NCBI GenBank assembly: GCA_903851045.1 | Contig: CAINNF010000018.1 | Span: forward strand, 3,925 to 67,924 | Source of the DNA: Candidatus Adlerbacteria bacterium | GTDB lineage: Bacteria > Patescibacteriota > Minisyncoccia > Phycocordibacterales > SBAW01 | Direction: 5' to 3' | Length of the DNA stretch: 64,000 nt | Shown here: in pieces, positions 1 to 64,000 of the stretch | Numbering within the stretch: position 1 is the stretch's first letter | Layout of the letters: each line of letters begins with the position of its first letter | Made by a program: the position numbers and the translations under genes | Notes under the pieces: model-generated | The model's database searches: none | The model's input: only the letters and a program-made list of their open reading frames with translations | What the model was told of the DNA's origin: nothing

Positions 1-883
1 TCGCACCTTCTGCGGCACCGGCCCCGATGATGGTGTGTATCTCGTCGATAAAAAGGAGCACTTTGCCTTCGGAGCGCTCGATCTCCTTCATGATAGCCTT
101 GAGCCGCTCCTCGAACTCGCCTCGATACTTGGTACCGGCGATGAGCGCCCCAAGGTCGAGCGACACAAGGTCTTTGTCCTTCAACGACTCGGGCACATCA
201 CCGATAGCGATACGTGCGGCGAGTCCTTCGGCGATAGCGGTCTTTCCCACACCGGCTTCACCGATCAGTATCGGGTTGTTCTTCGTTCGGCGGGACAATA
301 TTTGAATGACACGCTGGATCTCTTCGTCACGGCCGATGACCGGATCAAGCTTGTTCTCCTGGGCCAACTTCGTGAGCGAGCGCGTGTACTTGGCAAGCGC
401 ACGAAACTTCTTTTGTTCCCCTGTGGCGGTGGTCTTCGACGAACGAAGCTCCATGAGCGCACGTATGACCGACTCGCGCGTGACGCGAAATCGGGACAGC
501 GTCTCTCGTACGAGCCCCGGGACATCGAGCAACGCGACGAAGAGGTGCTCGGTCGAAACGAACTCATCATGCAACTCGGTCGCGACCTTCGCGGAACGCT
601 CGAGTGCCTGTACGAGCTCGGGGGTGAGGTACAACTGGTACGACGGTGAAAGCACCGAGGCACCACCTGCTCCTTCGATAGACTCCAAGACGGTGTCAGT
701 GAGGAGTACAAGGTCGACCTCGAGTCGGTCGAGTATGGAGGTCACCAAACTTTCCTCCTGCGTCAGCAGCGCAGCAAGAAGATGCATTGGACTCACCTGG
801 TTTTGGCCACGCTCGACCGCGAGCTCGTGCGCCTTACGCACCGCTTCTTTCGCCTTAGTTGTGAAATGGTTGAATGGTGGCAT
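1..883 (-). CDS. Clp-family AAA+ chaperone/protease ATPase (ClpB/ClpC-like), 3'-truncated at window edge. N-terminus [40 protein letters not shown]... (Clp_N), then Walker [16 protein letters not shown] and LLFIDEIHT
   Basis: Manual reverse-strand translation from ATG at 883-881. Not in ORF track because no stop lies inside the window. Listed + strand ORFs 27..917 are antisense artefacts. Confidence 0.8.
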
Positions 884-894
884 ATATACTGTTA

Positions 895-1740
895 TTACGG
901 ATTTGAGGCTTGATTAGTTGCACCATGCACCGGTTGTGACGCGATCGACGCCACCGTATAGGAATCTGTGGACTGTCCCAGGGACGCAGCGGTTGTGATA
1001 CCGATGATCTCGCCGAACTGGGTCGCGACGACCGAGCCCGGTGTCGTACCTGGCACGGTCGTCAGTATCGACGCGGTGCCGACCCCACCATCCGGAAGCA
1101 TGGCGACCACTCCCTCACCCACACTATCGACTCCTTTACCGCTGATACCAAGTACGCGTTGACCCAAACGAAGCTTCGAGACGTCGGCGATCGATGAGGG
1201 AGCAAATCCGGTCGACGTTCCAAGAACCGTCACAAGGGCGATCGGTGAACTGGTTGCGGACAGGTCCCCCACCTTCAACGGTACTCGGTCCCCGTTCGCT
1301 AGTATGGCTTCGAACTCGGTCGCACCCGAACCGACAAGTGCCGCGCGGTCCGTCATGGTCGTCCCCGTCGCGTTAATGACGACACCTCGTGCAAGCAGGT
1401 CAGCACCTCCCTTCACCGTGATGCGTACGACGCTTTTCTGAAGAGCGGCTATTGTCTGTGCGACGAGATCATCATCTTTCACGACGATGGTCTTTTGGGT
1501 CACTACTGCGGCAGTGTTCTGAGCGGACGCGGGTACGACGGTCTGTACCGTATGTTCGACTATTTGGTTGATGGTGCGGGTGACCGAGGGTGGCGCTTGG
1601 TTCATGAGGGAAACCGTTACGATACCGGTCGCGATGGACGTGACGAAGCTGACCAAGAGTGTAAGAAGAATAATCTGATGTTTCGTCAGGTTCTCAAGAT
1701 CCATACTTCTATTATGCCATACTTTTGTACCTATCTGCAA
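895..1740 (-). CDS. membrane-anchored trypsin-like (HtrA/S1-like) fold protein, catalytic motif apparently degenerate
   Basis: N-terminal TM helix. C-terminal region [27 protein letters not shown] resembles the GNSGGP..GxVIGI segment of S1 proteases but lacks a canonical GDSGGP. Confidence 0.35.
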
Positions 1741-2962
1741 CTACGGCGAGTATCTTGGCGACTTGTATCACTTCGCTGCGTTTCGTCGTCGGCAAGAGCG
1801 TGAGTCGAATGGCGCTTTTGGTCCTGTACTGGTCCAAGCCGAGCGCCACGAGCACATGAGACGGCTTCTCGTCGCTGGAATCGCACGCCGAGCGGGTCGA
1901 GGCCGCGACTCCCTCGGCATCAAGGGCTATGACCGCCATTTCACCATCAAGACCGGGGATCGAGATATTCAGATTGTTCGCAACCCGGACCTGTGGCGTC
2001 GTTTTGTGCGGCGTCGGAGCTGGTATGTCCCACGCACCGTTCACCACCGCAGTGGGGATGCGTCGAGCGATCTCGGTATACAAGAGGTCGCGTGCGGATG
2101 TCACACGCACGACGCGCTCGTCCACGTGCGCCTGTGCCTCTTGAAGGGCGGCAGCGAACGATCCTGTAAGCAGCACGTTTTCGGTACCACCACGACGACC
2201 ACGCTCTTGCCCGCCACCGCGCGACTGCCCCTCGAGCGGGACCCCTCTTCTCACATACAGCGCACCAACTCCTTTGGGACCGCATATCTTCTGCCCATCG
2301 AGCGTTAACAGGTCGACACCAAGCTGTTCGACGCCAACACTGAGCCACAGCGGTGCCTGCGAGGCGTCACAATGGAAATACAGCGGCCTTTGCTCAGAAA
2401 GGGCGGGGCTTTCGGCGCGTTCTTTCTTGATCCGTCGAATTTCTTTTGCTATCTCGCGGATCGGTTCGATGGTGCCGATCTCGCTGTTCACCATTTGGAC
2501 CGACACGAAGACAGTATCGTCGGTCACGGCCGCCGCGACATCCTTCGCGGACACAAGCCCCGCTTCGTCCACCGGAAGCTCCGTGAGCAGTACCCCCTCT
2601 ACCTGGAGCGCACGCAACGGCTCGAGCACCGATGGGTGTTCTATCGAACTCGTGATAGCATGCACCCGTCCGCCCGCACGCAAAAACGGCCGCAGCATGC
2701 CATCGATCGCCAGATTGTTCCCTTCTGTCCCGCCTGAGGTGAAGATGATCTCGTCCGCATGTGCACCGATCGTGGTCGCTATAATCTCGCGCGAATGATC
2801 GAGTTCGGCCTTCGCAGCAAGCGCCTCTTGGTGCAAAGCACCCGGGTTGCCATACACAGTAAGTGTTTGCACCAATGCCTTTCGTGCTGCAGGCGAAATG
2901 GGGGTCGCGGCTGCGGCGTCGAGGTAGATTCGGTGCGTTTTCCTTTGCGACTTCCAAAACAT
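1712..2962 (-). CDS. cysteine desulfurase (NifS/IscS class V aminotransferase)
   Basis: 416 aa. Motifs HCDASQA and PLP-Lys region DGQKICGPKG; SSIEHPSVLEPL. Confidence 0.85.
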   Translation of the reverse strand: MFWKSQRKTHRIYLDAAAATPISPAARKALVQTLTVYGNPGALHQEALAAKAELDHSREIIATTIGAHADEIIFTSGGTEGNNLAIDGMLRPFLRAGGRVHAITSSIEHPSVLEPLRALQVEGVLLTELPVDEAGLVSAKDVAAAVTDDTVFVSVQMVNSEIGTIEPIREIAKEIRRIKKERAESPALSEQRPLYFHCDASQAPLWLSVGVEQLGVDLLTLDGQKICGPKGVGALYVRRGVPLEGQSRGGGQERGRRGGTENVLLTGSFAAALQEAQAHVDERVVRVTSARDLLYTEIARRIPTAVVNGAWDIPAPTPHKTTPQVRVANNLNISIPGLDGEMAVIALDAEGVAASTRSACDSSDEKPSHVLVALGLDQYRTKSAIRLTLLPTTKRSEVIQVAKILAVVADRYKSMA

Positions 2963-2988
2963 GTTGTAATAAGTATATACTCTACTGT

Positions 2989-3477
2989 ATGCATAGCTAC
3001 CTTACCACCTTTGCCCCCTACTTCGCGTTCGCGGCGTGCATACTTTCTTTGTTGAGCCTTCTGTTCGTTCTATTGGTCAGCCGTCGGGTCGAGGATATCT
3101 CGGCCGGTGCGCACGGTTCTCTCGAAAAGACGCTCGACACCCTGCTGAAGAACGTCAGCGAGCTACAAACATTCCGCACCGAACTCGAGTTCTATCTGAA
3201 ACATGCAGAGAGCCGTTTGCGCACGTCGGTGCGTGGTATCGGTGTCGTACGATACAATCCGTTCGCCAGTGACGGCTCCTCGGGAGGCAACCAGAGTTTT
3301 GCCATCGCATTTCTTGACGAAAGCCACTCGGGTGTGGTATTCTCAGCTCTCTACGCACGAGATCGCGTCGGCGTATACGCCAAGCCTATCGAGGCTGGTA
3401 TTCCTTTGTTCAAACTTTCAGAAGAAGAGGGACAGGCGATCACCAAGGCGAAGGAGTCGATGTCAGAGAAGAAGTAA
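2989..3477 (+). CDS. DUF4446-like small membrane protein
   Basis: Start moved to in-frame ATG 2989 (MHSYLTT...) because the longer ORF overlaps the divergent desulfurase. TM N-terminus, VRYNPF...GGNQSF core. Family assignment from memory. Confidence 0.45.
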   Translation: MHSYLTTFAPYFAFAACILSLLSLLFVLLVSRRVEDISAGAHGSLEKTLDTLLKNVSELQTFRTELEFYLKHAESRLRTSVRGIGVVRYNPFASDGSSGGNQSFAIAFLDESHSGVVFSALYARDRVGVYAKPIEAGIPLFKLSEEEGQAITKAKESMSEKK

Positions 3478-3503
3478 CGTGGGAGCTACACCAAACAACC
3501 GGT

Positions 3504-5030
3504 ATGCATACGCAGGAACGTACAACAGAAAGGCCCCCAATCGTGGCGGTCGTCGGACATATCGACCACGGGAAGTCGACGCTTCTTGACTATATCCGTA
3601 AATCAAAGACCGCCGAGGCCGAGGCTGGGGGCATCACCCAACATCTTTCAGCATACGAGGCGCTGCACACGACACCTGCAGGCATCGAGCGTCGTATCAC
3701 CTTCCTCGACACGCCGGGTCACGCAGCATTCGAAGCTATGCGATCGCGCGGTTTGGAAGCTGCGGATGTCGCAATCTTGGTCGTCTCTGCCGAGGACGGT
3801 GTAAAACCACAGACCGTCGAAGCGATCAAGCTCATCAACTCCGCACATATCCCGTTCATCGTCGCACTGACCAAGGTCGACAAGCCCGCCGCCAACGTCG
3901 AGCGCGCGAAAATGTCTCTGCTCGAGCACGGCGTATACCTCGAAGGGCTCGGCGGCGATATCGCCTTTGTCGCCGTGTCGAGCAAGACCGGCGAGGGTAT
4001 CCCCGAGCTGCTCGACCTCATCCTGCTCGCTGCCGAGCTCGAAGGACTTTCTGCCGACTCGGAGATGCCCGGCTCTGGACTCGTTATCGAGGCGCACGTC
4101 GACCAAAAGCGCGGCAACACCGCCACTCTTATCGTCAAAGACGGTAGTATCGAGAGCGGTGAGTTCGTCATCTCTGGCGAAAGCTACGCGCCGGTGCGCA
4201 TCATGGAGAACTATGTCGGGAAGAACATCAAGGTGGCGCTACCGGGAAGCCCGGTGCGCATCGTCGGGTTCTCGACCTTGCCCGAGGTTGGCGCGATGTG
4301 GCATGCGGTGGAGTCCAAGAAAGAGGCCGAGTCCGAGACGACCAACGCTCGTATCGAGCGTCTGACGCAGGAAAAGAAGCGACCGAACGTCTCCGAAAAA
4401 CCGGCGGAGGACACTATCCACATCATACTCCCGCTCGTCATCAAGACCGACTTCTCTGGCACCGGAGACGCGGTGCTGCACGAACTCAAAAAGATACCGG
4501 AGGACCCCCGCATGGAGGTGCGCGTCGTCGGACGCTCGGTCGGACATGTCTCGGAGAACGACGTGCGTCTCGTCGGCGCATCGACCCCCGCTGGCATCAT
4601 CGTCGGTTTCAACACCAAGGTCGACAATGACGCGCGCCAACTGGCGGACCGGCTCGGCGTGACCATCGCCACGTTCGATATCATCTACAAACTCACTGAG
4701 TGGCTCGAGTCAGAGCTTCAAAAACGTCATCCGCGAGAGAACATGGAGGAACGCATCGGCCTCGCGAAGGTACTCAAGGTGTTCAGCAATCAACAGGGTC
4801 GCATCGTGCTCGGAGGACGCGTCGAGGAAGGCACCTTGAGCGATGGGCAGGCAGTGAAGCTTCTGCGACAAGGAGAAGAGGTCGGACGTGGCGAGATCGT
4901 CAGTCTCCAGACCCAAAAGACTTCGGTTAAGAAGATTGAGAACGGCAAGGAGTTCGGTACGATGCTCAAGATGTCGGCCGAACCGGCGCCTGGCGATCAC
5001 ATTGAAGCGTTCGAGGTCGTCTTTAAATAA
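3504..5030 (+). CDS. infB: translation initiation factor IF-2 (short form, G domain at N-terminus)
   Basis: VAVVGHIDHGKSTLLD, DTPGH, LTKVDK motifs; 508 aa; followed by rbfA. Confidence 0.9.
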   Translation: MHTQERTTERPPIVAVVGHIDHGKSTLLDYIRKSKTAEAEAGGITQHLSAYEALHTTPAGIERRITFLDTPGHAAFEAMRSRGLEAADVAILVVSAEDGVKPQTVEAIKLINSAHIPFIVALTKVDKPAANVERAKMSLLEHGVYLEGLGGDIAFVAVSSKTGEGIPELLDLILLAAELEGLSADSEMPGSGLVIEAHVDQKRGNTATLIVKDGSIESGEFVISGESYAPVRIMENYVGKNIKVALPGSPVRIVGFSTLPEVGAMWHAVESKKEAESETTNARIERLTQEKKRPNVSEKPAEDTIHIILPLVIKTDFSGTGDAVLHELKKIPEDPRMEVRVVGRSVGHVSENDVRLVGASTPAGIIVGFNTKVDNDARQLADRLGVTIATFDIIYKLTEWLESELQKRHPRENMEERIGLAKVLKVFSNQQGRIVLGGRVEEGTLSDGQAVKLLRQGEEVGRGEIVSLQTQKTSVKKIENGKEFGTMLKMSAEPAPGDHIEAFEVVFK

Positions 5031-5035
5031 CCACT

Positions 5036-5356
5036 ATGCATGCGAACAGGAACGAAAGGATAGCAGAGGCACTACGCGCGACAGCCGCGGAGTTCTTGGC
5101 GCGAGAAGCGGGACGGCAGTCGATGATCACGGTCACACGCGTACAGCTCGACGAAGATAGTCGTCGCGCCCTCGTCTTTATCAGTGTATTCCCCGAGTCG
5201 TCCGAGCAGTCCGCGCTCGCGTTCGCACAGCGAAGTCGCAGCGAGCTTAGCAAACCGTTCAAGGCGCACGTGCGGGGTGCGTCGCTCCCCCACATCGAAT
5301 TTCGCATAGACACTGGCGAAAAGAACCGCCAGCGCCTCGACGAGCTTTCGCTGTAG
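5036..5356 (+). CDS. rbfA: ribosome-binding factor A
   Basis: 106 aa, conserved position directly after infB; RbfA-like composition. Confidence 0.65.
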   Translation: MHANRNERIAEALRATAAEFLAREAGRQSMITVTRVQLDEDSRRALVFISVFPESSEQSALAFAQRSRSELSKPFKAHVRGASLPHIEFRIDTGEKNRQRLDELSL

Positions 5357-5496
5357 CCAACTCTAGGTTACAGTATGATGTATCCTCGCCACTCGGGCGG
5401 GTACGGCCACGGCCTCCTTCGCTGAGTGCCAGTCGGTCAGCGGTGTTTGAAATAGAGCTTTGCGAGGGCCGCGGCCTCCTTCGCTCAAGCTACGAA

Positions 5497-5568
5497 GGCC
5501 ACGTAGTCAAGTGGTAAGACGAGAGTCTGCAAAACTCTTACGCGCGGGTTCGATTCCCGCCGTGGCCT
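5497..5568 (+). tRNA. tRNA-Cys (GCA)
   Basis: Hand fold: acceptor GGCCACG/CGTGGCC, anticodon stem AGAGT/ACTCT, loop CTGCAAA, T-arm GCGGG-TTCGATT-CCCGC. Confidence 0.8.
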
Positions 5569-5660
5569 CCCGAGCATATGTGTGTACAATAGGGTTACTG
5601 TTCGCTGCCGTAACAGCTGTGGCGGACTACGCCTCACTGCGCGAAAGCTTCGAGGGGTAA

Positions 5661-5744
5661 TGCCGGGGTGATGGAATGGTAGACATAGGGGACTTAAAAT
5701 CCCCAGACCTAATCGGTCGTGAGGGTTCGAGTCCCTCCCCCGGC
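5661..5744 (+). tRNA. tRNA-Leu (TAA), type II long variable arm
   Basis: Acceptor GCCGGGG/CCCCGGC, anticodon loop CTTAAAA, T-arm GAGGG-TTCGAGT-CCCTC. Confidence 0.85.
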
Positions 5745-6099
5745 ACCTTAAACGAACTGAATGGTTTTGAATGCAAATGCAATTCGAGCGACTTCTTGGA
5801 AAGTAACAGCTTTGCTTTTTCAAAACGATAAATTTCTTTTTCAATATCTTGGTCAAGATAACCATTAAGAAGTCGCTCTAACTTTTTCGACAAAGAAAAA
5901 ATCTTTTCTTCTTTGTCTTTCACACAAGCAATCAAAGACGGGGTGGAGTTTTTGTAGTCATCTAACGCCAAACGATTGAGTTCCTCCGACGGAAATGGTA
6001 AATATAAAAATGAGATTGAGTATAAGGGAGTTGAAAAATGTGTTATAATATTTCTAATAGTTGTATTACTAGAGTAAATCATATATGCCAGATTAAATT

Positions 6100-7587
6100 A
6101 TGAAAAAGGAGGATGAATGGTTAGTTGAGTTTTTTAAACATTTTGAGACGATACTTGCACCAAAGAGGTCAGAACTAAAGGATTGGTCTAAGGCAGCAGA
6201 TTTCCATGTCTTCAGCACGTTCTTAATCAAAGATATTCAAGAAATTCAAGAGTATTTGAAAAATGCCGATGACCAGTATCTTTATTATGTTTGTAGGCAT
6301 ATTTTTAATATTATAGATTGGATCAAACTTATGATTGTTTCTGGTCTTTCAAATTTTGGTATTGCTTTTGAAAACGTTTTTGATAAGCAATTTGGAGATA
6401 AATACATTCTGCAAAATTTGTATGATGCTTGTTTTGAAAAGTGGATTTCTCAAAAGAAAGGGCAATGGAAAATTGGAGAAAATTTTTATAACATTCTCGA
6501 TTGTAAGTTATATTACCGCAACCATTTTGGAGAGTGGTTTGAAGTCGAAAGAAGAACGGCCTTTGACCTTCTACCAGACAAAAAGCTTCTTGAAAACAAT
6601 TATTTAATCGAACAATTGAATAGCGAATGCAAAGAAACTTGGTACGATGCAATAATCAGAAAATGGGAAGATAAAAAATATCAGGGAGTACTACCAGATA
6701 ATTTTTTGAAATTTAATAAGGAAGAAACGAGTCCCGAAGAATATTCTGATTTTACAATTGAGAACATTAAAACATTAATAAAAAATCCGGTATCAATTGC
6801 GGAACTGGAACGCTGGAATAACGGCAAGATTTTGGATATAGAACACATCGTGAAAATAGCTTCTGGTGTATTAGAAATGGTAACAAAAAGGAGAGAAGAT
6901 AATTGTCATACTATATATCTTTTACGAGACTGTCTAGTGTTCTATGAAGTACACAAGACCATTGACCTCTTAAATTCGGAGCAGACTTCCGCTGATCAAA
7001 TATTGATTGGACGAAAATTACTCACACATGAATTAAGAGAATGGGGGTATTATGTAGTAACACTCGAATCTCTTTATATAGCTCATGACCGCTATCCAGA
7101 AAATTTTAGAGATTTCTACAATGAGTATGCAAGACTACTGGATATGTTCGTCTCTTTAAATCCAGGATTCGCAACTATTATATCTAATCTTGCTGAGTAC
7201 ATATCGGAACATATTCAAACAGACACAAATAAAATAGTTGTTTTCGACATAGGATTTCAAGGATCGATAGCACTATTAACAAAGTACATAATAGATCGCC
7301 ATATCAAGTCAAATGCCCCCAACAAAACAATGGAAACAGATGTGAAAATTGGTGTGGGTGCCGAATGGTCTAAGGGTTTGTTTGGAGATAGATATGAGAA
7401 TGACTGTTTTCCATTTCTAAATCGTTTGCAATTAATGGCAAGAAGTGATGAATTATTTCACTATAAACTGGGAAGTCTACATTCAGGTAAACTCCAGATT
7501 GTAATGGGTGATAAAGAATCGCAACATAAAGCTACCGTTGAACTTGTTGTTCTTGTAATGGTGACTCTATTGGCACAGAGTGAGTAA
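6100..7587 (+). CDS. hypothetical protein (island cargo), 495 aa
   Basis: Long clean ORF in the AT-rich island; no motif recognised. Confidence 0.5.
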   Translation: MKKEDEWLVEFFKHFETILAPKRSELKDWSKAADFHVFSTFLIKDIQEIQEYLKNADDQYLYYVCRHIFNIIDWIKLMIVSGLSNFGIAFENVFDKQFGDKYILQNLYDACFEKWISQKKGQWKIGENFYNILDCKLYYRNHFGEWFEVERRTAFDLLPDKKLLENNYLIEQLNSECKETWYDAIIRKWEDKKYQGVLPDNFLKFNKEETSPEEYSDFTIENIKTLIKNPVSIAELERWNNGKILDIEHIVKIASGVLEMVTKRREDNCHTIYLLRDCLVFYEVHKTIDLLNSEQTSADQILIGRKLLTHELREWGYYVVTLESLYIAHDRYPENFRDFYNEYARLLDMFVSLNPGFATIISNLAEYISEHIQTDTNKIVVFDIGFQGSIALLTKYIIDRHIKSNAPNKTMETDVKIGVGAEWSKGLFGDRYENDCFPFLNRLQLMARSDELFHYKLGSLHSGKLQIVMGDKESQHKATVELVVLVMVTLLAQSE

Positions 7588-7791
7588 AAAGGATATTGCT
7601 ACTATATCCAAGTTAATTTTGATGGTTTGGTTTTGACTTTCTTGGTGCATACACACCGATTTTTTTTGCAAACCGCACAAATATTATTCGCTGACATATT
7701 GGTGGGTTTCACCACATCACCATTATTTTTTTTCTGTTCGTCACTCATATTGTTTAATTATTTTAAATAAGGGTAATGCCTAGATAAACGT

Positions 7792-8763
7792 CTATTTTGT
7801 TTTGAAATTATCCAATATAGCGCAACTTTCCCGAATGTATTTCTTTGACCTCTCTAAATTTGCTGGGAGGGTCGAAACCATATGCCCTGATGAATCAGTC
7901 TGTGCGTCAGCGGGTTTTAGACGTCCTTGCGCATCAATAGCGATGCCTGGAAACTCTTTGGCTATTGGCTCAAGTAGATTCACTGAATCTGGTCCCAAAC
8001 CCCCTGCCACTGCAAGACCTAAATATGGAAGTTTACTATGGATTAATCTCAGCAAAGGGAGAAGTTCTCCCGCATCCATACCCTTTCCCTTTCCCATACT
8101 CATGTCTATCAAGGCAAAATCAATTGAATCACCGTACTCACGAAGTCGGTTCACTACTTCCTGAGGATCGCCATCAACAGCTCTTATTGCGAATTTTCCA
8201 AGTTGTAAGATAATGACAATATTTGGATTTCTCTCTTTAAACTTGCTCATTTCATCAGGATCTGGCCAGGTGACATCAAGTTGAATTGCGTGGAGATTTT
8301 TTCCTCCATATTGAACACATAATTCAAGATTTTTAAGGATGTCTGGAGATTCTTTAGCTTCCCATGGTCCGTTTGGGCCATATAAGTCAGCATAATGTAT
8401 AGTATTCAAAACATCTGGGTCATCAGTAAATCCATTTGCCATTTCTTCCGTGGTTGGAAACTCTTTACTTACTTCTTCGCGTACTTTCGGAGGAACCGGT
8501 AAATCAGGATTCAAAACAATAGGATGTGTCATGACCCCAACCATAATCTTCCGATCTGGATTTTTTCTATTTAGTCGAAGCTCATCAGCCATGGCTCGGG
8601 CTTGCTCAGGACTAAATACATCACAAACACCGGAATAACGATCGCGTTCCATGTTATGCAATTGTTCTTCGGCATCGGCATAATTTTTTGCCCTTCCTGA
8701 TTCAACTTTCTCTCGAAGCATCTCTGCTTCTTTTTGTGCTACTCTTTGTGAGTATTTTTCCAT
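7792..8763 (-). CDS. hypothetical protein (island cargo), 323 aa
   Basis: Long clean ORF; contains ALIDMSMGKGKG and LAVAGGLGPD, no confident family. Confidence 0.5.
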   Translation of the reverse strand: MEKYSQRVAQKEAEMLREKVESGRAKNYADAEEQLHNMERDRYSGVCDVFSPEQARAMADELRLNRKNPDRKIMVGVMTHPIVLNPDLPVPPKVREEVSKEFPTTEEMANGFTDDPDVLNTIHYADLYGPNGPWEAKESPDILKNLELCVQYGGKNLHAIQLDVTWPDPDEMSKFKERNPNIVIILQLGKFAIRAVDGDPQEVVNRLREYGDSIDFALIDMSMGKGKGMDAGELLPLLRLIHSKLPYLGLAVAGGLGPDSVNLLEPIAKEFPGIAIDAQGRLKPADAQTDSSGHMVSTLPANLERSKKYIRESCAILDNFKTK

Positions 8764-8811
8764 TTTAAGATTATAACTTTAAGATTATAACATGGTTCCG
8801 AAAGTCATACA

Positions 8812-8918
8812 TGTTGCCCGCCCGCACTCATTCCCCAGACCCCTTTCTGTGGGCGGGAAATGCAGTCTCGGTTTTGCCAAATCCATATCCCCAGAAAATA
8901 GTTTGGCAAAACCGAGTC
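8812..8918 (+). repeat. conserved structured element copy L1 (second copy at 62404..62500)
   Basis: Shared CATTCC-CCAGACCCCTYCTGYGGGCGGGAAATSCAG then a 9-13 bp stem (CTCGGTTTTGCCA/TGGCAAAACCGAG here) around the conserved loop AATCCATNTCCCCAGA..GTTT. Confidence 0.5.
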
Positions 8919-9239
8919 CATCAAATTGAAACTAGAATTCCGTCAGTTTCTCCCTTATGAGAAACCCGACCTCGCTCTCGCCACCACCATACCGAAAAAA
9001 GAAAAAAGAAAGCGCGCCAAATCAAAACAGAATGTGTGGTGGCGAGGCGAGGACGGAACAGCAGGAGAGGAAGAATAATGTCGTACTCGACAGTATTCTG
9101 GAACGGACGCTGGGCCGTGACGGAATTCATCGTGAAGCGTACGATTACATTTCACATTACCACACGCTCTGTGCGTGCGACATCATTACTCATTGATTTT
9201 TAAAACAGGTTCGGATTTGGTAAGATAAACGCACATCGT

Positions 9240-10109
9240 ATGCATCGCTATGACCACCGTTTGTTCGTGACCGAACTCCCCGAAGGGTTTACTTCGCGCC
9301 ACCAGTGGCCAGAATTTGCAGAACAGTATCAGTGGCCACCATTCTTTCATGCGACACCGGTGGGTGCGTATCCACGGGGTATGCGTCGTGGCCTGTGGCC
9401 GATTATTCTTGAAGAGTATGTCAGCGACGACGAGCCGCCGCTGGGATATGTAGACGAGACTGCGCCGAATCGTGTCATCCTGTGGCAACGCCTGACCCGA
9501 ACAGACATCCCACGTGGGTGGAGCGCACCGTCGCGTCACCCGGCGATGCTCGAAGGGTTCGCAGAGATTGTCCCTGGCGAAGACTATACTGCGCGCTGGT
9601 CAAAAATCGCTCGGCAGGAACGTAAGGCGTGTGCCGAGGCGTTCGAGCGCGGTCTCTTCGCGATAGAGCAACTCGACTGGGAGACGTTCGAGCGAGTATA
9701 CAGAGCGAGTACGACTATAGAGAAGGCAGGTCTCGGGGCCCTGGCTATCTTGAAGAGAAAATGGTTCGCCAACTCAACGCACATTATGCTGTGGGGCGCT
9801 CGAAATCTTCGTACGGGAGAAGTTGTCGCGGCCGTGGGTGTCGTCAACTCCCCGTCTCATCAGGCGTCCTACTATGCGGCCGGATGCAAGAGAGCGCACC
9901 TTGAGTATCCACTGGTCGTGGGGCTGCTCGCACATTGGTACGAGGTGTCTCAGGCGGCGGGGATTCGCTTCCTCCATTTCGGCGTGTTTTGGATACCCGG
10001 CAAGCCAAAGTCATGGCAGGGCTTCTCGACGTTCAAGATGAAGTTGCGTCCAAAGCTCGTGCTCTACCCGCCAACACTCGTACGATTCAAGCGTGGTACA
10101 CTGTGGTGA
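9240..10109 (+). CDS. FemAB/BioF2-like GNAT-fold acyltransferase (putative)
   Basis: C-terminal ASYYAAGCKRAHLEYPLVVGLLAHWYEVSQAAGIRFLHFGV resembles the FemAB family C-terminus. Confidence 0.35.
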   Translation: MHRYDHRLFVTELPEGFTSRHQWPEFAEQYQWPPFFHATPVGAYPRGMRRGLWPIILEEYVSDDEPPLGYVDETAPNRVILWQRLTRTDIPRGWSAPSRHPAMLEGFAEIVPGEDYTARWSKIARQERKACAEAFERGLFAIEQLDWETFERVYRASTTIEKAGLGALAILKRKWFANSTHIMLWGARNLRTGEVVAAVGVVNSPSHQASYYAAGCKRAHLEYPLVVGLLAHWYEVSQAAGIRFLHFGVFWIPGKPKSWQGFSTFKMKLRPKLVLYPPTLVRFKRGTLW

Positions 10110-10770
10110 CTTATTTTGTATGTGGCGACTTTTTTCGAAGAAAAAGATACCTTCCTCGCAGCACGGTGAGATAACGATCGAGCGCTTCTTCGGTCGGGTC
10201 GTCGTGCGTGCTGGCGGCGTACAACAGACAGGCAGTAAGGTCGATGAGATCTGGCGCTCTGCCCTACAAAGGCTCGAGAAGGCCTTCGGACAACCGCCGC
10301 GTGTGCTCTTACTCGGCCTAGGAGCAGGCGGCGTCGTCAAAGAGCTGCATACCATCTTCCCCGGTTGTACGGTCACCACGGTCGAGCACGACCCCCATAT
10401 GATCGCGATTACCCGCGAACTGCGGCTTTATGCGCCCTTCCCAGAGCCAGCTATCATCGAGGGCGACGCGGGAGAGGTCATCGCACACCATCCCGACCAC
10501 TTCGATCTTGTTCTCGTCGATCTCTACGACGGTCGCGTTGCTTCGCCGCTGGTGTCCCACGAGACGTTCCTACGCGACATCAAACACCATCTTCGACCGG
10601 GAGGGATCATGCTTATGAACATCTTCTCGTCAGAACCCGAGCGCATGCGCACGGCACAAGAGGTGTTCGGCACCTATGCCCACTGGCCGCACGCCGCCAA
10701 CACCATCGGTGTTTTTTGGGATACACCCACGCCGCACGCGAACACGGTTGTAAAAGACGATATTCTGTAG
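10093..10770 (+). CDS. spermidine synthase-like class I SAM-dependent methyltransferase-fold protein
   Basis: VLLLGLGAGGVVKEL (motif I), VLVDLYDG, GGIMLMN. True start uncertain. Confidence 0.45.
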   Translation: MVHCGDLFCMWRLFSKKKIPSSQHGEITIERFFGRVVVRAGGVQQTGSKVDEIWRSALQRLEKAFGQPPRVLLLGLGAGGVVKELHTIFPGCTVTTVEHDPHMIAITRELRLYAPFPEPAIIEGDAGEVIAHHPDHFDLVLVDLYDGRVASPLVSHETFLRDIKHHLRPGGIMLMNIFSSEPERMRTAQEVFGTYAHWPHAANTIGVFWDTPTPHANTVVKDDIL

Positions 10771-10814
10771 TACTTTTACACACAAGTGGAGCGAAGCGAT
10801 TCGTCACCATATTC

Positions 10815-10887
10815 CCGCCCATAGCTCAGTTGGTAGAGCAACTCCCTCTTAAGGAGATGGTCCCAGGTTCGAGCCCTGGTGGGCGGA
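10815..10887 (+). tRNA. tRNA-Lys (CTT)
   Basis: Acceptor CCGCCCA/TGGGCGG, D-arm GCTC-AGTTGGTA-GAGC, anticodon loop CTCTTAA, T-arm CCAGG-TTCGAGC-CCTGG. Confidence 0.8.
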
Positions 10888-10891
10888 CAAA

Positions 10892-11212
10892 TTGACTTTT
10901 ATTTATTTTTGTGATAACATATTTTTTAAGTTAGTACATTGCACTCAAAAAAAGAAGGAGGTCAAAACAATGGCTGTCTTTGGTGGGACTCATATGGCTT
11001 TTCATCCACGACATGGTACACGTGCTAGCTACTGTATTGTTGCGGCACTAAACAGAGAGGAAGCTCTGAATATTGGTTTGAGAATTGCACATGACCGGTT
11101 TCCTCCTGACGAAGACTGGGTAAACCATGAAGTGGGCATGAATGAGATTTCGCGAGAGAACTTGAACCTCCTGTCTCAAAACGCTAGAACTCAGGAGGAA
11201 ATCGGGAGTTAG
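10892..11212 (+). CDS. hypothetical small protein (likely starts at internal MAVFGG, ~10970)
   Basis: ORF only; lower-GC stretch after tRNA-Lys. Confidence 0.25.
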   Translation: MTFIYFCDNIFFKLVHCTQKKKEVKTMAVFGGTHMAFHPRHGTRASYCIVAALNREEALNIGLRIAHDRFPPDEDWVNHEVGMNEISRENLNLLSQNARTQEEIGS

Positions 11213-11366
11213 CCTCGACCGAACCATCAAGCTGCCTACTCGTGAACATTTACGAGTAGGCGGCTTTTTATTTACTCAAAACCATTCCTATCTCGAACCA
11301 GATCCAGAGGGCCGATAATTTGACAACATAAGTATAATATGTAACAATATAACCAGTGTTGAGGAG

Positions 11367-11591
11367 GTGTTTATGATTACCCAGGACCAGCTCGAGGTCG
11401 CTACCCAAATCGCGAGGGCCGCGATGAAGGGTTCCGTTTACAAACCCTTGACGGAAGAGTGGATGGGTGAGCTCCGCAGTATTGGCTATAAACTTGCCCG
11501 CGTGGCTGGCCTGATATGGGACGAAAGCGCGCTGGAAGACTTTCGTCAGGCGATCGTCGATACTGTCAGGCGCCAGGAGCAAACCGCGTAG
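11367..11591 (+). CDS. hypothetical small protein (74 aa)
   Basis: ORF preceded by GAGGAGG RBS (tgaggaggtgtttATG). Confidence 0.35.
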   Translation: MFMITQDQLEVATQIARAAMKGSVYKPLTEEWMGELRSIGYKLARVAGLIWDESALEDFRQAIVDTVRRQEQTA

Positions 11592-11629
11592 TTCTCGAAG
11601 TAATAGACACACTGAAAGGGAACGTGCAG

Positions 11630-11917
11630 ATGTCCGTCTGTGACAAGTGCGGCCGAGAGGTCCACCCCGTAAACGATGCAACCGTCGTGGAGGCGTACGC
11701 GTTTCCAGGCCACGTGATGATGCTCGCGCTGTCGAAACCTCGGCACTTCCTGCCACTCGTCGAAGATGGGAAGCGGGTGTGCGAGGGTTCGCCCAGTCGC
11801 GCGCAGTACATCGAGGGTCAGCCTCGCGACACGCGCGGCTTCCCCTATAACCCTAAGCTGGAGACGAAGTTTCGCGAAGCTTACGCTCGGGTACTCGCAA
11901 AATATTCAGCACAATAA
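11630..11917 (+). CDS. hypothetical zinc-ribbon protein
   Basis: Start at MSVCDKCGREV; CxxC pair. Confidence 0.3.
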   Translation: MSVCDKCGREVHPVNDATVVEAYAFPGHVMMLALSKPRHFLPLVEDGKRVCEGSPSRAQYIEGQPRDTRGFPYNPKLETKFREAYARVLAKYSAQ

Positions 11918-12085
11918 ACGAAGTACAGTAGAACACGCACCAACCGTCATGGATACAAGCTAGGGATTTAATTCCCACTTGTGCCATGACGGTCTGTTTT
12001 TTGTATGTAATACCGTTTAGATATCGAGCAAAAGGACGGATTGGTTACTTGTGACGATGGGGACGAGAGGGTACAATCCCCTCAT

Positions 12086-12170
12086 GCCCTCGTGGCGGAA
12101 TTGGTATACGCGCGTGCCTTAGGAGCACGTTCCGAAAGGATTAGAGGTTCGAGTCCTCTCGGGGGCACCA
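12086..12170 (+). tRNA. tRNA-Leu (TAG), type II, CCA encoded
   Basis: Acceptor GCCCTCG/CGGGGGC, anticodon loop CTTAGGA, long variable arm, T-arm GAGGTTCGAGTCCTC. The listed ORF 12041.. runs through it. Confidence 0.8.
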
Positions 12171-12301
12171 CGGGAAAAATCGGCGAAGAGCCGATTTTTC
12201 CTTTGTCAAAATTTCCTTATATAGAGCCACCGTACGGCTTGACAACAACCTGTTTACTTGTAGAATGCAGACAAACACAGTTCTTTGAAAGGAACATAAG
12301 C

Positions 12302-13768
12302 ATGGACTGGTTCGTGCTAATAAAGAGTACGCTTATCGCGTGGCTGCCTTCAATGCAATGGTTAAAGCAATGGTTTCCTCTTACCGCTCTGGTGGTGGGG
12401 GTCGTATCGTACGTCTTCTACCGCATCGTCTGGGTGCCTTTCTTCAAACAAACCGGCCTCAGCTTGATCCGTTGGAGTACGCTCTGGCAGGGAGCGGTCG
12501 TTGTCGGTTGGTACTACATGGTCGTACAAGCGATCCTGTTGTTTCCACCACTGCTACTGCTGACTGCGCCCGTCGTGGCCTTCTTCGTAGTCTTGTTCCT
12601 CCTTCCTTTTGTCCCAGGGCTGATACGGAAACTGAGTGTCAGCTTTAACCGCGAAACGGGGGATGTAAAGCCGGGGTTCTTCATGTACCCGGAGCAAGGC
12701 CGTATCATCATCATCGAACGAGGGAAGAACTTCTTCAAAGCGATCATGGCTCACGCCGACCACATGTTCAGAGGCGAGAAGCGTAATGCTCTGACTCCAA
12801 ACCAGCCGGAGTATCACGATATCGTACCAACAAGAGAACTTGATGATCCTGTCGTATATCAGGATACACACCCGATTCCTCCGCCCATCAAAAACACCGA
12901 AGAGGTGCTCGCTCGACCTCTGTGGTTGGTGCGGGCACCCTTGAGTGTGCCTTGGTGGGTATGGAAGCGGCATGTATTCGAACTCACCGGAGCGGTCTTT
13001 AGCGGCGTCAAAGGGTATCAGCAGCCGCGAATCTATCCGATCACCAAGATCGTGAAGACAAAGCAACAGGGTGGCAAACACCTCTTCGATGTTGTCGCCT
13101 CGTTCAGCGATCATTTGCGAGCGTCGGTGTTCGAGATTATCATACTAGTCGGTGATGCGAATACCCGGGACCAGTCTGCGGTGTTCGTAGCGGTCAGTCT
13201 CTTCCTCTACACCATCAACCCGTTTCGCGCAGCGTACAGGACCGAGTGGAAATGGCCCGAAAGGATCGACTCACTCGCTACTGGCGTGATCGGCAACTTC
13301 TGCAGATTTCGACCGATGGATGAAGTGCTTGCCGCGAAGGATGAAAAGGGTGCAGGGGCGCTCGCCGAATATCTACGCACAGAGCTTACTGCCCCATTCG
13401 AAGCGATCGGCATCGGATTCCAAGAAGTGGTGCCTGTGAACGTGCTGGATATCAGTCCTACGACTGAAGAGCTGAAGCGACAACTGGAAGCGCTATCAGC
13501 TGCACGGATCCAAAAACTGGCAGATATGGAACTCGCCATCGGTCGAACCGCGTACGCTGAACGTATGGCAAAATTGGCACAAGACAACCCCGAAGCTCTC
13601 GCCTTCGCCGAGATCGACAGTCGAGTAAGTATGTCTGCAAACATGGCGGCCAACCCGAATGCGGTGGTCATCCTGAGTCCTGGCGGAGCCCCACCGGTCG
13701 ATCCTATCGCAGCCGCAACGCTGCGTGGCGTCAATAATCTTGGCACACAACAAAAAGGAAAGAACTGA
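12302..13768 (+). CDS. SPFH/band-7 (flotillin-like) domain membrane protein
   Basis: Start reset to MDWFVLIK downstream of the tRNA; N-terminal TM helices; C-terminal coiled-coil/PHB-like region (KLAQDNPEALAFAEI...). Confidence 0.45.
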   Translation: MDWFVLIKSTLIAWLPSMQWLKQWFPLTALVVGVVSYVFYRIVWVPFFKQTGLSLIRWSTLWQGAVVVGWYYMVVQAILLFPPLLLLTAPVVAFFVVLFLLPFVPGLIRKLSVSFNRETGDVKPGFFMYPEQGRIIIIERGKNFFKAIMAHADHMFRGEKRNALTPNQPEYHDIVPTRELDDPVVYQDTHPIPPPIKNTEEVLARPLWLVRAPLSVPWWVWKRHVFELTGAVFSGVKGYQQPRIYPITKIVKTKQQGGKHLFDVVASFSDHLRASVFEIIILVGDANTRDQSAVFVAVSLFLYTINPFRAAYRTEWKWPERIDSLATGVIGNFCRFRPMDEVLAAKDEKGAGALAEYLRTELTAPFEAIGIGFQEVVPVNVLDISPTTEELKRQLEALSAARIQKLADMELAIGRTAYAERMAKLAQDNPEALAFAEIDSRVSMSANMAANPNAVVILSPGGAPPVDPIAAATLRGVNNLGTQQKGKN

Positions 13769-14643
13769 TGAATGCGTGGCTTGCAGTAGCAGTCGTCTGC
13801 ACCATAGTAATGTTTTTCTTCGTTCTGTGGCTTGCATCCGACTCTTCAGCCACACCTACGCAACAGAACCCGGCCCCACAGCCGGGAAGGGGGCAACAAT
13901 TCCTCGCACAGATAATCCCTTCGTGGAAATTCGTGAAGGGCGCTCTCATTGCTGTCGCCGGTGTCGTCTTGCTGCTCGTCCTGTTCTTGTTCGGTACGGT
14001 CGTCCTGACCACGGCGTCTGACGCTTTTGATTGGGACATCTGGCACAAGCTCTGGATGCGTCGACTTGGCTCTATACCGTGGTGGTGGCACGTTCTTGCG
14101 GCTGCTTCACTGGTAGTGAGCTTGTGTGCTTGGGTCTGGGGCCAGTGGTGGCTGCGCTCGAAGACGAAACGCTTCTGTCGCTGGGCTATCACCCTGGTGC
14201 TGCCGGCATATGCCATCATCTGTGTGGTGTATGCATCAGGCGGTAATCTGGACGCGGTCGGCACGTTCGCATGGCGACTGTGGCACCTGGACCCGTACGA
14301 TGTTCGTGAGTGGTTCTCAATGCTTCAGATGCCTTCGTTCCCAACGGACATCCCGATCATGGGTTGGGCTTCGATCGTCGCCACGACGGTCGGACTCATC
14401 TCGTGGTTCGGGTCGCAGAAAAAGCGTCGATGGTTGGCTCCCGTGGCGGCTCTCCTAGCGGGTGTCGCCACCCTCTTCCTGCTGAGCATCGACCCTTCAG
14501 ACTTCACGCAGGCGAGCTTCAGGCACATCACCAATGACCTGCTCAATTGGCTGCACACATTCCCTGTTTGGGGGCAGATCTGCGGCCTTGCGGTTGCAAC
14601 CATCGGTCTCGTGTTGACCCTGAAGACACTTGGGAGCAAATGA
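13768..14643 (+). CDS. polytopic membrane protein, Trp-rich, unknown function
   Basis: Multiple hydrophobic segments; stop overlaps next start (ATGATG). Confidence 0.5.
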   Translation: MNAWLAVAVVCTIVMFFFVLWLASDSSATPTQQNPAPQPGRGQQFLAQIIPSWKFVKGALIAVAGVVLLLVLFLFGTVVLTTASDAFDWDIWHKLWMRRLGSIPWWWHVLAAASLVVSLCAWVWGQWWLRSKTKRFCRWAITLVLPAYAIICVVYASGGNLDAVGTFAWRLWHLDPYDVREWFSMLQMPSFPTDIPIMGWASIVATTVGLISWFGSQKKRRWLAPVAALLAGVATLFLLSIDPSDFTQASFRHITNDLLNWLHTFPVWGQICGLAVATIGLVLTLKTLGSK

Positions 14644-15254
14644 TGGGGAAGAAAAGCCTACTCGTTGGTTTGGCTCTACTGTGTGGCATAGCGGCTGCGG
14701 CATGGGGATATTCACTCTTTACCATACCGCAATCCACGCTGAACCTCAGCCCATATCAGGTCTTCGTTGGTGCGGTCGTGGTGCCGATCGTGGCGGTCTG
14801 GAACTTTCTGGCGGCAGCACCGTTCGCTGCAGAGATGCTCGTGCTACTGCTGGCCTTGATCAGCGTCAGTCTGTGGCGGCGAAAGGAGTGGGAGGGGTGG
14901 TTTGTGTTGGCCGTCGGCGTGGCGTTCGTCATGTTGTGGGCTCACCACAACCCCACGACCGTCGCGACGCTCACCTCGTACTGGGAGTTGGGGCCGGCAC
15001 GTCCACAGCCGTCCAACTTCTACTGCGCCAGTACACAGTCGGTGGTGGCCACCCCCACTACGTGGACTTACGTTGACAACGGATCCTGCCGCTTGGATAT
15101 CACCGGCTTTAGTGGTTATCTCTCGTTCATGACTCGTGATGGGAGTATCTACAGACACATCAGCGAAGCGGGTCTCAACGGGGTGAACCAGGTCATGTGG
15201 ATCAAAAGTGATGACGGATACACACACCGGGTTTCCATTCAAAAGTTTCCCTAA
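14640..15254 (+). CDS. membrane protein with extracytoplasmic C-terminal domain
   Basis: In-frame ATG at 14640 overlapping the upstream stop (MMGKKSLLVGLALL...). Confidence 0.5.
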   Translation: MMGKKSLLVGLALLCGIAAAAWGYSLFTIPQSTLNLSPYQVFVGAVVVPIVAVWNFLAAAPFAAEMLVLLLALISVSLWRRKEWEGWFVLAVGVAFVMLWAHHNPTTVATLTSYWELGPARPQPSNFYCASTQSVVATPTTWTYVDNGSCRLDITGFSGYLSFMTRDGSIYRHISEAGLNGVNQVMWIKSDDGYTHRVSIQKFP

Positions 15255-15326
15255 GACAGCGGTCTTGTGGGAAGAACAAAAACGGCGAGCCCCACTCAGG
15301 GCTCGCCGTTCTCTTTTTGCATCTTC

Positions 15327-15686
15327 TTAATGGAAAAACGCCACGACCGTTCCCGCTATCATATTCATGATCGCAGTCGACGCGGTGACGATGAACAGTC
15401 CCGCGAGTCCATATAGCATATGTTTCTGCCCCTCTGGGGACGGCTTGCCGTCTCTCAATTGCCATAGGTATTCAACGATGCCTAAGACGAACACCAATAC
15501 CGAGGCGCCAAGCAGAACATCGACGACCGGATACAATAGCTGCTTCTCAAGATTTTGTATGATGGGGCACACGTCTGAGCCAGCAGTACATTGCAAGTTT
15601 GCGAACTGAGCGAAGGCGATCGAGGGTGCGAACAGCAAGCCGAGCGATCCGCCGACCACGAACCTATATCGATCGATATATCTCAT
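15327..15686 (-). CDS. TrbC/VirB2-like 'T4SS pilin'-family small membrane protein, paralog 1
   Basis: Signal peptide plus two TM helices; shares architecture with the three upstream paralogs. Confidence 0.5.
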   Translation of the reverse strand: MRYIDRYRFVVGGSLGLLFAPSIAFAQFANLQCTAGSDVCPIIQNLEKQLLYPVVDVLLGASVLVFVLGIVEYLWQLRDGKPSPEGQKHMLYGLAGLFIVTASTAIMNMIAGTVVAFFH

Positions 15687-15726
15687 ACCATGTGCGTCCT
15701 TTATATCGAGCGGATAAACGAGCTCC

Positions 15727-16065
15727 TTAGTTCGTTGGGAAGTGCGGCGCGGGTACGTTTTGTGTCCCGGTCACACCGAGAGCGTTCTGCGCAAGTGCGA
15801 TGATGCCCCAGATCGACACCATGATGAAAAGTGCGACGATACCGTTGATCATGATCTTTCTGCCGGCTTCCTTCTCAGGCTGTCGAATGTAGGTGATGAG
15901 TCCCCAGAAGAACGCGAGCATCGCGATGCCGATACAGATAGGTATGAGGAGTGCCACCAGGTTACCGATCGAGACGATAAGGGTTTGGATCGGGCCAAGC
16001 GTTTGAGCCGACGCAAAGAACGGGAGTGCCAAAAACGACGAGGTGATGAGCGCGAATTTTTTCAT
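15727..16065 (-). CDS. TrbC/VirB2-like 'T4SS pilin'-family small membrane protein, paralog 2
   Basis: MKKFALITSSFLALPFFASAQ signal, then a two-helix pilin-like core. Confidence 0.55.
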   Translation of the reverse strand: MKKFALITSSFLALPFFASAQTLGPIQTLIVSIGNLVALLIPICIGIAMLAFFWGLITYIRQPEKEAGRKIMINGIVALFIMVSIWGIIALAQNALGVTGTQNVPAPHFPTN

Positions 16066-16184
16066 ACGAAAGAAGTGGCTAAGATAATTTTTAATGGTAT
16101 ACGACCAGTGTAGCAGTCGTGCCCATCCTCACAATAGCCCTGTGTGGATAGCCTGGTCGACATGCACAAAAGCCTTACCCAACA

Positions 16185-16445
16185 TTAACTGCCGAACACG
16201 CCGATACGCATAACCGCGAGGATGCCGCTCAGCGAAAAAATGATGAAAAGTCCGATCAGCCCCCACTTGATCAGCTCCTTCCCGTCCTGTTGTCCCTTCG
16301 AGCCAGCGCTGCGGCTTATATAAAGCACCATACCGAACATGAAAACGGTAATGGCCGTGCCCGAAAGAAGCCACACAAGCAGTTGCATCACCATCAGGAC
16401 GGAATGGACGACGGTCACAAAGGTGGCGCTGGTGTTTCCTGTCAT
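16185..16445 (-). CDS. TrbC/VirB2-like pilin-family protein, paralog 3 (short)
   Basis: Two TM helices flanking a GSKGQQDGKEL loop, as in the paralogs. Confidence 0.45.
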   Translation of the reverse strand: MTGNTSATFVTVVHSVLMVMQLLVWLLSGTAITVFMFGMVLYISRSAGSKGQQDGKELIKWGLIGLFIIFSLSGILAVMRIGVFGS

Positions 16446-16450
16446 ATCGG

Positions 16451-16843
16451 CTAACTACAGGAGGACGCGCTCCCGGCGTTCTGTGGAGAGATATTCTTAA
16501 TCGTGTTCGCTATCACCTGTCCCAAGAACCACGCGGCCATAAAAATAAGGATACCGAGTAGCACGTTCACAAGATTCTCTTTAGCCCTCGCTATGTCTCC
16601 CGGATTGCCGCGTGCGGAAATGAACTTAAAGCCAGCCCATACGAGAAACCCTGCCGCTATAGGGCCACCAACCGACAGCACAAAGCCAAGGATTAGTTTC
16701 ATGAGGCCACAGATCGAGTTTGCCGCAAGCGGATTCGCTATCGTGAACCCGGTCCCAGGGTCGTTAGCGGTCGTGACCCCAAGAGCGATCATGGGAGTAC
16801 ACAGCAGAGCGAACAAGAAAAGATGTCGTGCGAAGGCCTTCAT
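16451..16843 (-). CDS. TrbC/VirB2-like 'T4SS pilin'-family small membrane protein, paralog 4
   Basis: ARGNPGDIARAKENLVNVLLGILIFMAAWFLGQVIANTI aligns with ARGNSEGIARARENLWKVVIGVVLFMSSWLLGVTIVNTI of 60185..60493. Confidence 0.65.
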   Translation of the reverse strand: MKAFARHLFLFALLCTPMIALGVTTANDPGTGFTIANPLAANSICGLMKLILGFVLSVGGPIAAGFLVWAGFKFISARGNPGDIARAKENLVNVLLGILIFMAAWFLGQVIANTIKNISPQNAGSASSCS

Positions 16844-18171
16844 GATGATGCGTGAAGCGAGTTGGTGTGGAGGAGTGTTTGCAGGACCTGGTATGCGTCG
16901 AATATCGCCTGTGCCGGACTCTCCGAACTACTCATCACCGATTCTATCATATTCTCGAAGACGGTGTTCGTCTTCGACGCGTCCGGATCGAGCCACCCAC
17001 GTGAGATAAGTGCCGAGGACGCGAAAACGCTTTTAGCGGCGTCCTTCGACGTATCCATCTGCACATCACGCCGCACGGGGGGTAGTCCCGTACCCGCGAC
17101 AATCGTAGCTATCCCCGTTTGACTCGAGAGCTTTTCGGCAGCAAGGAGCGCACCTGTCGGGTTCGTGCTCGTCCGAGGTATGGCGAGTCCGGTCAACTCT
17201 CCAAATGTCATCTTGACCCCAGTACCCTGGACCTGTGGTACCTGGGCGACACCGAAACGAAGGTTCGGATTGCGAGCTTGTATGGTCGCATAGTCGCTTG
17301 CCAGACCAAAATAGATCGCCAAAGTCCCAGCGACGAACGCATCTTGCGACAATGGGAGCGAGCGGTTCCAGGAGTAGGTCGTCTTCGCCGGGTTCGCGAA
17401 CTCGGTATAGAACTGCAGTGCCGACGAGGCCGGATTTTCGGTCGTGTTCGGGTCCGAACTTACTATCGTGCCCAGTACCGGTGTCGGCGTGCCCGCACCG
17501 TTTCGCACGACGATAGGGTCGCCAGCTTGCATGAACAGCGTCGACAGTATCTCTTTCGCATGAAGTACGTTGGTCCAGCTTCCCATCGCTACGGCGGCTC
17601 GCGTGATGTTCGAACTACCATCAAGCTGCGTGAGCTTCGGCGCACTTTCGAGGAAATCGTTCCAGTATTGCGGCGGGTTCGCGTATCCTGCGCTTGAAAG
17701 AAGGTCACGATTATAGTACATCACCAACGGGTCGATCGTGAACGGGAGTGCAAATGCCCCGTCGGTAGTAAGGAATAGCTGCGCTTCATCTATATAGGAG
17801 TCGGTGAACACCTGCTGCGAGATCGCACTATAGGGAATGACCCCGATCTTGTCGGAGAAAGCGGTGATCTGGTCCTGAGAGATCACGAACAGGTCAGGCC
17901 CGTTACCGCTCGCCATGGCATCGATGATATCCGCTATGTAGGTCGAAGCGTCCTTCTGGACGTAGGATACTCCTTGCAAGGAACCATCCTTCTCGCGAAG
18001 AGACGTGAGCGCCGGTTCGACGACACTTGCGTCCATGGTACCCCAGACGGTGACCTTACCGATCTGCGCACTGCTTTTGACCCCGCCGTAGGTAGCGAAC
18101 GCGCCGATACCGACGAGTATCAAAGCGGCGAATATGCCGAGCGAAGCAATCTGAAATATGGACATTTTCAT
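16840..18171 (-). CDS. extracellular solute-binding protein (ABC transporter SBP family 1-like)
   Basis: Listed ORF begins at a GTG (18243); preferred start is ATG 18171 (MKMSIFQIASLGIF... signal anchor). Long periplasmic-binding-like body. Confidence 0.5.
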   Translation of the reverse strand: MKMSIFQIASLGIFAALILVGIGAFATYGGVKSSAQIGKVTVWGTMDASVVEPALTSLREKDGSLQGVSYVQKDASTYIADIIDAMASGNGPDLFVISQDQITAFSDKIGVIPYSAISQQVFTDSYIDEAQLFLTTDGAFALPFTIDPLVMYYNRDLLSSAGYANPPQYWNDFLESAPKLTQLDGSSNITRAAVAMGSWTNVLHAKEILSTLFMQAGDPIVVRNGAGTPTPVLGTIVSSDPNTTENPASSALQFYTEFANPAKTTYSWNRSLPLSQDAFVAGTLAIYFGLASDYATIQARNPNLRFGVAQVPQVQGTGVKMTFGELTGLAIPRTSTNPTGALLAAEKLSSQTGIATIVAGTGLPPVRRDVQMDTSKDAAKSVFASSALISRGWLDPDASKTNTVFENMIESVMSSSESPAQAIFDAYQVLQTLLHTNSLHASS

Positions 18172-18187
18172 AGTATTTCCATGATAC

Positions 18188-18745
18188 TTAATGCATCGTT
18201 GGTCGAACCTTCTTGCGAACGACGAACCCCCAATGATATTCACCTGCGGGAATATCCTGTACGTATTCGAGCGCTACTTTTTCGAACAGGTCTCGTGCGG
18301 TACCGACCGTGAGCACGTGGTCGGGGTGTGGCCCAAGCCCCCCGAACGAATCGCGCCAGTCGATGACCACCCCGCGCCCGCCCGGACGCAGTATTCGTTC
18401 GACCTCATGTGCCGCCGCAACCCGGTCCTCCAGTGCGAACAAAAGGTTCGAGACGATGGCCACATCGAACGTATCGTCGGAGAGATGACTCCCCTTCTTC
18501 GCCTCGACATCTCCGCGCACGATCTCCACGTTGTGGAGACCTTCGGCACGCGACAGGTTGTGGATCCTGGTCAGAAGGTCCGGATTCACGTCGACGGCCC
18601 ACACCACCCCAGTGGGACCGACCATACGCGCAGCCGTGCGCGTAAAAAAGCCCGAACCCGCGCCAAGGTCGGCGACATGCATCCCCTCATGCAGTCCGAC
18701 CGCATCAAGCGCTTTCGCTGGCTGTAAGAACGAACTTTCTTCCAT
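18188..18745 (-). CDS. class I SAM-dependent methyltransferase
   Basis: VADLGAGSGFF motif I; VVWAVDVNPDLL. Confidence 0.7.
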   Translation of the reverse strand: MEESSFLQPAKALDAVGLHEGMHVADLGAGSGFFTRTAARMVGPTGVVWAVDVNPDLLTRIHNLSRAEGLHNVEIVRGDVEAKKGSHLSDDTFDVAIVSNLLFALEDRVAAAHEVERILRPGGRGVVIDWRDSFGGLGPHPDHVLTVGTARDLFEKVALEYVQDIPAGEYHWGFVVRKKVRPTMH

Positions 18746-18825
18746 TGTTCCTATTGTACATCTAAAAATATCGTACGCATCAAGTGATGATGTGTACGAG
18801 ACGACGCAACCGACACCCTCTGTGC

Positions 18826-19563
18826 TTACAGCTTTGCGTAGAGTGTCGTAAATATCGTCTTTTGAAAATCGGCCAATGCCTTGTTCTCGATTACAAGCGT
18901 CGTTTCACTGTTCAAATCGATGAACGCAACCTTTGTACCATATATCAGCTCGATAATGTTCTGCTCGAACCGCTCTTGGCCCTGACCCAGGTATTTTATG
19001 AACCGCTCAAGGCGCGGCTTTTTTTCCGTACCCGACACGGGGTTGCTGATGACCATCCGTTCGAGCTTCTTTCCGTCACGCTTCTTCCGATAGTCTCGGG
19101 GCAGATAGCTATTCACTTTCGCCAGATCGGTCTCTGATGTGTAGCGATAGAACACATCACCCTTCTCGAGCGAATCGACGATATCCGAGAACACCTGCGA
19201 GATCCCGTTCTTGCCCTCCAGCATACGTACGACGGGCGTATTGCCCCTGGGACCATACAAGGCCTCGAGGTCCGACAGCGATTCGTTCAGATCAACCTCA
19301 AGATCGGTGACCAATGCGCGCAAGCGGTCGGGCTTCTGTGCCATATACAATGTTCGAGCACCTTTCGGTGAGGTACTGACGAGTCCTTTTTGCATAAGCG
19401 AAGCGAGTGCTGCATAGACCGCGGGGCGGTGCTTGTCCGCACGCCGCGCGATATCGGTAGCCGAGGAGGCACCGTGGCTTAGCAAATAAAGGTAGACCGT
19501 TATGTCCCCCTGCGAAAGCCCAAGCCGCCGCAGGAGTGACTGTATTTTTGTGTTTTGTATCAT
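18826..19563 (-). CDS. TrmB-family HTH transcriptional regulator
   Basis: Start at MIQNTKIQSLLRRLGLSQGDITVYLYLLSHGASSATDIARR (wHTH). Confidence 0.6.
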   Translation of the reverse strand: MIQNTKIQSLLRRLGLSQGDITVYLYLLSHGASSATDIARRADKHRPAVYAALASLMQKGLVSTSPKGARTLYMAQKPDRLRALVTDLEVDLNESLSDLEALYGPRGNTPVVRMLEGKNGISQVFSDIVDSLEKGDVFYRYTSETDLAKVNSYLPRDYRKKRDGKKLERMVISNPVSGTEKKPRLERFIKYLGQGQERFEQNIIELIYGTKVAFIDLNSETTLVIENKALADFQKTIFTTLYAKL

Positions 19564-19716
19564 AAATAGTACAATGTATATATAAAAAATATCCTTATAA
19601 ATAAACACTTATTGGCTTATAAAAAGCGATTATAGTACATATTGTATCAAATTGCAATACAAATGCGCGCACCTGCACTATGCTAGCGAAGGATGTTCTT
19701 ACATAGGAGTGAGTCG

Positions 19717-20004
19717 ATGCAAGTGTTAAAGGCGGGTCGCAAACAGCGCGGCCAAGCAATCAAACTGACCTGCACTGGGAAAGGCAACGGTGGTGGCGGA
19801 TGCGGAGCGAAGCTCCTTGTGGGCCAATATGATCTGTACAACACACACAGTTCGCACTATGACGGCAGCACGGAGTCGTACATCACGTTCTGCTGCCCAG
19901 AGTGCGGCACCGAGACCGATGTCGAGCGGACCGGATTCGATATCCGCGGCACTCGTCCCTCGGCCAACGAACGTGCGCGCATGGGGCACGAGCCATCCTC
20001 ATAA
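19717..20004 (+). CDS. hypothetical zinc-ribbon protein
   Basis: Start at MQVLKAG after GGAGTGAG RBS; CTGKGNGGGGCG...CCPECG. Confidence 0.4.
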   Translation: MQVLKAGRKQRGQAIKLTCTGKGNGGGGCGAKLLVGQYDLYNTHSSHYDGSTESYITFCCPECGTETDVERTGFDIRGTRPSANERARMGHEPSS

Positions 20005-20584
20005 TCGAGTCTGAGGTCCGCGTTCACCTCGCTAAGCTCACCTTCGACCATAGACGCATATTGACTGCCGGGCACCATCACACGATGGTGCCCTTTCTTG
20101 TGTTGATAAGCGGCACAGGCTACTCCCGTGTGGGGAAGCCCGGTCACGCTGCTAGCTGTCGCGCTTCCTTTGTCGTCTGTGTACGGACAGTCTCAGGAGC
20201 ATACAAGTTCCCATCATGAGCCAACATCATGAGAAGCGTTTGAACGTGAAGATATTTAGTCAGTTGTTCGGGAGTGAGCGGCGCCTTCTCCGAAGAAGCG
20301 GGGCGTGTTGACGCCTGAGTTCTCGAACGAATCCCAAATCGTTCTATATTCATATCGTGTAATTATACAAGAATTAGCACAGTCGAAAACCGTCAATCTC
20401 CACCCACGGCAGTCACACACACGTATGGCAATAGTTCAACCCTTCGCGGGTCACAAACATTCTTTTTGCGGAGAGGGTCGGTCTAGAACCAACCCGCTCC
20501 AAGCAGTATAAGGCTTTTTGAGCGACTTTTCCATGCGCCAAAATTAGGGGGAACGGTCGGGGTCTGAGAAATCACGCGTTACAA

Positions 20585-20809
20585 ATGTTACAACTTTTTA
20601 CGTACGTTTTTCGATATAATAAAGGCATGTTGAGTAAGAAGGCCAAAGACGATTTCAAGAAGATCATCAAGAAAGATTACGGGGCCGATCTGACAGACGA
20701 TCAGGCCGAAGAGCTTGGTGTCAGTCTCCTCCGCCTCACCCGGGTCGGCCTTTCAGCTCTAGCAAGAAGCCATGACAAAAAAGAAAAAGATAAAAAGAAA
20801 GCTGACTGA
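20585..20809 (+). CDS. hypothetical small basic protein
   Basis: ORF only; Lys-rich C-terminus. Confidence 0.3.
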   Translation: MLQLFTYVFRYNKGMLSKKAKDDFKKIIKKDYGADLTDDQAEELGVSLLRLTRVGLSALARSHDKKEKDKKKAD

Positions 20810-21224
20810 GGTAGAGGAAAAACAAGTCGACTATTTCGTTGATCGACTGGCCAACATTTTACTTATGCAAGTTGAGCAAGAAGCCCTCGAGAAGGCAGAA
20901 AAATCGAAACCCAAAAAGAAAACTGTGGATAAGTGAAAACCCTTATTACAAGCCACGATTTTAACTTTTTGTTGTTAACTCTTGTCAGGGCTTGAGAGGA
21001 AATGACAGGAAGTGACTTTGCAATGCATTTTTAGCGTTGCTACGATTAGGGCACGCAGGAATCTCACGGGGCATCCCCACGGAGAGGGTTCTGCAACAAA
21101 CAAATAAAGGACCCATCCAAGGGACCTAGAGCAACAACGTAACGTCTCGATACGCATCCCGTATCAAGGCGCTGCAAGGTTTTGCCTGGGTCCCTTTTGT
21201 ATTAATAGTTAGCAATTAATAACC

Positions 21225-22562
21225 ATGACCAAAAACAATCTCAAGATTGAGTACGTCCCTATCGACTCACTCCATCACGTGGAATACAACCCACGTATTA
21301 TCAACGACAGTACTAAAGCAGCCGTGCGGAAAAGCATCGAGATTCACGGGATGCAAGATCCGCTCATCGTAAACAATGCCCCCGAACGCATGGGCGGTAT
21401 CATCGGCGGCAACCTCCGCTATGAAGTGCTCAAGGACCTCGGATATACCGAGGTGCCAGTAGTCTTCGTTACCATCCCAGACATAGAGCGCGAAAAAGAT
21501 CTGTGTCTCAGGTTAAACCATGCAGTCGGAGAATGGAGCACTGATCTCCTCGCTGACTTCAGTGAAGCATTCCTCACAGATATTGGATTCTCTAGCGAGG
21601 AGATCGACAACATCTTCCCTGATGAAGATAATCCGACCCCGTTTGATCTCAAGAAGGAGTTGGAGAAACTCAACATCTCGAACATCTCTGTTAAAAAGGG
21701 TGACGTGTATGACCTCGATGGCTCCCGACTCATGTGTGGCGACTCAACCGTTGAGTCGGATATGCTCACACTCTTCGGTGAGTACCGAGCAGACATGTGC
21801 ATGACTGATCCTCCGTACATCCTCGACTATCTCCATGGGAAGAAACGTAACGGTAAAGCCACCGAAGGGTTCGGCCTCAGGCGTGACCGCAAATATCTCG
21901 AGACTGACGAATTGCCAGATAACTTCACCGACCTATGGATGGCGAATGTCGCAAAGATTCAGAAACCTGACTTTTCGATCATTGTGTACGAGAACCCCAA
22001 GAACCTGCGCACCATCTGGAACGCGCTTGAGGTGCACTGGAAGTATCGCAATACAATCGTTTGGACTATTCCGAACCGCGTGCAAAACTTCTCCGCTAAA
22101 TATAAGTTCTTCAACAAGCACGACATCGCGCTCGTGGGAACCTCGGGAGAGATTGCACTGCACACTGAGCCTGAAGATGAACCACTCTTCCAAAATGAGT
22201 ACGAGTCAGCGCTGTTTGCCACTGCGGGTAAGCCCCACTGGGAGTCGTATGGTAAAGACAAGAAGTACTGCCCAACTGACGTAATTGATCATATCGCTGC
22301 CGATGAGAAATCGTCGGGCCAAGGCATTATCTTCGGTACAAAACCCCTCCCGATACTCATTCCGTACATCAAGGTACTGACGAAGCGTGGAGATATTGTT
22401 GTTGAACCATTCGGCGGGAGTGGGTCGACTCTCATTGCCGCAAATACCATCGGACGTCGCTGCTTCCTCATGGAGAAAGTCCCGACCTATGCCGAGGTCA
22501 TCCTCAACCGCTGGGAAAAGTTCTCAGGCAAGAAGCGGGTGAAGATTCATGCACAAGCGTGA
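21225..22562 (+). CDS. ParB-like nuclease domain fused to N6-adenine/N4-cytosine DNA methyltransferase
   Basis: N-terminal ParB motif (EYNPRIIND..LIVNN..GNLRYEVLKDLGYTEVPVVFV); MTase motif IV DPPY (MCMTDPPYILDY) and motif I EPFGGSGST. Confidence 0.8.
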   Translation: MTKNNLKIEYVPIDSLHHVEYNPRIINDSTKAAVRKSIEIHGMQDPLIVNNAPERMGGIIGGNLRYEVLKDLGYTEVPVVFVTIPDIEREKDLCLRLNHAVGEWSTDLLADFSEAFLTDIGFSSEEIDNIFPDEDNPTPFDLKKELEKLNISNISVKKGDVYDLDGSRLMCGDSTVESDMLTLFGEYRADMCMTDPPYILDYLHGKKRNGKATEGFGLRRDRKYLETDELPDNFTDLWMANVAKIQKPDFSIIVYENPKNLRTIWNALEVHWKYRNTIVWTIPNRVQNFSAKYKFFNKHDIALVGTSGEIALHTEPEDEPLFQNEYESALFATAGKPHWESYGKDKKYCPTDVIDHIAADEKSSGQGIIFGTKPLPILIPYIKVLTKRGDIVVEPFGGSGSTLIAANTIGRRCFLMEKVPTYAEVILNRWEKFSGKKRVKIHAQA

Positions 22563-23061
22563 TCAGGAATCCATACTGATTAGCACCCTCGCCGAGGGTC
22601 ACACCATTACCGCCGCATGCAAGCGCGCGGGTGTCTCTCGTATGTTCTACGATCGACACTACAAGAGCGACCGTAACTTCCGTAAACAGGTCGATGAAGC
22701 CCGGTCTGTTGGTATGCATTCCAACGAAGATCTTGTGAGTACCATGCACATGAAAAAAGTGCGGGATGGTCATTGGCCTGCAATTCGGTACGCAATTGAT
22801 AAGAAGACAACTATGGAAAAAGAAGAGAAAGAGGACCGACGAGATCCAAATAGCGTACACATTTCTCCTGGCGATATTCGATTCCTGATTGATGCACTTC
22901 CAGAACCATTAAAATCGCGCAACTACATCAGACTGCGAGAGATCCTTGATGATTCCAGCGCCGCCCAGCAAGCAGGACAGCTTATAGACCCTCGTGTCAG
23001 GGCGGAGATGAAAGTAGCAAAGCCACCACCTGAAAAGCCGATCCAAATAGATGACCTCTAG
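22549..23061 (+). CDS. HTH-domain protein (possible terminase small-subunit-like/phage regulatory)
   Basis: N-terminal HTH ILISTLAEGHTITAACKRAGVSRMFYDRH; overlaps upstream stop by 14 nt. Confidence 0.4.
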   Translation: MHKRDQESILISTLAEGHTITAACKRAGVSRMFYDRHYKSDRNFRKQVDEARSVGMHSNEDLVSTMHMKKVRDGHWPAIRYAIDKKTTMEKEEKEDRRDPNSVHISPGDIRFLIDALPEPLKSRNYIRLREILDDSSAAQQAGQLIDPRVRAEMKVAKPPPEKPIQIDDL

Positions 23062-23267
23062 CGCTTCTTCAGATGCTTGGTGAATAAGGTCAGCTGGTTA
23101 GGGGGTGGCAGCGTCTTCTTTCGACCTCTCCATAAGCCAGTACACGGAAGTATTTTGTTGAGATAGTGCCAGACACGATACACCTCGGTGACAGACACAT
23201 CGTCACCAGTGGTCTCTTTGATTATTTCCTTCAGCTTCTGTGCGTTCTTAAGCGAAGGAAAAGTCAT
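23058..23267 (-). CDS. hypothetical small protein
   Basis: ORF only. Confidence 0.25.
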   Translation of the reverse strand: MTFPSLKNAQKLKEIIKETTGDDVSVTEVYRVWHYLNKILPCTGLWRGRKKTLPPPNQLTLFTKHLKKR

Positions 23268-23269
23268 GG

Positions 23270-23869
23270 CTATTGAGTTAACTGCGCGAGATCTTTATGT
23301 ACTTGAGCAAGATCAGTTGTGACCTTTTGCTCTGCGGCTTTAAGTTGTGCGGATGACACTTTGCTTATCTGCCAATTAATCGCAACTGAAGCCCACGCGC
23401 AGATATCACTGGCCGCTGTGTTGGTGTCGTAATTCCAGTCGTCGAGAGTACTTGGCGATTGCACGTGTGCCGAGGAGTACATATCCGAGACTGTGCGGTA
23501 TGCATCCATAGCATTTGCCGATGGATCGTTTTTTAGGCAGGTGTTAGTGCGGAATGCGCCAAATTTACTTGCTGCTGAATTTTGATCTTGTAGTGCAGAC
23601 AATCCAGCAGTTGCATTCGGATACTGAGTAGATCCGAGCGTATTTTTGCCTATCGCGAAAAGCTGGGAATAGTAGTCCGTACTCGCGACAAGTGTGGCCT
23701 CAACTTTTTTGGTATCTAAAGTAGCAGAAGACGTTGATGCAACAGGCTCAGGCTGTGTTGCGACAACTGTTTGTGTTTGCTGTGGTGGCAGATTATTTCC
23801 AATGAATAATAACGATACGAATATGAGAGCAGCTACTCCGATAACGGAGTAGAGAACTTTTTTAGCCAT
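23270..23869 (-). CDS. secreted/membrane-anchored hypothetical protein
   Basis: N-terminal MAKKVLYSVIGVAALIFVSLLFIG signal anchor. Confidence 0.5.
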   Translation of the reverse strand: MAKKVLYSVIGVAALIFVSLLFIGNNLPPQQTQTVVATQPEPVASTSSATLDTKKVEATLVASTDYYSQLFAIGKNTLGSTQYPNATAGLSALQDQNSAASKFGAFRTNTCLKNDPSANAMDAYRTVSDMYSSAHVQSPSTLDDWNYDTNTAASDICAWASVAINWQISKVSSAQLKAAEQKVTTDLAQVHKDLAQLTQ

Positions 23870-24251
23870 AAATTCTACTAGGATTTATACGGCAGAGCCC
23901 GATGAGGTAATCAAAAGGCTCCCAGCCATTGCGATAGCGCCTTTCGGCAACTACCCATACCCGTTTCCAGATATGACCTAGTAGAGTGACTCTGACTGGG
24001 AGTCCTTTGATCTCTACTAGGTTTTGCAACCATATCCTGAGAATTTGACTTCTTAGGGGTTAGGTCGGCTTGTATTCAATTGTTTGTACCAAGGGGTACA
24101 AGAACAATGATAACATTTTGAGTTATCACTTGGCCACCTTAGCTTAGCTTTGGAGGCTTGCGAAGGAGGTTACCAACAGAGATATGCGCCATCTCTGGCC
24201 TCAATTTGAGCTCACTAATCTATGCGAATGTTTTACTCCCACGAGTGAGTA

Positions 24252-24491
24252 TTATTGTAAGTCTTTCTTTTTCTCCTCAAACTCCTTTTTATCTATCTCA
24301 CCTTTAGCGTAGCGCTCTTTGAGAATATCGAGTGCTGTACCGCGCCCCAACAAACCGCACCACGATCCGCCGTGGCGGTGATGACGCACGATAGACACAA
24401 TGATCCAGATTATCAACACTAAAAACAATAGATCGAAGAGCCCACCGAAGAGACCTAGACCCCATGAATGATGTTCATAACCATAATGCAT
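24252..24491 (-). CDS. SHOCT-domain membrane protein
   Basis: Start at MHYGYEHH; TM helix then C-terminal ALDILKERYAKGEIDKKEFEEKKKDL (SHOCT). Confidence 0.5.
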   Translation of the reverse strand: MHYGYEHHSWGLGLFGGLFDLLFLVLIIWIIVSIVRHHRHGGSWCGLLGRGTALDILKERYAKGEIDKKEFEEKKKDLQ

Positions 24492-24519
24492 ATGCGTAAA
24501 TATATTACGAAATGATAAT

Positions 24520-24702
24520 TTATTGGGACGATGTATTGTCAGTTGGAGCGACCGTCTGCGTCGACGTGCCTCCGCCTTGCATGAACCAATAGATGCCGCC
24601 CAACACAATGACCACGATTACGACGATGGCTATGATGGTTGATGTCTTCATAACGTTTTTCAAATTACTTATAGTTGTTAATAGAGTGAACAAAACATTC
24701 AT
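24520..24702 (-). CDS. small single-pass membrane protein
   Basis: IIAIVVIVVIVLGGIYWF TM; stop/start abuts upstream gene. Confidence 0.35.
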   Translation of the reverse strand: MNVLFTLLTTISNLKNVMKTSTIIAIVVIVVIVLGGIYWFMQGGGTSTQTVAPTDNTSSQ

Positions 24703-26963
24703 TGATTGAGCGCTGCTCGCGTTGTGGGGCCGACATACCCAACTCGGCTTATACCATGCGCTCCCTGGAATTGATCAACCGCCGCCTGCGTGAGGGAACC
24801 GAAGTATCCGGTGATTGGGCCAGAATATACGCCGAGAGTAGTAAGCCGTTTCTGCAATTCTGTGACATCGTTTCCAGTCGAACCGACGCTAAGGAAATTA
24901 TTGAAGACAAAGCCGTCGTCAGCCGTAGTGGTGGTTGTACTACTGCTTTGCGCGCTATTAAGCGCCGCCCTCGTTGCCGGACCCACGACTCCCAGCTGCT
25001 GAATACCATGCGCGGCTTGAAATGCTACGACAGCAGCTTCAGTGAGAGAACCGTAATAGCCGGTTGCTGCTGCAGACAAATATCCATCTTTAATTAATAT
25101 ATTCTGGAGCGCAGTTACTTCACTACTTGTGAGCCCCGGATAAAGATAGTCGGTAATGACCGCGGAGGAAGACGTGGTTGTGACATTCTGCGACCCTGCG
25201 GCGACCACAAGAGTGGTTTGCGCGCTCGCAAGGTGGCTGTATGGATCAGTTGCCGTGACGGTTATTGTATGAGTTCCTGCGTCTGCATTGGTCGGTGTCC
25301 AAGAGAAATACCCCGACGAGTTGATGTCCGCATTCGTAATGCTTGAGCCGCCGAAAGAATCCTGCAAGGTATAGGAGGGCGAAGTAAAACCGTAAGCATA
25401 CGAGCTGAAGACGACCGTCGTGCCCGGCGCGACAGAAGAACTCGGCGTTGGAGCGGTGAGCGCCACCGAAACCCCGGAATTGACGCTTACGGTAATCGAG
25501 GTGTTGGCGCTATGCCCCGCGCTGTCGGTCGCATAGACGGTAATAATGTGCGATCCGGATTGATTGGTCGCAGGAGTCCATGTGAAATATCCTGACGCAT
25601 TGATGTTCGAGTTGGTAATCGTCGTACCGCTGAAAGAATCGCTAAGCGTGTAGGTTGGATTTACGAAACCAGCTTGCGACATGGTGAACGAGAGCGGGCT
25701 ATTGGGCGCGACAACCGTGCCTGGCGTGATTGAGGTAATGGTGATGTTTGGAGTCTGTACGGTAAGTGCGAGCGTGGTATTGCCGCTATGTCCCGAAGGA
25801 TCATTTACGTAGATAGTTAAGTTGTGTGTGCCGACTTGGCTTGAGTCTGGCGTCCATGTGAAGTAGCCGGCGGTATTGATGCTGGAATTGGAAATATTGC
25901 TGCCACCGAAGGAATCAGAAATGCTGAATACGGGGCTGGAGAAGCCCGAAGCCGCTACCGTAAAGGTGACGGGATTGCCGACGACTACCGTGGAGCCCGG
26001 CGAAAGTCCTTGAATAGACGCACCCGAGCCTCCAACAGTAATTGTTTGGCTTGCCGTCGCCGTGTGACCGGAACCATCGGACGCTGTCACGGTAATGGCA
26101 TGCGTGCCGACATCGCTGCTCGAAGGCATCCAAGAAAGGTTGCCTGATGAATTTATATTATTGCTTGAAAGAGTCGTCCCACTGAATGAGTCGCTTATCG
26201 AATATGAAGGACTCGAAAAACCCGAAGCCGCGGCTGTAAGAGTAAGCGTCTGTCCCACGTTAACACTTGAGCCTGGGGATAGGGACTGAATGACAAGCGT
26301 GGGCGCGGCACTTACAGTTATTTGTTCGGTCACGCTCGCGCTGTTCTGCGCATCATGCACCGTGACTGTTATGGTGTGCGTTCCTGCATCTTGTGTTGCC
26401 GGAACCCAGCTGAAGTTGCCCGATGAGTTGATATCTCCATTGACCACGGTCGAGCCGCTAAGGGAATCGTTCACGGAGTAGGTCGGGTTGGTAAAGCCCG
26501 ATGCCGCAACCGTAAAGGAAACCGTTTGCCCGATGGTAACTGCGGAGCTCGGCGAAAGGGATTGGATCGATACCGATGGCGCAGCGCTCACGGTCAGTGT
26601 TTCGGTCGTCGTAGCGCTATCGCCTGAAGAATCATTGACGGCAATGGAAAGATTGTGCGTACCGACATCATTCGAGTTCGGCGTCCATGAAAAGTTCCCG
26701 GACGAATTGATGTTTCCGCTGCCGACGCTGCTGCCGGATACCGAGTCGCTGATGCTGTAGATAGGGTTGGAAAAACCGGAGTTCGACACAGTAAACGAAA
26801 CATTAGTACCGACTGTGACACTAGTACTTGGAGAAAGAGACTGGATTGAAACGGAAACGCTCGCGTATGCAAACGCGAGCGGTACCGTCAAGAATCCCAG
26901 CGCAAACAGAACTTGTGCGAAGCGTTGTACCATTGTGTGCGAAGATTTCATGATGCTATCCAT
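24699..26963 (-). CDS. large secreted surface protein: ~8 tandem ~90-aa Ig-like repeats + two C-terminal peptidoglycan-binding domains
   Basis: Repeats of SIQSLSPS..VGQTVSFTVAASGF..PTYS..DS.SGSTV..INSSGNFSWTP...GTHTITV; C-terminal LTEAAVVAFQAAHGIQQLGVVGPATRAALN twice (PG_binding_1-like). Confidence 0.7.
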   Translation of the reverse strand: MDSIMKSSHTMVQRFAQVLFALGFLTVPLAFAYASVSVSIQSLSPSTSVTVGTNVSFTVSNSGFSNPIYSISDSVSGSSVGSGNINSSGNFSWTPNSNDVGTHNLSIAVNDSSGDSATTTETLTVSAAPSVSIQSLSPSSAVTIGQTVSFTVAASGFTNPTYSVNDSLSGSTVVNGDINSSGNFSWVPATQDAGTHTITVTVHDAQNSASVTEQITVSAAPTLVIQSLSPGSSVNVGQTLTLTAAASGFSSPSYSISDSFSGTTLSSNNINSSGNLSWMPSSSDVGTHAITVTASDGSGHTATASQTITVGGSGASIQGLSPGSTVVVGNPVTFTVAASGFSSPVFSISDSFGGSNISNSSINTAGYFTWTPDSSQVGTHNLTIYVNDPSGHSGNTTLALTVQTPNITITSITPGTVVAPNSPLSFTMSQAGFVNPTYTLSDSFSGTTITNSNINASGYFTWTPATNQSGSHIITVYATDSAGHSANTSITVSVNSGVSVALTAPTPSSSVAPGTTVVFSSYAYGFTSPSYTLQDSFGGSSITNADINSSGYFSWTPTNADAGTHTITVTATDPYSHLASAQTTLVVAAGSQNVTTTSSSAVITDYLYPGLTSSEVTALQNILIKDGYLSAAATGYYGSLTEAAVVAFQAAHGIQQLGVVGPATRAALNSAQSSSTTTTTADDGFVFNNFLSVGSTGNDVTELQKRLTTLGVYSGPITGYFGSLTQAAVDQFQGAHGISRVGYVGPTTRAALNQ

Positions 26964-26974
26964 TGGGCCTTGGT

Positions 26975-27985
26975 TTAGAAGAACCCAAAGAGGTTGTGGA
27001 AGAAGTTACCGATGCCACCAAAGAATCCCATGCCGCCTGTATGAGGTTGCGCAGTGTTCGTGGATGACTGTACTGGAGGAGTTCCGCTATCCATCACAGA
27101 CGACGCGGTGACTGATGTGCCGTTGGTTGTGCCTTGCACCACAACGTTATCGCCAACAACCACATTCGAGATCGAAGAAGCCGCGTTGCCTTTCTCTACG
27201 GTTGCATTTGTCGCGTCCACGGTGTAGGTAACATTGCTCTTGTTGGTTACGGTGAGAATTGAACCGTTTACTGCAGTGACATTACCGCCGATGACTGGCT
27301 GACCGTTACCTTGGATGACAGGCGTCGCATTTTGGTCCGTGCCCTGCCCCTGACCTACGCCATCACGGATCGTTGTAGCGGTGACAGAGGTGCCACTCAC
27401 GGTGCCCGCAACCATCACCGTATCTCCGACCGCGATGTTAGAGACCGATGAGCTTGAGCCGCCCTTCGTGACTGTCGCGTTGGTCGCATCGACCGTGTAA
27501 GTAGTACCTGTGCTACCACCCGGACCCATTTTAGATGTGACCGTAAGCGTATTCCCACTTACTGAAGCAACCGTACCGAAGACACCTGGTGATCGTGTGC
27601 CCATGTTGCCAACTCCGCCGCGGCCGCCCATCGCTCCATCACGAATGGTTGTTGCGGTAACAGATGTGCCGCTTACCGTACCCTGTGCTGAAATCATGTC
27701 GCCGACGGCAATATCGCCAAGTGACGATGCCTCACCATTTTTAGTGACCGTAGCGTTTGTCCCATCAACACTGTAAGTGGTGGGAGTTGCATTCTGACCG
27801 TAGCCATTGCTGGTGACAGTGAGAATGTCGCCGTTTATCGCAGAGACTGTGCCGCGCACGCCGGGAGTATGTGCGCCCCCGAAGCCAGGACCAGCCGCAA
27901 ATGCGGTGCCGCTGACAAGGAGAGAGCCGAGCAATACTGAACCTGCGACGATGTATCCTATCCTGCTTTCAATTTTGTTTTTCAT
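26975..27985 (-). CDS. secreted protein with three ~100-aa internal repeats
   Basis: Signal peptide; repeated TVTS..G.G..TTYTVDATNATVTKGG.SSS...IAVGD.V...GTVSGTSVTATTIRDG. Confidence 0.55.
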   Translation of the reverse strand: MKNKIESRIGYIVAGSVLLGSLLVSGTAFAAGPGFGGAHTPGVRGTVSAINGDILTVTSNGYGQNATPTTYSVDGTNATVTKNGEASSLGDIAVGDMISAQGTVSGTSVTATTIRDGAMGGRGGVGNMGTRSPGVFGTVASVSGNTLTVTSKMGPGGSTGTTYTVDATNATVTKGGSSSSVSNIAVGDTVMVAGTVSGTSVTATTIRDGVGQGQGTDQNATPVIQGNGQPVIGGNVTAVNGSILTVTNKSNVTYTVDATNATVEKGNAASSISNVVVGDNVVVQGTTNGTSVTASSVMDSGTPPVQSSTNTAQPHTGGMGFFGGIGNFFHNLFGFF

Positions 27986-28127
27986 AGTAATTTAGATTAA
28001 TTTTTACAAGCTACTACTAACTAATACGGGAGAAAGGGGCAATTAGGTGCTCTTCACGTCCCTACAACTGTTAATACGCCCACGGGACAAAAAAACTTTC
28101 ATCCCCAATTCATTAAAAGCTGGCTGG

Positions 28128-28433
28128 CTAATGAATGATATTAAAAGCCATAGATACAACGGTTATGACAAGTAGAGTAATACCCGCCATAAAAGAGTAG
28201 TCTGCAATATCTCGATATCGGGCAACGCGGGAGGCATCGTGACGCATGGAAATATAGGAATAAATGATGCTTATTGAAAGAAGAACTGAGGAAACTGCGG
28301 CAACCTCGTCTAAAATTGTTGAATTTGCAACACCGCTTACCCGGAGCCCGGTAATGATTATCAGACAAACCCCAATAAGGTTTGCGGCCGATTGCAGTAT
28401 GTGTGACGTGGCTTCTTTTTTGTATTCGCTCAT
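28128..28433 (-). CDS. small polytopic membrane protein
   Basis: ORF with three hydrophobic segments. Confidence 0.35.
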   Translation of the reverse strand: MSEYKKEATSHILQSAANLIGVCLIIITGLRVSGVANSTILDEVAAVSSVLLSISIIYSYISMRHDASRVARYRDIADYSFMAGITLLVITVVSMAFNIIH

Positions 28434-28760
28434 ATTTTTATTTGTTAATACTGCTTGTAACTATCAGTTTTAGCAAAAGAGGCCCCTATTGGAGGTCTCT
28501 TTTGCAAAAGTTCATAGTGTTTTTTGTACCAATTGTTTTTGAGTAGAGAGTCGACGAACGCATGTGGGCCGTAAAGAGTATTGCTATCCAATCAAGCGAG
28601 TAAGTACCTAATTACAAACCGGCTTGGGGGTGCGACACTCGCGGGCAATATTGTAGTAACAATAAGTTCGCTCGAGTCCAACAGTTGCAAGTGGTTGATT
28701 ACTAGTAATGCCTCGACCTGCACTTACTACTACGCGAGCAAACAAAAATTCCTTTCAAAG

Positions 28761-29447
28761 CTACTGCTCCCAGTTATGCACTGAGCGTGCAATAAATACA
28801 CTCGTCGAAGATTCAAGCAAACCAAACATTCGTATTGTGGAACTTGCGACGGGGACAAACGAGCCTGTGGATGTTGCGACCCGAACCTTCCAAGTACGGC
28901 CGTTAAAGTCAGTAACAGAAAAATTGTTGTTATCCTGGATTGAAGTGATGACTCCAGCCAACCTTCCCACAACCGGACGGCTATATGCTTCTCCCGAATC
29001 CAGCACCAACGAATCGTAGAGCGGTATGGTATTCAAAAATTCATGAGTAATTTTCCCAACACCAAAGAAGTTGAGGATTGAGCCGAAAATAATACTCAGA
29101 ATCACACAACCCAAAACCATCACTCGTATCGGGTACCTGTATCCCTTCTTTGTGTGTTTAAGTCCGATTCGTGCAATTACTATGAATAACACGAGCGCAA
29201 TAATCCAAAGAAACGGTACCATCGCGAGAAAATCAATCACATCATGGGGCATCGCCCATAGACCGTGTTTATGGAAATCAACAAAAAGGTACAGCATCAC
29301 TCCAACGGAAAAACCACCAAGGAGTAGGGAGAGTGCGGCACACAGCCAGTAAAACACTCGCCATACGAGAAAGCGCCAACGCGGAATCGAAATAATCTGA
29401 TCCTTCTCAATCCGTCCCATTATTTTGTTTGATAGTTCTTCGCTCAT
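28761..29447 (-). CDS. putative anti-sigma factor (membrane protein co-transcribed after ECF sigma)
   Basis: Start overlaps sigma stop (ATGA); N-terminal cytoplasmic segment then multiple TM helices. Confidence 0.45.
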   Translation of the reverse strand: MSEELSNKIMGRIEKDQIISIPRWRFLVWRVFYWLCAALSLLLGGFSVGVMLYLFVDFHKHGLWAMPHDVIDFLAMVPFLWIIALVLFIVIARIGLKHTKKGYRYPIRVMVLGCVILSIIFGSILNFFGVGKITHEFLNTIPLYDSLVLDSGEAYSRPVVGRLAGVITSIQDNNNFSVTDFNGRTWKVRVATSTGSFVPVASSTIRMFGLLESSTSVFIARSVHNWEQ

Positions 29448-30028
29448 ATGGTTGTCATCCCTTTGGCTTCCAGCGCAGTTTTTAATTCTTTTTTCCCTCG
29501 GTTGATAAGTGTTGCAACGGTACCCTCCGGCATTTTTAAAATGTCGCTAATCTCAGTATAGCTTTTCTCTTCAAGAAAACGGAGAACAAAAACCTCCTTG
29601 TATTTTGGATCAAGCTCAGAAAGAAGACTCTGTACAAGACGGGCATCGTCTCGTTTATGAGTAAGTTCAACAAAATCAGTCTCATCTGCTAACTGCTCAA
29701 AAAACACGTCCGTGTCCTCTGCGCTTAAGTTTAGTACGCGGGGGCGGACTTTTTTCTTTCTAAGAAACGAAACGGTCTCATTATGAGCTATGCGATAGAG
29801 CCATGATGAAAACTTAAGGCCGGAATCATAGTCATTGAGATTAATAAATACCTTGATGAAAATCTCTTGTAGTACGTCGTCTACGTCACCGTCATCAATA
29901 CCTCCTAAACGTTTACAGTAGCGGCGGATAGGGGCCTCGTACCTATGAACAATCTCTGAAAAAGCCTGCTTATCGGTAAGAGCGGCAGCGACTAATTCTT
30001 GGTCTGTTTTTGTTGATTCTACATTCAT
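29444..30028 (-). CDS. ECF-family RNA polymerase sigma-70 factor
   Basis: Region 2 (VLQEIFIKVF...FSSWLYRIAHNETVSFLRKKK) and region 4 HTH (YTEISDILKMPEGTVATLINRGKKELK). Confidence 0.85.
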   Translation of the reverse strand: MNVESTKTDQELVAAALTDKQAFSEIVHRYEAPIRRYCKRLGGIDDGDVDDVLQEIFIKVFINLNDYDSGLKFSSWLYRIAHNETVSFLRKKKVRPRVLNLSAEDTDVFFEQLADETDFVELTHKRDDARLVQSLLSELDPKYKEVFVLRFLEEKSYTEISDILKMPEGTVATLINRGKKELKTALEAKGMTTI

Positions 30029-30198
30029 GTAACTAAAAGTCGATATCGAGGAGCCCTGGGAGCATAACTGGCTCTGGATACTTCTTGTCGCAGAAAGCTG
30101 ACTCCTCTTTATACTAGCAATCTTGACCTTTTCTTACCAACTTCGAGGGCATTCGGACGCTCTGGACTCCTTAAGGGGTCTGCGTCATCTCTTGAGGT

Positions 30199-31530
30199 AT
30201 GGAACAAATAGCAACAAGGCCCGGTTTGGGAGACACAAGGAGGCAACCCATAGCCCAGCCAGTACGAGTTAGATATTGCCTCTATGCAAGAAAGAGTACC
30301 GAGTCAGAAGAAAGACAGGTCCTTTCTATCGATTCGCAGATCAAGGAGATGCTCCAGTTGGCCGACCGTGAGGGGCTGGAGATAGTCGAATTGAAACGAG
30401 AGAGTCACTCGGCAAAAGAGACTGGGCAGCGACCTGTTTTTAACGAAATAGTAGATGAGCTAAAAGCTGGCAAATATAACGGCATACTCACGTGGGCACC
30501 AGATCGTATTAGCCGCAATGCTGGAGATCTTGGAAAGATAGTAGACCTGATGGATGCGGGGACACTTCAGGAAATACGTACTCATAGTCAAAGTTTTAGG
30601 AATAACCCCAACGAAAAGTTCCTTCTGATGATTCTCGGGTCGCAAGCGAAGCTCGAAAACGATAACCGAGGCGTAAATGTTAAGCGTGGGCTACGGACAC
30701 GCTGCGAAATGGGCCTTAGGCCGGGGGTTGCCCCAGTGGGATATTCAAATGAGAAACACGCCGACCGTAAATGTCACGCGGTTATCGACGAACTGCGCGC
30801 ACCCGTAATCAAGCAAATGTTTGAGAAAGTGGCGAACGAGCAATGGAGTGGCAGGAAATTGTACCAATGGCTGAAATTCGACCTCAACTTCAAAAGTAGG
30901 GCAAACAAAAACATGACGTTGAGTAGTGTCTACGTGGTACTTCAAAACCCCTTCTACTATGGCGTATTCGAGTATCCAGAAAAGAGCGGCAACTGGTACG
31001 ACGGCAAACATCAACCTCTTATCACCAAGGAGCTGTTCGATAAAGCGCAGGAGCAACTCAAACGAGACCGCATCCTGCGCTCCGATATTAAGGAGTTTGC
31101 CTTTATTAAGCTCATGTTATGTGGGGCTTGCGGCTCGGGCATTACAGCGGAGGAGAAGTTTAAGAAACTAAAGGACGGCACCTCAAACCGCTACGTGTAC
31201 TACGGCTGCACCCGTGCGAGGGACAAGGACTGCAAGAACGGTTACGTACGGGAGGAAGAGTTGATTACTCAGACGGTCAAAATTATGGACCACATCGACC
31301 TCAACAACATCAGCATGCGGGAAAAATTCGAGGCAGAGGTAGACCGTATGCGAAAGTTTCAACGCGCATTCACTGCCACGACAACGGATGCAAAACCGCA
31401 AAAAGAAATCGACCTGCGCGGCTACGCTAAGTATTTACTCAAGGAAGGGAGTGTGACGGAGAAGCGCGAGTTGCTGCTCTGTATTAAGAGCAAGTTGGTA
31501 CTCGACAAGGGAACTCTGAGATTGGAGTAG
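30199..31530 (+). CDS. large serine recombinase (resolvase/invertase N-domain + recombinase + zinc-ribbon)
   Basis: VRYCLYARKSTESEERQVLSIDSQ (catalytic Ser region), ...WAPDRISRN; C-terminal CGACGS...YYGCTRAR zinc ribbon. Confidence 0.85.
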   Translation: MEQIATRPGLGDTRRQPIAQPVRVRYCLYARKSTESEERQVLSIDSQIKEMLQLADREGLEIVELKRESHSAKETGQRPVFNEIVDELKAGKYNGILTWAPDRISRNAGDLGKIVDLMDAGTLQEIRTHSQSFRNNPNEKFLLMILGSQAKLENDNRGVNVKRGLRTRCEMGLRPGVAPVGYSNEKHADRKCHAVIDELRAPVIKQMFEKVANEQWSGRKLYQWLKFDLNFKSRANKNMTLSSVYVVLQNPFYYGVFEYPEKSGNWYDGKHQPLITKELFDKAQEQLKRDRILRSDIKEFAFIKLMLCGACGSGITAEEKFKKLKDGTSNRYVYYGCTRARDKDCKNGYVREEELITQTVKIMDHIDLNNISMREKFEAEVDRMRKFQRAFTATTTDAKPQKEIDLRGYAKYLLKEGSVTEKRELLLCIKSKLVLDKGTLRLE

Positions 31531-31534
31531 CGAT

Positions 31535-32776
31535 CTACTTTCCCTTAAGTCGATCCTTATACTTCTTCCTCTGTAACCCAAGGTGGTACTTATGAAAATC
31601 ATCACTATCGCACTCGTTCTCAATTGTCAGAGCTTGCATACACCGGCCTCGACGATATGGACCGAATAGTTTTGCAAATTCTCCCTGAAACCACTGGAGT
31701 GTGTCGTGCTCGCTACCCGCATTCGTTTCTTTGCTGAAATCAGGATCCCCCGGCAATCTTCCGTATTCGTCCATAGCCCCGCCAGTCCCGTCATTATTGC
31801 CCCACATTATCTCGCCGCCCCAATGAATCGCACGAGGGTCAGGCATGAGCAGGTATCCATGCCCGTAGATATTCCAGTCTGATTTAGAGACATGGCGCTC
31901 AGGATACAACCATTCTTCCCTTGCTGCAGCTAAGTAACGGGTCGCACGACTCTTTATGATGAAATTTATTTCACGAACCTCCTGCTCGGTAAGGTGGCGC
32001 AGAACTTGGACATCGGTGAACTTAAATATTGCATTGCGAAAAGGAAACGAATTGGGGCGCTCTTGCTTCGCAGATTGATATGGATTCCTTACCCATGAAA
32101 GGTTTGTGAGTATCAGTACTTTATCGATCGAGAGTGGAAAAATGGTGTGTGTCCCCTGGAGCCATATCTCGGGATCGTTTGAGTCGCGACACTGATGTGA
32201 TCGGGGTCCGCATTCTCGATTATATACAGTAACGGGGTGATCAGAGACAATAAACTTCGTCTCCGACTGAGAAGCGTCCGCAATGAGCCAGACACATTCC
32301 GTCCAAATGGCGGAATGAATATTACGCAATCGAATCATGGCGCGTAGAATCGCGTCCTTATCCTTGCTTCCGATTTTCTCACTTAAAAACGAGAGGCCTT
32401 TGGGAGTCCTGAGTTTCTGGGTACTCATATAGCGCAAGATGTCCTCAAGGGAAGTTCCCCAATCCTTTAGTGGGTAGCCAAATTTTTCAAAGTACTCGAC
32501 AGCGGGGCGACCTTTCGTGTCTATCTCGCCGAAAAAGTGTTTCTCAATGTCTTTCACTTCAATGCCTCGTATTTTTGTCGTATATAAATCTTCTTCGACG
32601 AAACACTTTTTGCTGCCTTGCCGTTTTACTGCCTTCCTAATATGACGTACACCGCGCGGATCAGTGAAAGTTTCTGGATTCAAATCCAACTGAAACAGTT
32701 CATGTTCGCCAGGTAGCATGAACTTCTTTTGGTACCACTGCGGTACGTAGTGGTGATTTCGGTATTCATCAGGCAT
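31535..32776 (-). CDS. DUF4238-family protein
   Basis: N-terminal HHYVPQWYQKKF matches the DUF4238 signature HY(I/V)PQFYL..F as I recall it. Confidence 0.45.
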   Translation of the reverse strand: MPDEYRNHHYVPQWYQKKFMLPGEHELFQLDLNPETFTDPRGVRHIRKAVKRQGSKKCFVEEDLYTTKIRGIEVKDIEKHFFGEIDTKGRPAVEYFEKFGYPLKDWGTSLEDILRYMSTQKLRTPKGLSFLSEKIGSKDKDAILRAMIRLRNIHSAIWTECVWLIADASQSETKFIVSDHPVTVYNRECGPRSHQCRDSNDPEIWLQGTHTIFPLSIDKVLILTNLSWVRNPYQSAKQERPNSFPFRNAIFKFTDVQVLRHLTEQEVREINFIIKSRATRYLAAAREEWLYPERHVSKSDWNIYGHGYLLMPDPRAIHWGGEIMWGNNDGTGGAMDEYGRLPGDPDFSKETNAGSEHDTLQWFQGEFAKLFGPYRRGRCMQALTIENECDSDDFHKYHLGLQRKKYKDRLKGK

Positions 32777-32907
32777 TCCTAAACATTACTCCTGCCAGCA
32801 AAAAAGTTCGAATCCGCTTAGGGTTCGAACTTTTTTGTCTTTACTCATTTTTTATAGCCCCTTGTTTTATAGGGCACGCGGTCGCGAGACACGCATGCCC
32901 GTTCCTG

Positions 32908-32992
32908 CGGAGGCGGAGAGATTCGAACTCTCGAACCCTTGCGGATTGCCGCCTTTCCAAGGCGGTGCACTCGACCACTATGCGACGCCTCC
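32908..32992 (-). tRNA. tRNA-Ser (GGA), type II
   Basis: Reverse complement GGAGGCG..., anticodon stem CCGCC/GGCGG, loop TTGGAAA, long variable arm, T-arm GAGAG-TTCGAAT-CTCTC, acceptor CGCCTCC. Confidence 0.8.
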
Positions 32993-33118
32993 GTTATGTC
33001 GAACCAGCACGAGCGCACTTACCTATACTGCGCTAAAAATCGTTTTTTCTCAAGTCAAAAGGAGATAAGTCGTTTCGACTTACGTTGCATATACGCGCAA
33101 AGCGCACAGTCAGTCTGC

Positions 33119-33424
33119 CTACGCGGTAGGAGTAATAAGCTCCTTCTTGAGCTTCGCGGTCTCTTCGACCAACATCTGGTCGAACCCGGTCATATGCGAA
33201 CTGAGGTATTCGAGCACGGTCGCCACATCTGCCTGGTCACCCTTTTCGGCAAGAAAAGTGTCGAGTGCGGTCTGCTCCTCCTCCGACATCTCGTCTGCCG
33301 CTCGCAGGACAAGGCTCTGGTAGAGCGCCTGACCGATCTTGTCGATGAACTCGTCTTGCTCCTCGGGCGAGAACTGCCCCAACCCCCACTGCTCTATCAT
33401 CTGCTGTCTGTTGTCCTGTTCCAT
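33119..33424 (-). CDS. small acidic hypothetical protein
   Basis: ORF only; Glu/Asp-rich. Confidence 0.35.
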   Translation of the reverse strand: MEQDNRQQMIEQWGLGQFSPEEQDEFIDKIGQALYQSLVLRAADEMSEEEQTALDTFLAEKGDQADVATVLEYLSSHMTGFDQMLVEETAKLKKELITPTA

Positions 33425-33475
33425 AATTATGTTCGTCTATGTTCGCTCTATTAATTTGATGAGACTTCTTACTTC

Positions 33476-35545
33476 CTACTTCGTAGGGGGGACATGCAAT
33501 GCATACGCTCGGTTAAAGAGATCGTCGACCGCACTACTTCGCGTACCAAGGAGCGGATTAAGATTTATCTTGTCTCCTGGATGCACCATGTCGACGAACG
33601 CCATCCCGTGACCGTGCGTATCGAGATGTTGACCCATCATTATCTGTTTGACCATTTCAGGATCCGCTTTCGCGAGCTTCTCCAAAGCGTCAAGTGCATA
33701 ATTTTGTTGCTCGTGCGTGAGCGTAGCGAACACCTTAAAGTATGGCGAGTGTGGGTCACTGAGTCCTGCGCGCATGAGCGTCCAGTCATTGTTACCCGCA
33801 ACGACTTCGAGCGGAGGGATACCACCTGGAGGAATATGGTCGAGCGGATTCCCCGGGTCAACTGTAAGTGTGGAATCGTCCACATGCACATTCGGTTCAC
33901 CCCAATGAGACGGTGTCGCCGCTCCTGTCCCACTCGGATTGGCTGGCGACCCCGGCTCGGCAAATCTCGCGAAAGGATCTTTGCCACCACCACGCAGATA
34001 GGCCTCATCGTCGATATGTCTTGCAAGATCTCTTTCGGCCATAGCAGCCGAAGGTTGTTGGTCGTTCATGTGCAAGCGAGTACTTTCATCACCCAACACA
34101 ACGGTGTCTGAGGGTGTTGTGGGTGCCGGATGAGTCTCGGTGCTCCAACCTCCAGCGTCAGTCGGAGGATCGGTCACAATGACCACAGGCTCCTTTGCTG
34201 GGCCAAGATCCTCCGCAAGAGGTGGTGGCTTCCCTGAAGGGTCGGTGCTCCACCCTCCAGCATCAGTCACTTCCTTCTCTGCACCACCGATATTGTGCGG
34301 GTCGGTATGGTATCCACCTTCAGGTGCGGGGAGTGGTGATGGCTTACCCGAGTCTGGACCCGGAGCAGGGTGCGATGCCGTGTAAGCATCATGATCGGTC
34401 ACTCCGGGAGGAAAGGCTGCATGCGCCTCGTTCAAGGTTGCTGCAGAAGCCGTGCTGGAGCCGAACGGATTGAGTTTAGACAGATCAATGTTCGTCGGAT
34501 TAAGCTTGTTGAGGTCCATTTGGTGCAAAAGCGCGTCTCCACCACCGAAGCTGAGCCACGCGCCAGTACCGGCACCCGCTGCCGCTGCTGCTCCCACCTG
34601 CATCCAACGTGCATGTTTGTCACGCTTGACCTTGTCTTGAATATGCGTATCCAGCTCTTTGAGCTTAGCTGCAAGTGACTTGGGGTCGAGACTGAGGCTT
34701 GCTGTGGTTTGTGCCACACCTTGCTCATATTTTGCCGCACTGCGCCCGAACAACAACTTGCCCACCGCACCACCAACTGTGGCACCAGCGATACCACCTA
34801 ACAGACGACGCGAAAGAAACGCAAGCCCAAGACCAACCGATGCCGCTCCGCCACTTACTGCCAATGCACCTGCTGTGCCGACCACCGCCATTAAAATAAG
34901 GCGCTGCTTTGGAGGAATTTTCCCGATTGTGTTACTTATGGCTGTAAATATGCGCGACGGCTTCTCACCCTTCGCCCTTGAAATCTCCGTGAGCCGGTTC
35001 GTATGCTCTTGGAGCGCGAAATTTATACCGGCCTTTGCTTTTTCCATGTTCGACCCCTCCGTGTTCAAAGAAATCGCCCTTGTTGCGTCCGCTCGGGCTT
35101 TCTCATATTTAAGACGCGAATCACGCAAGCCAATCTCAAAAGGAGTGAGGGAACTCAGCCGTTGGTCCCCATCTGGAATATCCTCGAGTTTCGGCCAGTC
35201 TTTATGCTTCTTTTTGTACTCTTTTTCGACTTTAGCAGATGCATAAACCGCCTCCTCTGCCGCAAGGCTCGCGCGCGCCTTAGCCATTGCGTCTCGTGCG
35301 TCTTGAATTTTTTCGTCCGGAGTTTTTGGAACCTTTGGGGCTGTTGGAGCAGTTGGAGCAGGACGTGAAACCGAGCTGGGTGCAACTGGAGTAGCGGGTC
35401 CTCCGGCTCCCACAGGAGGAACAACTCCAGGCTGAGCATACTGAAAAGTAGTAGAATAATTTCCAACAGAACCAGGAGCAGACTGAGCTGCGGGCGGTTT
35501 GGGTGTATTGCCTTTTCTTGGACCTGCTCCTGGTGCTGCTGCCAT
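33476..35545 (-). CDS. large Pro/Ala-rich membrane-associated hypothetical protein (689 aa)
   Basis: Low-complexity P/A/G N-terminus, central hydrophobic segments, structured C-terminal domain; no motif recognised. Confidence 0.5.
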   Translation of the reverse strand: MAAAPGAGPRKGNTPKPPAAQSAPGSVGNYSTTFQYAQPGVVPPVGAGGPATPVAPSSVSRPAPTAPTAPKVPKTPDEKIQDARDAMAKARASLAAEEAVYASAKVEKEYKKKHKDWPKLEDIPDGDQRLSSLTPFEIGLRDSRLKYEKARADATRAISLNTEGSNMEKAKAGINFALQEHTNRLTEISRAKGEKPSRIFTAISNTIGKIPPKQRLILMAVVGTAGALAVSGGAASVGLGLAFLSRRLLGGIAGATVGGAVGKLLFGRSAAKYEQGVAQTTASLSLDPKSLAAKLKELDTHIQDKVKRDKHARWMQVGAAAAAGAGTGAWLSFGGGDALLHQMDLNKLNPTNIDLSKLNPFGSSTASAATLNEAHAAFPPGVTDHDAYTASHPAPGPDSGKPSPLPAPEGGYHTDPHNIGGAEKEVTDAGGWSTDPSGKPPPLAEDLGPAKEPVVIVTDPPTDAGGWSTETHPAPTTPSDTVVLGDESTRLHMNDQQPSAAMAERDLARHIDDEAYLRGGGKDPFARFAEPGSPANPSGTGAATPSHWGEPNVHVDDSTLTVDPGNPLDHIPPGGIPPLEVVAGNNDWTLMRAGLSDPHSPYFKVFATLTHEQQNYALDALEKLAKADPEMVKQIMMGQHLDTHGHGMAFVDMVHPGDKINLNPLLGTRSSAVDDLFNRAYALHVPPTK

Positions 35546-35671
35546 AAAAAATTATATAAAATTAGAAGTGTTGCTGATAAGTATGTGCATATGTACACGT
35601 ATAGGATAGGTTAGTTACTAGTCGGGGTCAATGTTATTTTTGGCTGGCGTTGGGGACGAGTTCGGGTGCAA

Positions 35672-35700
35672 GAAAAAAGGCGGCATCCGAAGAAGCCGCC
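35672..35700 (-). terminator. intrinsic terminator (minus strand): GGCGGCTTCTTCGGATGCCGCC + T6
   Basis: Perfect GC hairpin followed by TTTTTT on the minus strand; closes a ~760-nt ORF-free transcript downstream of htpX. Confidence 0.55.
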
Positions 35701-36438
35701 TGCGCACGCCAACTCAACGCTGGCTACCTGTATCTACAAACCTTCAGACAACGGACGACTCTTCGTCGTCGTGGTCTGCCACGCACCGTCCTTCCATTCC
35801 CGCAAGGGCATTCCCCTTTCGAGGAACGTCAGCAGAGCTTCCCACCGCGCAACCATTGCGGTGTAACAACCAACACAAAGACGTTTCATCTTAAGACACT
35901 CTCCTTTCCCACGATAGCAAAAACAAACACACTTACTTCCAGACGCCAAACGCCGCTGTGTGCGGATAGCCTCTGGGAGGTTCGAACCGTGGGGGTTTCG
36001 CTTGACCCGCCTCATGTCTGCGAACACACGGTTCGTGAACATAGCGGATCTGTTGGACTCCCACTCGCCCTGTAAACTGGTCAGACGAGTATATCGCTTG
36101 GATAGTACCGCGTCCTCCGCCGGGCCTCACCTCGAAGTATCGTTCCATCTTCGGACCTTTTACTCGATATTTGGGCCTCGCATCGCTACCTAGACGGCTC
36201 CCGATTCTTCTTGGCCTGTCCGCTCTTGCTTGCGTGCCGCACGCTGGTTTTCCACGATCTGACGCGCGATCGCACGCACCTTGCGCGTGGACCGCAACAC
36301 AGCGGCACGGCCCCAGTGATGCCAACCACGATGACGAAATTTGTTTCCTGGATTCGGCAAGACAAGTCTCCCTGAACGATGCATCAACACTTGCTGTGCT
36401 GACGATTTTTTATACTCCCGCGCGGCGATAGCGTCAAC

Positions 36439-37332
36439 CTACTTATCCCCCATGAGCGCGCGGACCCGATCTTCGATCGGCGGGTGGGTCGAAAAAAGCT
36501 TGGTGATAAGGCTTTGTGCAGCCCCCGCTCCGAACGGATTGGAGATATAGAGGTGAGCGGTCGCGTTGTTCGCTCGTTGCATCGGGAGCTCGTAGGCACC
36601 GATCTTCTGGAGTGCCGAGGCGAGTCCGTCTGGATAGCGTGTGAGCAAGGCACCCGAGGCGTCCGCCAAGAACTCGCGCTTGCGCGAGATGGCGAGCTGG
36701 AGCAGTGTCGCGATGATAGGAGAGAGTACCACGAGCGCGATCGCGAGCGCCATGAGCAGCGGGTTCTGGCGCTCTTCCCTGTCGCGGTCACCACCAAAGA
36801 AGGCTGCGCGCAAAAAGTAGTCGGACAAGAGCGTCACGAACCCGACAAGTACCACCGCGATGGTGGAGACGATCATGTCGCGGTTGCCGATGTGGGAGAG
36901 TTCATGCGCCAAGACCCCTTCGAGTTCGGTGCGGTTCATGATACTGAGGAGCCCGGTCGTCACTGCCACCGATGCATGCGTCGCACTTCGCCCCGTCGCG
37001 AACGCATTGGGAGCTGGGTCATCGATCACGTACACCTTGGGCTTGGGGAGTCCCGCCGTAATCGCAAGATTCTCGACGATACGATGCAACTCGACATACT
37101 CCGGCCCGTCGGCGGGTTGTGCGCCCGCGGTCGCTATGACTATCGTGTCGGAGAACCAAAAACTAAAGATGTTCATCACGACCGCAACGATGACCGCAAC
37201 GAACAAGATACTCGGGTTATTGTAGTAAAAGGATACCGCCCACCCGACGGCGATAACGGTACAGAAAAAGACGAACATAAGCGCCCAGGTCTTGGAGACA
37301 TTTTCGGTCTGATGGGTGTAGAGAGTGGCCAT
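36439..37332 (-). CDS. htpX: zinc metalloprotease HtpX
   Basis: HELSHIGNRD (HExxH) plus four TM helices, 297 aa. Confidence 0.85.
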   Translation of the reverse strand: MATLYTHQTENVSKTWALMFVFFCTVIAVGWAVSFYYNNPSILFVAVIVAVVMNIFSFWFSDTIVIATAGAQPADGPEYVELHRIVENLAITAGLPKPKVYVIDDPAPNAFATGRSATHASVAVTTGLLSIMNRTELEGVLAHELSHIGNRDMIVSTIAVVLVGFVTLLSDYFLRAAFFGGDRDREERQNPLLMALAIALVVLSPIIATLLQLAISRKREFLADASGALLTRYPDGLASALQKIGAYELPMQRANNATAHLYISNPFGAGAAQSLITKLFSTHPPIEDRVRALMGDK

Positions 37333-37351
37333 AGAGGTGTACTATACCAAA

Positions 37352-39085
37352 CTACCAGCTCCCGCCGCCACCGCCGCCAAAACCGCCGCCGGAGAATCCT
37401 CCCCCGCCCGAGCCCGAACCGCCGCCGGGAGCCGACGCAAGCGTCGATGTGGCTCCCGTCGAGAACGAACGAAGGTCGGTAGTGAAGAACACAGGGTTAA
37501 AGGTGCCCCCGCGCGAGTCTGCATACCAAGCGGGCGGTTGATTGTATATGCCTTCGAACTGTTTCGCCCATGCATTCTCGACACCGAGCGCCATCGCGAA
37601 CGGCAACAACTTCTCGAACAGCGCGGGACTCTTCTCGGGCGCATCATGAAAGTTGATACGGTCCTTCTCGGCGACGTTCATGTACCACTTCAGCCCTTCG
37701 ATCCGCTCACGGACGATTGCACCCTCCTTGGTCACCCGTGGCATAAGATATCCGAACAACACCACGATGAGTCCAGAGATGGTGCCACTGATCACCACCA
37801 AACTTCCGAGAGACGAACCAACGAACGAGCAGATTGCCATGATACCGATACCGACAGCGGTGTACGTACCACGCACGCCTTCAGGACTCTGTGTGAAATA
37901 CTTCTTTGCAACGACCGATACCATGGTCGCGTTTTTGATGATCGGCAACTCCTTGTAGAAGTGGTCCCGCAGATCCGACAGTTTGACGGAACTTCCGGTC
38001 GCGAACAGTCCGTTCAGCAACAAGCGGTCGAACTCGGGGATGTCCGCACCTTCCTGCAACTTGTCGAGCTGATAGTCGGTATGGTTAAAAAAGAGTATCT
38101 TTTCGTTCAATCGCGTAATCTTGAGGTAGCCTTTGGTCGCCAGATAGATGATCTCGGAGGATACCGCCGTGTTACTAAAACGTTCGTTGAGGACCACGGA
38201 CTGCTCGAGCGGCGTCAGATCGTCCGGCGAGTCATACTCCGGCACCACGGTGCCGCGTCCACGCGGGTCGCGACCTTTATAGAACCACAGCAGGAGCATG
38301 CCGACGAACACTACGACCGGGAGTCCCAGTACGATATTGTCTCTGATGGTCTGGAGAAGACTCTCCCACGACGACGGCTGGCTCACCAACCCCTTGGGGA
38401 AGCCGAGTGCGACCGTGAGTTGTTGGCTCGGAGCGAGCGCATCGGTCGCTTCGAACTTCACCGACCCGCTAGAGCCGTTCACTATAAGCATCGCCGCGGT
38501 ACACTTCTGGGTGCTCCCCTGTGCCCCCTCGTAACACGATACGCGCAGATCATCCTTTGGAAACGATGTTGGTATATTGATGACCGCGCTTGCTTCGTCT
38601 ATGGGGATGCTCCAACCGGAGCCGGTCACGTTCCAATAGAACTCGTCGTAGGAGCCGAAGTATCCTATCGCCCGTGAGACGCGATACGAGATGACGTACG
38701 TCTTGGTGCCGGTCACCAAAGCGTTCGGATCACCGATCTTGATGCGTAGGTTCGGGCCAAAGCGTTCGGTCGTAAATGGATACACGGCGCCCGTCTCGTC
38801 GGTCACACGAACCGCATCGATACCTATAGACGTCTTGCCTGCACTGGTCGTGTAGCTCACCGGTATGTCACGGTAGATACCATGGTGCTGTGCGCTGCCG
38901 AAATCGTATCGCAAGGTCTCTACCACGTTGACAGTGGCGTCGGTCTGCACCTGCGCGACCATGTCGAAGCGATCGATCTGCTCGACACCCGACTGCGCGT
39001 GGGCGGGCACACCGAACACGAGCATCCCGACGACCGCGACCGAGAGAAGGAAGGCTCGTTTCATGATATGCGGGTATGAGGACAA
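37352..39085 (-). CDS. DUF2207-domain membrane protein with Gly-rich C-terminal tail
   Basis: Signal peptide, large extracytoplasmic domain, TM helices, C-terminal GGGSGSGGGGFSGGGFGGGGGGSW; conserved pairing with LemA. Confidence 0.65.
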   Translation of the reverse strand: MSSYPHIMKRAFLLSVAVVGMLVFGVPAHAQSGVEQIDRFDMVAQVQTDATVNVVETLRYDFGSAQHHGIYRDIPVSYTTSAGKTSIGIDAVRVTDETGAVYPFTTERFGPNLRIKIGDPNALVTGTKTYVISYRVSRAIGYFGSYDEFYWNVTGSGWSIPIDEASAVINIPTSFPKDDLRVSCYEGAQGSTQKCTAAMLIVNGSSGSVKFEATDALAPSQQLTVALGFPKGLVSQPSSWESLLQTIRDNIVLGLPVVVFVGMLLLWFYKGRDPRGRGTVVPEYDSPDDLTPLEQSVVLNERFSNTAVSSEIIYLATKGYLKITRLNEKILFFNHTDYQLDKLQEGADIPEFDRLLLNGLFATGSSVKLSDLRDHFYKELPIIKNATMVSVVAKKYFTQSPEGVRGTYTAVGIGIMAICSFVGSSLGSLVVISGTISGLIVVLFGYLMPRVTKEGAIVRERIEGLKWYMNVAEKDRINFHDAPEKSPALFEKLLPFAMALGVENAWAKQFEGIYNQPPAWYADSRGGTFNPVFFTTDLRSFSTGATSTLASAPGGGSGSGGGGFSGGGFGGGGGGSW

Positions 39086-39712
39086 TTAAAACTTCACCGC
39101 GACCGGCTCACGAGCAGCCGCATCAGCATCGCCAAGTTCGAAGTACTTCTGTGCCTCAAAATGGAACGTGCTGGCGATAATATTACCCGGGAAAACTTGC
39201 ATCGCTGTCGTCAAATCACGGACGTTACCGTTGTAGAATCGGCGCGCGGCTTGAATCTTGTTCTCGGTATCTGACAACTCACCCTGGAGCGACAGGAAGT
39301 TCTGATTGGCCTTCAGTTCTGGATATGCTTCAGCAACCGCAAAAAGCGACTTCAGTGTACCCGAAAGCGCGTTCTCGGCTTGACCTTTCGCCTCTGGCCC
39401 TTGTGCGCTCATAGCTGCTGAGCGTGCCGCTGCGATGTTTTCGAACGTGGTCTTTTCGTGGGCGGCATACCCCTTCACCGTCTCGACCAAGTTCGGGATG
39501 AGGTCGTAGCGACGCTTGAGCTGCACATCGATATCGGCCCACGCCTCCTTTGTACGCTGCACCAAGGTCACAAAATGGTTGTACGCGAACACGACCCATA
39601 CAATGAGTAATACAAGCACTCCGAGCACTATATAAAGAATGGTCATACCAACAGTATACAACACCACTGCGGTCGTGGTAGTACTTGACGTGTATATTAT
39701 ATTAATGTACAT
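39086..39712 (-). CDS. LemA-family protein
   Basis: N-terminal TM then LemA core (...YNHFVTLVQRTKEAWADIDVQLKRRYDLIPNLVETVKGYAAHE...). Confidence 0.8.
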   Translation of the reverse strand: MYINIIYTSSTTTTAVVLYTVGMTILYIVLGVLVLLIVWVVFAYNHFVTLVQRTKEAWADIDVQLKRRYDLIPNLVETVKGYAAHEKTTFENIAAARSAAMSAQGPEAKGQAENALSGTLKSLFAVAEAYPELKANQNFLSLQGELSDTENKIQAARRFYNGNVRDLTTAMQVFPGNIIASTFHFEAQKYFELGDADAAAREPVAVKF

Positions 39713-39988
39713 TTTAAACAGGTGTTCACTGCAAAAAGGAAAAAAGAGTCTTGGGGTACGATCGTGGCCGATTTAAGGCCGAAACGAGGCGGGACTGGAG
39801 GAAGCAAAAAGGGAAACTCCGACAAGCCGCCCAAGCCCCGCTTCGAAGAGCCTCGGGCACATACTCAAGTGTGAAGGGTGGCAAGGTGTGGCTGGTGGGG
39901 ATCCTCGGTCTCTATCAACTCACGTTCGGTACCCTGTTCAGGGTGCTACGCTTGATTGTCAAACGGTAAGATAAGAGAGGAGTCGCAC

Positions 39989-40237
39989 ATGCTGAGGGCT
40001 TGGATCTGGTGGTTTGCGGGTACGCCACCGAAGTTCTTCACCCGAACGGTCGCCCCAATCGCCGCTCTGGCGGCGACTAGCTATTTTCAGCCAGTTCTGA
40101 CCGAGCGAGTGGTCTACGAGATCGAGGTCGCATTGAATCGGTTTCAGCCAGTCTTTATGGCGTTAGTCTTTGATTGCGTGGTTATACTGGTAATTCTTTT
40201 TTGTTTCACGCGCTTATTGAAGGCAATGTTCAAGTAA
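39989..40237 (+). CDS. small membrane protein
   Basis: Start at MLRAWIWWF; two hydrophobic segments. Confidence 0.3.
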   Translation: MLRAWIWWFAGTPPKFFTRTVAPIAALAATSYFQPVLTERVVYEIEVALNRFQPVFMALVFDCVVILVILFCFTRLLKAMFK

Positions 40238-40397
40238 GTTCGCCCTAACCCCCGCACGCAGCCGCGTGCGGGGGTTCAATACGTTCGTACTCACTCACGT
40301 TACCCCCGACTTATTGACAAAACATCCGTGAATAGGTATTTTGTTGCTAGAGTTGTTGCATACTGCGGCAATAGAAACATATCGAAAGGCATCGAGG

Positions 40398-40751
40398 ATG
40401 CGAACGGCACGAACTTTTCTGGGTCAGCTGATTGTATCAACCCTATGCAGTACGTCCACTATCACAATTGGACTCCTGGCCGCGGACATGGTCGAACTGA
40501 CACCATCGAGCATCAACCTGTTCCGGTTCATGATGGTGGTCCCTGCGATCTTCTGCCTCGTCCGGTGCGTACTGCTGTTGCGAAGGTCGTGGGGGCTGTT
40601 CACCTGCGGGACGATCGCCATCGTGTCGATACTGTTTCTCACCCAAGGACTGGGGCACACCGAGAACAGTATCTTTTTTGCGCTCGCCGCCTCAATGGGG
40701 GCGTGGGCCTTTATCGGATGGGTGATCACAGTTCGATCGTCTCACTATTGA
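40398..40751 (+). CDS. small polytopic membrane protein
   Basis: Start at MRTARTFLGQ; 3-4 TM helices. Confidence 0.35.
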   Translation: MRTARTFLGQLIVSTLCSTSTITIGLLAADMVELTPSSINLFRFMMVVPAIFCLVRCVLLLRRSWGLFTCGTIAIVSILFLTQGLGHTENSIFFALAASMGAWAFIGWVITVRSSHY

Positions 40752-40808
40752 CACCCAAAACACTACGCTATATAGAATAGTCGGAGCGTTTGGAGCAGAG
40801 GGTTCCAG

Positions 40809-41105
40809 ATGCGTTCCTACAGAGGAGCGACCACTATGTCCACCTGGGTACTCGTGGCCGGGATACTTACCTACCTCATTTCGGCAGGCATCATTGGCAC
40901 CTTCGCCTATAAGGATCTGGCTCACGAGTGGCGCGCCAGAACTATCAGGGTCGAACAGGTGTTCTGGGCGAGCGTGGCGGCACTCGTCCCGGCCATCAAC
41001 ACTGGCCTCGTCATCTTCGTCACGCTGCTGTGGCTGCTGTCGACAGCACTCGAATGGGTCCACAAGAAGCTCAACGTACCCCTGTTGTCGAAGACAAAAG
41101 AATAA
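40809..41105 (+). CDS. small membrane protein
   Basis: Two TM helices. Confidence 0.35.
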   Translation: MRSYRGATTMSTWVLVAGILTYLISAGIIGTFAYKDLAHEWRARTIRVEQVFWASVAALVPAINTGLVIFVTLLWLLSTALEWVHKKLNVPLLSKTKE

Positions 41106-41121
41106 AGATATCGACCACCAT

Positions 41122-41170
41122 CCCCGGCCCAGCCGGGGATTCTCTTTTTTGTACAAGGGTTACACTTGGA
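41122..41170 (+). repeat. array junction J1: GC hairpin (CCCCGGCCCAGCCGGGG) + T-tract + TGTACAAGGGTTACACTTGGA
   Basis: Member of the 7-copy junction repeat family (terminator then palindromic operator). Confidence 0.6.
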
Positions 41171-41254
41171 CTGGGTGGCACTGTATCGTTCACACTTGAC
41201 AGATTTTAAATTTATTATAAAATACAATTAGAGTCCAAAAAAACAGAGAGGTGT

Positions 41255-41728
41255 TTGATGAAAAACCAAACCAACGTACCTGAGGCGGTCGCACACATTG
41301 CCGAGGCACTGCTTCAGCTTCCTGGTATTACAGGAGTCAAATACGTCGAAGGAGTGGAAGCGATTGCAGTAAGCGAGAGGCCACTTGTGCTGGTACTCCA
41401 TGTTGACAACGTTGTAGCTTACTCGTTCCTGACCTACACACTACAGGTAAGGGACATTCTGACGAAGACGCCTGACTCGGCTGCGGCACAGAACATCCGC
41501 AAATTGGGTGCGGGTGATTCGGCTGTACGCTGCATGGCCGCTGCACTTGCAGTGCGGCCGCACACGCAGAACCTTCTAAAGGCGCTGCGTATCGACGACA
41601 CACCCCTCGGGAGCGTGGATGTCTTGATGGTGGCGCCTGGGGACGCATTCGCAGCGCAATTGAGCACCGCTCTGTTTGGCGCCGCATACATCTTCAAGGT
41701 CCTGAAGCTTGCCAGACCGCTCGCTTGA
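41255..41728 (+). CDS. array ORF A, hypothetical (157 aa)
   Basis: AGAGAGGTG RBS; bracketed by J1 and J2. Confidence 0.45.
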   Translation: MMKNQTNVPEAVAHIAEALLQLPGITGVKYVEGVEAIAVSERPLVLVLHVDNVVAYSFLTYTLQVRDILTKTPDSAAAQNIRKLGAGDSAVRCMAAALAVRPHTQNLLKALRIDDTPLGSVDVLMVAPGDAFAAQLSTALFGAAYIFKVLKLARPLA

Positions 41729-41735
41729 CCACACA

Positions 41736-41797
41736 CCCGCCCAGCGACCCCAGAGGTCCTGGGCGGGATTTCTTTTTGTACAAGGGTTACTTTTGGA
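41736..41797 (+). repeat. array junction J2: hairpin CCCGCCCAG...CTGGGCGGG + ATTTCTTTTTG + TGTACAAGGGTTACTTTTGGA
   Basis: Junction repeat family. Confidence 0.6.
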
Positions 41798-41887
41798 AAG
41801 ATACAGCGGTGGTGGTTGACAAAAGTAAGTGTCCCATATACACTTACTTTGATTAAGTTCCTTAACTGCATATGGGGGAGACATCCC

Positions 41888-42220
41888 ATGACCGAAAAAC
41901 AAGGCTTACCTCTGATCACGCCGACCGGTGACTTCATCATCTGTACAGGATGCAGGATCGAGAAACATCACTTGCCTGGTGGGTATGAGTGCGGCGGCCA
42001 GCAAGTGCTGCTCGACCGCATTGGTGGCGAGCCGTACGTGGTTGAAAATTACTCCTGGACGACCTGGACGACTAACCCACCAGACCCATCGGTCAGATTT
42101 GCCCACATGCGTGATGCGATCGTGGCCGAACTCGTGAAGGCGGCAACGACCGAGAAACCCGGGGTCATCGACCTTCGTCTACTGCAGATCTTTCAGAAGA
42201 AACTTCGTACTGCAGCCTGA
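41888..42220 (+). CDS. array ORF B, hypothetical Cys/His-containing protein (111 aa)
   Basis: Start at MTEKQG after GGGGGAGA RBS; CTGCRIEKHH...ECGG; C-terminal DLRLLQIF motif shared with ORF C. Confidence 0.4.
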   Translation: MTEKQGLPLITPTGDFIICTGCRIEKHHLPGGYECGGQQVLLDRIGGEPYVVENYSWTTWTTNPPDPSVRFAHMRDAIVAELVKAATTEKPGVIDLRLLQIFQKKLRTAA

Positions 42221-42236
42221 CACGTTAGCCCCTTTT

Positions 42237-42298
42237 CCCGCCAAAGACCCCAAAGGTCCCCGGCGGGATTTCTTTTTGTACAAGAGTTACCCTTATCC
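42237..42298 (+). repeat. array junction J3: hairpin + ATTTCTTTTTG + TGTACAAGAGTTACCCTTATCC
   Basis: Junction repeat family (degenerate palindrome). Confidence 0.55.
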
Positions 42299-42383
42299 AG
42301 TCACGTCTTATTCTAGTTTTTTGCAAAAAACTAGAATATATCAACACTGTTTTAGTGGCCAAAAAGTCTTTCGGCGAGATTTT

Positions 42384-42406
42384 TTGTACAAGGTTTATCC
42401 TTGTAT
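42384..42406 (+). promoter_or_regulatory. 23-bp palindrome TGTACAAGGTTTATCCTTGTATA (operator-like), J4
   Basis: 9-bp arms, 5-bp spacer, 8/9 arm symmetry; no ORF follows for ~370 nt. Confidence 0.5.
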
Positions 42407-42649
42407 AGAGCAATTATTGAGAGACTAACCCAAGCTCGCTCCGATTCCCTAAAGGAAAAGCCACCCACACGCAGTCGGTGTTGGGTGGCATATAAGTGGT
42501 TCGAGCAGTCTCGAGCAGGCAGCGTCCTCGTCGTGGCTGGGACACCGCTTTTCTCACACAACTGGATGGTGTTTCATTGACGACTCCCGTCCGACCTCAG
42601 TCAAACGTTCACAGTCTCCCATCTACACTGTGCTCGTGCATAATAGCTC

Positions 42650-42740
42650 TCGACCCCGCCGGAGAGAGTCGAACTCCCCTCCCTGCCCCGTCTAGGCAGG
42701 GTCGCCGTGGCGGTTTGCTCGAACCAGCGTCATCGTACCA
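42650..42740 (-). other. tRNA 3'-half-like fragment (T-arm GGGAG-TTCGACT-CTCTC + acceptor-like CGGCGGG), not a complete tRNA
   Basis: On minus strand ...GGGGAGTTCGACTCTCTCCGGCGGGGTCG; 15/16 identity to the T-arm region of tRNA-Ser(GGA) (GGAGAGAtTCGAACTC vs GGAGAGAgTCGAACTC on +). No matching 5' acceptor or D-arm. Confidence 0.3.
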
Positions 42741-42780
42741 AAACAAATATAGAAATCAACAGCACCCTTCTATCGTTTTT

Positions 42781-42803
42781 TGCACAAGGTTTATCCTTGT
42801 ACA
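42781..42803 (+). promoter_or_regulatory. 23-bp palindrome TGCACAAGGTTTATCCTTGTACA, J5
   Basis: Best-conserved copy of the operator-like palindrome; ~80 nt upstream of ORF C. Confidence 0.5.
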
Positions 42804-42883
42804 GACTTATCGAAGGACTGACCCCAGTGTTGGATACATAGACAACAAAACGTAAAAACGGTACTGTTCTTTGCGGTGGCTCG

Positions 42884-43381
42884 GTGGCGAGCCTCATAGG
42901 GAGAAAGCCAACGCAGTCCGTTCGGACGAGAATCTTTGCTCAGACCGTTCTCGACACAATCCTTACGCCCGAGCAGTCTCGGCTTCAAAACAACCCGCGG
43001 GCAGCGTTAGCGGTCCCCATCAACATCCACTGTGGGCAGCAACGCCGGACCATTGTCGCACTGTTTCATGTCGCCCCCAACGACATGACCTGTCTCACGT
43101 GGAGGTGGGTCAACGAGGACCGCCTCCCACTACAGAGTCGATTCCACACCATGACGCAGTGGAACGTACACATGGGAGCTCTGTACGAAACCCGAGGGGG
43201 TCTGAAAGTCTTACTCAACCACTGCGTGAACATCTTTCTCGCCAGCCTTAATGCCGACGAGCACGACCCAATCACGTTCCGCCTCCTGCAAACGTTTCGA
43301 CTCGAGTTGGACGAAGGGCACACGTTCGAGGGCAATACCTTCAACTGTCAAATCCTCTCGTCCGTACTTGTGACAGCATAG
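42884..43381 (+). CDS. array ORF C, hypothetical (165 aa; GTG start in track)
   Basis: Protein-like composition; C-terminal TFRLLQTF motif similar to ORF B. Start uncertain. Confidence 0.35.
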   Translation: MASLIGRKPTQSVRTRIFAQTVLDTILTPEQSRLQNNPRAALAVPINIHCGQQRRTIVALFHVAPNDMTCLTWRWVNEDRLPLQSRFHTMTQWNVHMGALYETRGGLKVLLNHCVNIFLASLNADEHDPITFRLLQTFRLELDEGHTFEGNTFNCQILSSVLVTA

Positions 43382-43416
43382 TTCTCTCCCGCACAAGACA
43401 ACCTCACCGTCTCATC

Positions 43417-43494
43417 CCCCGCCGGAGAAGACCTCACAGGTCCCCGGCGGGATTTCTTTTTGTACAAGGTTTATCCTTGGATACTTACACCACA
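43417..43494 (+). repeat. array junction J6: CCCCGCCGGAGAAGACCTCACAGGTCCCCGGCGGG + ATTTCTTTTTG + TGTACAAGGTTTATCCTTGGATACTTACACCAC
   Basis: Canonical junction: strong terminator hairpin immediately followed by the palindrome. Confidence 0.65.
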
Positions 43495-43589
43495 CTTCTT
43501 TTTTCTATGTAATTGTCACAATTTCCGCCAGATTTGACATGCTTATATATAAATGATAAAATATTTTTTGGTAAGCATGGAGGAAAGCT

Positions 43590-43895
43590 ATGTGGCGTAT
43601 CGTGGTTGGCGATGTCGAAATCAAAACCGACAAGCTGGGTGGCCAACTTAAAGGCTCAAGGTTTGTCTTCCCTGACGGGAGCTACGTTGCTTTGCCCGGC
43701 GGTATAGTAAACCTGGGGTCTGGCAGCATCTCAACCAAAACTCTTCCGCCAGACTCAGCGCTGCCAACGGGAGAGGTCCGCTACCCCAGCGGGTACGTGA
43801 CAACCGATCAAGGCAACTCAAAAAAGATCGCCTGGTTGCCTATCGTTCTCGCCATCGCGACACTGATTGGTTGTCTGTCCTACTTCCTCCTGTAA
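43590..43895 (+). CDS. array ORF D, tail-anchored small membrane protein (101 aa)
   Basis: GGAGGAAAG RBS; C-terminal TM IAWLPIVLAIATLIGCLSYFLL. Confidence 0.4.
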   Translation: MWRIVVGDVEIKTDKLGGQLKGSRFVFPDGSYVALPGGIVNLGSGSISTKTLPPDSALPTGEVRYPSGYVTTDQGNSKKIAWLPIVLAIATLIGCLSYFLL

Positions 43896-43969
43896 AAGGG
43901 CAAGAGCTGTTATATACCCCGCCGTTAATCGTGACTGTCACCATTTCCCCGACCCTTTAGGAGAGACGT

Positions 43970-44146
43970 ATGCCGACCGCCGACACTTTGATGTTCTGCT
44001 TCCTCATGATGTCCATGGTGATTCTCGGAGCCACGGCGATATGGGGCAACTGGATCTGGGACGGCAAGTCGAAACCACCCAGTTTCTGCCGTTTCTGGTT
44101 CGTCCTTGCGCCTCGTGCATTCCTCAAATTTTTCGTGGGGCGTTAA
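43970..44146 (+). CDS. small hydrophobic protein (58 aa), not in ORF track (<60 aa)
   Basis: AGGAGAGACGT-ATG RBS; MPTADTLMFCFLMMSMVILGATAIWGNWIW... TM. Confidence 0.3.
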   Translation: MPTADTLMFCFLMMSMVILGATAIWGNWIWDGKSKPPSFCRFWFVLAPRAFLKFFVGR

Positions 44147-44292
44147 CTTATACACCGCAGACGAAGGTCCGACACCTCCTCTGCGGTTTTTCTTATGAAG
44201 AGTTGCACCATACGGACAATATGTCATGATGCGATCGGCTAGCTCGTTGTATCCACACTGGCTGTGCACGATACGCAAAAAGGAGACGCAGG

Positions 44293-44796
44293 ATGACGAG
44301 GTCCACACTTACACATATCGAGATCCAAGCCAACCTAGGCACCGAAAAAGTACCTCTCGATAAGGAGACACTGAGGTCGGCATATTTGAGGCACTCCTAT
44401 GGAGACGCCGATCTGATCTTCAAGAGACATTATAGGCGTAAATACGGAGGCACCATCACCTTTGGCGTTGCCCAGGCGAAAGATGTAGCGAAAGGACGAC
44501 TCACTCGCTACAACATCTTGGAGAGTCTCCGGGAACAGCGTTTCCGACCCTGTACATTCATGGACGCTCCATTCCTTGCGCTGTATTGCGACACTCACCA
44601 GGCACAGAAGATTCTTCTTCCTCCAGGCGAATACATAACGGTCATGGAATTGATCGAGCATCCACTTGAGAACTGGGAGCCGTTCTACCTTCAACTCGGA
44701 GTCGCACAGGGTGGGTGGTTTAGCTTTTCGGACGTCGCAGATCCAGAGAGACTCCCCCTAAACCCGACCGATTGGGTCCTGTTCAAGAAAGCCTAA
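44293..44796 (+). CDS. array ORF E, hypothetical (167 aa)
   Basis: Clean ORF, AAAGGAGACGCAGG RBS; bracketed by junction J7. Confidence 0.45.
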   Translation: MTRSTLTHIEIQANLGTEKVPLDKETLRSAYLRHSYGDADLIFKRHYRRKYGGTITFGVAQAKDVAKGRLTRYNILESLREQRFRPCTFMDAPFLALYCDTHQAQKILLPPGEYITVMELIEHPLENWEPFYLQLGVAQGGWFSFSDVADPERLPLNPTDWVLFKKA

Positions 44797-44805
44797 CAAA
44801 GCCAT

Positions 44806-44898
44806 CCCCGCCGGAGAGACCCAAAAGGTCCCCGGCGGGATTTCTTTTTGCACAAGGTTTATCCTTGAATAAGGGTTACCCTTGGATACTTACACCAC
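44806..44898 (+). repeat. array junction J7: CCCCGCCGGAGAGACCCAAAAGGTCCCCGGCGGG + T-tract + TGCACAAGGTTTATCCTTGAATAAGGGTTACCCTTGGATACTTACACCAC
   Basis: Carries both palindrome variants (ACAAGGTTTATCCTTG and CAAGGGTTACCCTTG). Confidence 0.65.
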
Positions 44899-44945
44899 TT
44901 TTTTTGCTATTTAATCGTAACTGTCCACATTTCCTTTCTCCTCTA

Positions 44946-45200
44946 TTATTTGAGTTTCTGAGCTATAACGCGAATGTTATGATCAAGAGTCGGAAGAGCC
45001 ATATTTATCTGTGCTTCAATTTTTTTTACTTCCTTCTCCAGAGCCTTTATTGAGGTGTGAAGGTCGTAAAATGGTACAACGCCAACAGGCGTACCACAAC
45101 TAACACACTGAACAAAGTACATTTTGAAATTCGCTCCAACTGGCGCAACCTCAGCTAATTCAAAATTCATCCATCCACACTTTCCACATTTTGATACCAT
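44946..45200 (-). CDS. zinc-ribbon hypothetical protein
   Basis: CGKCGW...CVSCGTP. Confidence 0.4.
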   Translation of the reverse strand: MVSKCGKCGWMNFELAEVAPVGANFKMYFVQCVSCGTPVGVVPFYDLHTSIKALEKEVKKIEAQINMALPTLDHNIRVIAQKLK

Positions 45201-45224
45201 ACATTTATTTGTAGTTAATATTGT

Positions 45225-45407
45225 TTATAATCCAAGCTTTGAACGGAGAGCTGCACCACCAAGAAGGTATGCAGCGGTGTTCATGACCTGAGTTGCTTGC
45301 GTAGGGGCTTTCCAAAAAAGCAACGCCACGATACACAGCGTCAGCGAGTAGGTAATAACTCTGGCCGCAGTATTTACGAAGTGCTTATTTTGGAGAAGCT
45401 CTTTCAT
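45225..45407 (-). CDS. small membrane protein
   Basis: ORF only; one TM. Confidence 0.25.
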   Translation of the reverse strand: MKELLQNKHFVNTAARVITYSLTLCIVALLFWKAPTQATQVMNTAAYLLGGAALRSKLGL

Positions 45408-45408
45408 G

Positions 45409-45897
45409 TTACTTTTGCAGCCCTCTTAAATAATCAAGCCCTTTCTTTTGGCTATGGAACATACCTCCTATTTTTTTAACAAAGGCGTTACGCATATTAC
45501 GAGCATTAAATGCGCCGAAGTTCTTCGCCTCGATACGATCCTTCAGTTCACTTGAGAGAAAATCTATTTCACCTGAGTTAAGACCCTTTACTCCATTTTG
45601 TTCAGCATATTCTAAAAGCCATATTATCTTGTCAGTTTTTGTTGGCAATTCGTAATAACCAGGATAGCCTTCTAGGGCTGTGGAGATAGGGAGTTCTCTG
45701 ATTTCTGCGCGGACACCGCGACCGGCAAACCCACGCCGTTCAGCAACAAACTGCTTCATAGGCTCACCCGATAGGGGGGGTAGAAGGGTGCTTTGTTCCT
45801 GACCTAACAGACTTATAATTTGACCCGCACGCTGCTGCGTAATCACCTTTTCAAAGGAAAATCCTTCGCCAAGAATTGTTAATTTTATTTCGCTCAT
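45409..45897 (-). CDS. hypothetical protein (162 aa)
   Basis: Clean ORF; stop/start abut downstream gene. Confidence 0.45.
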   Translation of the reverse strand: MSEIKLTILGEGFSFEKVITQQRAGQIISLLGQEQSTLLPPLSGEPMKQFVAERRGFAGRGVRAEIRELPISTALEGYPGYYELPTKTDKIIWLLEYAEQNGVKGLNSGEIDFLSSELKDRIEAKNFGAFNARNMRNAFVKKIGGMFHSQKKGLDYLRGLQK

Positions 45898-46000
45898 TTT
45901 TATACCACGTTAGCGTGATATATAAATAATATCATACCTAGTCTTGCGAATAAATCCTACTAGAGTAGTCGAGACTCTTTTTTTGTGTGTGTCAACTACA

Positions 46001-48487
46001 CTACAAACAAACGAAGCTTGCGATAGCGTCGCCGTCGCGGAGTTTCATTATTCTGACTCCTTGGGTACCTCTTGAGAGGGATGGGATTTCGGCTAGGTCG
46101 GTTCTAATCACTTGGCCTTTTTTGGAGACTACCACTATTTCGGGGGAGACTTCGGCTTCTTTGGAGACGACTCGGGCGGCGATCAGGGGGCCCGTTTTTG
46201 GCGTGACTTTGACGGTGCGGATACCGGAGCCGCCTCTGTTCTGCGTCTTGTATTCGTCGGCTGGGGTGGTCTTGCCGTAGCCGTTGCGGGAGACGACGAG
46301 GACTTCGGACGTTTTGTCGCCTTTGCGCACGACGTCGGCGCCGACGATGATGTCGCTGCCGGAGAGCTTCATGGCGCGCACACCTCCGGCGGTGCGGCCC
46401 ATGGCGCGGATGTCGCTTTCTTTAAAGCGGATTGATTGGCCAGTGGATGAGGCGAGGAGGATCTCGTCTCCCTTGTCGACGAAGAGCGCGGCGATGAGTT
46501 CGTCACCCTTGTCGAGGCGCATAGCGATGAGTCCCGAGCGACGCACATCGTGGAAGGCGGTCGCATCTACCTTCTTGGCGACACCCTTCTTCGTGATCAT
46601 ATAGAGCGCGCGCTGACCCTCCTTCTCGGTCTTGCGCATCGGGAGCACAGAGGAGACCTTTTCGCCGTCGCTTATGGAGAGGAAGTTCACTATCGCCTTA
46701 CCCTTGGTGGAGCGCTTCCCTTCTGGCAGTTCGTACATCTTGATCTGGTACGCCTTGCCAAGGTCGGTGAAGAAGAGCAGGTCAGAGTGGCTGGAGGTGG
46801 TGAGGAAGGTGGTTACGAAGTCCTCTTCTTTCGTATCGAGGTCGATGACGCCGACGCCGCCGCGCTTTTGGCGCTTGTACTCTTCGGGGTTGGTGCGCTT
46901 GACGTAGCCGCCGGAGGTGAGGACGAGCACCTGCTCCTCCTCGGGCACGAGGTCTTCGACGTTTATGATGCCTGCGGCACCCTTCATGATGCGGGTCTCG
47001 CGGTCGTCGCCGTACTTGCGGATGATCTCTTGGATCTCGCCCTTGATGACGCCGAGCATCTTCTTGTCAGACTTCAGGAGCGCATCGAGCTCAGCTATGA
47101 GCGCCTGGACTTCGGCCAGCTCGTCTTCGACTTTCTTGCGCTCGAGGTTCGCGAGCTTCTGGAGACGCATCTCGAGGATGGCGTTGGCCTGGAGCTCGGT
47201 GAACTTGAACTTCTTCATCAAGTTGAGGCGCGCGTCATTGACGTCCTTGGAGGCGCGGATGGTCTTGATGACCTCATCGATATGGTCGAGCGCCTTCTTG
47301 AGGCCAATGAGTATATGTTCGCGCTCGCGTGCGCGCGTGAGGTCGAACTGGGTGCGTCGTCGCACCACCTCGCGGCGATGTTTGATGAACTCCTGGAGTA
47401 TGCCCTTGAGCGACATCGTTTGCGGCACGCCGTCCACGAGCATAACCATGTTGAAATGGAAGGTGTCTTCCAGAGCCGTGTGCTTGTAGAGATAGTTGAG
47501 CACCTTCTGGGGCTGGGCGCCTTGCTTGAGCTCGACCACGACGCGGATGTCGCGGGTCGACTCGTCGCGCAGGCCGCGGATACCCTCTATCTTCTTGTCA
47601 CGCACCAGGTCGGCGATGCGCACGATCATGTCGGCCTTGTTGACGCGGTACGGGATAGACGTAATGACTATCTGGAAGTTACCCTTCTTGTCCTCGACTA
47701 TCTCGGCGTTACCGCGCACGACGACGCCACCGCGACCGGTGGAGTATGCATGCAAAAGATCTTTTTTATTGAAAGCGACCGCCCCTGTGGGGAAGTCCGG
47801 CCCCGAAATATCCTCCATCAGGTCTTCGACCGTTGAGTCGGGGTTCTCGATAAGACGCACCACCGCGTTGGAGACTTCGGTCAGGTTGTGCGGCGGGATG
47901 TTGGTCGCCATACCCACGGCGATACCGAGCGTACCGTTGAGCAAAATGTTGGGGAGCACCGCAGGGAGCACGGCCGGCTCCTTGAGCGTGCCGTCGTAGT
48001 TGGCGCGCCAGTCGACGGTGTCCTTGTCGATATCACGCAGCAACTCTTCGGCCACACGCGACATCTTCGCTTCGGTGTAGCGCATAGCAGCGGCAGAGTC
48101 GCCGTCAATCGAGCCGAAGTTACCTTGGCCGAGCACCAACGGGTAGCGCATAGCGAAGTCCTGCGCCATCTTGACCATAGCGTCATAGACGGACGAGTCG
48201 CCGTGCGGGTGGTACTTTCCGAGCACATCTCCGACCACTGCCGCCGACTTGCGGAAGCGCGCACCCGGGGTGAGCCCCATGCGGTGCATGGTGTAGAGGA
48301 TACGTCGGTGCACAGGCTTGAGCCCATCGCGCACGTCTGGCAGCGCGCGGGAGGTGATGACGGTCATCGCGTAGTCGATGTAGGACTCGCGCATTTCGGT
48401 CGAGATATTGCGGCCGATGACGTTCTGACGCGTCACGACCTCCTCGGGCACACTTGAATTACCTTTCTTTTTATCCTTGTCTGCCAT
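46001..48487 (-). CDS. gyrA: DNA gyrase subunit A
   Basis: 828 aa; AAMRYTE active-site Tyr region, ...QGNFGS..., C-terminal beta-pinwheel repeats. Antisense ORFs in the track are artefacts. Confidence 0.95.
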
Positions 48488-48500
48488 ACTCGTCTAAAAG

Positions 48501-48812
48501 TTATTGCTGCGGTAGTGTCGTCTGGTCTTGACCAGGTACCCCAGTGTACGTGGTCGTGGTCGCAACTTCAAGCGAATTGTTGTTTTGCTGTACATCGGTC
48601 CCCATACCGTTGATGGCGTTCGCGAGCTGCAACTCGTTGGACGTCTTATTAAGACTGTTCGCTATATCCGTCTGATGGTTCGCGAGACGAACCCCCAGCG
48701 TCGCTATCCACCCAACGAAAACGAGCGAAGTGACGACCGTCGCAACCTGTGCCGCGTGCTGGCGACGTTCATGCGTGGACTTGGTCTGCATGTGTTCTAG
48801 GTATCGTTTCAT
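48501..48812 (-). CDS. small membrane protein
   Basis: One TM (VATVVTSLVFVGWIATL). Confidence 0.35.
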   Translation of the reverse strand: MKRYLEHMQTKSTHERRQHAAQVATVVTSLVFVGWIATLGVRLANHQTDIANSLNKTSNELQLANAINGMGTDVQQNNNSLEVATTTTYTGVPGQDQTTLPQQ

Positions 48813-48867
48813 AGTTCGATGTTACTCACCACAAGTAGTTCGGTGTGGTTCACTCACTAGTATACCA

Positions 48868-49485
48868 CTATGACGCTATCACGATGATCTCGCCCTCCTT
48901 ACCTTCAAGCTCCTTCTTTTTGGTCGTCAGTTTGTCGACCGGCTTTACCCCCTCGGCGCCCGCCTCTTTCAAGAAGGCTTTGAGCGATGCGTCGTCATAG
49001 TGCATCGGGACGATCGCTTTGGGCTCCAGTTGGACGGCAAGCTTGTATGCCTCGGCGTGGTTCAATACCCCGTTGGCACCCACGGGTACGAAAAGAATGT
49101 CGATATCGTCGAGTTCGGCCTTCGCAGCCGTCGGAAGGGTGGTCGAACCGACCGCCCCCAAGAAACAAAGGTTCGTCCCCTCCAAAAGCACACTATATAT
49201 AGTGTTGAGGTGCTCGCCACCGAATTGCGACTGGGAACCGAAGCCGCGAACCGCTATCCCCTTCACTTCATATTCGCCCGGGCCACTGATAACGAACGGC
49301 TCGCGCTCGCCATAGCTATTGTTCTCTATGCCATTGAAATCTTGATGATCTTGGGATACGAGCACGATGTCGGAGCCGAACTTCACGCTTTTTAATGCGG
49401 AGTCCTTAGATGGCGGATTAAAGGCCAGTGTAAGCTCGCCTTGAGTTATCTTAAAGCATTGCCCACCGAAATAGCTGATTACCAT
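48868..49485 (-). CDS. MBL-fold metal-dependent hydrolase (UPF0173-like)
   Basis: IVLVSQDHQDF..., ...PMHYDD pattern of small metallo-beta-lactamase-fold hydrolases. Confidence 0.65.
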   Translation of the reverse strand: MVISYFGGQCFKITQGELTLAFNPPSKDSALKSVKFGSDIVLVSQDHQDFNGIENNSYGEREPFVISGPGEYEVKGIAVRGFGSQSQFGGEHLNTIYSVLLEGTNLCFLGAVGSTTLPTAAKAELDDIDILFVPVGANGVLNHAEAYKLAVQLEPKAIVPMHYDDASLKAFLKEAGAEGVKPVDKLTTKKKELEGKEGEIIVIAS

Positions 49486-49803
49486 GGGTTATATTTTAGC
49501 ACATGCTAACCTCATTGCCCACCATTGACACGACCACGGCCTATACCGTATCGTCTAGACGGATGCTCCTGATCTCCTCTTTTTTGGTGGCATCTGCTGT
49601 GGCCGTCCGGTCCCAGTAACGAAGAAGGAACGATTCGCCATGCGAAAAACCTTCGTACCCACACCGATCCTGCGCACCGCCAGTCTTGGTGCGGGTACCG
49701 GGCGACCGCTGGATATCGAAAAACACGTACATCGAACCAGTATCGGCTAATACTGGCTAGAGGCCTGACGGCCTCCATGCGCCACCCACGAGTGGCGTAA
49801 AAC

Positions 49804-49843
49804 GCAGCCGAGCTCTTTGGAGCTCGGCTGCACTTCGTTTTTA
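49804..49843 (+). terminator. intrinsic terminator GCAGCCGAGCTCTTTGGAGCTCGGCTGC + T-tract
   Basis: 12-bp perfect stem followed by CGTTTTT. Confidence 0.55.
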
Positions 49844-50296
49844 TCAACACCTCGTTATAGACCAATACTTGCACGAAAAAAACGTGGGTGTACATTTAAA
49901 AAGGCCGTTCTCTGAACTGAATAGTCTTATGGGTTCGGCGCTTAACGTCGCATTGGCTTGCCCCTCCTTCCACACACGGACGGTGACCAAGATGAAACGA
50001 CGAAGATCGCTTAACACTACCGTGTGCGCTCTGCGCACGCATGTCAACGGGCAGAAGCACAACACCCGTCGGAGTGCCCCCTGCAACTCCCTTGTGGAGG
50101 AGCGCGGCATCTGACGGACCGAGATGATTTCGCTTCTAGACAATGAAGCGTGTACGTGCTAGCCGGCCCACCTGCGGAACTTCGTTTCTTCAATCCCCCG
50201 CAGGTGGGACTCTCTCACTATTCGATCCGTTCTTTCTACACCCACTTGGCTTCCTGGTCGCTCTGCAATCAATCTTCCTCACCACCTACCCCACAC

Positions 50297-50328
50297 GCCC
50301 CTGGCGTTGTCCGGGGTTTGTTTTTTTG
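50297..50328 (+). terminator. intrinsic terminator CCCCTGGCGTTGTCCGGGG + T7
   Basis: GC stem then GTTTGTTTTTTTG. Confidence 0.5.
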
Positions 50329-51831
50329 TATACAACCCTGAAATATGCTTTAGCATCCCAAACGCTGGGGTGCGAACCATTTTTAGACAGGACACCGTAT
50401 ACAAAAAGAGCCATATAGTGTCGTGTGGTTCATAGAGCGCAGCGGCCTTCGCTGCCAAGCGCAACGCACAAAGAGGTCTTTTGATGTCGACTGCTGATAC
50501 CGATACCAACACCGAGTCTGCGGACGAAGGAGGTGGTCGTACTGTGACCGAGTCGAACCAAGGAAGTTCGACACCGTTCGTCGAGCAAGAGTGGCGAGGA
50601 TCTGTTAGTCTGGGTACCACTCAAAACAAGCAACTCTAAACGGGAGGCTCCAGTGGTTGAGATCGATTGGGCACAGTTCGAAGCCCGCATGGTTGAACTG
50701 TTTCGCAGGTATGAACTGTTCATACTTCGCACCACGTAAGACCCTGACTACCCCGAGGAGTGAAAACTCCTCGGGCAACCACCTCATCTAGACATTTGCA
50801 GTTCGTTCGGTACCTTGCTCGATATTCACCCCGCCTGCTTCGCGCACGTGTCGGGGTTTTCTTTTTTCTTGTATAAAATAGTCAGAATAAGCCTTATTTA
50901 ACAACATATTTTACATGTACCCATAATATCGTGCAAAATTACTTGACAGAATTTTAATACCGTGTATACTACTCATTGTCGATTCCAAGTTTCGGGATCG
51001 GGCATACCCGGCATCCGTGCCGGTGGAAGAACATCAACAAAGGAAAGGTGCGTGCAATGCACGATCCCCCGCAGAATCTCGGTCGCGCGAGCGACCGTTA
51101 TGGTGTCAAAAACATGCATTTCGGCCTCAGTCATCTCGTCGCCATCGGCCTGGTCGCCCTGACCCGCTGATTCGGCGCCGGCGCCTCGGGGTAGGCGCTT
51201 CGTCCGGGTGAATCCCGGAAGCGAAGCGGCCTACCGCGGGCCTGCTCCAGGCCTAGTGCCTGCTCTGGGTCGTTTCGGCGTCTGGCCGAGAACCCACAGC
51301 TGAGGGCCTAGCTTGGAGCCGTGCAGGTAGGGTGGAGTCACCTCGGTGTAGCTCAACCGAGCGTTGACTGTGAAGCCTTACTTGCCTGAGCTTGCCTGAT
51401 CGACCCGGCTCGCCCCCATCCCGCGCGCAGTGCGCGGGTACGCAACGGCGGGACCGGGCCGATTCCCCCGTCACTCCAGAAGGAGAGGACAGGCCATGCG
51501 CAACCGGCAGCCGGAGCTGCCCGAGCCGGACACCCCGGCCTAAGGGCTTGACAGCCCCTATGTAGCACGGAGAGAGGTTCGAAACCCCAGCAGGTCCCCG
51601 ATATTTTTCTTCCTTTTATAAGGAGGAAAAAGTCGGGGGCCTTTTTCATTTCATGAAAAGGTTGTTTTTATATGAAAACTACGGTATAATCTGTAGTAAT
51701 TGCCTTTATCAGCAATGGTTCGTCGTCGCATAAGGCTATGGCGAACGAAAGCGCGTGGGAGTAATCTCCATATTCACAAAGGTCTGACCTTTGCAGTGTG
51801 GAACCCCTACCGTACAAGTACATAATTATAT

Positions 51832-52947
51832 ATGCCAGTAGAAACAGCAGAAAAGGTGCCAGCTTTAGCCTTGGGCGTATCGGTCATGACCGGTTTGTTC
51901 GAACAGGCACAAACACCCCCGAAAGAGGGTGATATTGTCGAGGGCCACGTGCTTGCGCTCGACCGTGCACGTTTATATATCGATCTTCCTCCGTTCGGTA
52001 CGGGTGTTATTTTTGGTCGTGAGTACATGAACGCGCGCGAGGTCATCAAGCGCGTGAACGTCGGCGACCTCGTCGCGGCAAAGGTCATCTCGACCACCGC
52101 CAAGGACGGCTATATCGAGCTTTCGCTCAAAGAGGCTCGCCAGGCTATCGTCTGGGCAGAGGCTGAAGAGGCGGTCAAGGGCAAGAAGCCGTTCGAACTC
52201 ACCGTCAAAGAGGCGAACAAGGGCGGACTTATCCTCGACTGGCAGGGCCTCATGGGCTTCCTCCCCGCATCCCAACTCAAACCCGAGCACTATCCTCGCG
52301 TCTCGGACGGCGACAAGGATCGTATCCTCGACGAATTGCGCAAGCTCGTTGGCACCAAGCTTACCGTCACCGTCATTTCGGCAACACCGAAGGAAGGCAA
52401 ACTTATCTTCTCTGAAAAAGGTCAGGACGATACCGGCAAGCGCGAGATCGTCGAACACTACCAGGTCGGCGACACGCTCGAGGGCGAAGTGACTGGCATG
52501 GTCGACTTCGGCGTCTTCGTCAAGATCGAGGACGGGCTTGAAGGTCTCGTCCATATCTCGGAGATCGACTGGGGACTCGTGGATGATCCTCGCCACTTCT
52601 TTAAGGTCGGCGACAAGGTAAAGGTCAAGGTCATCGACATCAAGGATGGCAAGATCTCGCTGTCGGTCAAGGCGCTTAAGGAGAACCCGTGGCAGTCCGC
52701 AGGAGATAAGTACAAGAAGGGCGATCGTGTCGAGGGTATCGTCATCAAGTTCAACAAGCACGGCGCACTCGCGTCGATCGAAGAGGGCATCGCGGGTCTC
52801 GTCCACATCTCCGAGTTCGGCTCGGAGGAGAAGCTGCGCCAGTCGCTCGAGCTCGGCAAGCGCTACCCGTTCACCATCTCGCTCTTCGACCCCAAGGAAA
52901 TGCGTATGGCGCTCACCTTTGGCACTCCGGTTGAAAAGAAGGTGTAG
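51832..52947 (+). CDS. rpsA: 30S ribosomal protein S1 (short, 4 S1 domains)
   Basis: Repeated S1-domain signatures (GDIVEGHV..., GDTLEGEVTGMVDFGVFVKI, GDRVEGIVIKFNKHGALASI). Confidence 0.85.
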   Translation: MPVETAEKVPALALGVSVMTGLFEQAQTPPKEGDIVEGHVLALDRARLYIDLPPFGTGVIFGREYMNAREVIKRVNVGDLVAAKVISTTAKDGYIELSLKEARQAIVWAEAEEAVKGKKPFELTVKEANKGGLILDWQGLMGFLPASQLKPEHYPRVSDGDKDRILDELRKLVGTKLTVTVISATPKEGKLIFSEKGQDDTGKREIVEHYQVGDTLEGEVTGMVDFGVFVKIEDGLEGLVHISEIDWGLVDDPRHFFKVGDKVKVKVIDIKDGKISLSVKALKENPWQSAGDKYKKGDRVEGIVIKFNKHGALASIEEGIAGLVHISEFGSEEKLRQSLELGKRYPFTISLFDPKEMRMALTFGTPVEKKV

Positions 52948-52956
52948 CCGTCGTTA

Positions 52957-53061
52957 CAGAACACAAGAAAAACACTTTGCAAATGGTCTGGAAGCCTACA
53001 GCGTCGCTCTGGACGCTGAGGCGGCCCGAGGACCTTTGCAAAGTGTTTTTCTTGTGTTCTG
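52957..53061. repeat. palindromic mini-element copy 1: 27-bp inverted arms (CAGAACACAAGAAAAACACTTTGCAAA/…) around conserved 51-nt core ATGGTCTGGAAGCCTACAGCGTCGCTCTGGACGCTGAGGCGGCCCGAGGACC
   Basis: Perfect long inverted repeat; core shared with 53704..53799; lies between convergent rpsA and pth. Confidence 0.65.
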
Positions 53062-53065
53062 TTCT

Positions 53066-53662
53066 CTATTGTTTCGAATGAATGACCATCGTCGCATGGT
53101 CGCGGCTTTCGTTCACTAACAGTTCGAGCGCTTCGGCGACCAGCTTCTTTACCTTTTTTAGTTTTTCTCCTTCGGTAGGTTTGAACGTACCGAGCACGAA
53201 GTCGACGACCTTCTCCGACTCTGGCTTTTTCGTCTTACCTGACGGTGTCGTGGGCGAGATGCCGATGCGGATACGAACGAAATCCTTCGTCTTGAGCGCC
53301 TTTTGAATAGAGTCGACGCCTCGGTGACCGCCCGCGGAGCTGCCGAACGACAACTTCACCCGCCCAAGAGGCATATCGAGCTCATCGTGGAGCACGACGA
53401 GATTCTCGGCGGCTTTTTTCGACTTCACGAGCGCGGTCAGCGCCTTGCCGGAATTGTTCATATAGGTGTCCGGTAGTACGAGTGCCACCTTTTTACCGAA
53501 CAGTTCTGCTTTCGCGGTCAGTGCATGCAGCTTCGCATCCTCTTTCCACTTTGCTACCCCTTCTTTCTCCGCAATCTCCAATAAGAAGTCGCGTCCGATG
53601 TTATGACGTGTGCCGTCATACTCGCCACCTGGGTTCCCAAGCCCTACGATCGTCCATTGCAT
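53066..53662 (-). CDS. pth: peptidyl-tRNA hydrolase
   Basis: MQWTIVGLGNPGGEYDGTRHNIGRDF...HDELD...GGHRGV motifs. Confidence 0.9.
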   Translation of the reverse strand: MQWTIVGLGNPGGEYDGTRHNIGRDFLLEIAEKEGVAKWKEDAKLHALTAKAELFGKKVALVLPDTYMNNSGKALTALVKSKKAAENLVVLHDELDMPLGRVKLSFGSSAGGHRGVDSIQKALKTKDFVRIRIGISPTTPSGKTKKPESEKVVDFVLGTFKPTEGEKLKKVKKLVAEALELLVNESRDHATMVIHSKQ

Positions 53663-53703
53663 GTCTTACAGCGTAGCATAAGAAGAAAAAATACAAAGTC
53701 TTT

Positions 53704-53799
53704 ACAAAAAAAATGAAAAACATTTTACAAATGGTCTGGAAGCCTACAGTGTCGCTCTGGACGCTGAGGCGGCCCGAGGACCTTTGTAAAATATTTTTC
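53704..53799. repeat. palindromic mini-element copy 2: arms ACAAAAAAAATGAAAAACATTTTACAAA/TTTGTAAAATATTTTTCATTTTTTTGT around the same core (one C>T)
   Basis: Arms differ from copy 1 but remain self-complementary (compensatory changes). Confidence 0.65.
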
Positions 53800-53865
53800 A
53801 TTTTTTTGTATATATATTTTTTGATAAAACTTGCGTTGTTCGAAAAGAAGAATACAATAACTTGC

Positions 53866-54423
53866 ATGCCTCAGGAGCACAGTGAGAATTTTTTCATTGA
53901 ACTCCTCAAGTTCGCTCTTCTCGCGTTATGCATCGTCATACCAGTGCGCTTGTTCGTCGCACAACCGTTCATCGTCTCCGGCGAATCGATGGTCCCCACG
54001 TTCCAGAACGGACAATATTTGATCGTGGACGAACTCACGTATCACTTCGAAGTACCGAAACGCGGCGATGTCATCGTCTTTCGCTATCCGAAGGACCCGT
54101 CGCAGTTCTTTATCAAGCGCATCGTTGGTTTGCCAGGCGACGTCGTGCACGTGTCCGACACCGGCGTCACGGTCACACATACCGACGGGACCACTATCAC
54201 GGTCGACGAGTCCTATGTCGTGAACCACGGCAACGGCGGCACGCACGACTACACGATCCCTGCACAGGACTACTTCGTCATGGGAGACAATCGTCCAGAG
54301 AGTTCCGATTCGCGAGCATGGGGTTTCCTGCCGCGCGGCAACATGGTCGGACGAGTCTTGTTGAGAGTGCTACCGTTCCAAACCCTTGGTCTCTTCCCGG
54401 GAAGTATATCCGAGCCGCAATAA
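53866..54423 (+). CDS. lepB: signal peptidase I
   Basis: Start moved to MPQEHS (53866) because the listed ORF reads through the palindromic element. SGESMVPTF (catalytic Ser), ...KRIVGLPGD..., GDNRPESSDSR. Confidence 0.8.
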   Translation: MPQEHSENFFIELLKFALLALCIVIPVRLFVAQPFIVSGESMVPTFQNGQYLIVDELTYHFEVPKRGDVIVFRYPKDPSQFFIKRIVGLPGDVVHVSDTGVTVTHTDGTTITVDESYVVNHGNGGTHDYTIPAQDYFVMGDNRPESSDSRAWGFLPRGNMVGRVLLRVLPFQTLGLFPGSISEPQ

Positions 54424-54442
54424 ATAATAACAATCACATCAT

Positions 54443-55591
54443 ATGAGCGCATCTCAACGGCTTTCACCCGCATCGTTCGTTCGTCACGCGTCGGACGTCT
54501 CCGCTTTTTACGGGTTTCGACCGATACACGAGGTCGAAAAAGGCCTTGCCGGTAGGCGCTCGCGCTCTTTGCATACCTTCCAAACGAGCATCGAGTCGTG
54601 CACGCAACGGTTTATACAGCAGAAACGGAGCGAGCCGGTCTTGGCGTACTACGCGAGTGCCGCACCGCTCCACACTCCGACCGGGATCTCTGCGCGAGAC
54701 GTTGGTGAGTTCGGACTCCATGTGGTCGGCACGACCGAGAGTCTCGGCGAGATCATTTTGCTCAAAACATTATTCTCGATCGTGACCGAGTGGGGCGCTC
54801 GAGTCTCGCGCGTGCGCGTGAACGCGCTTGGCGACCGCGACTCGAAGTCTCGCTTCGAGCGAGAACTGACCGGATATCTGCGCAAGCATGCACACCTACT
54901 CGACCCCGTTTGTCGCAAAGCGGTCGGTGAAAGCCCGTTGACGACGTACGGATGCACCAACGATGCCTGTCGAGATGTACTAGGTGACGGACCGCGATCC
55001 ATGAACTTTTTGTCCGAGAAGAGTCGCGAGCATTTTCGCGAAGTGCTGGAGTATATCGAGAGTCTGGGTCTCCCCTACGAGGTAGATGACCTGTTGGTCG
55101 GAGATACGCGAGAACCGAGCATAACCTTCGCGCTCGACCTCGATGAGCCGGATGCGACGATCGTCAGCGGTGTCGGGGGACGCTTTGACGAATACGTACG
55201 AAAGCTGAACGCGCGCAAAGACGGCGCCGGCGCCTCAGCGAGTATCTTTTTCCGAAAGAAGGGGTTGGTGCGGTCCGCCTTCGTACCGTCCGCATCCCAG
55301 CGCGCCCCAAAGATATACTTCGTGCAGCTTGGACTGCGCGCGAAATTGCAGAGTCTCTCGGTGGTCGACATGCTTCGAGCGGCTCAGGTGCCGGTCTCGC
55401 AGTCCTTCGACGCACGGAGTCTCGCTCCCCAGATGGAGTCTGCCCGAGCACAGGGTGTCTCCCATCTTCTCATCATGGGCCAACGAGAGGCGATCGACGG
55501 CACCATCATCGTACGTTCGATGCTCAACAGCTCTCAAACGACCGTCCCGATCGCCATCCTCCCCCGCTACCTCAAGACACTGAAGGTTTAG
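54443..55591 (+). CDS. histidyl-tRNA synthetase-like class II aaRS paralog (HisRS/HisZ family, probably non-catalytic)
   Basis: Class-II-like body and C-terminal anticodon-binding-like domain (IYFVQLG...LLIMGQREAIDGTIIVRSM) but no clear motif 2/3. Confidence 0.45.
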   Translation: MSASQRLSPASFVRHASDVSAFYGFRPIHEVEKGLAGRRSRSLHTFQTSIESCTQRFIQQKRSEPVLAYYASAAPLHTPTGISARDVGEFGLHVVGTTESLGEIILLKTLFSIVTEWGARVSRVRVNALGDRDSKSRFERELTGYLRKHAHLLDPVCRKAVGESPLTTYGCTNDACRDVLGDGPRSMNFLSEKSREHFREVLEYIESLGLPYEVDDLLVGDTREPSITFALDLDEPDATIVSGVGGRFDEYVRKLNARKDGAGASASIFFRKKGLVRSAFVPSASQRAPKIYFVQLGLRAKLQSLSVVDMLRAAQVPVSQSFDARSLAPQMESARAQGVSHLLIMGQREAIDGTIIVRSMLNSSQTTVPIAILPRYLKTLKV

Positions 55592-55686
55592 CAGGCACAT
55601 TGACTTGTTTTTAATGGTGTAGTATAAACAAATCCGGATACGGTCTTGCGTTATCTTGTATATAATACAAAAAAGGAAACGGATCG

Positions 55687-56040
55687 GTGAAACCATCGAA
55701 GAGAGTGTTACTCGCCGAGGAAGCGAAGCGGGTTACGAGAGAACTTGTCGCGCTTGGGCTGGACGCGGACATGCTCTCGGTCATGACCCAGAAGGTCCGT
55801 CGCGTTCTTGGTGGTGTACTCGACCACGAACTTAAACAGCTGGATACGCTCGACCCTCGTCATAGAGCGAAAGTGAGGGCGGATGTGTTGGAGGCTATCG
55901 AAGACTCCCTCGGTAAAGCAGCGAGTGGCTCTCTGAAGAGCTATGCTCGGCAATTCCAGGTCGCCGCGAGTGGATGTGAGACCACCGAGGGTAGGGGTGC
56001 TCTCTTGGGTATCGCCAACGCCATGAGTGCAGCTATCTAG
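55687..56040 (+). CDS. hypothetical protein (117 aa)
   Basis: ORF only. Confidence 0.35.
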   Translation: MKPSKRVLLAEEAKRVTRELVALGLDADMLSVMTQKVRRVLGGVLDHELKQLDTLDPRHRAKVRADVLEAIEDSLGKAASGSLKSYARQFQVAASGCETTEGRGALLGIANAMSAAI

Positions 56041-56132
56041 CACGTTTTTTCCAGACTTCTCGACCAAAGGGGCCAGTACGAAAAATACCACCGTACTGGC
56101 CCTTCGCTGTAAGTTGCACCCAGTGTAGGGGT

Positions 56133-56405
56133 GTGGTAGTATCTTTTTACATGGCTATAAATGCAGAAGTGACGAAAAACGAGGCCGAAACACCGGTCAA
56201 TCTTATACGACGATTCTCCAAGCGCGTTCAGGGAACCGGGCTTATCCAGCGTATGCGCTCACGCCGCTACCAGGTCCGTATCAAGTCTGGTAACGTCCGC
56301 CGCAAGCAGACATTGAAGGTTATCAAGCGCCGAGAAGAGGTTGCCGAGCTCATCAAGCTTGGCAAGATGCTCGAGCGCACGACCCGTGGCCCTCGCCGAC
56401 GCTAA
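56133..56405 (+). CDS. rpsU: 30S ribosomal protein bS21 (putative)
   Basis: VNLIRRFSKRVQGTGLIQRMRSRRYQVR resembles S21 core ALRRFKR..K.G....R.R..Y.KP; basic tail; precedes ybeY. Confidence 0.5.
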   Translation: MVVSFYMAINAEVTKNEAETPVNLIRRFSKRVQGTGLIQRMRSRRYQVRIKSGNVRRKQTLKVIKRREEVAELIKLGKMLERTTRGPRRR

Positions 56406-56414
56406 CAACACTCC

Positions 56415-56765
56415 TTGGATACGCTGTTTGAACAGATTAAGACCTTTGTGCTCGGAAAGCGATATGACTTGTCAGTCGCTTTTTTGAGTTCTTCGAAGAT
56501 GCGTGAGGTGACCAAGAAGGCCAAAGGCACGGACAAGGCGAGTAACGTACTGGCGTTCCCACTCTCCAAGACGTCAGGTGAGGTCCTCATCTGCAAGGCG
56601 ACCGCACGAAAAGAGGCGAAGGATTTTGGTATGACCCCCGACACTTTTATCGCCTATTTGTTTATCCACGGTGTATTGCACTTAAAAGGCTTCGATCATA
56701 GTGCTACAATGGAGCACGAAGAGCGCCGAGTCATGCGGCGATTTGATCTTCGTCGTAATGAGTAA
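56415..56765 (+). CDS. ybeY: rRNA maturation endoribonuclease YbeY
   Basis: HGVLHLKGFDH metal-binding motif (H3xH5xH). Confidence 0.8.
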   Translation: MDTLFEQIKTFVLGKRYDLSVAFLSSSKMREVTKKAKGTDKASNVLAFPLSKTSGEVLICKATARKEAKDFGMTPDTFIAYLFIHGVLHLKGFDHSATMEHEERRVMRRFDLRRNE

Positions 56766-57936
56766 AGTAGTCACAGGAATCGATATAGGCACCTACCACG
56801 TCAAAGTGGTCATCGCTGAGCTCGCCGACGATCCTCGGCAGCCTCCGCGTATTCTTGGTAGTGGATATGCCGAGAGCCGGGGACTGAAACAGGGGTATGT
56901 CATTTCTATTGAGGAAACGTCTCGGTCGGTCGCCGCTGCGGTGGCCCAAGCGAGCCGAGCTGCACGGGTGCCCGTAAAGCGTGCGTACGTATCGTTGGGT
57001 GGTGTTGGACTCGATGAGGCGTTCGCCCGGGGTGAGACCGTGGTCGAGCGCGGTGACTCCGAAGTGACCGAGCGCGATGTCCCACGTGCTATAGCCGCCA
57101 GCGAGAAAGCGCTCGCACCTTCGGCCACCCTCAACAGGAAGATCATCCATACCATCCCGCTACGCTTTACCGTCGACGGCGTGACCGTCATGGGCGGCAA
57201 TCCGATCGGCATGAAGGGTATGCGCATCTCGGTCGAAACACTTTTCATAACATGCGTCGAACGTCATGTGCGCGACCTGGTAGAGGCGGTCGAACATGCC
57301 GGGGTCGAGGTGGAGGACCTGGTCGCCTCCCCTATCGCAGCAAGTTTCGTCGCGACGACGAAGATGCAGAAACGCGTCGGCTGTTTGCTCGCCAACATCG
57401 GCTCTGAAACACTCTCTATGGTCGTGTTCGAGGACACGAAACCGGTCTCGCTCAAGGTGTTCCCCGTCGGCGGCAGCGACATCACTAACGACCTCGCGCT
57501 CGCGCTCCGTATCTCTCCTGAAGAGGCTGAACAGCTAAAGTCGGGCGCAGTACTCGCCACCACCTACCCGAAGAAAAAAGTGGACGACATCATCAACCGT
57601 CGGCTCGTCGAGATGTTCAAGCTCATAGAGGCGCACCTCAAACGCATCGGCAAGAACGAACTACTGCCCGCGGGTGCCCTACTCACCGGTGGAGGATCAT
57701 CGCTTCATGCTGCTGCGGACGTCGCCAAACTGGTCCTGAAACTCCCCGCACGCATCGCGAGCCTGTCGGACAGTAACGCGACGAAGATGCAGCTCGGCGA
57801 CGGCATCTGGTCGGTCGCGTACGGACTCACGGTATGGGGTTTTACCTCTGGCGAGGGTATCGAGCGTCCCGACGCCAGCAATTTCGCCGACACCTTCAAA
57901 TTGTTCTGGCGCTGGCTCAAAAAATTCTTTCCATAA
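56758..57936 (+). CDS. ftsA: cell division protein FtsA
   Basis: ATG 56758 overlaps the ybeY stop; actin-like fold motifs VVTGIDIGTYHVKVV...; immediately upstream of ftsZ. Confidence 0.8.
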   Translation: MSKVVTGIDIGTYHVKVVIAELADDPRQPPRILGSGYAESRGLKQGYVISIEETSRSVAAAVAQASRAARVPVKRAYVSLGGVGLDEAFARGETVVERGDSEVTERDVPRAIAASEKALAPSATLNRKIIHTIPLRFTVDGVTVMGGNPIGMKGMRISVETLFITCVERHVRDLVEAVEHAGVEVEDLVASPIAASFVATTKMQKRVGCLLANIGSETLSMVVFEDTKPVSLKVFPVGGSDITNDLALALRISPEEAEQLKSGAVLATTYPKKKVDDIINRRLVEMFKLIEAHLKRIGKNELLPAGALLTGGGSSLHAAADVAKLVLKLPARIASLSDSNATKMQLGDGIWSVAYGLTVWGFTSGEGIERPDASNFADTFKLFWRWLKKFFP

Positions 57937-58005
57937 ACACCAGCTAATAGAAGAAAAAGCTTGTCAAAGTTTGCAAAGCACTTCGACGGTGGTAGAGTGT
58001 GGGGC

Positions 58006-59238
58006 ATGCCGCAAGTACAACCAGAAATTGAAGCGTTCGCTCGTATTCGTGTCGTCGGAGTCGGAGGCTCCGGTGGTAACGCCATCAATCACATGATGGA
58101 GAACAAGATGCGTGGCGTCGACTTCGTCGCTATTAACACCGACGCTCAAGACCTCCACAATTCGCTCGCAAAGAAGAAGATCCATATTGGCAAGAACCTC
58201 ACTCGTGGCCTCGGTGCCGGCATGAACCCTGACCTTGGCAAGCGTGCCGCGGAAGAGACCAAAGAAGAGATACAGCAGTCGATGAAGGGTTCGGACATGG
58301 TCTTCATCGCCTGCGGTATGGGCGGCGGCACCGGCACCGGTGCAGCTCCTATCGTCGCCAAGACCGCCAAAGAGCTCGGTGCACTCACCGTCGCGGTCGT
58401 CACCAAGCCGTTCTCGTTCGAAGGCCAACAGCGTATGCGACTCGCCGAGCAGGGCCTTGAGGACCTGCGCAAAGAGGTCGACGCGCTCATCATCATCCCG
58501 AATGACCGTATTCTTGCGACCGTCGCGAAGGATACGACACTCAAGAATGCCTTCGCTATGTGCGACGACATCCTCAAGCAGGCGGTCGAGGGTATCTCTG
58601 ACCTGATCACCCACCCCGGCATCATCAACGTCGACTTCGCCGATATTCGCGCGGTCATGGAGAACGCTGGCTCGGCACTCATGGGTATCGGTATCGCGTC
58701 CGGCGAGAATCGTGCACAGGTCGCCGCTAAGGCTGCCGTCTCCTCACCCCTGCTCGAACTATCGATCAATGGTGCGAAAGGGGTACTCTTCGCTATCGCA
58801 GGAGGTGACGACCTCGGCATGATCGAGGTACACGAAGCGGCCAAGATTGTGACCGAGTCCGTGGACCCGAACGCGAAGATCATCTTCGGAGCAATCAAAG
58901 ACGAGAAGCTCAAGAAGAACGATGTGCGCGTCACCGTTATCGCGACCGGCTTCCCAACCGCGGCACAGAACGCACAGGCGCAGCGAGGCACGCCACTCTT
59001 TACCTTCGGACGCGACCAGAAAGAAGCTGATGTCCCTCCGGTTGGCACCATCGGCAAGATATTCAACTCACCGACCCCGCCTCCGGTCGCACCGACTCCC
59101 ATAGTCATTCGCGAACCAGAGACTCCAAAGGTCACGACGCCCGTCGTCGAGGTCGAAGTCAAAGCAAAGAAGGACGAGGACGAGGACGATGAGTGGGGCG
59201 CGGTACCATCCTTCCTTCGCCGACCAAAAATTAAATAA
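58006..59238 (+). CDS. ftsZ: cell division GTPase FtsZ
   Basis: Listed ORF starts at TTG 57961; preferred start ATG 58006 (MPQVQPEIEAF). GGGTGTG signature, NTDAQ. Confidence 0.95.
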   Translation: MPQVQPEIEAFARIRVVGVGGSGGNAINHMMENKMRGVDFVAINTDAQDLHNSLAKKKIHIGKNLTRGLGAGMNPDLGKRAAEETKEEIQQSMKGSDMVFIACGMGGGTGTGAAPIVAKTAKELGALTVAVVTKPFSFEGQQRMRLAEQGLEDLRKEVDALIIIPNDRILATVAKDTTLKNAFAMCDDILKQAVEGISDLITHPGIINVDFADIRAVMENAGSALMGIGIASGENRAQVAAKAAVSSPLLELSINGAKGVLFAIAGGDDLGMIEVHEAAKIVTESVDPNAKIIFGAIKDEKLKKNDVRVTVIATGFPTAAQNAQAQRGTPLFTFGRDQKEADVPPVGTIGKIFNSPTPPPVAPTPIVIREPETPKVTTPVVEVEVKAKKDEDEDDEWGAVPSFLRRPKIK

Positions 59239-59255
59239 AGCGGTATACTGTCCTC

Positions 59256-60188
59256 ATGAGTTACGATCTAGCGATTATTGGCGGCGGGCCGGCGGGTGTT
59301 GCTGCGGGAGTGTATGCTGCTCGCAAGCGTCTGAAAACAGTGTTTATCGCCGAGGCCATTGGCGGTCAAAGCATCGACTCGACTGGGATAGAGAACTGGA
59401 TCGGCACCGAGAAGATCTCGGGACTGGACTTGGCTAAGTCGCTCGAGCGACACCTGCGCGCCTACGCGGGCGACATTGTCGATCTGCGGATTGGCGAACG
59501 TGCGAATACGGTCACTAAGGCGAGCCAAGGATTCGCGGTCACGACGACCAAAGGCTCGTATGACGCCAAGACGGTGCTCGTCGTGACCGGAGGCTCGCGC
59601 CGCAAGCTCACCATCCCCGGCGCGGCAGAGTTCGAGAACAAGGGTGTCACCTACTGCGCATCGTGCGACGGCCCGCTCTTCGCGGGCCAGGATGTCGTCG
59701 TCGTCGGTAGCGGTAACGCGGGCTTTGAGAGCGCCGCCCAACTTCTCGCCTATACCAAGTCGGTCACGCTTCTCAACCGGAGTGCCGATTTCAAAAAAGC
59801 GGACGCATCGACCGTGAGCGCGGTTCTTGCACATCCGAACATGACCGCACTTTCGAACACGATACCTGTCGAGATCAAAGGAAACGGCTTTGTGAGCAGC
59901 GTTGTCATCCAAAATTCTGTCACGAACGAGACGAAAGAGATCCCCGCCGCGGGCGTCTTTGTGGAAATCGGCATGGTGCCCGCAACCGACTTTGTCAAAG
60001 ACCTTGTAGAGCGCGACCCGTGGGGCAAGGTTAAGGTAGATGGCAAGAGCCAGCGCACCTCACAGCCGGGCATCTGGTCTGCCGGAGACTGCTCCGACGC
60101 GCTGTATCATCAAAACAACATCGCCGCAGGCGACGCCGTCAAGGCGCTTGAGGACATCTATTTGTATATAAAATCGCTCCCTGCCTAG
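59256..60188 (+). CDS. trxB: thioredoxin-disulfide reductase
   Basis: IIGGGPAGVAAGVYAAR FAD motif; redox CASCDG; VVVVGSGNAGFESA NADPH motif. Confidence 0.85.
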   Translation: MSYDLAIIGGGPAGVAAGVYAARKRLKTVFIAEAIGGQSIDSTGIENWIGTEKISGLDLAKSLERHLRAYAGDIVDLRIGERANTVTKASQGFAVTTTKGSYDAKTVLVVTGGSRRKLTIPGAAEFENKGVTYCASCDGPLFAGQDVVVVGSGNAGFESAAQLLAYTKSVTLLNRSADFKKADASTVSAVLAHPNMTALSNTIPVEIKGNGFVSSVVIQNSVTNETKEIPAAGVFVEIGMVPATDFVKDLVERDPWGKVKVDGKSQRTSQPGIWSAGDCSDALYHQNNIAAGDAVKALEDIYLYIKSLPA

Positions 60189-60493
60189 CAGGACGGCGTC
60201 CCAGGGAAGATCCCCGGAATGATCTGACTAATAGTGTTCACGATAGTGACACCAAGGAGCCACGAGCTCATGAACAGCACGACACCTATCACCACCTTCC
60301 ACAAGTTTTCGCGCGCTCGCGCGATCCCTTCACTGTTACCACGCGCTTTTACCAACAAAAAACCAGCAATAATAAGCCAGAGGGCAGCTATGGGCGTGCC
60401 AATAAGATACACCCCACCAATAAACCCTTTTATCATACAGAAAATACCCGTCTGGGTAAGCGGATCATGCAGAGTGAAACTCACGCCATTCAC
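60185..60493 (-). CDS. TrbC/VirB2-like 'T4SS pilin'-family small membrane protein (5th copy)
   Basis: Aligns with 16451..16843 across ARGN..GIARA.ENL..V.G..LFM..W.LG..I.NTI. Confidence 0.6.
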   Translation of the reverse strand: MNGVSFTLHDPLTQTGIFCMIKGFIGGVYLIGTPIAALWLIIAGFLLVKARGNSEGIARARENLWKVVIGVVLFMSSWLLGVTIVNTISQIIPGIFPGTPSC

Positions 60494-60522
60494 TCGTCCA
60501 GTATACTATATAAGAATTCCGG

Positions 60523-60594
60523 TGACCTCACGGGGAATCGAACCCCGATTTACGCCGTGAAAGGGCGCTGTCCTAACCGTTAGACGATGAGGCC
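60523..60594 (-). tRNA. tRNA-Glu (TTC)
   Basis: Reverse complement GGCCTCA..., anticodon loop CTTTCAC, T-arm CGGGG-TTCGATT-CCCCG, acceptor TGAGGTC. Confidence 0.8.
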
Positions 60595-60703
60595 GTTAGG
60601 TGCCACTATAGCCTACTCGGCGAAAAAATGCTATTGTAGCGCGTGTTCGATGGGTATAGTATGAAAATGCTATTGGTGTGTAACAACTGGTGTGTAGCAA
60701 CCT

Positions 60704-60790
60704 GGAGAGGTGGCTGAGTGGTCGAAGGCACCGCACTCGAAATGCGGCGTAGGGGTAACCTTACCGAGAGTTCGAATCTCTCCCTCTCCG
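60704..60790 (+). tRNA. tRNA-Ser (CGA), type II, CCA encoded (to 60793)
   Basis: Acceptor GGAGAGG/CCTCTCC, anticodon loop CTCGAAA, long variable arm, T-arm GAGAG-TTCGAAT-CTCTC. Confidence 0.8.
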
Positions 60791-60947
60791 CCAAAATTGA
60801 AAATCGGAATTGGAAGCCGAAATGGGGCCGCGCCGCAGGCGCGACACAAACGCATTACCGCCAGAAATTCGCGAATCCAAAAGGTCTTTCCACGCTCCGC
60901 GTAGCTCAAAAAGTACGGTTCGGGAGTTGGAGGATCAAAAATAAATC

Positions 60948-62342
60948 ATGAACGAAGGAAATTTGAACTATTTTGGACCTCGGATTTCAACTCCTAAACC
61001 GAGAACTTTTGAATTGACTGGTAAAAAAGAGCGAGAAGGCCTGACGCCAGAAGAAGAAGGCGAGCTACGAGGTTTATTTGCCCACCCCGATAATCCAGAA
61101 GCTGCGAGCCTATTGCAAAAAGAATACCTCGCATCGCAAGGAATAGGGCAAATGAGTGATGAGGAACGAGAACGCCTGCGCATTATACGAATGGAAAAAT
61201 ATCGTCGAGAACGTAGAGTAGAACCATCTGAAAATGCACCATCTAAATTAGATGAGAAAAAGCAGGCCGAGGCGAGTGCCGCAGAACTGCACATGCTTTA
61301 TATACAAGCAAAAATTGCCGCACTTAAAGGACACTGGGACGGTCTGCCAAAAGAGGTTATAGATCGAATGATTCAAGCTATTCCTGACGATGTAACCGTT
61401 TATACAAAAGAGACCTTACACTCAATGCCAAAGGATGAGCCGTCCGAAATTGAACTATATTTTTTAAGCAAAATTCAAAATCTTCCCGATTTTAGAAAAG
61501 ATGATAAACCGGAAGGGGCATTGCGTATAATGGAGAGCATTCGTTGTTTACGAGATAAAATAAGAACCAAAAAATTTTTAGCTGGACTTACCGAGGCACT
61601 TAATAATATTGGTTCATCCGAAAAATCCGAAATAGAGATGTGCGATGCTGGTACGGGTGCAATACCAATTTTAGCGATTTATGCGGCACTTTCTTCTGAA
61701 AAGGTTCGATGTACTGCGATTGAGCTCAACCCAAATTCTGCTGCGATTGCAGAAAAAGTTGTAGAAGCTTTCGGATTGCAAGACCGCATTAAAATCTTAC
61801 GAACTGATGCAATAAAATTCGAGCCAGAAAAACAGATTGATTTATTAATTTCCGAAACCATGCATTCTGGCCTAACCGCGGAACCTATGGTGCAGATTCT
61901 CTCAAATCTAAATAAATACTTAAAAGAGGACGGGGTCGCATTACCGAGTGCAGTAAGAATAAAAGCCGCGCTTGTGCCTCTCAATGATTGGACAAGCCCA
62001 AAAGGGTTTGTGAAAATTTATGGCAATTTACATCATGTCGTGTCACCGAACTGGGAAGAGGTCGTACATTATGAACCTGGAGACAATTTGGAAGAAATTG
62101 CATTTAACGTACCGGTCGAAGGTGCACCGAAGGGAAGTTATTTTGTCCTTGTGACAAGTGAGGTGGATATTGGTTCACAACGGATTAACTCCTACCAGTC
62201 GCTTATTACAATGCCTCAGTTTTTGCGAGACGCTAAATCTGATCCAATGATCTTTGATATTAAAGATAGCGATAGTCGTCATTCTATCAGTGTTACATAT
62301 AAGCCAGGAGAAATGTTGGATGGGGTAAGCAGACTTGATTAG
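60948..62342 (+). CDS. class I SAM-dependent methyltransferase-domain protein (464 aa) in a lower-GC island
   Basis: Motif I MCDAGTGAIPILAIYAA; post-I acidic ELNPNS; Glu/Lys-rich N-terminal extension. Confidence 0.5.
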   Translation: MNEGNLNYFGPRISTPKPRTFELTGKKEREGLTPEEEGELRGLFAHPDNPEAASLLQKEYLASQGIGQMSDEERERLRIIRMEKYRRERRVEPSENAPSKLDEKKQAEASAAELHMLYIQAKIAALKGHWDGLPKEVIDRMIQAIPDDVTVYTKETLHSMPKDEPSEIELYFLSKIQNLPDFRKDDKPEGALRIMESIRCLRDKIRTKKFLAGLTEALNNIGSSEKSEIEMCDAGTGAIPILAIYAALSSEKVRCTAIELNPNSAAIAEKVVEAFGLQDRIKILRTDAIKFEPEKQIDLLISETMHSGLTAEPMVQILSNLNKYLKEDGVALPSAVRIKAALVPLNDWTSPKGFVKIYGNLHHVVSPNWEEVVHYEPGDNLEEIAFNVPVEGAPKGSYFVLVTSEVDIGSQRINSYQSLITMPQFLRDAKSDPMIFDIKDSDSRHSISVTYKPGEMLDGVSRLD

Positions 62343-62403
62343 AATTTTGTGAGATCTGCTAGTTTGGTGCCGACGAATTTCCGACAATCCCCAGTCCGAA
62401 ACT

Positions 62404-62500
62404 CGTCCGCATTCCTCCCCAGACCCCTCCTGCGGGCGGGAAATCAGCCGAGGCAGGGCGAATCCATTCCCCCAGACACATTGTTTCGCCCTGCCGAGTC
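62404..62500 (+). repeat. conserved structured element copy L2 (pair of 8812..8918)
   Basis: CATTCCTCCCCAGACCCCTCCTGCGGGCGGGAAATCAG + stem GGCAGGGCG/CGCCCTGCC around loop AATCCATTCCCCCAGACACATTGTTT. Confidence 0.5.
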
Positions 62501-62632
62501 CGCTTTAATCGTTTGGATTTTGCTCGAAATAGTTTCAAACTTTGTTTAACAAACACTGCAGAATGTGCTTATAAACAGTTCGGCGTTATGCGACCATGTA
62601 CGTCAAACGGTGCGTGGTATGCTTGTAGGTAT

Positions 62633-63268
62633 ATGGACACCAAGAGTACCGGCGTCAGCATGGTGCTTATCGCAGTTGCTGCGACGGTTTTGGGTGTTGC
62701 GGTATATCCATCCCTACCTGCGGAAGTCGCGGCACACTGGGGAACGATGGGAGAGGTGGATGGGTACCTTCCAAAGGCGTGGGGCATATTCATGTTCCCA
62801 TACATCATGCTGTTCACGTTCTTGGTGTGGTGGGTCATTCCCTACGTGGAGCCGATGAAAAAGAATCTTGAGGCTTTCCGCGAGGCTTACAATGGCTTCT
62901 GGCTCGTGATAGCGGTCTTTCTTTTTTACGTGTATGTACTGGTGATTGGCACGAACGTCGGGTGGGAGTTCAATTTCGTGCAAGCGCTCGCCCCTGGCCT
63001 CGCCCTCTTTCTTGCGGGAGCAGGTGTCTTGCTCGCAGAAAGTAAGCGGAACTACTTCGTTGGCATCCGTACCCCTTGGACCCTCTCGAGCGACAAGGTG
63101 TGGAAACGCACGCACTTGCTCGGGTCGAAGCTGTTCTATCTGTGCGCGGTGTGGACCTTTCTGGGCGTCGTGTTCCCTCAATACTTGATGTGGCTTTTGT
63201 TCGTACCGCTGACGATCACGGTACTGATCACGACCGGCTATTCGTATATTGAATTCAGACGTCAATAG
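62633..63268 (+). CDS. SdpI/YhfL-family membrane protein
   Basis: Start at MDTKSTGVSM; multiple TM helices and GIRTPWTLSSDKVWKRTH signature. Confidence 0.55.
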   Translation: MDTKSTGVSMVLIAVAATVLGVAVYPSLPAEVAAHWGTMGEVDGYLPKAWGIFMFPYIMLFTFLVWWVIPYVEPMKKNLEAFREAYNGFWLVIAVFLFYVYVLVIGTNVGWEFNFVQALAPGLALFLAGAGVLLAESKRNYFVGIRTPWTLSSDKVWKRTHLLGSKLFYLCAVWTFLGVVFPQYLMWLLFVPLTITVLITTGYSYIEFRRQ

Positions 63269-63313
63269 GTGTACAGTAGCTGGGCAATGACGGTGCGCGG
63301 GTGACGACACAAT

Positions 63314-63386
63314 GCGCGGTTAGCTCAGTTGGTAGAGCATCCCCTTGACGTGGGGAGGGCCAGGGGTTCGAGTCCCTTACCGCGCA
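63314..63386 (+). tRNA. tRNA-Val (GAC)
   Basis: Acceptor GCGCGGT/ACCGCGC, D-arm GCTC-AGTTGGTA-GAGC, anticodon stem TCCCC/GGGGA, loop TTGACGT. Confidence 0.8.
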
Positions 63387-63387
63387 C

Positions 63388-64000
63388 ATGAGGGTTCTAG
63401 CGATCGAAACCAGCTGCGACGAGACTGGCGTCTCTATACTTGAGGGCACCCAAACGGGCGAGGCGATGCGTTTTACGGTGCTCGGCACCGCACTCCTCTC
63501 TCAAGCAGCCCTCCACGCGCCCTACGGCGGTGTATACCCCAATCTCGCCAAGCGCGAACATGAGAAGAATCTCCCGGTCATTTTGGAGCAAGCAACAAGA
63601 GCGGCTGGAGAAGCTTGCACGGGGTCCATCGAAACCACCTCAGAAAAAAAGTCCTCGGGTCTCCCGTCCAGGCCGGATGCCGGCCAGGCGGGCCAGACTA
63701 TTTTTTCTGAGGTGGTTTCGACGTTCCAGCGATTATCGATCGACGCGATAGCGGTCACGAGCGGCCCAGGACTCGAACCGGCACTTTGGACCGGGATCAC
63801 CTTCGCGAAGCGACTCGCTAAAGAGACCGGACTGCCGCTGATGGGTGTCAATCATATGGAAGGACATCTTATCTCCTCCCTCGCCCGTCAAAGCCTCGGC
63901 AACGACGGGACTCATTCTCACATTCTTGAGAATGGTGGAGTGACAAGATGTGAGATTCGTGATGTGCGGTTTCCCGTCCTTGGACTTCTGATCTCGGGTG
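63388..64000 (+). CDS. tsaD: tRNA N6-adenosine threonylcarbamoyltransferase TsaD (Kae1/Gcp), 3'-truncated at window edge
   Basis: MRVLAIETSCDETGVSI..., AVTSGPGLEPALWTGITFAKRLA...GVNHMEGH; manual translation, no stop inside the window. Confidence 0.85.
   Translation, partial: MRVLAIETSCDETGVSILEGTQTGEAMRFTVLGTALLSQAALHAPYGGVYPNLAKREHEKNLPVILEQATRAAGEACTGSIETTSEKKSSGLPSRPDAGQAGQTIFSEVVSTFQRLSIDAIAVTSGPGLEPALWTGITFAKRLAKETGLPLMGVNHMEGHLISSLARQSLGNDGTHSHILENGGVTRCEIRDVRFPVLGLLISG

Follow-up and report, generated by a model that had tools for sequence, protein, structure and literature searches.

A structured spacer between a hydrolase gene and rpsA

The window analyzed here is a 64,000-nt stretch of a Candidatus Adlerbacteria contig (CAINNF010000018.1), and its largest ORF-free gap spans positions 49486-51831 (2346 nt). 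The gap is bordered on the left by a divergent gene for an MBL-fold hydrolase on the minus strand (48868-49485) and on the right by rpsA, the gene of ribosomal protein S1, on the plus strand (51832-52947). Gene orientation diverges at this site. A preliminary description had presented the region as ORF-poor and highly structured over 2.3 kb, which is borne out, given that its four units fold far better than dinucleotide shuffles (z-scores of -6.7, -3.0, -6.0, and -7.9) and that, when 320 windows of 200 nt are ranked by structure, 6 of the top 23 lie in the gap. No repeats were found, either internal to the gap or window-wide. Also, the claim that there is no credible ORF above 60 residues holds: mechanical ORFs reach 127 residues, with no Pfam match and without gene-like codon usage, and all eight that were compared with a close relative, other than the five micro-ORFs described below, are broken in it (start lost, stops gained, or frame shifted). 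In codon usage, only orf37 and orf51 score like genes, and the rest of the gap is near zero. Nor does a frameshifted long ORF explain the region, since the sole long homolog, P0125 (186 residues), is a read-through artefact that was rejected as a true long protein; it runs across the terminator T2 into the orf51 of that relative.

This relative, R (locus L166), whose hydrolase is 92% identical, is the one with an alignable gap; exact-strain contigs are 100% identical to the window and hence uninformative. Synonymous sites are 47-67% different between the window and R in the hydrolase, S1, pth, and a flanking 103-aa gene, yet the gap aligns end to end with 70-94% identity over most of its length. 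The least conserved segments, 49900-50099 and 51100-51199, have a near-neutral identity of 49-56%; across 49700-50199 the identity is 49-68%, and in 50200-50599 it is 85-94%. Among 77 GTDB and 80 metagenome loci, no homolog of the gap was found by blastn, tblastn, or nhmmer (the last with only 50150-50800 as the query), and the cluster is absent from relatives with 81-85% hydrolase identity (P0009, P0011, P0013, P0014, and P0016). A six-frame concatenated query against a collection of 5.8 billion proteins was likewise empty, a result that is unreliable because it missed self-matches found by single queries. In about 70 other Adlerbacteria species, the flanking genes are kept and the hydrolase-rpsA site carries unrelated sequence of 131-2026 nt.

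The lack of homologous sequence in these species, a gap length ranging from 131 to 2346 nt, the near-neutral segments, and a 210-nt indel relative to R could all be expected of decaying DNA, whether remnants of pseudogenes or neutral filler at a variable intergenic hotspot. Such an origin is improbable, as most of the gap evolves much slower than synonymous sites, it is specifically the promoter hexamers, the terminators, and the ORFs that are kept, and translated similarity to 160 related loci is nil. A mobile-element, prophage, or defence-island remnant, or a replication origin, would fit the lineage-specific distribution and the diverging gene orientation. Nonetheless, no DNA match was found in phage or plasmid collections, viral contigs matched neither orf51 nor a conserved 25-mer, PADLOC returned nothing, and flanking repeats, an integrase, and a tRNA are all absent, which leaves this origin very improbable. 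With respect to oriC, the gap holds one DnaA box with one mismatch, no more than chance (9 in the window versus 10.6 expected), and the gene that follows the other long gap is a ParB-N/methylase fusion and not DnaA; an oriC was accordingly rejected.

Predicted promoters and terminators of three plus-strand units

Two predicted promoters stand back to back at the left edge of the gap. The hydrolase promoter, on the minus strand (49493-49521; TGGGCA, 17 nt, TGcTAAAAT), has identical hexamers in the alignment with R (L166 379-351), and P1 of unit A (49525-49554, plus strand; TTGACA, 18 nt, TATCGT) recurs at L166 383-412 with 6 of 6 positions identical in each hexamer and 11 of 18 in the spacer. 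P2 of unit B (49869-49896, plus strand; TTGCAC, 16 nt, TACATT) falls below the threshold of the consensus scanner and was read from the sequence; its hexamers are identical in R and its spacer at 9 of 16 positions. P3 of unit C (50943-50970, plus strand; TTGACA, 16 nt, TATACT; 11 of 12 matches) corresponds to L166 1775-1802, with identical hexamers and 8 of 16 spacer positions kept. In sum, P1-P3 keep both hexamers unchanged and roughly half of the spacer, and in the rpsA promoter P4 the -10 hexamer is one base off (TATAAT here versus TATAAC in R). The scanner independently finds P1, P3, and the hydrolase promoter in both genomes, and all of the predicted P1-P4 have sigma-70-type hexamers 16-18 nt apart that are better conserved than the spacer between them.

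Three plus-strand terminators had been proposed for the gap, and there are four. T1 and T2 are found by a terminator scanner in both genomes; the third, T3 (50829-50868), escapes it, the loop being too long for the tool, and is supported by a hairpin and T-run at the matching position in R; and T4 (51593-51652) had been missed. Both T3 and T4 were recognized by reading the sequence. Like rho-independent terminators elsewhere, T1-T4 are GC-rich hairpins followed by a T-run on the plus strand, conserved by compensatory change, with nothing unusual about them apart from the long loop of T3 and a 6-nt spacer before the T-run of T1. In five window-R alignments, 5, 8, 7, 11, and 4 compensatory (both-sided) pair changes were counted and no predicted pair is broken, these counts being single events from two DNA sequences on which the structures themselves were predicted. 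Among three hairpins cited earlier for the region, CCAGTATCGGCTAATACTGG (49737-49756) is not kept in R and the other two are.

Unit A (~49561-49845) would be transcribed as an mRNA of ~285 nt that encodes a 36-aa peptide and ends in three hairpins. Its ORF, orf36 (49640-49750, plus strand; MRKTFVPTPILRTASLGAGTGRPLDIEKHVHRTSIG), is preceded by a Shine-Dalgarno sequence (SD), GAAGGAAC, at 49624-49631 and is open in R, where an in-frame deletion of 3 nt leaves 35 residues and the stop is unchanged (pS 0.46, pN 0.31); the chance that start, frame, and stop survive random substitutions is 0.07. Two 3'-UTR hairpins on the plus strand (49760-49775 and 49779-49798) are kept in R with different sequence, the second with three both-sided changes and the first with two, the latter read from the alignment. 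T1 follows (49804-49845, plus strand; scanner 49804-49831), showing two compensatory pairs and no broken ones.

Unit B (~49903-50868) is proposed to comprise a ~580-nt leader, with T2 inside, and then SD-led ORFs of 51 and 28 residues. The plus-strand segment 49903-50483, a putative leader or ~420-nt sRNA ending at T2, is poorly conserved in its 5' half. It includes conserved hairpins (50071-50090, 50131-50150, and 50167-50208), a conserved G-poor, C/U-rich stretch of ~85 nt (50209-50292), T2 itself (50288-50328, plus strand; scanner 50299-50316), and a conserved structured spacer (50329-50483). Stems are kept in R and loops vary; T2 shows one compensatory pair in its extended stem and an identical T-run. 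No conserved ORF lies in the leader, orf61 and orf91 being broken in R. Because neither genome shows a consensus promoter between T2 and orf51, T2 would be the end of the sRNA, or else an attenuator whose read-through sets the expression of orf51 and orf28. A long, conserved, structured leader that ends in a terminator before the ORFs resembles leader/attenuator RNAs and riboswitch-derived sRNAs, and ORFs without a visible promoter of their own recall terminated leaders that double as sRNAs; unlike the known families of these kinds, the unit B leader matches no Rfam family. As for sRNA targets, RNAduplex was used to pair the C/U-rich tract with the translation-initiation region of each of 71 putative genes in the window (those on the mechanical ORF list and the five micro-ORFs), and the tract scored no better than shuffled RNA.

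The first ORF of unit B, orf51 (50484-50639, plus strand; SD AAGAGG at 50471-50476), has 51 residues, with an acidic N-terminus and the conserved C-terminus ESNQGSSTPFVEQEWRGSVSL, is open in R, and scores +0.20 per codon in codon usage. Its homologs come from two further lineages, that of R and that of P0126: the C-terminal 51 residues of P0125 are 82% identical, and P0126 (52 residues, 67%), from the third lineage, has a conserved C-terminal half and in-frame indels in the N-terminus. Acidic ORFs in loci L011 and L057 resemble orf51 in composition only; 87 of 500 shuffled sequences do as well. Next comes orf28 (50653-50739, plus strand; SD GGGAGG at 50642-50647), whose GTG start is replaced by ATG in R with equal length and the same stop, and whose 28 residues are predicted to form an amphipathic helix. 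The unit closes with a plus-strand hairpin (50751-50775), identical in R in its stem and different in its loop, and with T3 on the plus strand, replaced in R by a different hairpin and T-run at the same position.

Unit C (~50977-51652) would encode a peptide of 37 residues and possibly another of 15, with a structured spacer between them whose length varies. Its 5'-UTR has plus-strand hairpins at 50980-51000 and 51008-51023, and two compensatory pairs relative to R were counted there. The 37-aa ORF that had been placed at 51058-51171 exists, its coordinates being 51057-51170 (orf37, plus strand; SD AAAGGAAAGG at 51039-51048). It has a hydrophobic C-terminus and the best codon score of the gap (+0.36 per codon), is a gene call in public assemblies (R has a 35-aa gene call), and is a singleton in a collection of 15 billion proteins; its first 20 codons are conserved in R with four synonymous changes, and the C-terminal half has diverged. 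A long plus-strand hairpin after it (51190-51235) is conserved in R with two compensatory pairs in the inner stem. It is followed by a GC-rich (~66%) structured segment on the plus strand (51263-51473), present only in the window genome, either by insertion here or by deletion in R, and without a second copy within the window. Then, orf15 (51496-51543, plus strand; 15 residues, MRNRQPELPEPDTPA; SD GAAGGAGAGG at 51479-51488) has 16 residues in R through an in-frame 3-nt insertion and ends at the same stop; its coding status is uncertain because the ORF overlaps conserved hairpins. T4, on the plus strand, consists of a long hairpin followed by CCTTTTTCATTT, with two compensatory pairs relative to R. 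A type I toxin-antitoxin system was considered and rejected, as no minus-strand promoter recurs inside the gap in the window and R except that of the hydrolase at the left edge, and a hydrophobic tail occurs in orf37 alone, where its ~14 residues are shorter than a membrane span.

Coding potential of the micro-ORFs

Micro-proteins had been put forward as one possible content of the region, and the comparison with R supports this: the 51- and 37-aa ORFs listed at that time, and further ones of 36, 28, and 15 residues, are all preceded by an SD on the plus strand and open in R (5 of 5), with three internal indels that are all multiples of three. The sole departure from this pattern is the diverged 3' end of orf37. 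The joint chance that five ORFs stay open under random substitutions is ~5e-5. Moreover, when a kept SD, start, frame, and stop are considered together with indels in multiples of three, all five candidates show the full set and none of the eight control ORFs does. None of the five matches Pfam, NCBIfam, or PADLOC.

Other observations would be compatible with an RNA-only explanation, in which every unit acts as a non-coding sRNA or cis-regulatory RNA, the small ORFs arise incidentally, and RNA structure alone accounts for the conservation. The fold z-scores are strong, conserved hairpins lie within orf51, orf37, and orf15 (orf15 and parts of orf37 coincide with them), and the most conserved block, 50200-50483 in the unit B leader, has no conserved ORF. 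Also, the differences from R are not concentrated at third codon positions, and synonymous changes are not clearly enriched; dN/dS values are 0.31 (orf28), 0.42, 0.57, 0.65, and 1.14 (orf37), for ORFs of just 15-51 codons each. The pS of orf51 is only 0.16, far below the neutral level, so that coding would account for no more of its conservation than RNA-level constraint or recent recombination does. However, SD-led ORFs that stay open with in-frame indels only, while the other ORFs are broken, are not what incidental ORFs would give. Neither are the GTG-to-ATG change at the start of orf28, with an estimated 9.5 synonymous differences (Sd 9.5, Nd 13.5, pS 0.49, pN 0.21), and the orf51 homolog of the third lineage, in which the protein sequence is conserved and the N-terminal indels are in frame. 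On this evidence, RNA function alone is an unlikely account of the units, and the three are better described as putative mini-operons for micro-proteins.

Absence of housekeeping RNAs

RNase P RNA, tmRNA, SRP RNA, and 6S RNA had been proposed to lie in the gap, on the basis of its high structure and of short P4-like strings found by eye. By Rfam and ARAGORN they are absent. A cmscan of the whole window against Rfam gave no match in the gap at gathering thresholds, and in E-value mode the gap returned chance-level matches alone (E of 1-10, far below the cut-offs). Rfam gave no match for RNase P RNA of types A and B, including the P4 pseudoknot core, whether at the gathering threshold or with E relaxed to 10, and the P4-like string at 51403 sits in the 210-nt segment that is absent from R. 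ARAGORN found no tmRNA gene in 49000-52200 and Rfam no tmRNA match, and neither SRP RNA nor 6S RNA was matched by Rfam in the gap or in 15 related loci. Moreover, the sequence is missing in about 70 other Adlerbacteria species with the same flanking genes, a pattern not expected of essential RNAs. Hence, the housekeeping reading has almost no probability left and, as far as Rfam and ARAGORN allow, is refuted.

The rpsA promoter and leader

The right end of the gap (51662-51831, plus strand) contains the predicted rpsA promoter P4 (TTGTTT at 51662-51667, 17 nt, TATAAT at 51685-51690, plus strand) and a structured 5' leader, together 92% identical to R. The rpsA ATG at 51832 has no adjoining SD, and an A/U-rich tract precedes it. 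The covariance model R1 has 51 matches, namely 51733-51816 and a further 50 loci, all just upstream of S1, and 10 metagenome loci with S1 immediately downstream raise the number of examples to 61, all in Adlerbacteria-level Patescibacteria. Pairing is seen in 96.3% of the alignment cells, compared with ~50% in a slid-partner control, and both-sided changes occur at 15 of the 16 pairs, the alignment being fitted to R1, which favors structure. The fold consists of three helices found clade-wide: P1 (AAUAAAG/CUUUAUU) is followed by P2, which encloses the P3 hairpin, and the AGUAA junction is invariant and unpaired. Thus, the leader shows the conserved 5'-UTR structure with covariation that characterizes ribosomal protein leaders, and S1, whose binding to the leader we infer, would most likely control its own translation through the segment ~51698-51831.

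In E. coli, the rpsA RNA that interacts with S1 is confined to Gammaproteobacteria, and in Cyanobacteria a different motif is found upstream of rpsA (PMC3616713). The leader described here resembles both in its position in the rpsA 5'-UTR, in having several helices split by conserved unpaired A/U-rich segments, and in the start codon without an adjoining canonical SD; it differs from both in sequence and helix layout. It matched no Rfam family at E up to 10, Rfam 15 not being confirmed to hold the E. coli S1 and Cyano-S1 motifs. The leader is, then, a new and well-supported RNA motif and a candidate for RNA family databases, and it suggests an independent origin, in Patescibacteria, of S1 autoregulation through leader structure.

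A probable lineage-specific cluster in a variable spacer

Taken together, the gap probably corresponds, with somewhat better than even confidence, to a lineage-specific cluster of three small plus-strand units followed by the rpsA promoter and leader. Each of units A-C would have its own sigma-70-type promoter and intrinsic terminator. Small membrane or regulatory proteins of under 50 residues are known in E. coli and Bacillus, and the units resemble the genes of such bacterial small proteins in being short and, by prediction, independently transcribed, with their own promoter, an SD, an ORF of 15-51 codons, and an intrinsic terminator, and in having a narrow phylogenetic range and being mostly overlooked by gene callers. 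In contrast to the small proteins of E. coli and Bacillus, the ORFs of the gap are unrelated in sequence to any described family, and, unlike small proteins with a single transmembrane helix, most of their predicted products are hydrophilic.

In the spacers of 65 species, with lengths of 131-2346 nt, the only common sequence is the rpsA leader. Plus-strand terminators number 73 in these spacers and minus-strand ones 20, where ~3 would be expected by chance, and no family of long ORFs is common to those of the other species. A tentative extension, which we hold as possible but clearly less probable than the cluster itself, is that the hydrolase-rpsA spacer is a clade-wide hotspot in which unrelated, terminator-bounded mini-genes oriented like rpsA are gained, replaced, and lost in genus-level time. 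S1 binds pyrimidine-rich single strands, and within such a hotspot the unit B leader, with its C/U-rich tract and T2, could be a new attenuator, a riboswitch-like element, or an S1-linked sRNA. If the hotspot is real, the spacer would serve as a nursery in which micro-proteins and sRNAs arise de novo in otherwise streamlined genomes of the Candidate Phyla Radiation.

The radiation has small genomes densely packed with genes, and hardly any of their non-coding and micro-protein content has been annotated. In the present case, an apparent 2.3-kb hole turns into ordinary unannotated gene-like units made of promoter, SD, micro-ORF, and terminator, which appear to be under purifying selection and yet limited to two or three close lineages. 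The variable spacer would then offer a natural experiment on the origin and turnover of small genes in reduced genomes.

The hydrolase-rpsA spacer is structured and poor in ORFs

By the relatives of its S1 protein, the window belongs to Candidatus Adlerbacteria (Patescibacteria/CPR). The spacer between a minus-strand MBL-fold hydrolase gene (48868-49485, Pfam Lactamase_B_3) and the divergent plus-strand rpsA (51832-52947) spans 2346 nt, and no other stretch of the window that lacks a long ORF is larger. Both strands carry mechanical ORFs there, up to 127 aa in length and none with a Pfam match. A log-odds score of codon usage, trained on long genes of the window, gives 0.3-0.7 per codon for the flanking genes and about 0 for the spacer, except around 50441-50560 and 51041-51160. 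The fold energies of its four units lie 6.7, 3.0, 6.0 and 7.9 sd below dinucleotide shuffles. Also, 6 of the 23 most structured segments fall in the spacer (scan of 320 segments of 200 nt; mean z -0.7, sd 1.8). The ORF-poor, structured region of the preliminary description is confirmed as real and beyond chance.

Very low fold z-scores are also observed in the intergenic regions 41940-42496 (-7.3) and 11756-12041 (-7.4), which points to strongly structured spacers as a frequent feature of this genome. Another long gap free of ORFs (20220-21224, 1005 nt) includes the window's most extreme fold z-score (-9.3, at 21001-21200); within it, at 20924, lies a perfect TTATCCACA box, and the gene downstream (21225-22562) encodes a ParB-N/DNA-methylase fusion, not DnaA.

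Housekeeping RNAs are absent from the spacer

The first proposal for this region, RNase P, tmRNA, SRP or 6S RNA to be sought with Rfam, is refuted. At gathering thresholds, Rfam returned eight tRNAs and one LOOT RNA (RF03000, 23933-24066, minus strand, 72.5 bits against a gathering score of 46.4) in the whole window, all outside the spacer; permissive mode gave only chance-level matches in the spacer (E 1-10, scores far below the cut-offs), and ARAGORN found no tmRNA. Moreover, of 77 loci, each representing a species, about 64 retain the hydrolase-S1 pairing, with spacers of 131-2026 nt, where blastn, tblastn and nhmmer detected nothing in common with the window's spacer except approximately the last 100 nt before S1. 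Rfam families were likewise absent from the spacers of 15 of those loci. Because essential RNAs would not be missing from species keeping the same flanking genes, housekeeping RNAs were rejected. Other candidates discarded were a mobile or viral origin (no phage, plasmid or viral-contig similarity), a defence system or known family (no defence-system or NCBIfam match), a repeat element (no repeats in the spacer) and a replication origin (no DnaA-box cluster).

A relative with a comparable spacer

Contigs with an identical hydrolase were 100% identical to the window in DNA, and the closest match of a JGI metagenome scan reached 74%. A hydrolase search gave a relative, R (92% identity), whose spacer is complete on contig L166 (2121 nt). 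An exhaustive profile search with the micro-ORF orf51 gave two homologs, P0125 (186 aa) and P0126 (52 aa), the first being rejected as a true long protein: it is an artefactual ORF of R that crosses terminator T2 into R's orf51 copy.

Synonymous sites of the hydrolase, S1, pth and a 103-aa neighbour differ by 47-67% between the window and R; therefore, unconstrained DNA should scarcely align. The spacer aligns throughout, except for a 210-nt GC-rich segment absent in R (51263-51473). Identity is 71-78% at 49500-49699, 49-68% at 49700-50199, 85-94% at 50200-50599 (exceeding that of the hydrolase gene itself), about 74% at 50600-50799, 86% at 51000-51099, 80% at 51500-51599 and 92% at 51700-51831.

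The 103-aa ORF (48501-48812, minus strand), between gyrA and the hydrolase, has a hydrophobic segment, is kept in R (dN/dS 0.20), lacks Pfam or NCBIfam matches and is likely a small membrane protein. A 125-nt direct repeat (52950-53074 and 53698-53822, 83% identical, 748 nt apart) flanks the peptidyl-tRNA hydrolase gene, with both copies also found in R, and could be an intergenic element, RNA or DNA, that occurs repeatedly.

Predicted transcription signals and micro-ORFs

Four promoter-like sites keep their hexamers in R, with spacers only about half identical; P1 and P3, promoters of proposed units A and C, and the hydrolase promoter were called independently in each genome. Three plus-strand terminators had been described: two were found by the scanner (49804-49831 and 50299-50316), the third (T3, 50829-50868) has a loop exceeding the scanner's limit, and a fourth (T4, 51593-51652) had been overlooked. 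Pairing in T1 (49804-49845), T2 (50288-50328), T4 and the hairpins 49760-49775, 49779-49798, 50980-51000 and 51190-51235 is maintained in R via two-sided changes, with no predicted pair broken. At T3, R has a different hairpin and T-run in the same place, and hairpin 49737-49756, quoted in the preliminary description, is not kept.

Plus-strand ORFs with an SD were chosen as candidates before R was known: orf36 (36 aa, 49640), orf51 (51 aa, 50484), orf28 (28 aa, 50653, GTG start), orf37 (37 aa, 51057), orf15 (15 aa, 51496) and a weak candidate of 40/61 aa (49929). The first five are all open in R, and upstream of each lies a purine run resembling an SD; the indels within them, three in all, have lengths divisible by three, and the stops coincide, except in orf37, where it comes two codons earlier. 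With the observed substitutions placed at random, the joint chance of this preservation is about 5e-5. The micro-proteins offered earlier as a secondary reading are thus supported by ORFs kept open in R. Eight other mechanical ORFs, the 61-aa one among them, are broken in R by start loss, gained stops or frame shifts, although public assemblies call three of the eight as genes.

For orf28, the differences are estimated at 9.5 synonymous and 13.5 non-synonymous (pS 0.49, pN 0.21), and the hydrophobic positions are retained. In orf51, the C-terminal 30 residues are common to all three lineages, and the acidic N-terminus is variable with in-frame indels; its pS of 0.16 implies either further constraint at the nucleotide level or a recent recombination. 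Each of orf51, orf37 and orf15 is overlapped by conserved hairpins. The dN/dS values, 0.31-0.65 across four ORFs and 1.14 for orf37, are not decisively low.

Unit B would start at P2 (49869-49896, plus strand), followed by a poorly conserved 5' part and then conserved elements. Its leader has three hairpins with invariant stems and variable loops between the window and R, an 85-nt C/U-rich, G-poor stretch (50209-50292, 70% pyrimidine) and no ORF conserved between the two; T2 and a structured 155-nt spacer up to orf51 follow. When scanned for duplexes with the ribosome-binding regions of the window, the C/U tract performed no better than shuffled RNA. No consensus promoter lies between T2 and orf51 in either genome. 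T2 would be either the end of a separate sRNA of about 420 nt or an attenuator of transcription into orf51-orf28.

The rpsA leader

Aligned over their last 150 nt, the spacers show a common promoter and a leader whose covariation is obvious. A covariance model built from 12 sequences comprises helix P1, then helix P2, which encloses hairpin P3, and an AGUAA junction that does not vary. In 1.2 Mb it has 51 matching loci, all directly upstream of S1 and window 51733-51816 among them, plus 10 further metagenome loci with a hydrolase at least 66% identical. Pairs form in 96.3% of cells, against 37-52% in slid controls, with two-sided changes at 15 of 16 pairs; the alignment is model-fitted, which favours structure, but the margin over controls is large. 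An A/U-rich tract, and no SD, precedes the rpsA start codon. Rfam gave no match to this stretch, permissive mode included. The known S1-binding leader is restricted to Gammaproteobacteria, and Cyanobacteria have another, different motif (PMC3616713). The Adlerbacteria element is read as an independent rpsA leader that is probably autoregulatory.

The spacer across species

A simple terminator scan of 65 spacers, 56 kb in total, found 73 on the plus strand and 20 on the minus strand, with about 3 in shuffles. In many species an SD-led ORF of about 60-70 codons begins about 160 nt from the hydrolase; these ORFs are alike within small groups only and partly for compositional reasons. Because terminators are mostly plus-strand and these ORFs are alike within small groups only, the spacer seems to be a hotspot of short, quickly replaced units oriented like rpsA; the window carries the largest set.

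At the position of orf36, L020, L037 and L071 have an SD-led ORF of about 66 aa (about 160-390 nt from the hydrolase start; motif Q-x-M-(Q/L)-R-H-(G/S)-G-S), which may represent a family of small Adlerbacteria proteins that evolves fast. The spacers of L047 (600-1244), L019 (75-548) and L053 (95-658) hold ORFs of 157-214 aa that are protein-like but unrelated, of which at least two begin, by eye, with a putative signal-peptide-like segment, which suggests different cargo in the same hotspot. Segment 50882-50972 (an AT-rich stretch and P3) resembles sequences 100-500 nt from the hydrolase in 85% relatives, L001, L171, L172 and L002 (28-34 nt, 76-86% identical, E 0.004-7); this might mark an ancestral spacer that received units A and B, a similarity too weak to rely on.

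Judged from these comparisons, three predicted micro-gene transcription units and a conserved rpsA leader make up the region, a cluster that is real, under constraint and specific to its lineage; its kinds of element are all already known, and its individual members are new.

Follow-up and report, generated by a model that had tools for sequence, protein, structure and literature searches.

A palindromic repeat family of CPR bacteria with a common core and locus-specific complementary arms

Two elements flanking pth and a third inside tsaD belong to a palindromic repeat family of ultra-small CPR bacteria that is apparently undescribed so far. All three copies lie in the window, by which we mean the whole 64,000-nucleotide stretch of DNA analyzed. 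About 100 more were found elsewhere, in line with the palindromic element family suggested in a preliminary description of this DNA. What loci share by recent ancestry is the core, alone or together with the inner 10 to 17 nt of the arms; the outer arms are locus-specific yet mutually complementary. We consider it probable that these are selfish DNA repeats of the RPE/REP type, the core of which is copied or converted between loci via a single-stranded form.

Copy 1 (positions 52956-53062, plus strand) lies between the convergent genes rpsA (51832-52947, plus strand) and pth (53066-53662, minus strand) and fills the 118-bp gap between their stop codons. Copy 2 (53707-53807, plus strand) lies in the divergent spacer between pth and lepB (plus strand), 59 nt upstream of the lepB ATG at 53866. 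Both sites and the three genes are placed as first described. In copy 1, a 5′ arm (ACAGAACACAAGAAAAACACTTTGCAAA; 52956..52983, plus strand) and a 3′ arm that is its perfect complement (53035..53062, plus strand) enclose a core (52984..53034, plus strand) that reads T-G-GTCTGG ... CC-CGA-GGAC-C, carries the apical hairpin CAGCGTC/GACGCTG, and belongs to the “AAGCC...GGCGG” subfamily. The core of copy 2 (53732..53782, plus strand) is identical to it at 50 of 51 positions; its 5′ arm (53707..53731, plus strand) reaches 53703 if one indel is allowed, and its 3′ arm (53783..53807, plus strand) can be extended to 53810. The claim that both sites share a 51-nt core was borne out: the core occurs exactly twice on the plus strand of the window, with one C/T difference, and was never seen in 100 dinucleotide shuffles. 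The distance between the arms is exactly 51 nt in both copies.

The arms of the two copies had been described as perfectly self-complementary, which is true of the 28-nt arms of copy 1 (100%) and not of the 25-nt arms of copy 2 (96%; ∼28 nt if one indel is allowed). Compensatory changes, also proposed at that stage, are evident, as 5 of the 6 differences among the 28 arm positions are altered on both arms. The sixth is a C.A opposition on the plus strand, equivalent to G.U on the minus strand. The inner 17 nt of the copy 1 5′ arm are homologous to copy 2, and the outer 11 nt are probably locus-specific. The fold of copy 1 has a free energy of −72.3 kcal/mol (z = −13.4); that of copy 2 was −40.8 kcal/mol (z = −8.0) within the originally drawn boundaries, which leave its right arm incomplete. 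The listed lepB open reading frame (53713-54423) has its start within copy 2. Homologues begin at MPQE, corresponding to the ATG at 53866, and the read-through of copy 2 is therefore an artefact of the ORF caller, as had been suspected.

The third copy (63629-63721, minus strand), overlooked until now, lies in frame inside tsaD, 10 kb from copies 1 and 2. Its low-coordinate arm (63629..63649, minus strand), which on the core strand corresponds to the 3′ arm, reads TCGAAACCACCTCAGAAAAAA on the plus strand and encodes IETTSEK in tsaD. The core (63650..63700, minus strand) belongs to the main subfamily and reads TAGTCTGGCCCG...CGGGAGACCCGAGGACT on the minus strand; it is antisense to tsaD, and the translation there is KSSGLPSRPDAGQAGQTI. 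The high-coordinate arm spans 63701..63721 (minus strand). These 21-bp arms are unrelated to those of copies 1 and 2 and are again exactly 51 nt apart. The element is 93 nt long, equal to 31 in-frame codons of tsaD (start at 63388), and these 31 residues are missing from 12 homologous TsaD proteins. In the AlphaFold model of TsaD, residues 81 to 97 have a pLDDT of <50. The TsaD of the window also carries a second extra segment. With a covariance model, copy 3 scored 70.8 bits, copy 1 scored 55.2 bits, and copy 2 scored 53.9 bits; the next-best match in the window reached 12.5 bits.

How widespread is the family? Using the search pattern GTCTGG N25-55 CGAGGAC, made from the conserved core ends, we obtained 3 matches in the window versus 0.04 expected. 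A genome scan returned 41 loci. All but one lay in CPR MAGs, giving 40 copies in 23 CPR/Patescibacteria species genomes, and the single outlier had no arms. A metagenome scan added 59 loci, and viral contigs searched with the core pattern contained no copy. As far as sampled, the family is confined to Parcubacteria/Paceibacteria-type CPR bacteria. One locus with two inverted copies (L060) was left out, as its contig is itself a large inverted duplication and probably an assembly artefact. Three contigs of the same species (L001 to L003) were identical at both sites and therefore provide no polymorphism. Covariance model scores were sharply bimodal, and few copies in the DNA sampled were half decayed. 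Since every copy was found by a pattern demanding intact core ends, the conservation of these ends and the well-formedness of the copies are partly a matter of ascertainment. Extrapolating from the 3 copies in the 64-kb window and 5 in ∼55 kb of unbiased flanking loci, the density is about 1 element per 15 to 20 kb.

A search of the literature for such an element in CPR/Patescibacteria returned nothing. The suggestion of an RNA structure family found no backing in Rfam, in which no family matched at the gathering score; E values of up to 10 gave only spurious miRNA-type matches, owing to the long A/U stem. Pfam and NCBIfam recognized no family in the peptides encoded by the elements. Rfam analysis of ten “non-genic” loci spoke against the elements being part of rRNA or other RNA genes, with only tRNAs detected, elsewhere in the loci. 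Compared by eye, the elements did not fit twister, pistol, hammerhead, HDV-like, or K-turn motifs, nor Y RNA, archaeal bulge-helix-bulge introns, or integron attC sites.

Neither interpretation first offered for the pair around pth was supported as it stood. A bidirectional terminator is contradicted by a promoter and terminator consensus scan, which returned nothing at the elements, and by the many copies that are read through within ORFs; an intrinsic terminator would have a G+C-rich stem of modest length leading directly into a U-run, and the scan called none at copy 1 or copy 2. A classical MITE should have conserved terminal inverted repeats common to all copies, and here the outer arms are locus-specific, being unrelated even where the cores are identical. 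Among the called genes, which cover nearly all of the window, Pfam analysis detected no Y1 transposase, and no transposase that could be a partner, reverse transcriptase, or HUH nuclease was found there or linked to the family. By eye, the flanks showed no target-site duplication; TA stands on both sides of copy 2 and not of copies 1 and 3.

Across the family, elements measure 81 to 107 bp, with locus-specific arms of mostly 18 to 28 bp. On the core strand, a purine-rich G-R-A flank comes first and the locus-specific arm next, often followed by a small purine-purine internal loop. An A-run clamp and an unpaired T lead into the core, beyond which a T-run clamp precedes the complementary arm and a G-R-A-G flank. 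This flank preference follows the orientation of the core, and only in some copies are both sides alike. In the invariant part of the core (GTCTGG...CC-CGA-GGAC), R-GUCUGG pairs with CC-(CGA bulge)-GGAC-Y, including one invariant U.G pair. Above this helix follow a second small helix, which has a 3′ AGA or GG bulge, and then a variable, covarying apical hairpin. The closing R-Y pair was A-U in 72 cases, G-C in 28, and G-U in 1; A-C never occurred, though the pattern permitted any R/Y combination.

Paired cells made up 93.8% versus 80.6% in shuffles, and the covariation score was 0.359 versus 0.119, a value reached by 0 of 500 shuffles. Of 20 arm positions, 16.7 paired with the opposite arm of the same element and 9.1 with an arm taken from another element. 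The quality of the arms was not correlated with a proxy for the age of the core, so that there is no sign of arm decay with age; this steadiness fits maintenance in place as well as repeated recopying. The fold is also strand specific, in that one strand carries the stabilizing G.U and G.A oppositions. Noncanonical oppositions on the core strand were G.T in 92 cases versus A.C in 12 and purine-purine in 118 versus pyrimidine-pyrimidine in 10, and in 86 of 96 elements the core strand was more stable than its complement. The asymmetry of oppositions was present in both orientations relative to the host gene.

About half of the copies are intragenic, and others lie in intergenic spacers. The host genes, named from their translations, include LepA, IleS, PolA, RecJ, Dus, MutY, ParB, and TsaD, and the same genes recur in the genome and metagenome sets. 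Many of them serve replication and repair. Beyond conserved core genes of small genomes, no particular gene class is preferred. In all 39 in-gene copies that could be assessed by tblastn, the reading frame was kept and stop-free. The orientation was sense in 14 and antisense in 25, with several entry and exit frames, and genic copies had on average 4.0 stop-free frames of 6 versus 2.2 of 6 in the others. Being frame-preserving and stop-free, the in-gene copies would appear to be translated as loops of ∼30 residues.

We then compared loci with one another. Core interiors were at least 90% identical in 48 pairs, and the arms were unrelated in 27 of these. Identity between core interiors at loci with unrelated arms rose to 100% and stopped at the clamp. 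Two loci (L018 and L053) had the same arms and different core subfamilies. Presence and orientation also vary: among LepA proteins 87 to 92% identical to the LepA query from L042, the element was in minus orientation, in plus orientation, or absent. Decayed and partly deleted versions exist, among them decayed copies in LepA. In the closest pair of a filled and an empty site (L045 and L047), flanks 98% identical enclosed a wholesale linker replacement rather than a simple insertion. Three comparisons of empty and filled LepA sites, none of them clean, hinted that the 5′ arm was preexisting host sequence. Further apparent presence/absence differences in the 20-kb syntenic loci L045, L047, and L049 were discarded; differences in protein length reflected start-codon calls, and other indels were small unrelated hairpins.

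Set beside this turnover is a record of constancy. The intergenic site and orientation were constant between pth and lepB in four of four genomes (that of copy 2 and those of L013, L014, and L102) and upstream of atpF in five of five (the fifth being L016). In orthologous pairs, the core had diverged by 2 to 8% versus 6 to 16% for the flanks, and of the changes in the arms, 3 were double, 4 produced wobble pairs, and none was disruptive.

From these observations we infer how the family spreads. It would spread, or be homogenized, through a single-stranded core strand, either as ssDNA at the replication fork or as an element-specific intermediate, which a trans-acting enzyme may recognize at the invariant bulged helix. 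Copying would proceed by ectopic template switching or gene conversion, and the invariant segments GTCTGG and CCGAGGAC or the A/T clamp would supply the breakpoints. Fold-back (self-templated) synthesis could restore the hairpin stem or maintain its symmetry, as could selection for pairing. Of the copies in the window, copy 2 would occupy an old site, common to other genomes, copy 1 would be a recent local copy of its inner module, and copy 3 would be an independent member inside tsaD. A bolder version, to which we give rather little credence, is that the core is a new mobile bulged hairpin of ∼50 nt that is copied single-stranded and gains its stem by fold-back copying of host DNA, or else a domesticated genome-wide single-strand signal. 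The fold-back stem would then be an inverted target duplication instead of a direct one, and if this were true, a mobile core could insert in frame into the surface loops that essential genes encode throughout a whole class of CPR bacteria.

Could the element instead serve the host? The constant intergenic sites, the slow core, and the pair-keeping arm changes are also expected of a host-useful structured element. As RNA or ssDNA, the core strand might be bound at the invariant bulged helix by a cellular protein and serve as a site for RNase III-type processing or for stability, mark transcript boundaries between convergent or divergent genes, or act as a replication or segregation signal, with the in-gene copies as tolerated by-products. 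An invariant U.G pair and bulges beside freely covarying helices are features of functional RNAs, the core evolves more slowly than flanking coding DNA, the arm changes keep the pairing of the core strand, and the bimodal scores with few half-decayed copies point the same way. However, about half of the copies lie in unrelated conserved genes, in both orientations and without a link to a particular gene class beyond that noted above; it is the core strand whose fold is conserved, including where this strand is antisense to the mRNA; presence, absence, and orientation vary among close relatives; and LepA holds decayed copies. Moreover, the elements have no terminator or promoter consensus and no Rfam family, and a common site and orientation may be plain inheritance. 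We regard a host function as unlikely, though it deserves more weight than the explanations that follow.

Hairpin-generating template-switch errors, in genomes that accumulate coding palindromes, might also produce such structures without mobility or recognition. Other small in-frame palindromes without a core occur at similar sites: TsaD site 2 of L045, the LepA linker of L052, a 21-nt palindrome inserted within a core in L049, and the second extra segment in the TsaD of the window. Such errors, however, cannot account for one 47- to 60-nt core, with identity of up to 100%, recurring at dozens of unrelated loci in many species, and they leave the invariant asymmetric motif unexplained. The shared core contradicts template switching as the sole explanation, which we consider very improbable; the arms could still be formed by template switching.

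More doubtful still is that the inserted residues are absent from the proteins through intron-like removal from RNA or ribosome bypass. In yeast mitochondria, mobile GC-rich hairpins are bypassed by ribosomes, and a very stable hairpin here joins the two ends of the insert. With removal or bypass, neither length nor stop codons would be constrained; however, all 39 of the assessed in-gene copies are in frame and stop-free, and genic copies have more open frames than the others. Finally, a local duplication around pth without any family, which copies 1 and 2 might suggest by lying 750 bp apart with the core and inner 17 nt of the arms in common, is refuted by the third copy with other arms 10 kb away, by the ∼100 copies in other genomes, by the unrelated flanks beyond the arms (68 of 108 positions different), and by the filled pth/lepB site in three genomes that lack the rpsA/pth copy; the tandem duplication including the pth flanks that the preliminary description had named as its refuting case falls with it.

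CPR bacteria have genomes of ∼1 Mb that are regarded as highly streamlined. In-gene elements of the selfish repeat family that we favor would add ∼30 residues to proteins such as those of tsaD, lepA, ileS, polA, recJ, and parB, and elements create false start sites and ORF extensions, of which lepB is an example here. Recognizing the family should improve the annotation of CPR MAGs and account for length variation of CPR core proteins. After Rickettsia, it would be the second example, and an independent one, of “protein-coding palindromes,” and it poses a tractable puzzle: a conserved, strand-specific bulged hairpin is swapped among loci separately from its stem, and no enzyme is known for this.

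Among the closest known systems are the Rickettsia palindromic elements (RPEs), which lie in intergenic DNA and also in frame within conserved protein genes, being both translated and tolerated there (PMC2229807). Both systems are dispersed repeats with long stem-loops in a reduced genome (100 to 150 bp for RPEs, 81 to 107 bp here), both insert in frame in conserved genes, and neither has a known transposase. The likeness is one of architecture, no relation in sequence being expected, and since the host belongs to another phylum, CPR/Patescibacteria, the family is an analogue of the RPEs and not a member. Furthermore, a whole RPE has a family consensus, whereas here only the central core does and the outer arms are locus-specific. 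To our knowledge, neither a strand-specific G.U/G.A pattern nor core exchange between loci has been described for RPEs. REPs and REPINs with their RAYTs (IS200/IS605-type Y1 transposases) are short imperfect palindromes recognized as ssDNA, with a conserved unpaired tag (GTAG or CGTC) beside the stem and a cognate Y1 transposase gene in the genome that the repeats often flank. REP dimers are in some cases embedded in longer palindromes and in genes, and the core ends T-R-GTC and GAC-Y recall the CGTC/TGTC tags, although they are paired here and not free. In contrast to REPs, no RAYT or other Y1 transposase gene was found close to the three window copies, and the CPR elements form single hairpins whose long stem is locus-specific rather than singlets or doublets with conserved stems. 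They are intragenic in about half of the cases. Replication and repair genes have been noted as hosts of intragenic REPs (PMC3733652), a tendency shared by the CPR family. MITEs (Correia/NEMIS, ERIC, RUP, and YPAL) are likewise small, non-autonomous stem-loops that can be co-transcribed and can form in-frame ORF fusions; they have conserved, IS-matching terminal inverted repeats and usually a TA or other direct duplication, whereas the termini of the CPR elements vary. Lastly, mitochondrial genes of Nematomorpha carry long, near-perfect inverted repeats in coding sequence, with protein function and a stringent secondary structure both kept (PMC6649704). Those repeats have no common core, and both arms encode conserved protein, whereas in the CPR family the whole element is an extra loop with a family-specific core.

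The sequence around pth proved to be as the preliminary description gave it, and the repeat found there is real: the core pattern has two matches in the window and none in shuffles. Copy 1 (52956-53062, + strand) consists of ACAGAACACAAGAAAAACACTTTGCAAA, a 51-nt core, and TTTGCAAAGTGTTTTTCTTGTGTTCTGT. Copy 2 (53707-53807, +) consists of AAAAAAATGAAAAACATTTTACAAA, the core, and TTTGTAAAATATTTTTCATTTTTTT, and, if one indel is allowed, reaches 53703-53810. By the repeat finder, the arms of copy 1 span 28 nt and are 100% complementary, those of copy 2 span 25 nt and are 96% complementary, and the spacing is exactly 51 nt in both copies. The fold of copy 1 (-72.3 kcal/mol) lies 13 standard deviations under shuffles. 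As described earlier, copy 1 lies between the convergent genes rpsA(+) and pth(-), and copy 2 between pth(-) and lepB(+), which point away from each other. The open reading frame (ORF) at 53713-54423 begins within copy 2, and LepB homologues begin at MPQE (ATG 53866); the apparent read-through of copy 2 by lepB is therefore an artefact, as had been suspected. The reported covariation of the arms was borne out, with copies 1 and 2 differing at 6 of 28 arm positions, 5 of them altered in both arms. The two copies have in common 15 of the 17 inner arm positions and 50 of the 51 core positions. Their outer 11 arm positions are identical at 7 of 11, in A-rich sequence where relatedness is not demonstrable, and their flanks likewise show no demonstrable relatedness.

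A third copy was located within tsaD (start 63388), at 63629-63721 (-). The same repeat scan gave perfect 21-bp arms (TCGAAACCACCTCAGAAAAAA), which show no relation to the arms of the first two copies and again enclose exactly 51 nt; on the - strand the centre starts TAGTCTGG and ends CCCGAGGACT. The loose pattern GTCTGG-N25-55-CGAGGAC matches at copies 1, 2, and 3 and nowhere else in the window, with 0.04 matches expected. The 93 nt of copy 3 are read through as 31 codons with no stop. These 31 residues are missing from all 12 TsaD homologues compared (67-77% identity over aligned parts), and an AlphaFold model of TsaD has pLDDT values of <50 at element residues 81-97, with a confidently modelled helix on one side and a confidently modelled strand on the other. 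The cumulative GC skew falls from +0.18 at 28 kb to a minimum (-0.14) at 52000-60000 and then rises. This weak minimum might mark a replication origin, which, if true, bears on how copies 1 and 2 are oriented with respect to copy 3.

Features common to the three copies were combined into a family pattern (AAAT-R-GTCTGG, a gap of 29-39 nt, and CCCGAGGAC-Y-TT). A search of 185,579 species genomes with this pattern revealed 41 loci, against about 3 expected by chance (our own estimate, not computed by a tool). All but one (40/41) lie in 23 metagenome-assembled genomes (MAGs) of ultra-small bacteria of the Patescibacteria type (CPR), labelled Kaiser-, Adler- or Nomurabacteria, Paceibacterota, Parcubacteria, or Patescibacteria, some under a generic "Saccharibacteria" TPA label; the sole outlier, in Roseibium, has no arms. 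A metagenome collection yielded 59 further loci, and the viral contigs searched with the pattern held no copy. No Rfam family matches the element, and we found no description of it in CPR in the literature. With the window copies and four loci retrieved in the course of different comparisons, the scans gave 97 non-redundant elements, whose arms are mostly 18-28 bp long. In the first 20 arm positions, 16.7 Watson-Crick pairs form with the own partner versus 9.1 with the arm of another element. A covariance model built on 44 copies scored the window copies at 70.8, 55.2, and 53.9 bits and everything else in the window at ≤12.5. Among 101 distinct sequences, 93.8% of cells are paired versus 80.6% in shuffles, and the covariation score is 0.359 versus 0.119 shuffled (0/500 shuffles reach 0.359; slid controls, maximum 0.138). 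The closing pair is A-U in 72, G-C in 28, and G-U in 1, the search pattern having permitted every R/Y combination. The U.G pair beside the CGA bulge is invariant (101/101) in a set whose every copy was ascertained via intact core ends. One whole contig (L060, 4854 nt) is a large inverted duplication in which the same genes and element occur twice, at 1620-1674(+) and 3189-3243(-). We left this contig out of the statistics as a probable assembly artefact seeded at a hairpin.

Cores and arms are not coupled. Core interiors are ≥90% identical in 48 element pairs, in 27 of which the arms are unrelated, and side-by-side alignments place the end of identity at the A/T clamp. Such pairs occur within single MAGs (def with polA, L019 and L034; a holB-like gene with mnmA, L006 and L007). 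Conversely, two LepA copies from one 90% cluster (L018 and L053) have homologous arms with compensatory differences and different core subfamilies. Since the members of some paralogous pairs also agree in the innermost 10-17 nt of their arms, the unit of shared ancestry is the core plus a variable length of inner stem, and the outer stem is produced or maintained at each locus.

Host genes were assigned by eye from translations, with no database search. Long open frames run through elements in conserved genes, namely those for RecJ, IleS, LepA, PolA, Dus, MnmA, ParB, MutY-like glycosylase, HolB-like and VirD4-like proteins, UvrC (with two elements in a single gene), ArgS, Def, and TsaD. Recurring hosts in the metagenome set are HolB-like proteins and ComF (5 each) and Dus, LepA, MutY, PolA, and VirD4-like proteins (4 each). 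The core strand is sense in 14 copies and antisense in 25. Elements are entered and left in several different reading frames (NSLA/NGLE/IVWP...; VLGSP/SSGLP...RPDYF/GQTIF/ARPF), indicating that conservation lies in the nucleotides and not in the peptide; no Pfam or NCBIfam model matched the element peptides. Between genes, the rpsA/pth position of copy 1 is filled in the window only. The pth/lepB spacer is filled in the window (copy 2) and in L013, L014, and L102, with the core strand always lepB-sense, and the spacer upstream of atpF is filled in five genomes, always antisense to atpF. A host function seems to us rather unlikely overall, and is most plausible for copies that keep their place between genes, among them copy 2 ahead of lepB. 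Removal at the RNA level is contradicted by the single frame kept through the element in all 39 copies alignable to another host protein and by the extra stop-free frames of genic copies (4.0 of 6, versus 2.2 of 6 in the remaining copies).

Turnover was apparent in LepA, for which the 120 homologues closest to the protein of one carrier were compared. The majority contain a linker of 8 residues where the element inserts, and about 25 have an element in "+" or "-" orientation or its decayed remains. Three proteins 87-92% identical to the query (the L042 protein) carry a "-" element (P0121), a "+" element (P0123), and no element (P0124); the flanks of the last two are 98% identical. One cluster member has lost 15 element residues, and at the DNA level this site in L049 has a truncated "+" copy beside an intact "-" copy. 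In the L052 linker (within 1501-3339), the same hot spot holds an in-frame coreless hairpin (AAGACACAGC-GTTTTCCCGAGAAAAAT-GCTGTGTCTT) that may be either a remnant or some palindrome of other origin.

The TsaD site occupied by copy 3 ("-") is filled in the "+" orientation in L045 and L049. In L049 (17780-17870) and L050 (19058-19148), a 21-nt perfect palindrome (containing GCCTGCCGGCAGGC) is inserted in frame within the core, at its CCGAGGAC end, and the covariance-model score drops to 24 bits; in L045 this interruption is absent. At a second TsaD site, L045 (~17570-17650) has another in-frame palindrome without the family core (GCGAAGATGCAGA, 23 nt, TCTGCATCTTCGC) where L049 has a family element. 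The window tsaD also has a second extra segment of ~19 residues (~63880-63960, +; SLGNDGTHSHILENGGVTR...), missing from TsaD homologues. The DNA of this segment includes a small hairpin (CATTCTCA-6 nt-TGAGAATG), and the segment is possibly a further in-frame "coding palindrome" that lacks the family core.

With arms defined by Watson-Crick pairs only and read on the core strand, we counted 92 G.T and 12 A.C oppositions, and 118 purine-purine and 10 pyrimidine-pyrimidine oppositions. In 86/96 elements the fold of the core strand is more stable than that of its complement (mean difference, 5.7 kcal/mol). Many non-canonical oppositions are fixed traits of the family: a loop of GA or GAA/GGA lying five pairs away from the core, fixed U.G pairs in the "...YRGAAAAA / TTTTTCTGGG..." subfamily, and a G-R-A / G-R-A-G flank at the stem foot. 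In a small sample of orthologous pairs (ParB and LepA), divergence was 6-16% in flanks versus 2-8% in the core, and arm changes comprised 3 double changes, 4 to wobble pairs, and none that broke a pair. Because the strand bias is present in both orientations relative to the host gene, the conserved fold is generally not that of the host mRNA. It is a property of one DNA strand or its transcript.

Several other features were recorded in the window. Two palindromes have no family core: a perfect 30-bp one at 42309-42338 (TATTCTAGTTTTTTGCAAAAAACTAGAATA) and, at 28460-28518, an imperfect inverted repeat of 25 nt around a 9-nt loop. The sole non-tRNA Rfam match is a LOOT RNA at 23933-24066 (-), which scores 72.5 bits against a gathering score of 46.4. 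A large serine recombinase (Resolvase/Recombinase/Zn_ribbon; 30199-31530), a DUF4238 protein (31535-32776), the adjoining tRNA gene (32908-32992, -; region 30199-32992), and a ParB_N-N6_N4 methyltransferase fusion (21225-22562) look like an integrated mobile element. G+C is 0.34 at 6001-8000 versus ~0.53 elsewhere, and the ORFs of 495 and 323 residues there have no Pfam match.

These data describe a widespread CPR repeat family whose hairpin core is conserved, asymmetric, and bulged and whose stems are specific to each locus. Its elements are inserted in frame within essential genes, relatives differ by gain, loss, flipping, and core exchange, and conservation is bound to one strand. This goes beyond a pair of terminators, and the purely local duplication that the preliminary description had named as its refutation is contradicted by the tsaD copy, the copies in other genomes, and the pth/lepB site elsewhere. 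We favor the reading that the family is selfish DNA. Its core would be copied or converted from locus to locus, with breakpoints in the invariant core ends, and its stem would be rebuilt through fold-back synthesis or preserved by selection. No enzyme linked to the family was found by Pfam on called genes covering nearly all of the window, no target duplication was seen by eye in flank listings, and no clean empty/filled pair was obtained among the compared loci. In-frame palindromic repeats are an already known kind, within which this architecture, with its conserved centre and variable ends, is unusual. At the level of genome biology, the Rickettsia palindromic elements have the same look. 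REP-type elements are also alike: they are recognised as folded single strands and sometimes lie inside longer palindromes and replication/repair genes.

Follow-up and report, generated by a model that had tools for sequence, protein, structure and literature searches.

Islands integrated by large serine recombinases (LSRs) include the staphylococcal cassette chromosomes (SCCs; SCCmec with CcrAB), the recombinase-less pseudo-SCC relics, and the serine-integrase prophages. The elements described here, called L/J elements after the two repeat modules that they carry, resemble SCCs and serine-integrase islands in encoding an LSR with Resolvase, Recombinase, and Zn-ribbon domains, in being inserted at the 3' end of a conserved gene, in carrying variable cargo, and in having a short core shared by both junctions, with inferred attP-like and attB-like half-sites that differ by 5 bp. 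They differ from SCC-type islands in that the target is a tRNA-Ser or tRNA-Leu gene, the recombinase gene is bracketed by a 113- to 135-nt inverted repeat (J), the cargo lies between the arms of another inverted repeat of 190 to 420 bp with two conserved hairpins (L), an internal, inverted attP-like junction is kept, and the whole is tiny (4 to 6 kb) and found nearly always in Patescibacteria. The two islands at the locus studied here resemble the recombinase-less pseudo-SCC relics. L/J elements are also like the tycheposons, which are said to be small, cargo-carrying elements at tRNA genes of bacteria with reduced genomes and to bring niche-adaptive cargo; unlike L/J elements, tycheposons reportedly rely mostly on tyrosine recombinases and are not known to have L and J inverted-repeat modules.

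As in integrons, a conserved platform holds highly variable, often promoterless-looking cargo, the cassette borders form hairpins that are conserved in structure over stem sequence, and a promoter-bearing segment lies at one border. In contrast to integrons, however, L/J elements use a serine rather than a tyrosine recombinase (IntI), have one cargo bay rather than an array, and have borders that form an inverted pair. We rejected an integron because the only recombinase of L/J elements is a serine recombinase and because, compared with attC sites, the L hairpins are conserved in the loops and variable in the stems, with no R or L boxes or extrahelical bases evident. A further comparison is with invertible segments that have an adjacent serine invertase, such as Mu G/Gin, P1 C/Cin, and PinQ (PMC12529663). 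These are similar in placing a serine recombinase gene beside a 1.5- to 3-kb segment flanked by inverted repeats, and the recombinase segment of L/J elements likewise occurs in both orientations across genomes (L099, L168, and L234). L/J elements differ in having a large, integrase-type recombinase instead of a small invertase, repeats that are 5 to 10 times longer, whole unrelated genes as cargo, and flipping without an obvious read-out.

The window analyzed here is the whole 64-kb stretch of the “Candidatus Adlerbacteria” contig; its two copies of L are called L1 and L2, and loci used for comparison have three-digit labels (L013 and so on). A covariance model of L, built from 74 distinct copies and run without filters over the whole window, gave exactly two matches, both in the sense (+) orientation, namely, L2 at 62395-62508 (132 bits; E = 2e-32) and L1 at 8810-8926 (94 bits; E = 1e-22), and found no minus-strand partner in the 64 kb. 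L2 is genuine, and a chance match is excluded. Both islands begin at a class II tRNA gene, have low GC (0.32 to 0.42 over 6 to 9 kb and 0.42 over 61 to 62 kb, versus 0.55 to 0.59 in the flanks), and have an L copy at the far end (Table 1). The tRNA calls, GC, and model matches therefore agree with a preliminary description of both loci as a plus-strand tRNA, low-GC cargo, and L, in the same orientation. That description placed L2 at 62404-62500; the element does lie there, but the conserved unit is larger (∼62368-62560) and can be aligned end to end with the 189-nt inverted repeat of L013 and with 66 further outer ends. The partial tRNA direct repeats that it proposed to look for near L1 and L2 were not found at L, and the outer ends of the modules mimic the tRNA 3' end instead.

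Several other identities for L were rejected. Rfam 15 gave no match to L in the window at the gathering threshold, with only noise (E > 2) over 62300-62650. A phage or plasmid origin was rejected on 0 matches in IMG/VR, PLSDB, and INPHARED. Open reading frames (ORFs) span L in two frames, yet copy lengths differ by non-multiples of 3, and a protein-coding reading of the L-J region is also countered by a hypervariable 4-nt block in loop 2 and by compensatory stem changes; we attribute the long ORFs to GC-rich sequence without stop codons. The string TCCCCAGA, common to L and the tRNA-Leu anticodon arm, is a 10-nt coincidence and is missing from tRNA-Ser.

Table 1. Features of the two L-bounded islands and of a third tRNA-linked island in the 64-kb window
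Feature	Coordinates	Strand	Description or basis
tRNA-Leu(TAA)	5662-5747	+	ARAGORN
Recombinase C-terminal pseudogene remnant	5825-5989	-	L023/L088 clade, 55 codons
L1 cargo	6100-8763		495-aa ORF (+) and 323-aa ORF (-); GC 0.32-0.42
Complete L1 end module	8813-∼9232	+	Hairpin core 8817-8921; long outer part ending ...GGTTCGGATTTGGTAAGATAAACGCACA
Sigma/anti-sigma pair	28761-30028	-	Third island
Intact large serine recombinase	30199-31530	+	Third island
DUF4238 gene	31535-32776	-	Third island
tRNA-Ser(GGA)	32907-32992	-	Third island
tRNA-Ser(CGA)	60704-60793	+	ARAGORN; Rfam tRNA; 3' end ...CTCCGCCA
J-like module	60794-60907	+	Direct comparison with J of L117 and L013, plus junction position
Recombinase 3'-end remnant	60908-60924	-	Last codons of large serine recombinase gene (AAAAAGTACGGTTCG...)
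L2 cargo gene	60948-62342	+	464-aa class I SAM methyltransferase; best Pfam match PRMT5-like; GC 0.42
Complete L2 end module	62368-62560	+	Inner arm, two hairpins, outer arm ending ...TTTCAAACTTTGTTTAACAAACACTGCA
L2 hairpin 1	62402-62440	+	Stem CUCGUCCGCA / UGCGGGCGGG, loop UUCCUCCCCAGACCCCUCC; fold and covariation
L2 hairpin 2	62446-62503	+	Stem GGCAGGGCGAA / UUCGCCCUGCC, loop UCCAUUCCCCCAGACACAUUGU; fold and covariation
Degenerate tRNA 3'-end mimic (outer ∼30 bp)	62530-62560	+	TTTCAAAC...CACTGCA; inferred recombinase half-site at right island junction

We searched one genome per GTDB species with the motif CCCCAGA-N-GGGAAAT-N-CCCCAGA and recovered at least 120 loci. About 90 of the matches listed are true copies, with a core of 59 to 64 nt, and nearly all of these are in metagenome-assembled genomes of Patescibacteria, across many classes. 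The scanned tiles were fixed 8-kb blocks, and adjacent tiles join several apparently solo L copies into pairs. Eighteen tiles contain inverted L pairs 1.4 to 3.1 kb apart, always with the 5' side of L facing inward, toward the cargo. The repeat unit is ∼190 bp in the L2 subfamily and 330 to 420 bp in the L1 subfamily, the two copies within one element are 99 to 100% identical, and many contigs are broken within L.

In intact elements, L stands at each end of the cargo, in inverted orientation. L013 is ordered as tRNA-Ser(TGA), J, recombinase, inverted J, inverted L, cargo, L, and host flank; its J is a conserved noncoding block of 113 to 120 nt whose inverted copy is 100% identical, and its 460-aa recombinase, encoded on the opposite strand, has the Pfam domains PF00239, PF07508, and PF13408 (Resolvase, Recombinase, and Zn_ribbon_recom). 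The full order, from tRNA-Ser to the distal L, recurs at no fewer than 12 loci in genomes (nhmmer and tblastn maps) and at no fewer than 12 in metagenomes. In a sister clade (L088 and L023), the recombinase is 42 to 48% identical, the J-like repeat is a distinct one, the L core is the same, and the target is tRNA-Leu. In ∼94% of modules, L, J, and the recombinase gene run in the same direction, the recombinase segment between the J repeats being flipped in ∼3 of 50 (the three genomes named above). No cargo was seen in both orientations among the elements compared.

A scan of JGI metagenomes, selected on the J motif and not on L, gave 120 loci. The sequence directly before J was a tRNA-Ser gene in 70 cases (spanning five anticodons), a tRNA-Asp gene in 1, an L module in 35, and something else in 23; ∼20 of these last have the same tRNA-mimicking end with no detectable L core, and mimic-type ends total 58. 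J begins within 0 to 5 nt of the tRNA-Ser 3' end in 70 of the 71 tRNA-adjacent cases, as it does in 7 of 9 loci examined separately. The earlier suggestion that L bounds a family of tRNA-targeting insertions is supported both by this J-selected set and by the recurrence of the full order. We found no description of the element in the literature searched or in Rfam, and the family, a widespread one of serine-recombinase cargo islands in Patescibacteria, is apparently undescribed. The kind of element, a serine-recombinase integrative island, is known; what is unusual is its double inverted-repeat design, together with a structured border module.

Inverted repeats of ∼190 bp around passenger genes, and contigs that break in L as expected of a multicopy repeat, might instead mark L pairs as the terminal inverted repeats of a nonautonomous transposon (a miniature inverted-repeat transposable element or a mobile insertion cassette) that is mobilized in trans by an unidentified transposase and has the recombinase as a mere neighbor. 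We consider this extremely improbable, given that no target-site duplication is seen at 18 L pairs or in 44 flanks, no transposase occurs among 30 cargo proteins, one side of the L pair adjoins J and the recombinase wherever flank is available, and the outer end imitates the recombinase's tRNA target.

The reading that we favor, with a probability of about 0.7, is that L2 is the core of the distal end module of an LSR-integrated cargo island, that the window copies are relics, and that the att and hairpin roles are as inferred below. An LSR would have integrated the island at the 3' end of tRNA-Ser(CGA), with L2 as the conserved core of its distal end module and L1 as the equivalent end module of the sister clade that targets tRNA-Leu. 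The intact element runs from the tRNA 3' end through J, the LSR gene, inverted J, inverted L, a small helix-turn-helix (HTH) gene with the cargo, and L to the host flank, an architecture that is observed repeatedly in Patescibacteria. The outermost ∼30 bp of the module would act as an attP-type half-site against the attB-type tRNA-Ser 3' end, with a 5-bp offset, and the hairpins, as DNA structures, would mark the borders of the cargo bay. The narrower claim that L is the border module of an LSR island family, and that its window copies are relics, we hold with high confidence.

Decay of both window islands is evident beside their tRNA genes. At tRNA-Ser(CGA), whose 3' end we infer to be the left (attL-side) junction, nhmmer with the J of L013 stayed below threshold in the window, and the J-like call thus rests on direct comparison and junction position. 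The adjoining recombinase remnant, only ∼17 nt long, matches positions 1212-1230 of L013 (encoding ...DRTVFF), a short match of ∼15 of 19 nt; the recombinase gene body, inner L, and inner J are absent. Nothing indicates that the cargo gene product, a methyltransferase, acts on DNA. At the other island, tRNA-Leu(TAA) is the putative left junction, with a layout like that of L088, where tRNA-Leu(CAG) is followed by a J-like repeat (J2) and then the recombinase. Its remnant is 69% identical over 55 aa to residues 348 to 402 of the L023 recombinase (tblastn; E = 4e-22), against E = 2e-4 (blastp) for the L013 recombinase. Neither cargo ORF has a Pfam match. The L1 module, which ends just ahead of host gene 9240 and whose outer end was compared with those of L088 and L023, is 85% identical over 429 nt to that of L020 and is also conserved in L016, L027, and L054.

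Only remnants remain after each tRNA, and we therefore conclude that both islands have lost the recombinase body and the inner L. Judged from sequence, they are immobilized relics that have kept their cargo, members of the recombinase-island family but inactive. J and a recombinase remnant without the recombinase also occur in L018, L183, L140, and L187. The preliminary description had stated that neither island contains an integrase, which holds for an intact gene but not for remnants, since these adjoin both tRNAs; its suggestion that the islands may be decayed fits the same remnants. It had also raised mobilization in trans by the recombinase at 30199. That protein has the domain architecture of the J-type recombinase, but it is only 35% identical to that of L013 and belongs to a separate island without L or J, making such mobilization unlikely. 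Related genomes with L at the same positions and no island, or islands with no L, would have refuted the association of L with these islands; instead, L020, syntenic with the L1 flank, carries at this position a full L pair around different cargo.

Some local details of these relics are recorded here as observations. All of the recombinase-less loci (L183, L140, L187, L018, and the window at 60908-60924) keep J along with 15 to 27 nt from the end of the recombinase gene (AAAAAGTACGGTTCGAGCTTCAATAAT); the endpoint of the deletion recurs across different genomes, and we have no explanation for it. Between the 323-aa cargo gene and L1, an exact 14-nt tandem duplication (TTTAAGATTATAAC twice, 8764-8791) sets two TATAAT boxes directly upstream of that gene. 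Within the L1 end module, an 11-nt inverted repeat (GAATTCCGTCA, 8937-8947 and 9118-9128) bounds a 170-nt stretch, and the corresponding stretch on the L(+) side of L020 (7908-8000) is reversed, so that it looks like a small invertible piece.

The remainder of the window has other features. The third tRNA-linked island (28100-33000; GC, 0.43 to 0.50) has no L, no J, and no obvious boundary repeats. A LOOT RNA (Rfam RF03000) lies at 23933-24066 (-), a full-length match whose 72.5 bits exceed the gathering score of 46.4. Intergenic repeats of a second family, AGACCCCAAAGGTCCCCGGCGGGATTTCTTTTTGTACAAGGTTTATCCTTG, occur at 41745-41799, 42245-42299, 43429-43483, and 44817-44871, with shorter copies at 41145, 42380, and 42776; each consists of a hairpin, a T run, and a palindromic TACAAGG..CCTTGTA, with 4 to 9 copies within 4 kb. 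Weak L-model matches in this region (41 to 45 kb) are spurious. Positions 52950-53074 and 53698-53822 form a 125-nt direct repeat (83% identical), each copy having a near-perfect inverted repeat of 25 to 28 nt with a 51-nt spacer. Finally, a tsaD-like gene (63390-64000) follows tRNA-Val(GAC), and its 435-aa counterpart in L121 (10133-11440) seems, judged by eye only, to carry an insertion relative to typical TsaD.

Sequences before J all end in ...CCGCCA, or ...GCACCA in the Leu clade. Real tRNA-Ser genes have the T-loop motif TTCGAAT 23 nt from the end, whereas 66 L-module ends, and likewise the coreless mimic ends, have TTCGAAC 27 to 28 nt from the end, a strictly bimodal difference. The family consensus of the module outer end is TTCGAAC-N-CACCGCCA, and the 21 nt between the motifs vary among subfamilies; a pair of conserved motifs whose spacing does not change points to recognition by a protein. 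In serine integrases, the ZD motif is shifted by 5 bp between attP and attB half-sites (PMC3783163), and the spacing of 28 nt in the mimic versus 23 nt in the tRNA matches this rule, with the bases read by the protein and the crossover undetermined. We lean, without much margin for certainty, toward the outer ∼30 bp of the L module being an attP-type half-site, an element-side recombinase arm that mimics the attB-type tRNA-Ser end. The inferred arms would be TTCGAAC-N21-CCA (attP type) and TTCGAAT-N16-CCA (attB type, tRNA-Ser), with tRNA/J as the attL-side and L/flank as the attR-side junction and the crossover in or beside CCGCC. Crossover does not take place at the hairpins, which lie ∼55 nt (L2) or ∼310 nt (L1) inside the junction.

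These assignments have limits. The exact att site and crossover dinucleotide are undetermined because the first bases of J show only weak dyad symmetry with the mimic arm. A conserved B' half-site in the host flanks was rejected, as flanks beyond the distal L gave only a weak signal of ∼5 nt; at least 11 flanks open with a terminator hairpin, which would be expected after a tRNA gene. The junction pattern of an empty site had 0 matches in JGI metagenomes, same-species contigs all carry the island, and contigs of close relatives stop at the tRNA cluster or are nonsyntenic. No excised circle was found, and its junction would be indistinguishable from the internal L/J junction. With neither an empty site nor a circle, recombinase-driven integration is inferred and not observed. 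Moreover, an inverted copy of the L-outer/J junction persists inside the intact element, and a simple attP × attB event fails to explain it.

Two unusual arrangements were noted at such junctions. A “mini-L” at 4330-4400 (-) of L018, found also in L178, has a single hairpin (GGCGGGCGGAA / TTCCGCCCGCC, loop UUCCCCCCACACCCCCCUU), then the 28-nt-spaced mimic end, and then J. L018 also shows a full L outer end fused to J at position 28 of the latter, where J has a second, internal CCGCCAAAAAT; this suggests CCGCCAAAA as a putative recombination core. In L041 and L074 (JBAZYS010000001.1, ∼13.5 to 18.2 kb), the inverted repeat does not stop at the L outer end but takes in a palindromic terminator, after which comes another inverted mimic end (TGGCGGTGTCT), a hint that adjacent modules may be arranged in arrays.

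L1 and L2 each fold as two tandem hairpins with loops of 19 to 22 nt that carry UCCCCAGA, and the folds are more stable than those of shuffled sequences (z = -3.3 and -6.1 for the two window copies). The hairpin 2 stem is wholly different in L1 and L2, with complementarity kept. The C-rich loops (UUCCUCCCCAGACCCCUCC and AAUCC..CCCCAGA) are fixed, and the stems vary by compensatory substitution; among the 74 copies, double substitutions occur at 8 of 17 modeled pairs, in up to 27 sequences per pair, and five stem pairs of hairpin 2 have 6 to 27 each. The hairpin 1 stem is wholly replaced in L163 (AAUGGAAAA/UUUUCCAUU) and L249 (AGCGGAGGA/UCCUCCGCU), with the loop (UUCCUCCCCARACCCCUCC) unchanged. 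Because stems are replaced while the loop is kept, we infer that hairpin formation is under selection and that the loops are read by sequence. A G-quadruplex or i-motif was rejected, as the C tracts of the stem are lost in AT-stem variants.

Covarying stems with invariant loops are found in many functional RNAs, and L might be transcribed, either with J as a ∼330-nt 5' leader of the recombinase mRNA or as a small RNA or 3' untranslated region from cargo read-out, with loops that would bind protein or G-rich (Shine-Dalgarno-like) sequences. The shared direction of L, J, and the recombinase gene in most modules, the stability of the folds, and CCUCC within the loops are compatible with this. Nevertheless, Watson-Crick pairs make up ∼98% of the total and G.U pairs only ∼0.9% (17, compared with 14 A.C), which is unusual for a one-strand RNA and weakly favors a DNA-level structure on both strands. 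Furthermore, no recombinase lies downstream of the distal L copy, the recombinase is flipped away from L in the three genomes with inverted segments, Rfam has no match, and promoter and terminator prediction gave no consistent result. We therefore regard a structured RNA as unlikely. That the hairpins have a role at the DNA level, extruded or single stranded and displaying the conserved C-rich loops, is itself a tentative proposal about which we have more doubt than conviction.

The position of the hairpins bears on what such a role might be. Their distance to the cargo border is constant (∼50 nt), that to the junction is variable (55 to 310 nt), and the recombinase modules of L206 and L222 adjoin mimic ends without a detectable L core. 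Such coreless ends indicate that the hairpins are not required for placement of the recombinase module itself, and all three observations together assign the hairpins to the cargo bay and not to the crossover. Coevolution of the hairpin 2 arm with the recombinase clade was rejected: L099 has a TTTTG stem and an 84%-identical J-type recombinase, and a stem variant that does not track the clade argues against coevolving duplex half-sites. Our preferred guess is that the hairpins serve either as an accessory site or for cassette exchange.

Beside the inner end of one L lie a conserved promoter-like stretch and a 65- to 68-aa Cro/C1-type HTH gene (Pfam HTH_3) that reads into the cargo. The HTH-bearing L is the recombinase-proximal copy in 13 of 15 cases, and in 13/15 the HTH and recombinase genes diverge around L-J. 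This divergence, a 5' side of L that faces the cargo in both copies so that outward transcripts meet L in sense, and a T-rich tract after hairpin 2 in the main subfamily would suit transcription insulators or terminators, or operators of the HTH regulator, that keep cargo transcription from reaching the recombinase and host genes. At 19 to 22 nt, however, the loops far exceed the 3 to 8 nt of intrinsic terminators, a terminator scan calls neither hairpin, and L1 and L2 have no T tract. For an operator, the conserved centers are mirror symmetric rather than dyad symmetric and the palindromic arms are unconserved, the opposite of what an HTH dimer needs, and one L core is shared by three HTH/promoter types. 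Both variants seem very unlikely.

The cargo between L modules spans 1.4 to 4 kb, apart from the HTH gene. It includes AccI-type and HincII-type restriction-modification systems, MFS and SSF transporters, a Vut_1/QueF-like set, an aminotransferase, an LD-carboxypeptidase, HNH and DHH proteins, small methyltransferases, and many unknowns; a defense-island reading was rejected, as restriction-modification occurs in only 2 of ∼18 cargo sets. Elements built on the same recombinase, J, L, and HTH platform differ completely in cargo. Where the L, promoter (K), and HTH segments are 83 to 96% identical, the unrelated cargo is sharply delimited, by the end of the HTH gene and by the inner end of the distal L.

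Near-identical platforms with unrelated cargo would also be expected if the L modules were mainly homology arms: competent CPR cells would take up DNA, and RecA would swap cargo between matching modules, the hairpins being incidental or helping to process single-stranded DNA. The competence of these organisms, on which this explanation leans, is background knowledge. The near identity of the two L copies within an element agrees with it, as does the far greater conservation of L across CPR classes than of the recombinase (42 to 48% between clades). Homology arms do not need hairpins, yet compensatory change maintains the stems, and the tRNA-mimicking outer end with its fixed 28-nt spacing is left unexplained. 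We find this distinctly unlikely as the main function of L.

A broader version of the favored reading is that these elements are a phylum-wide gene-capture platform in Patescibacteria, with integron-like logic built on an LSR and with L as a new class of recombination or establishment signal; we consider this speculative and rather more likely wrong than right. A tRNA-anchored recombinase/HTH module would carry a single cargo bay bordered by DNA hairpins with invariant C-rich loops, one per orientation, giving each single strand a functional copy. In that case, the hairpins would be cassette-exchange sites or would serve in priming or recognition of single-stranded DNA acquired by competence.

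Gene exchange in the ultrasmall, mostly uncultured CPR bacteria is poorly understood, and engineering tools for them are scarce. The family described here ties a defined recombinase to a specific tRNA target, to predicted att arms, and to a cargo bay, and its near-identical platforms in several CPR classes hold different genes, including restriction-modification systems, transporters, and enzymes. For noncoding DNA, the L hairpin module is unusually well conserved, exceeding even the recombinase, under a constraint whose nature has yet to be explained. Should the recombinase prove active, the family would provide a natural integration system for Patescibacteria and a marker of recent horizontal transfer among them.
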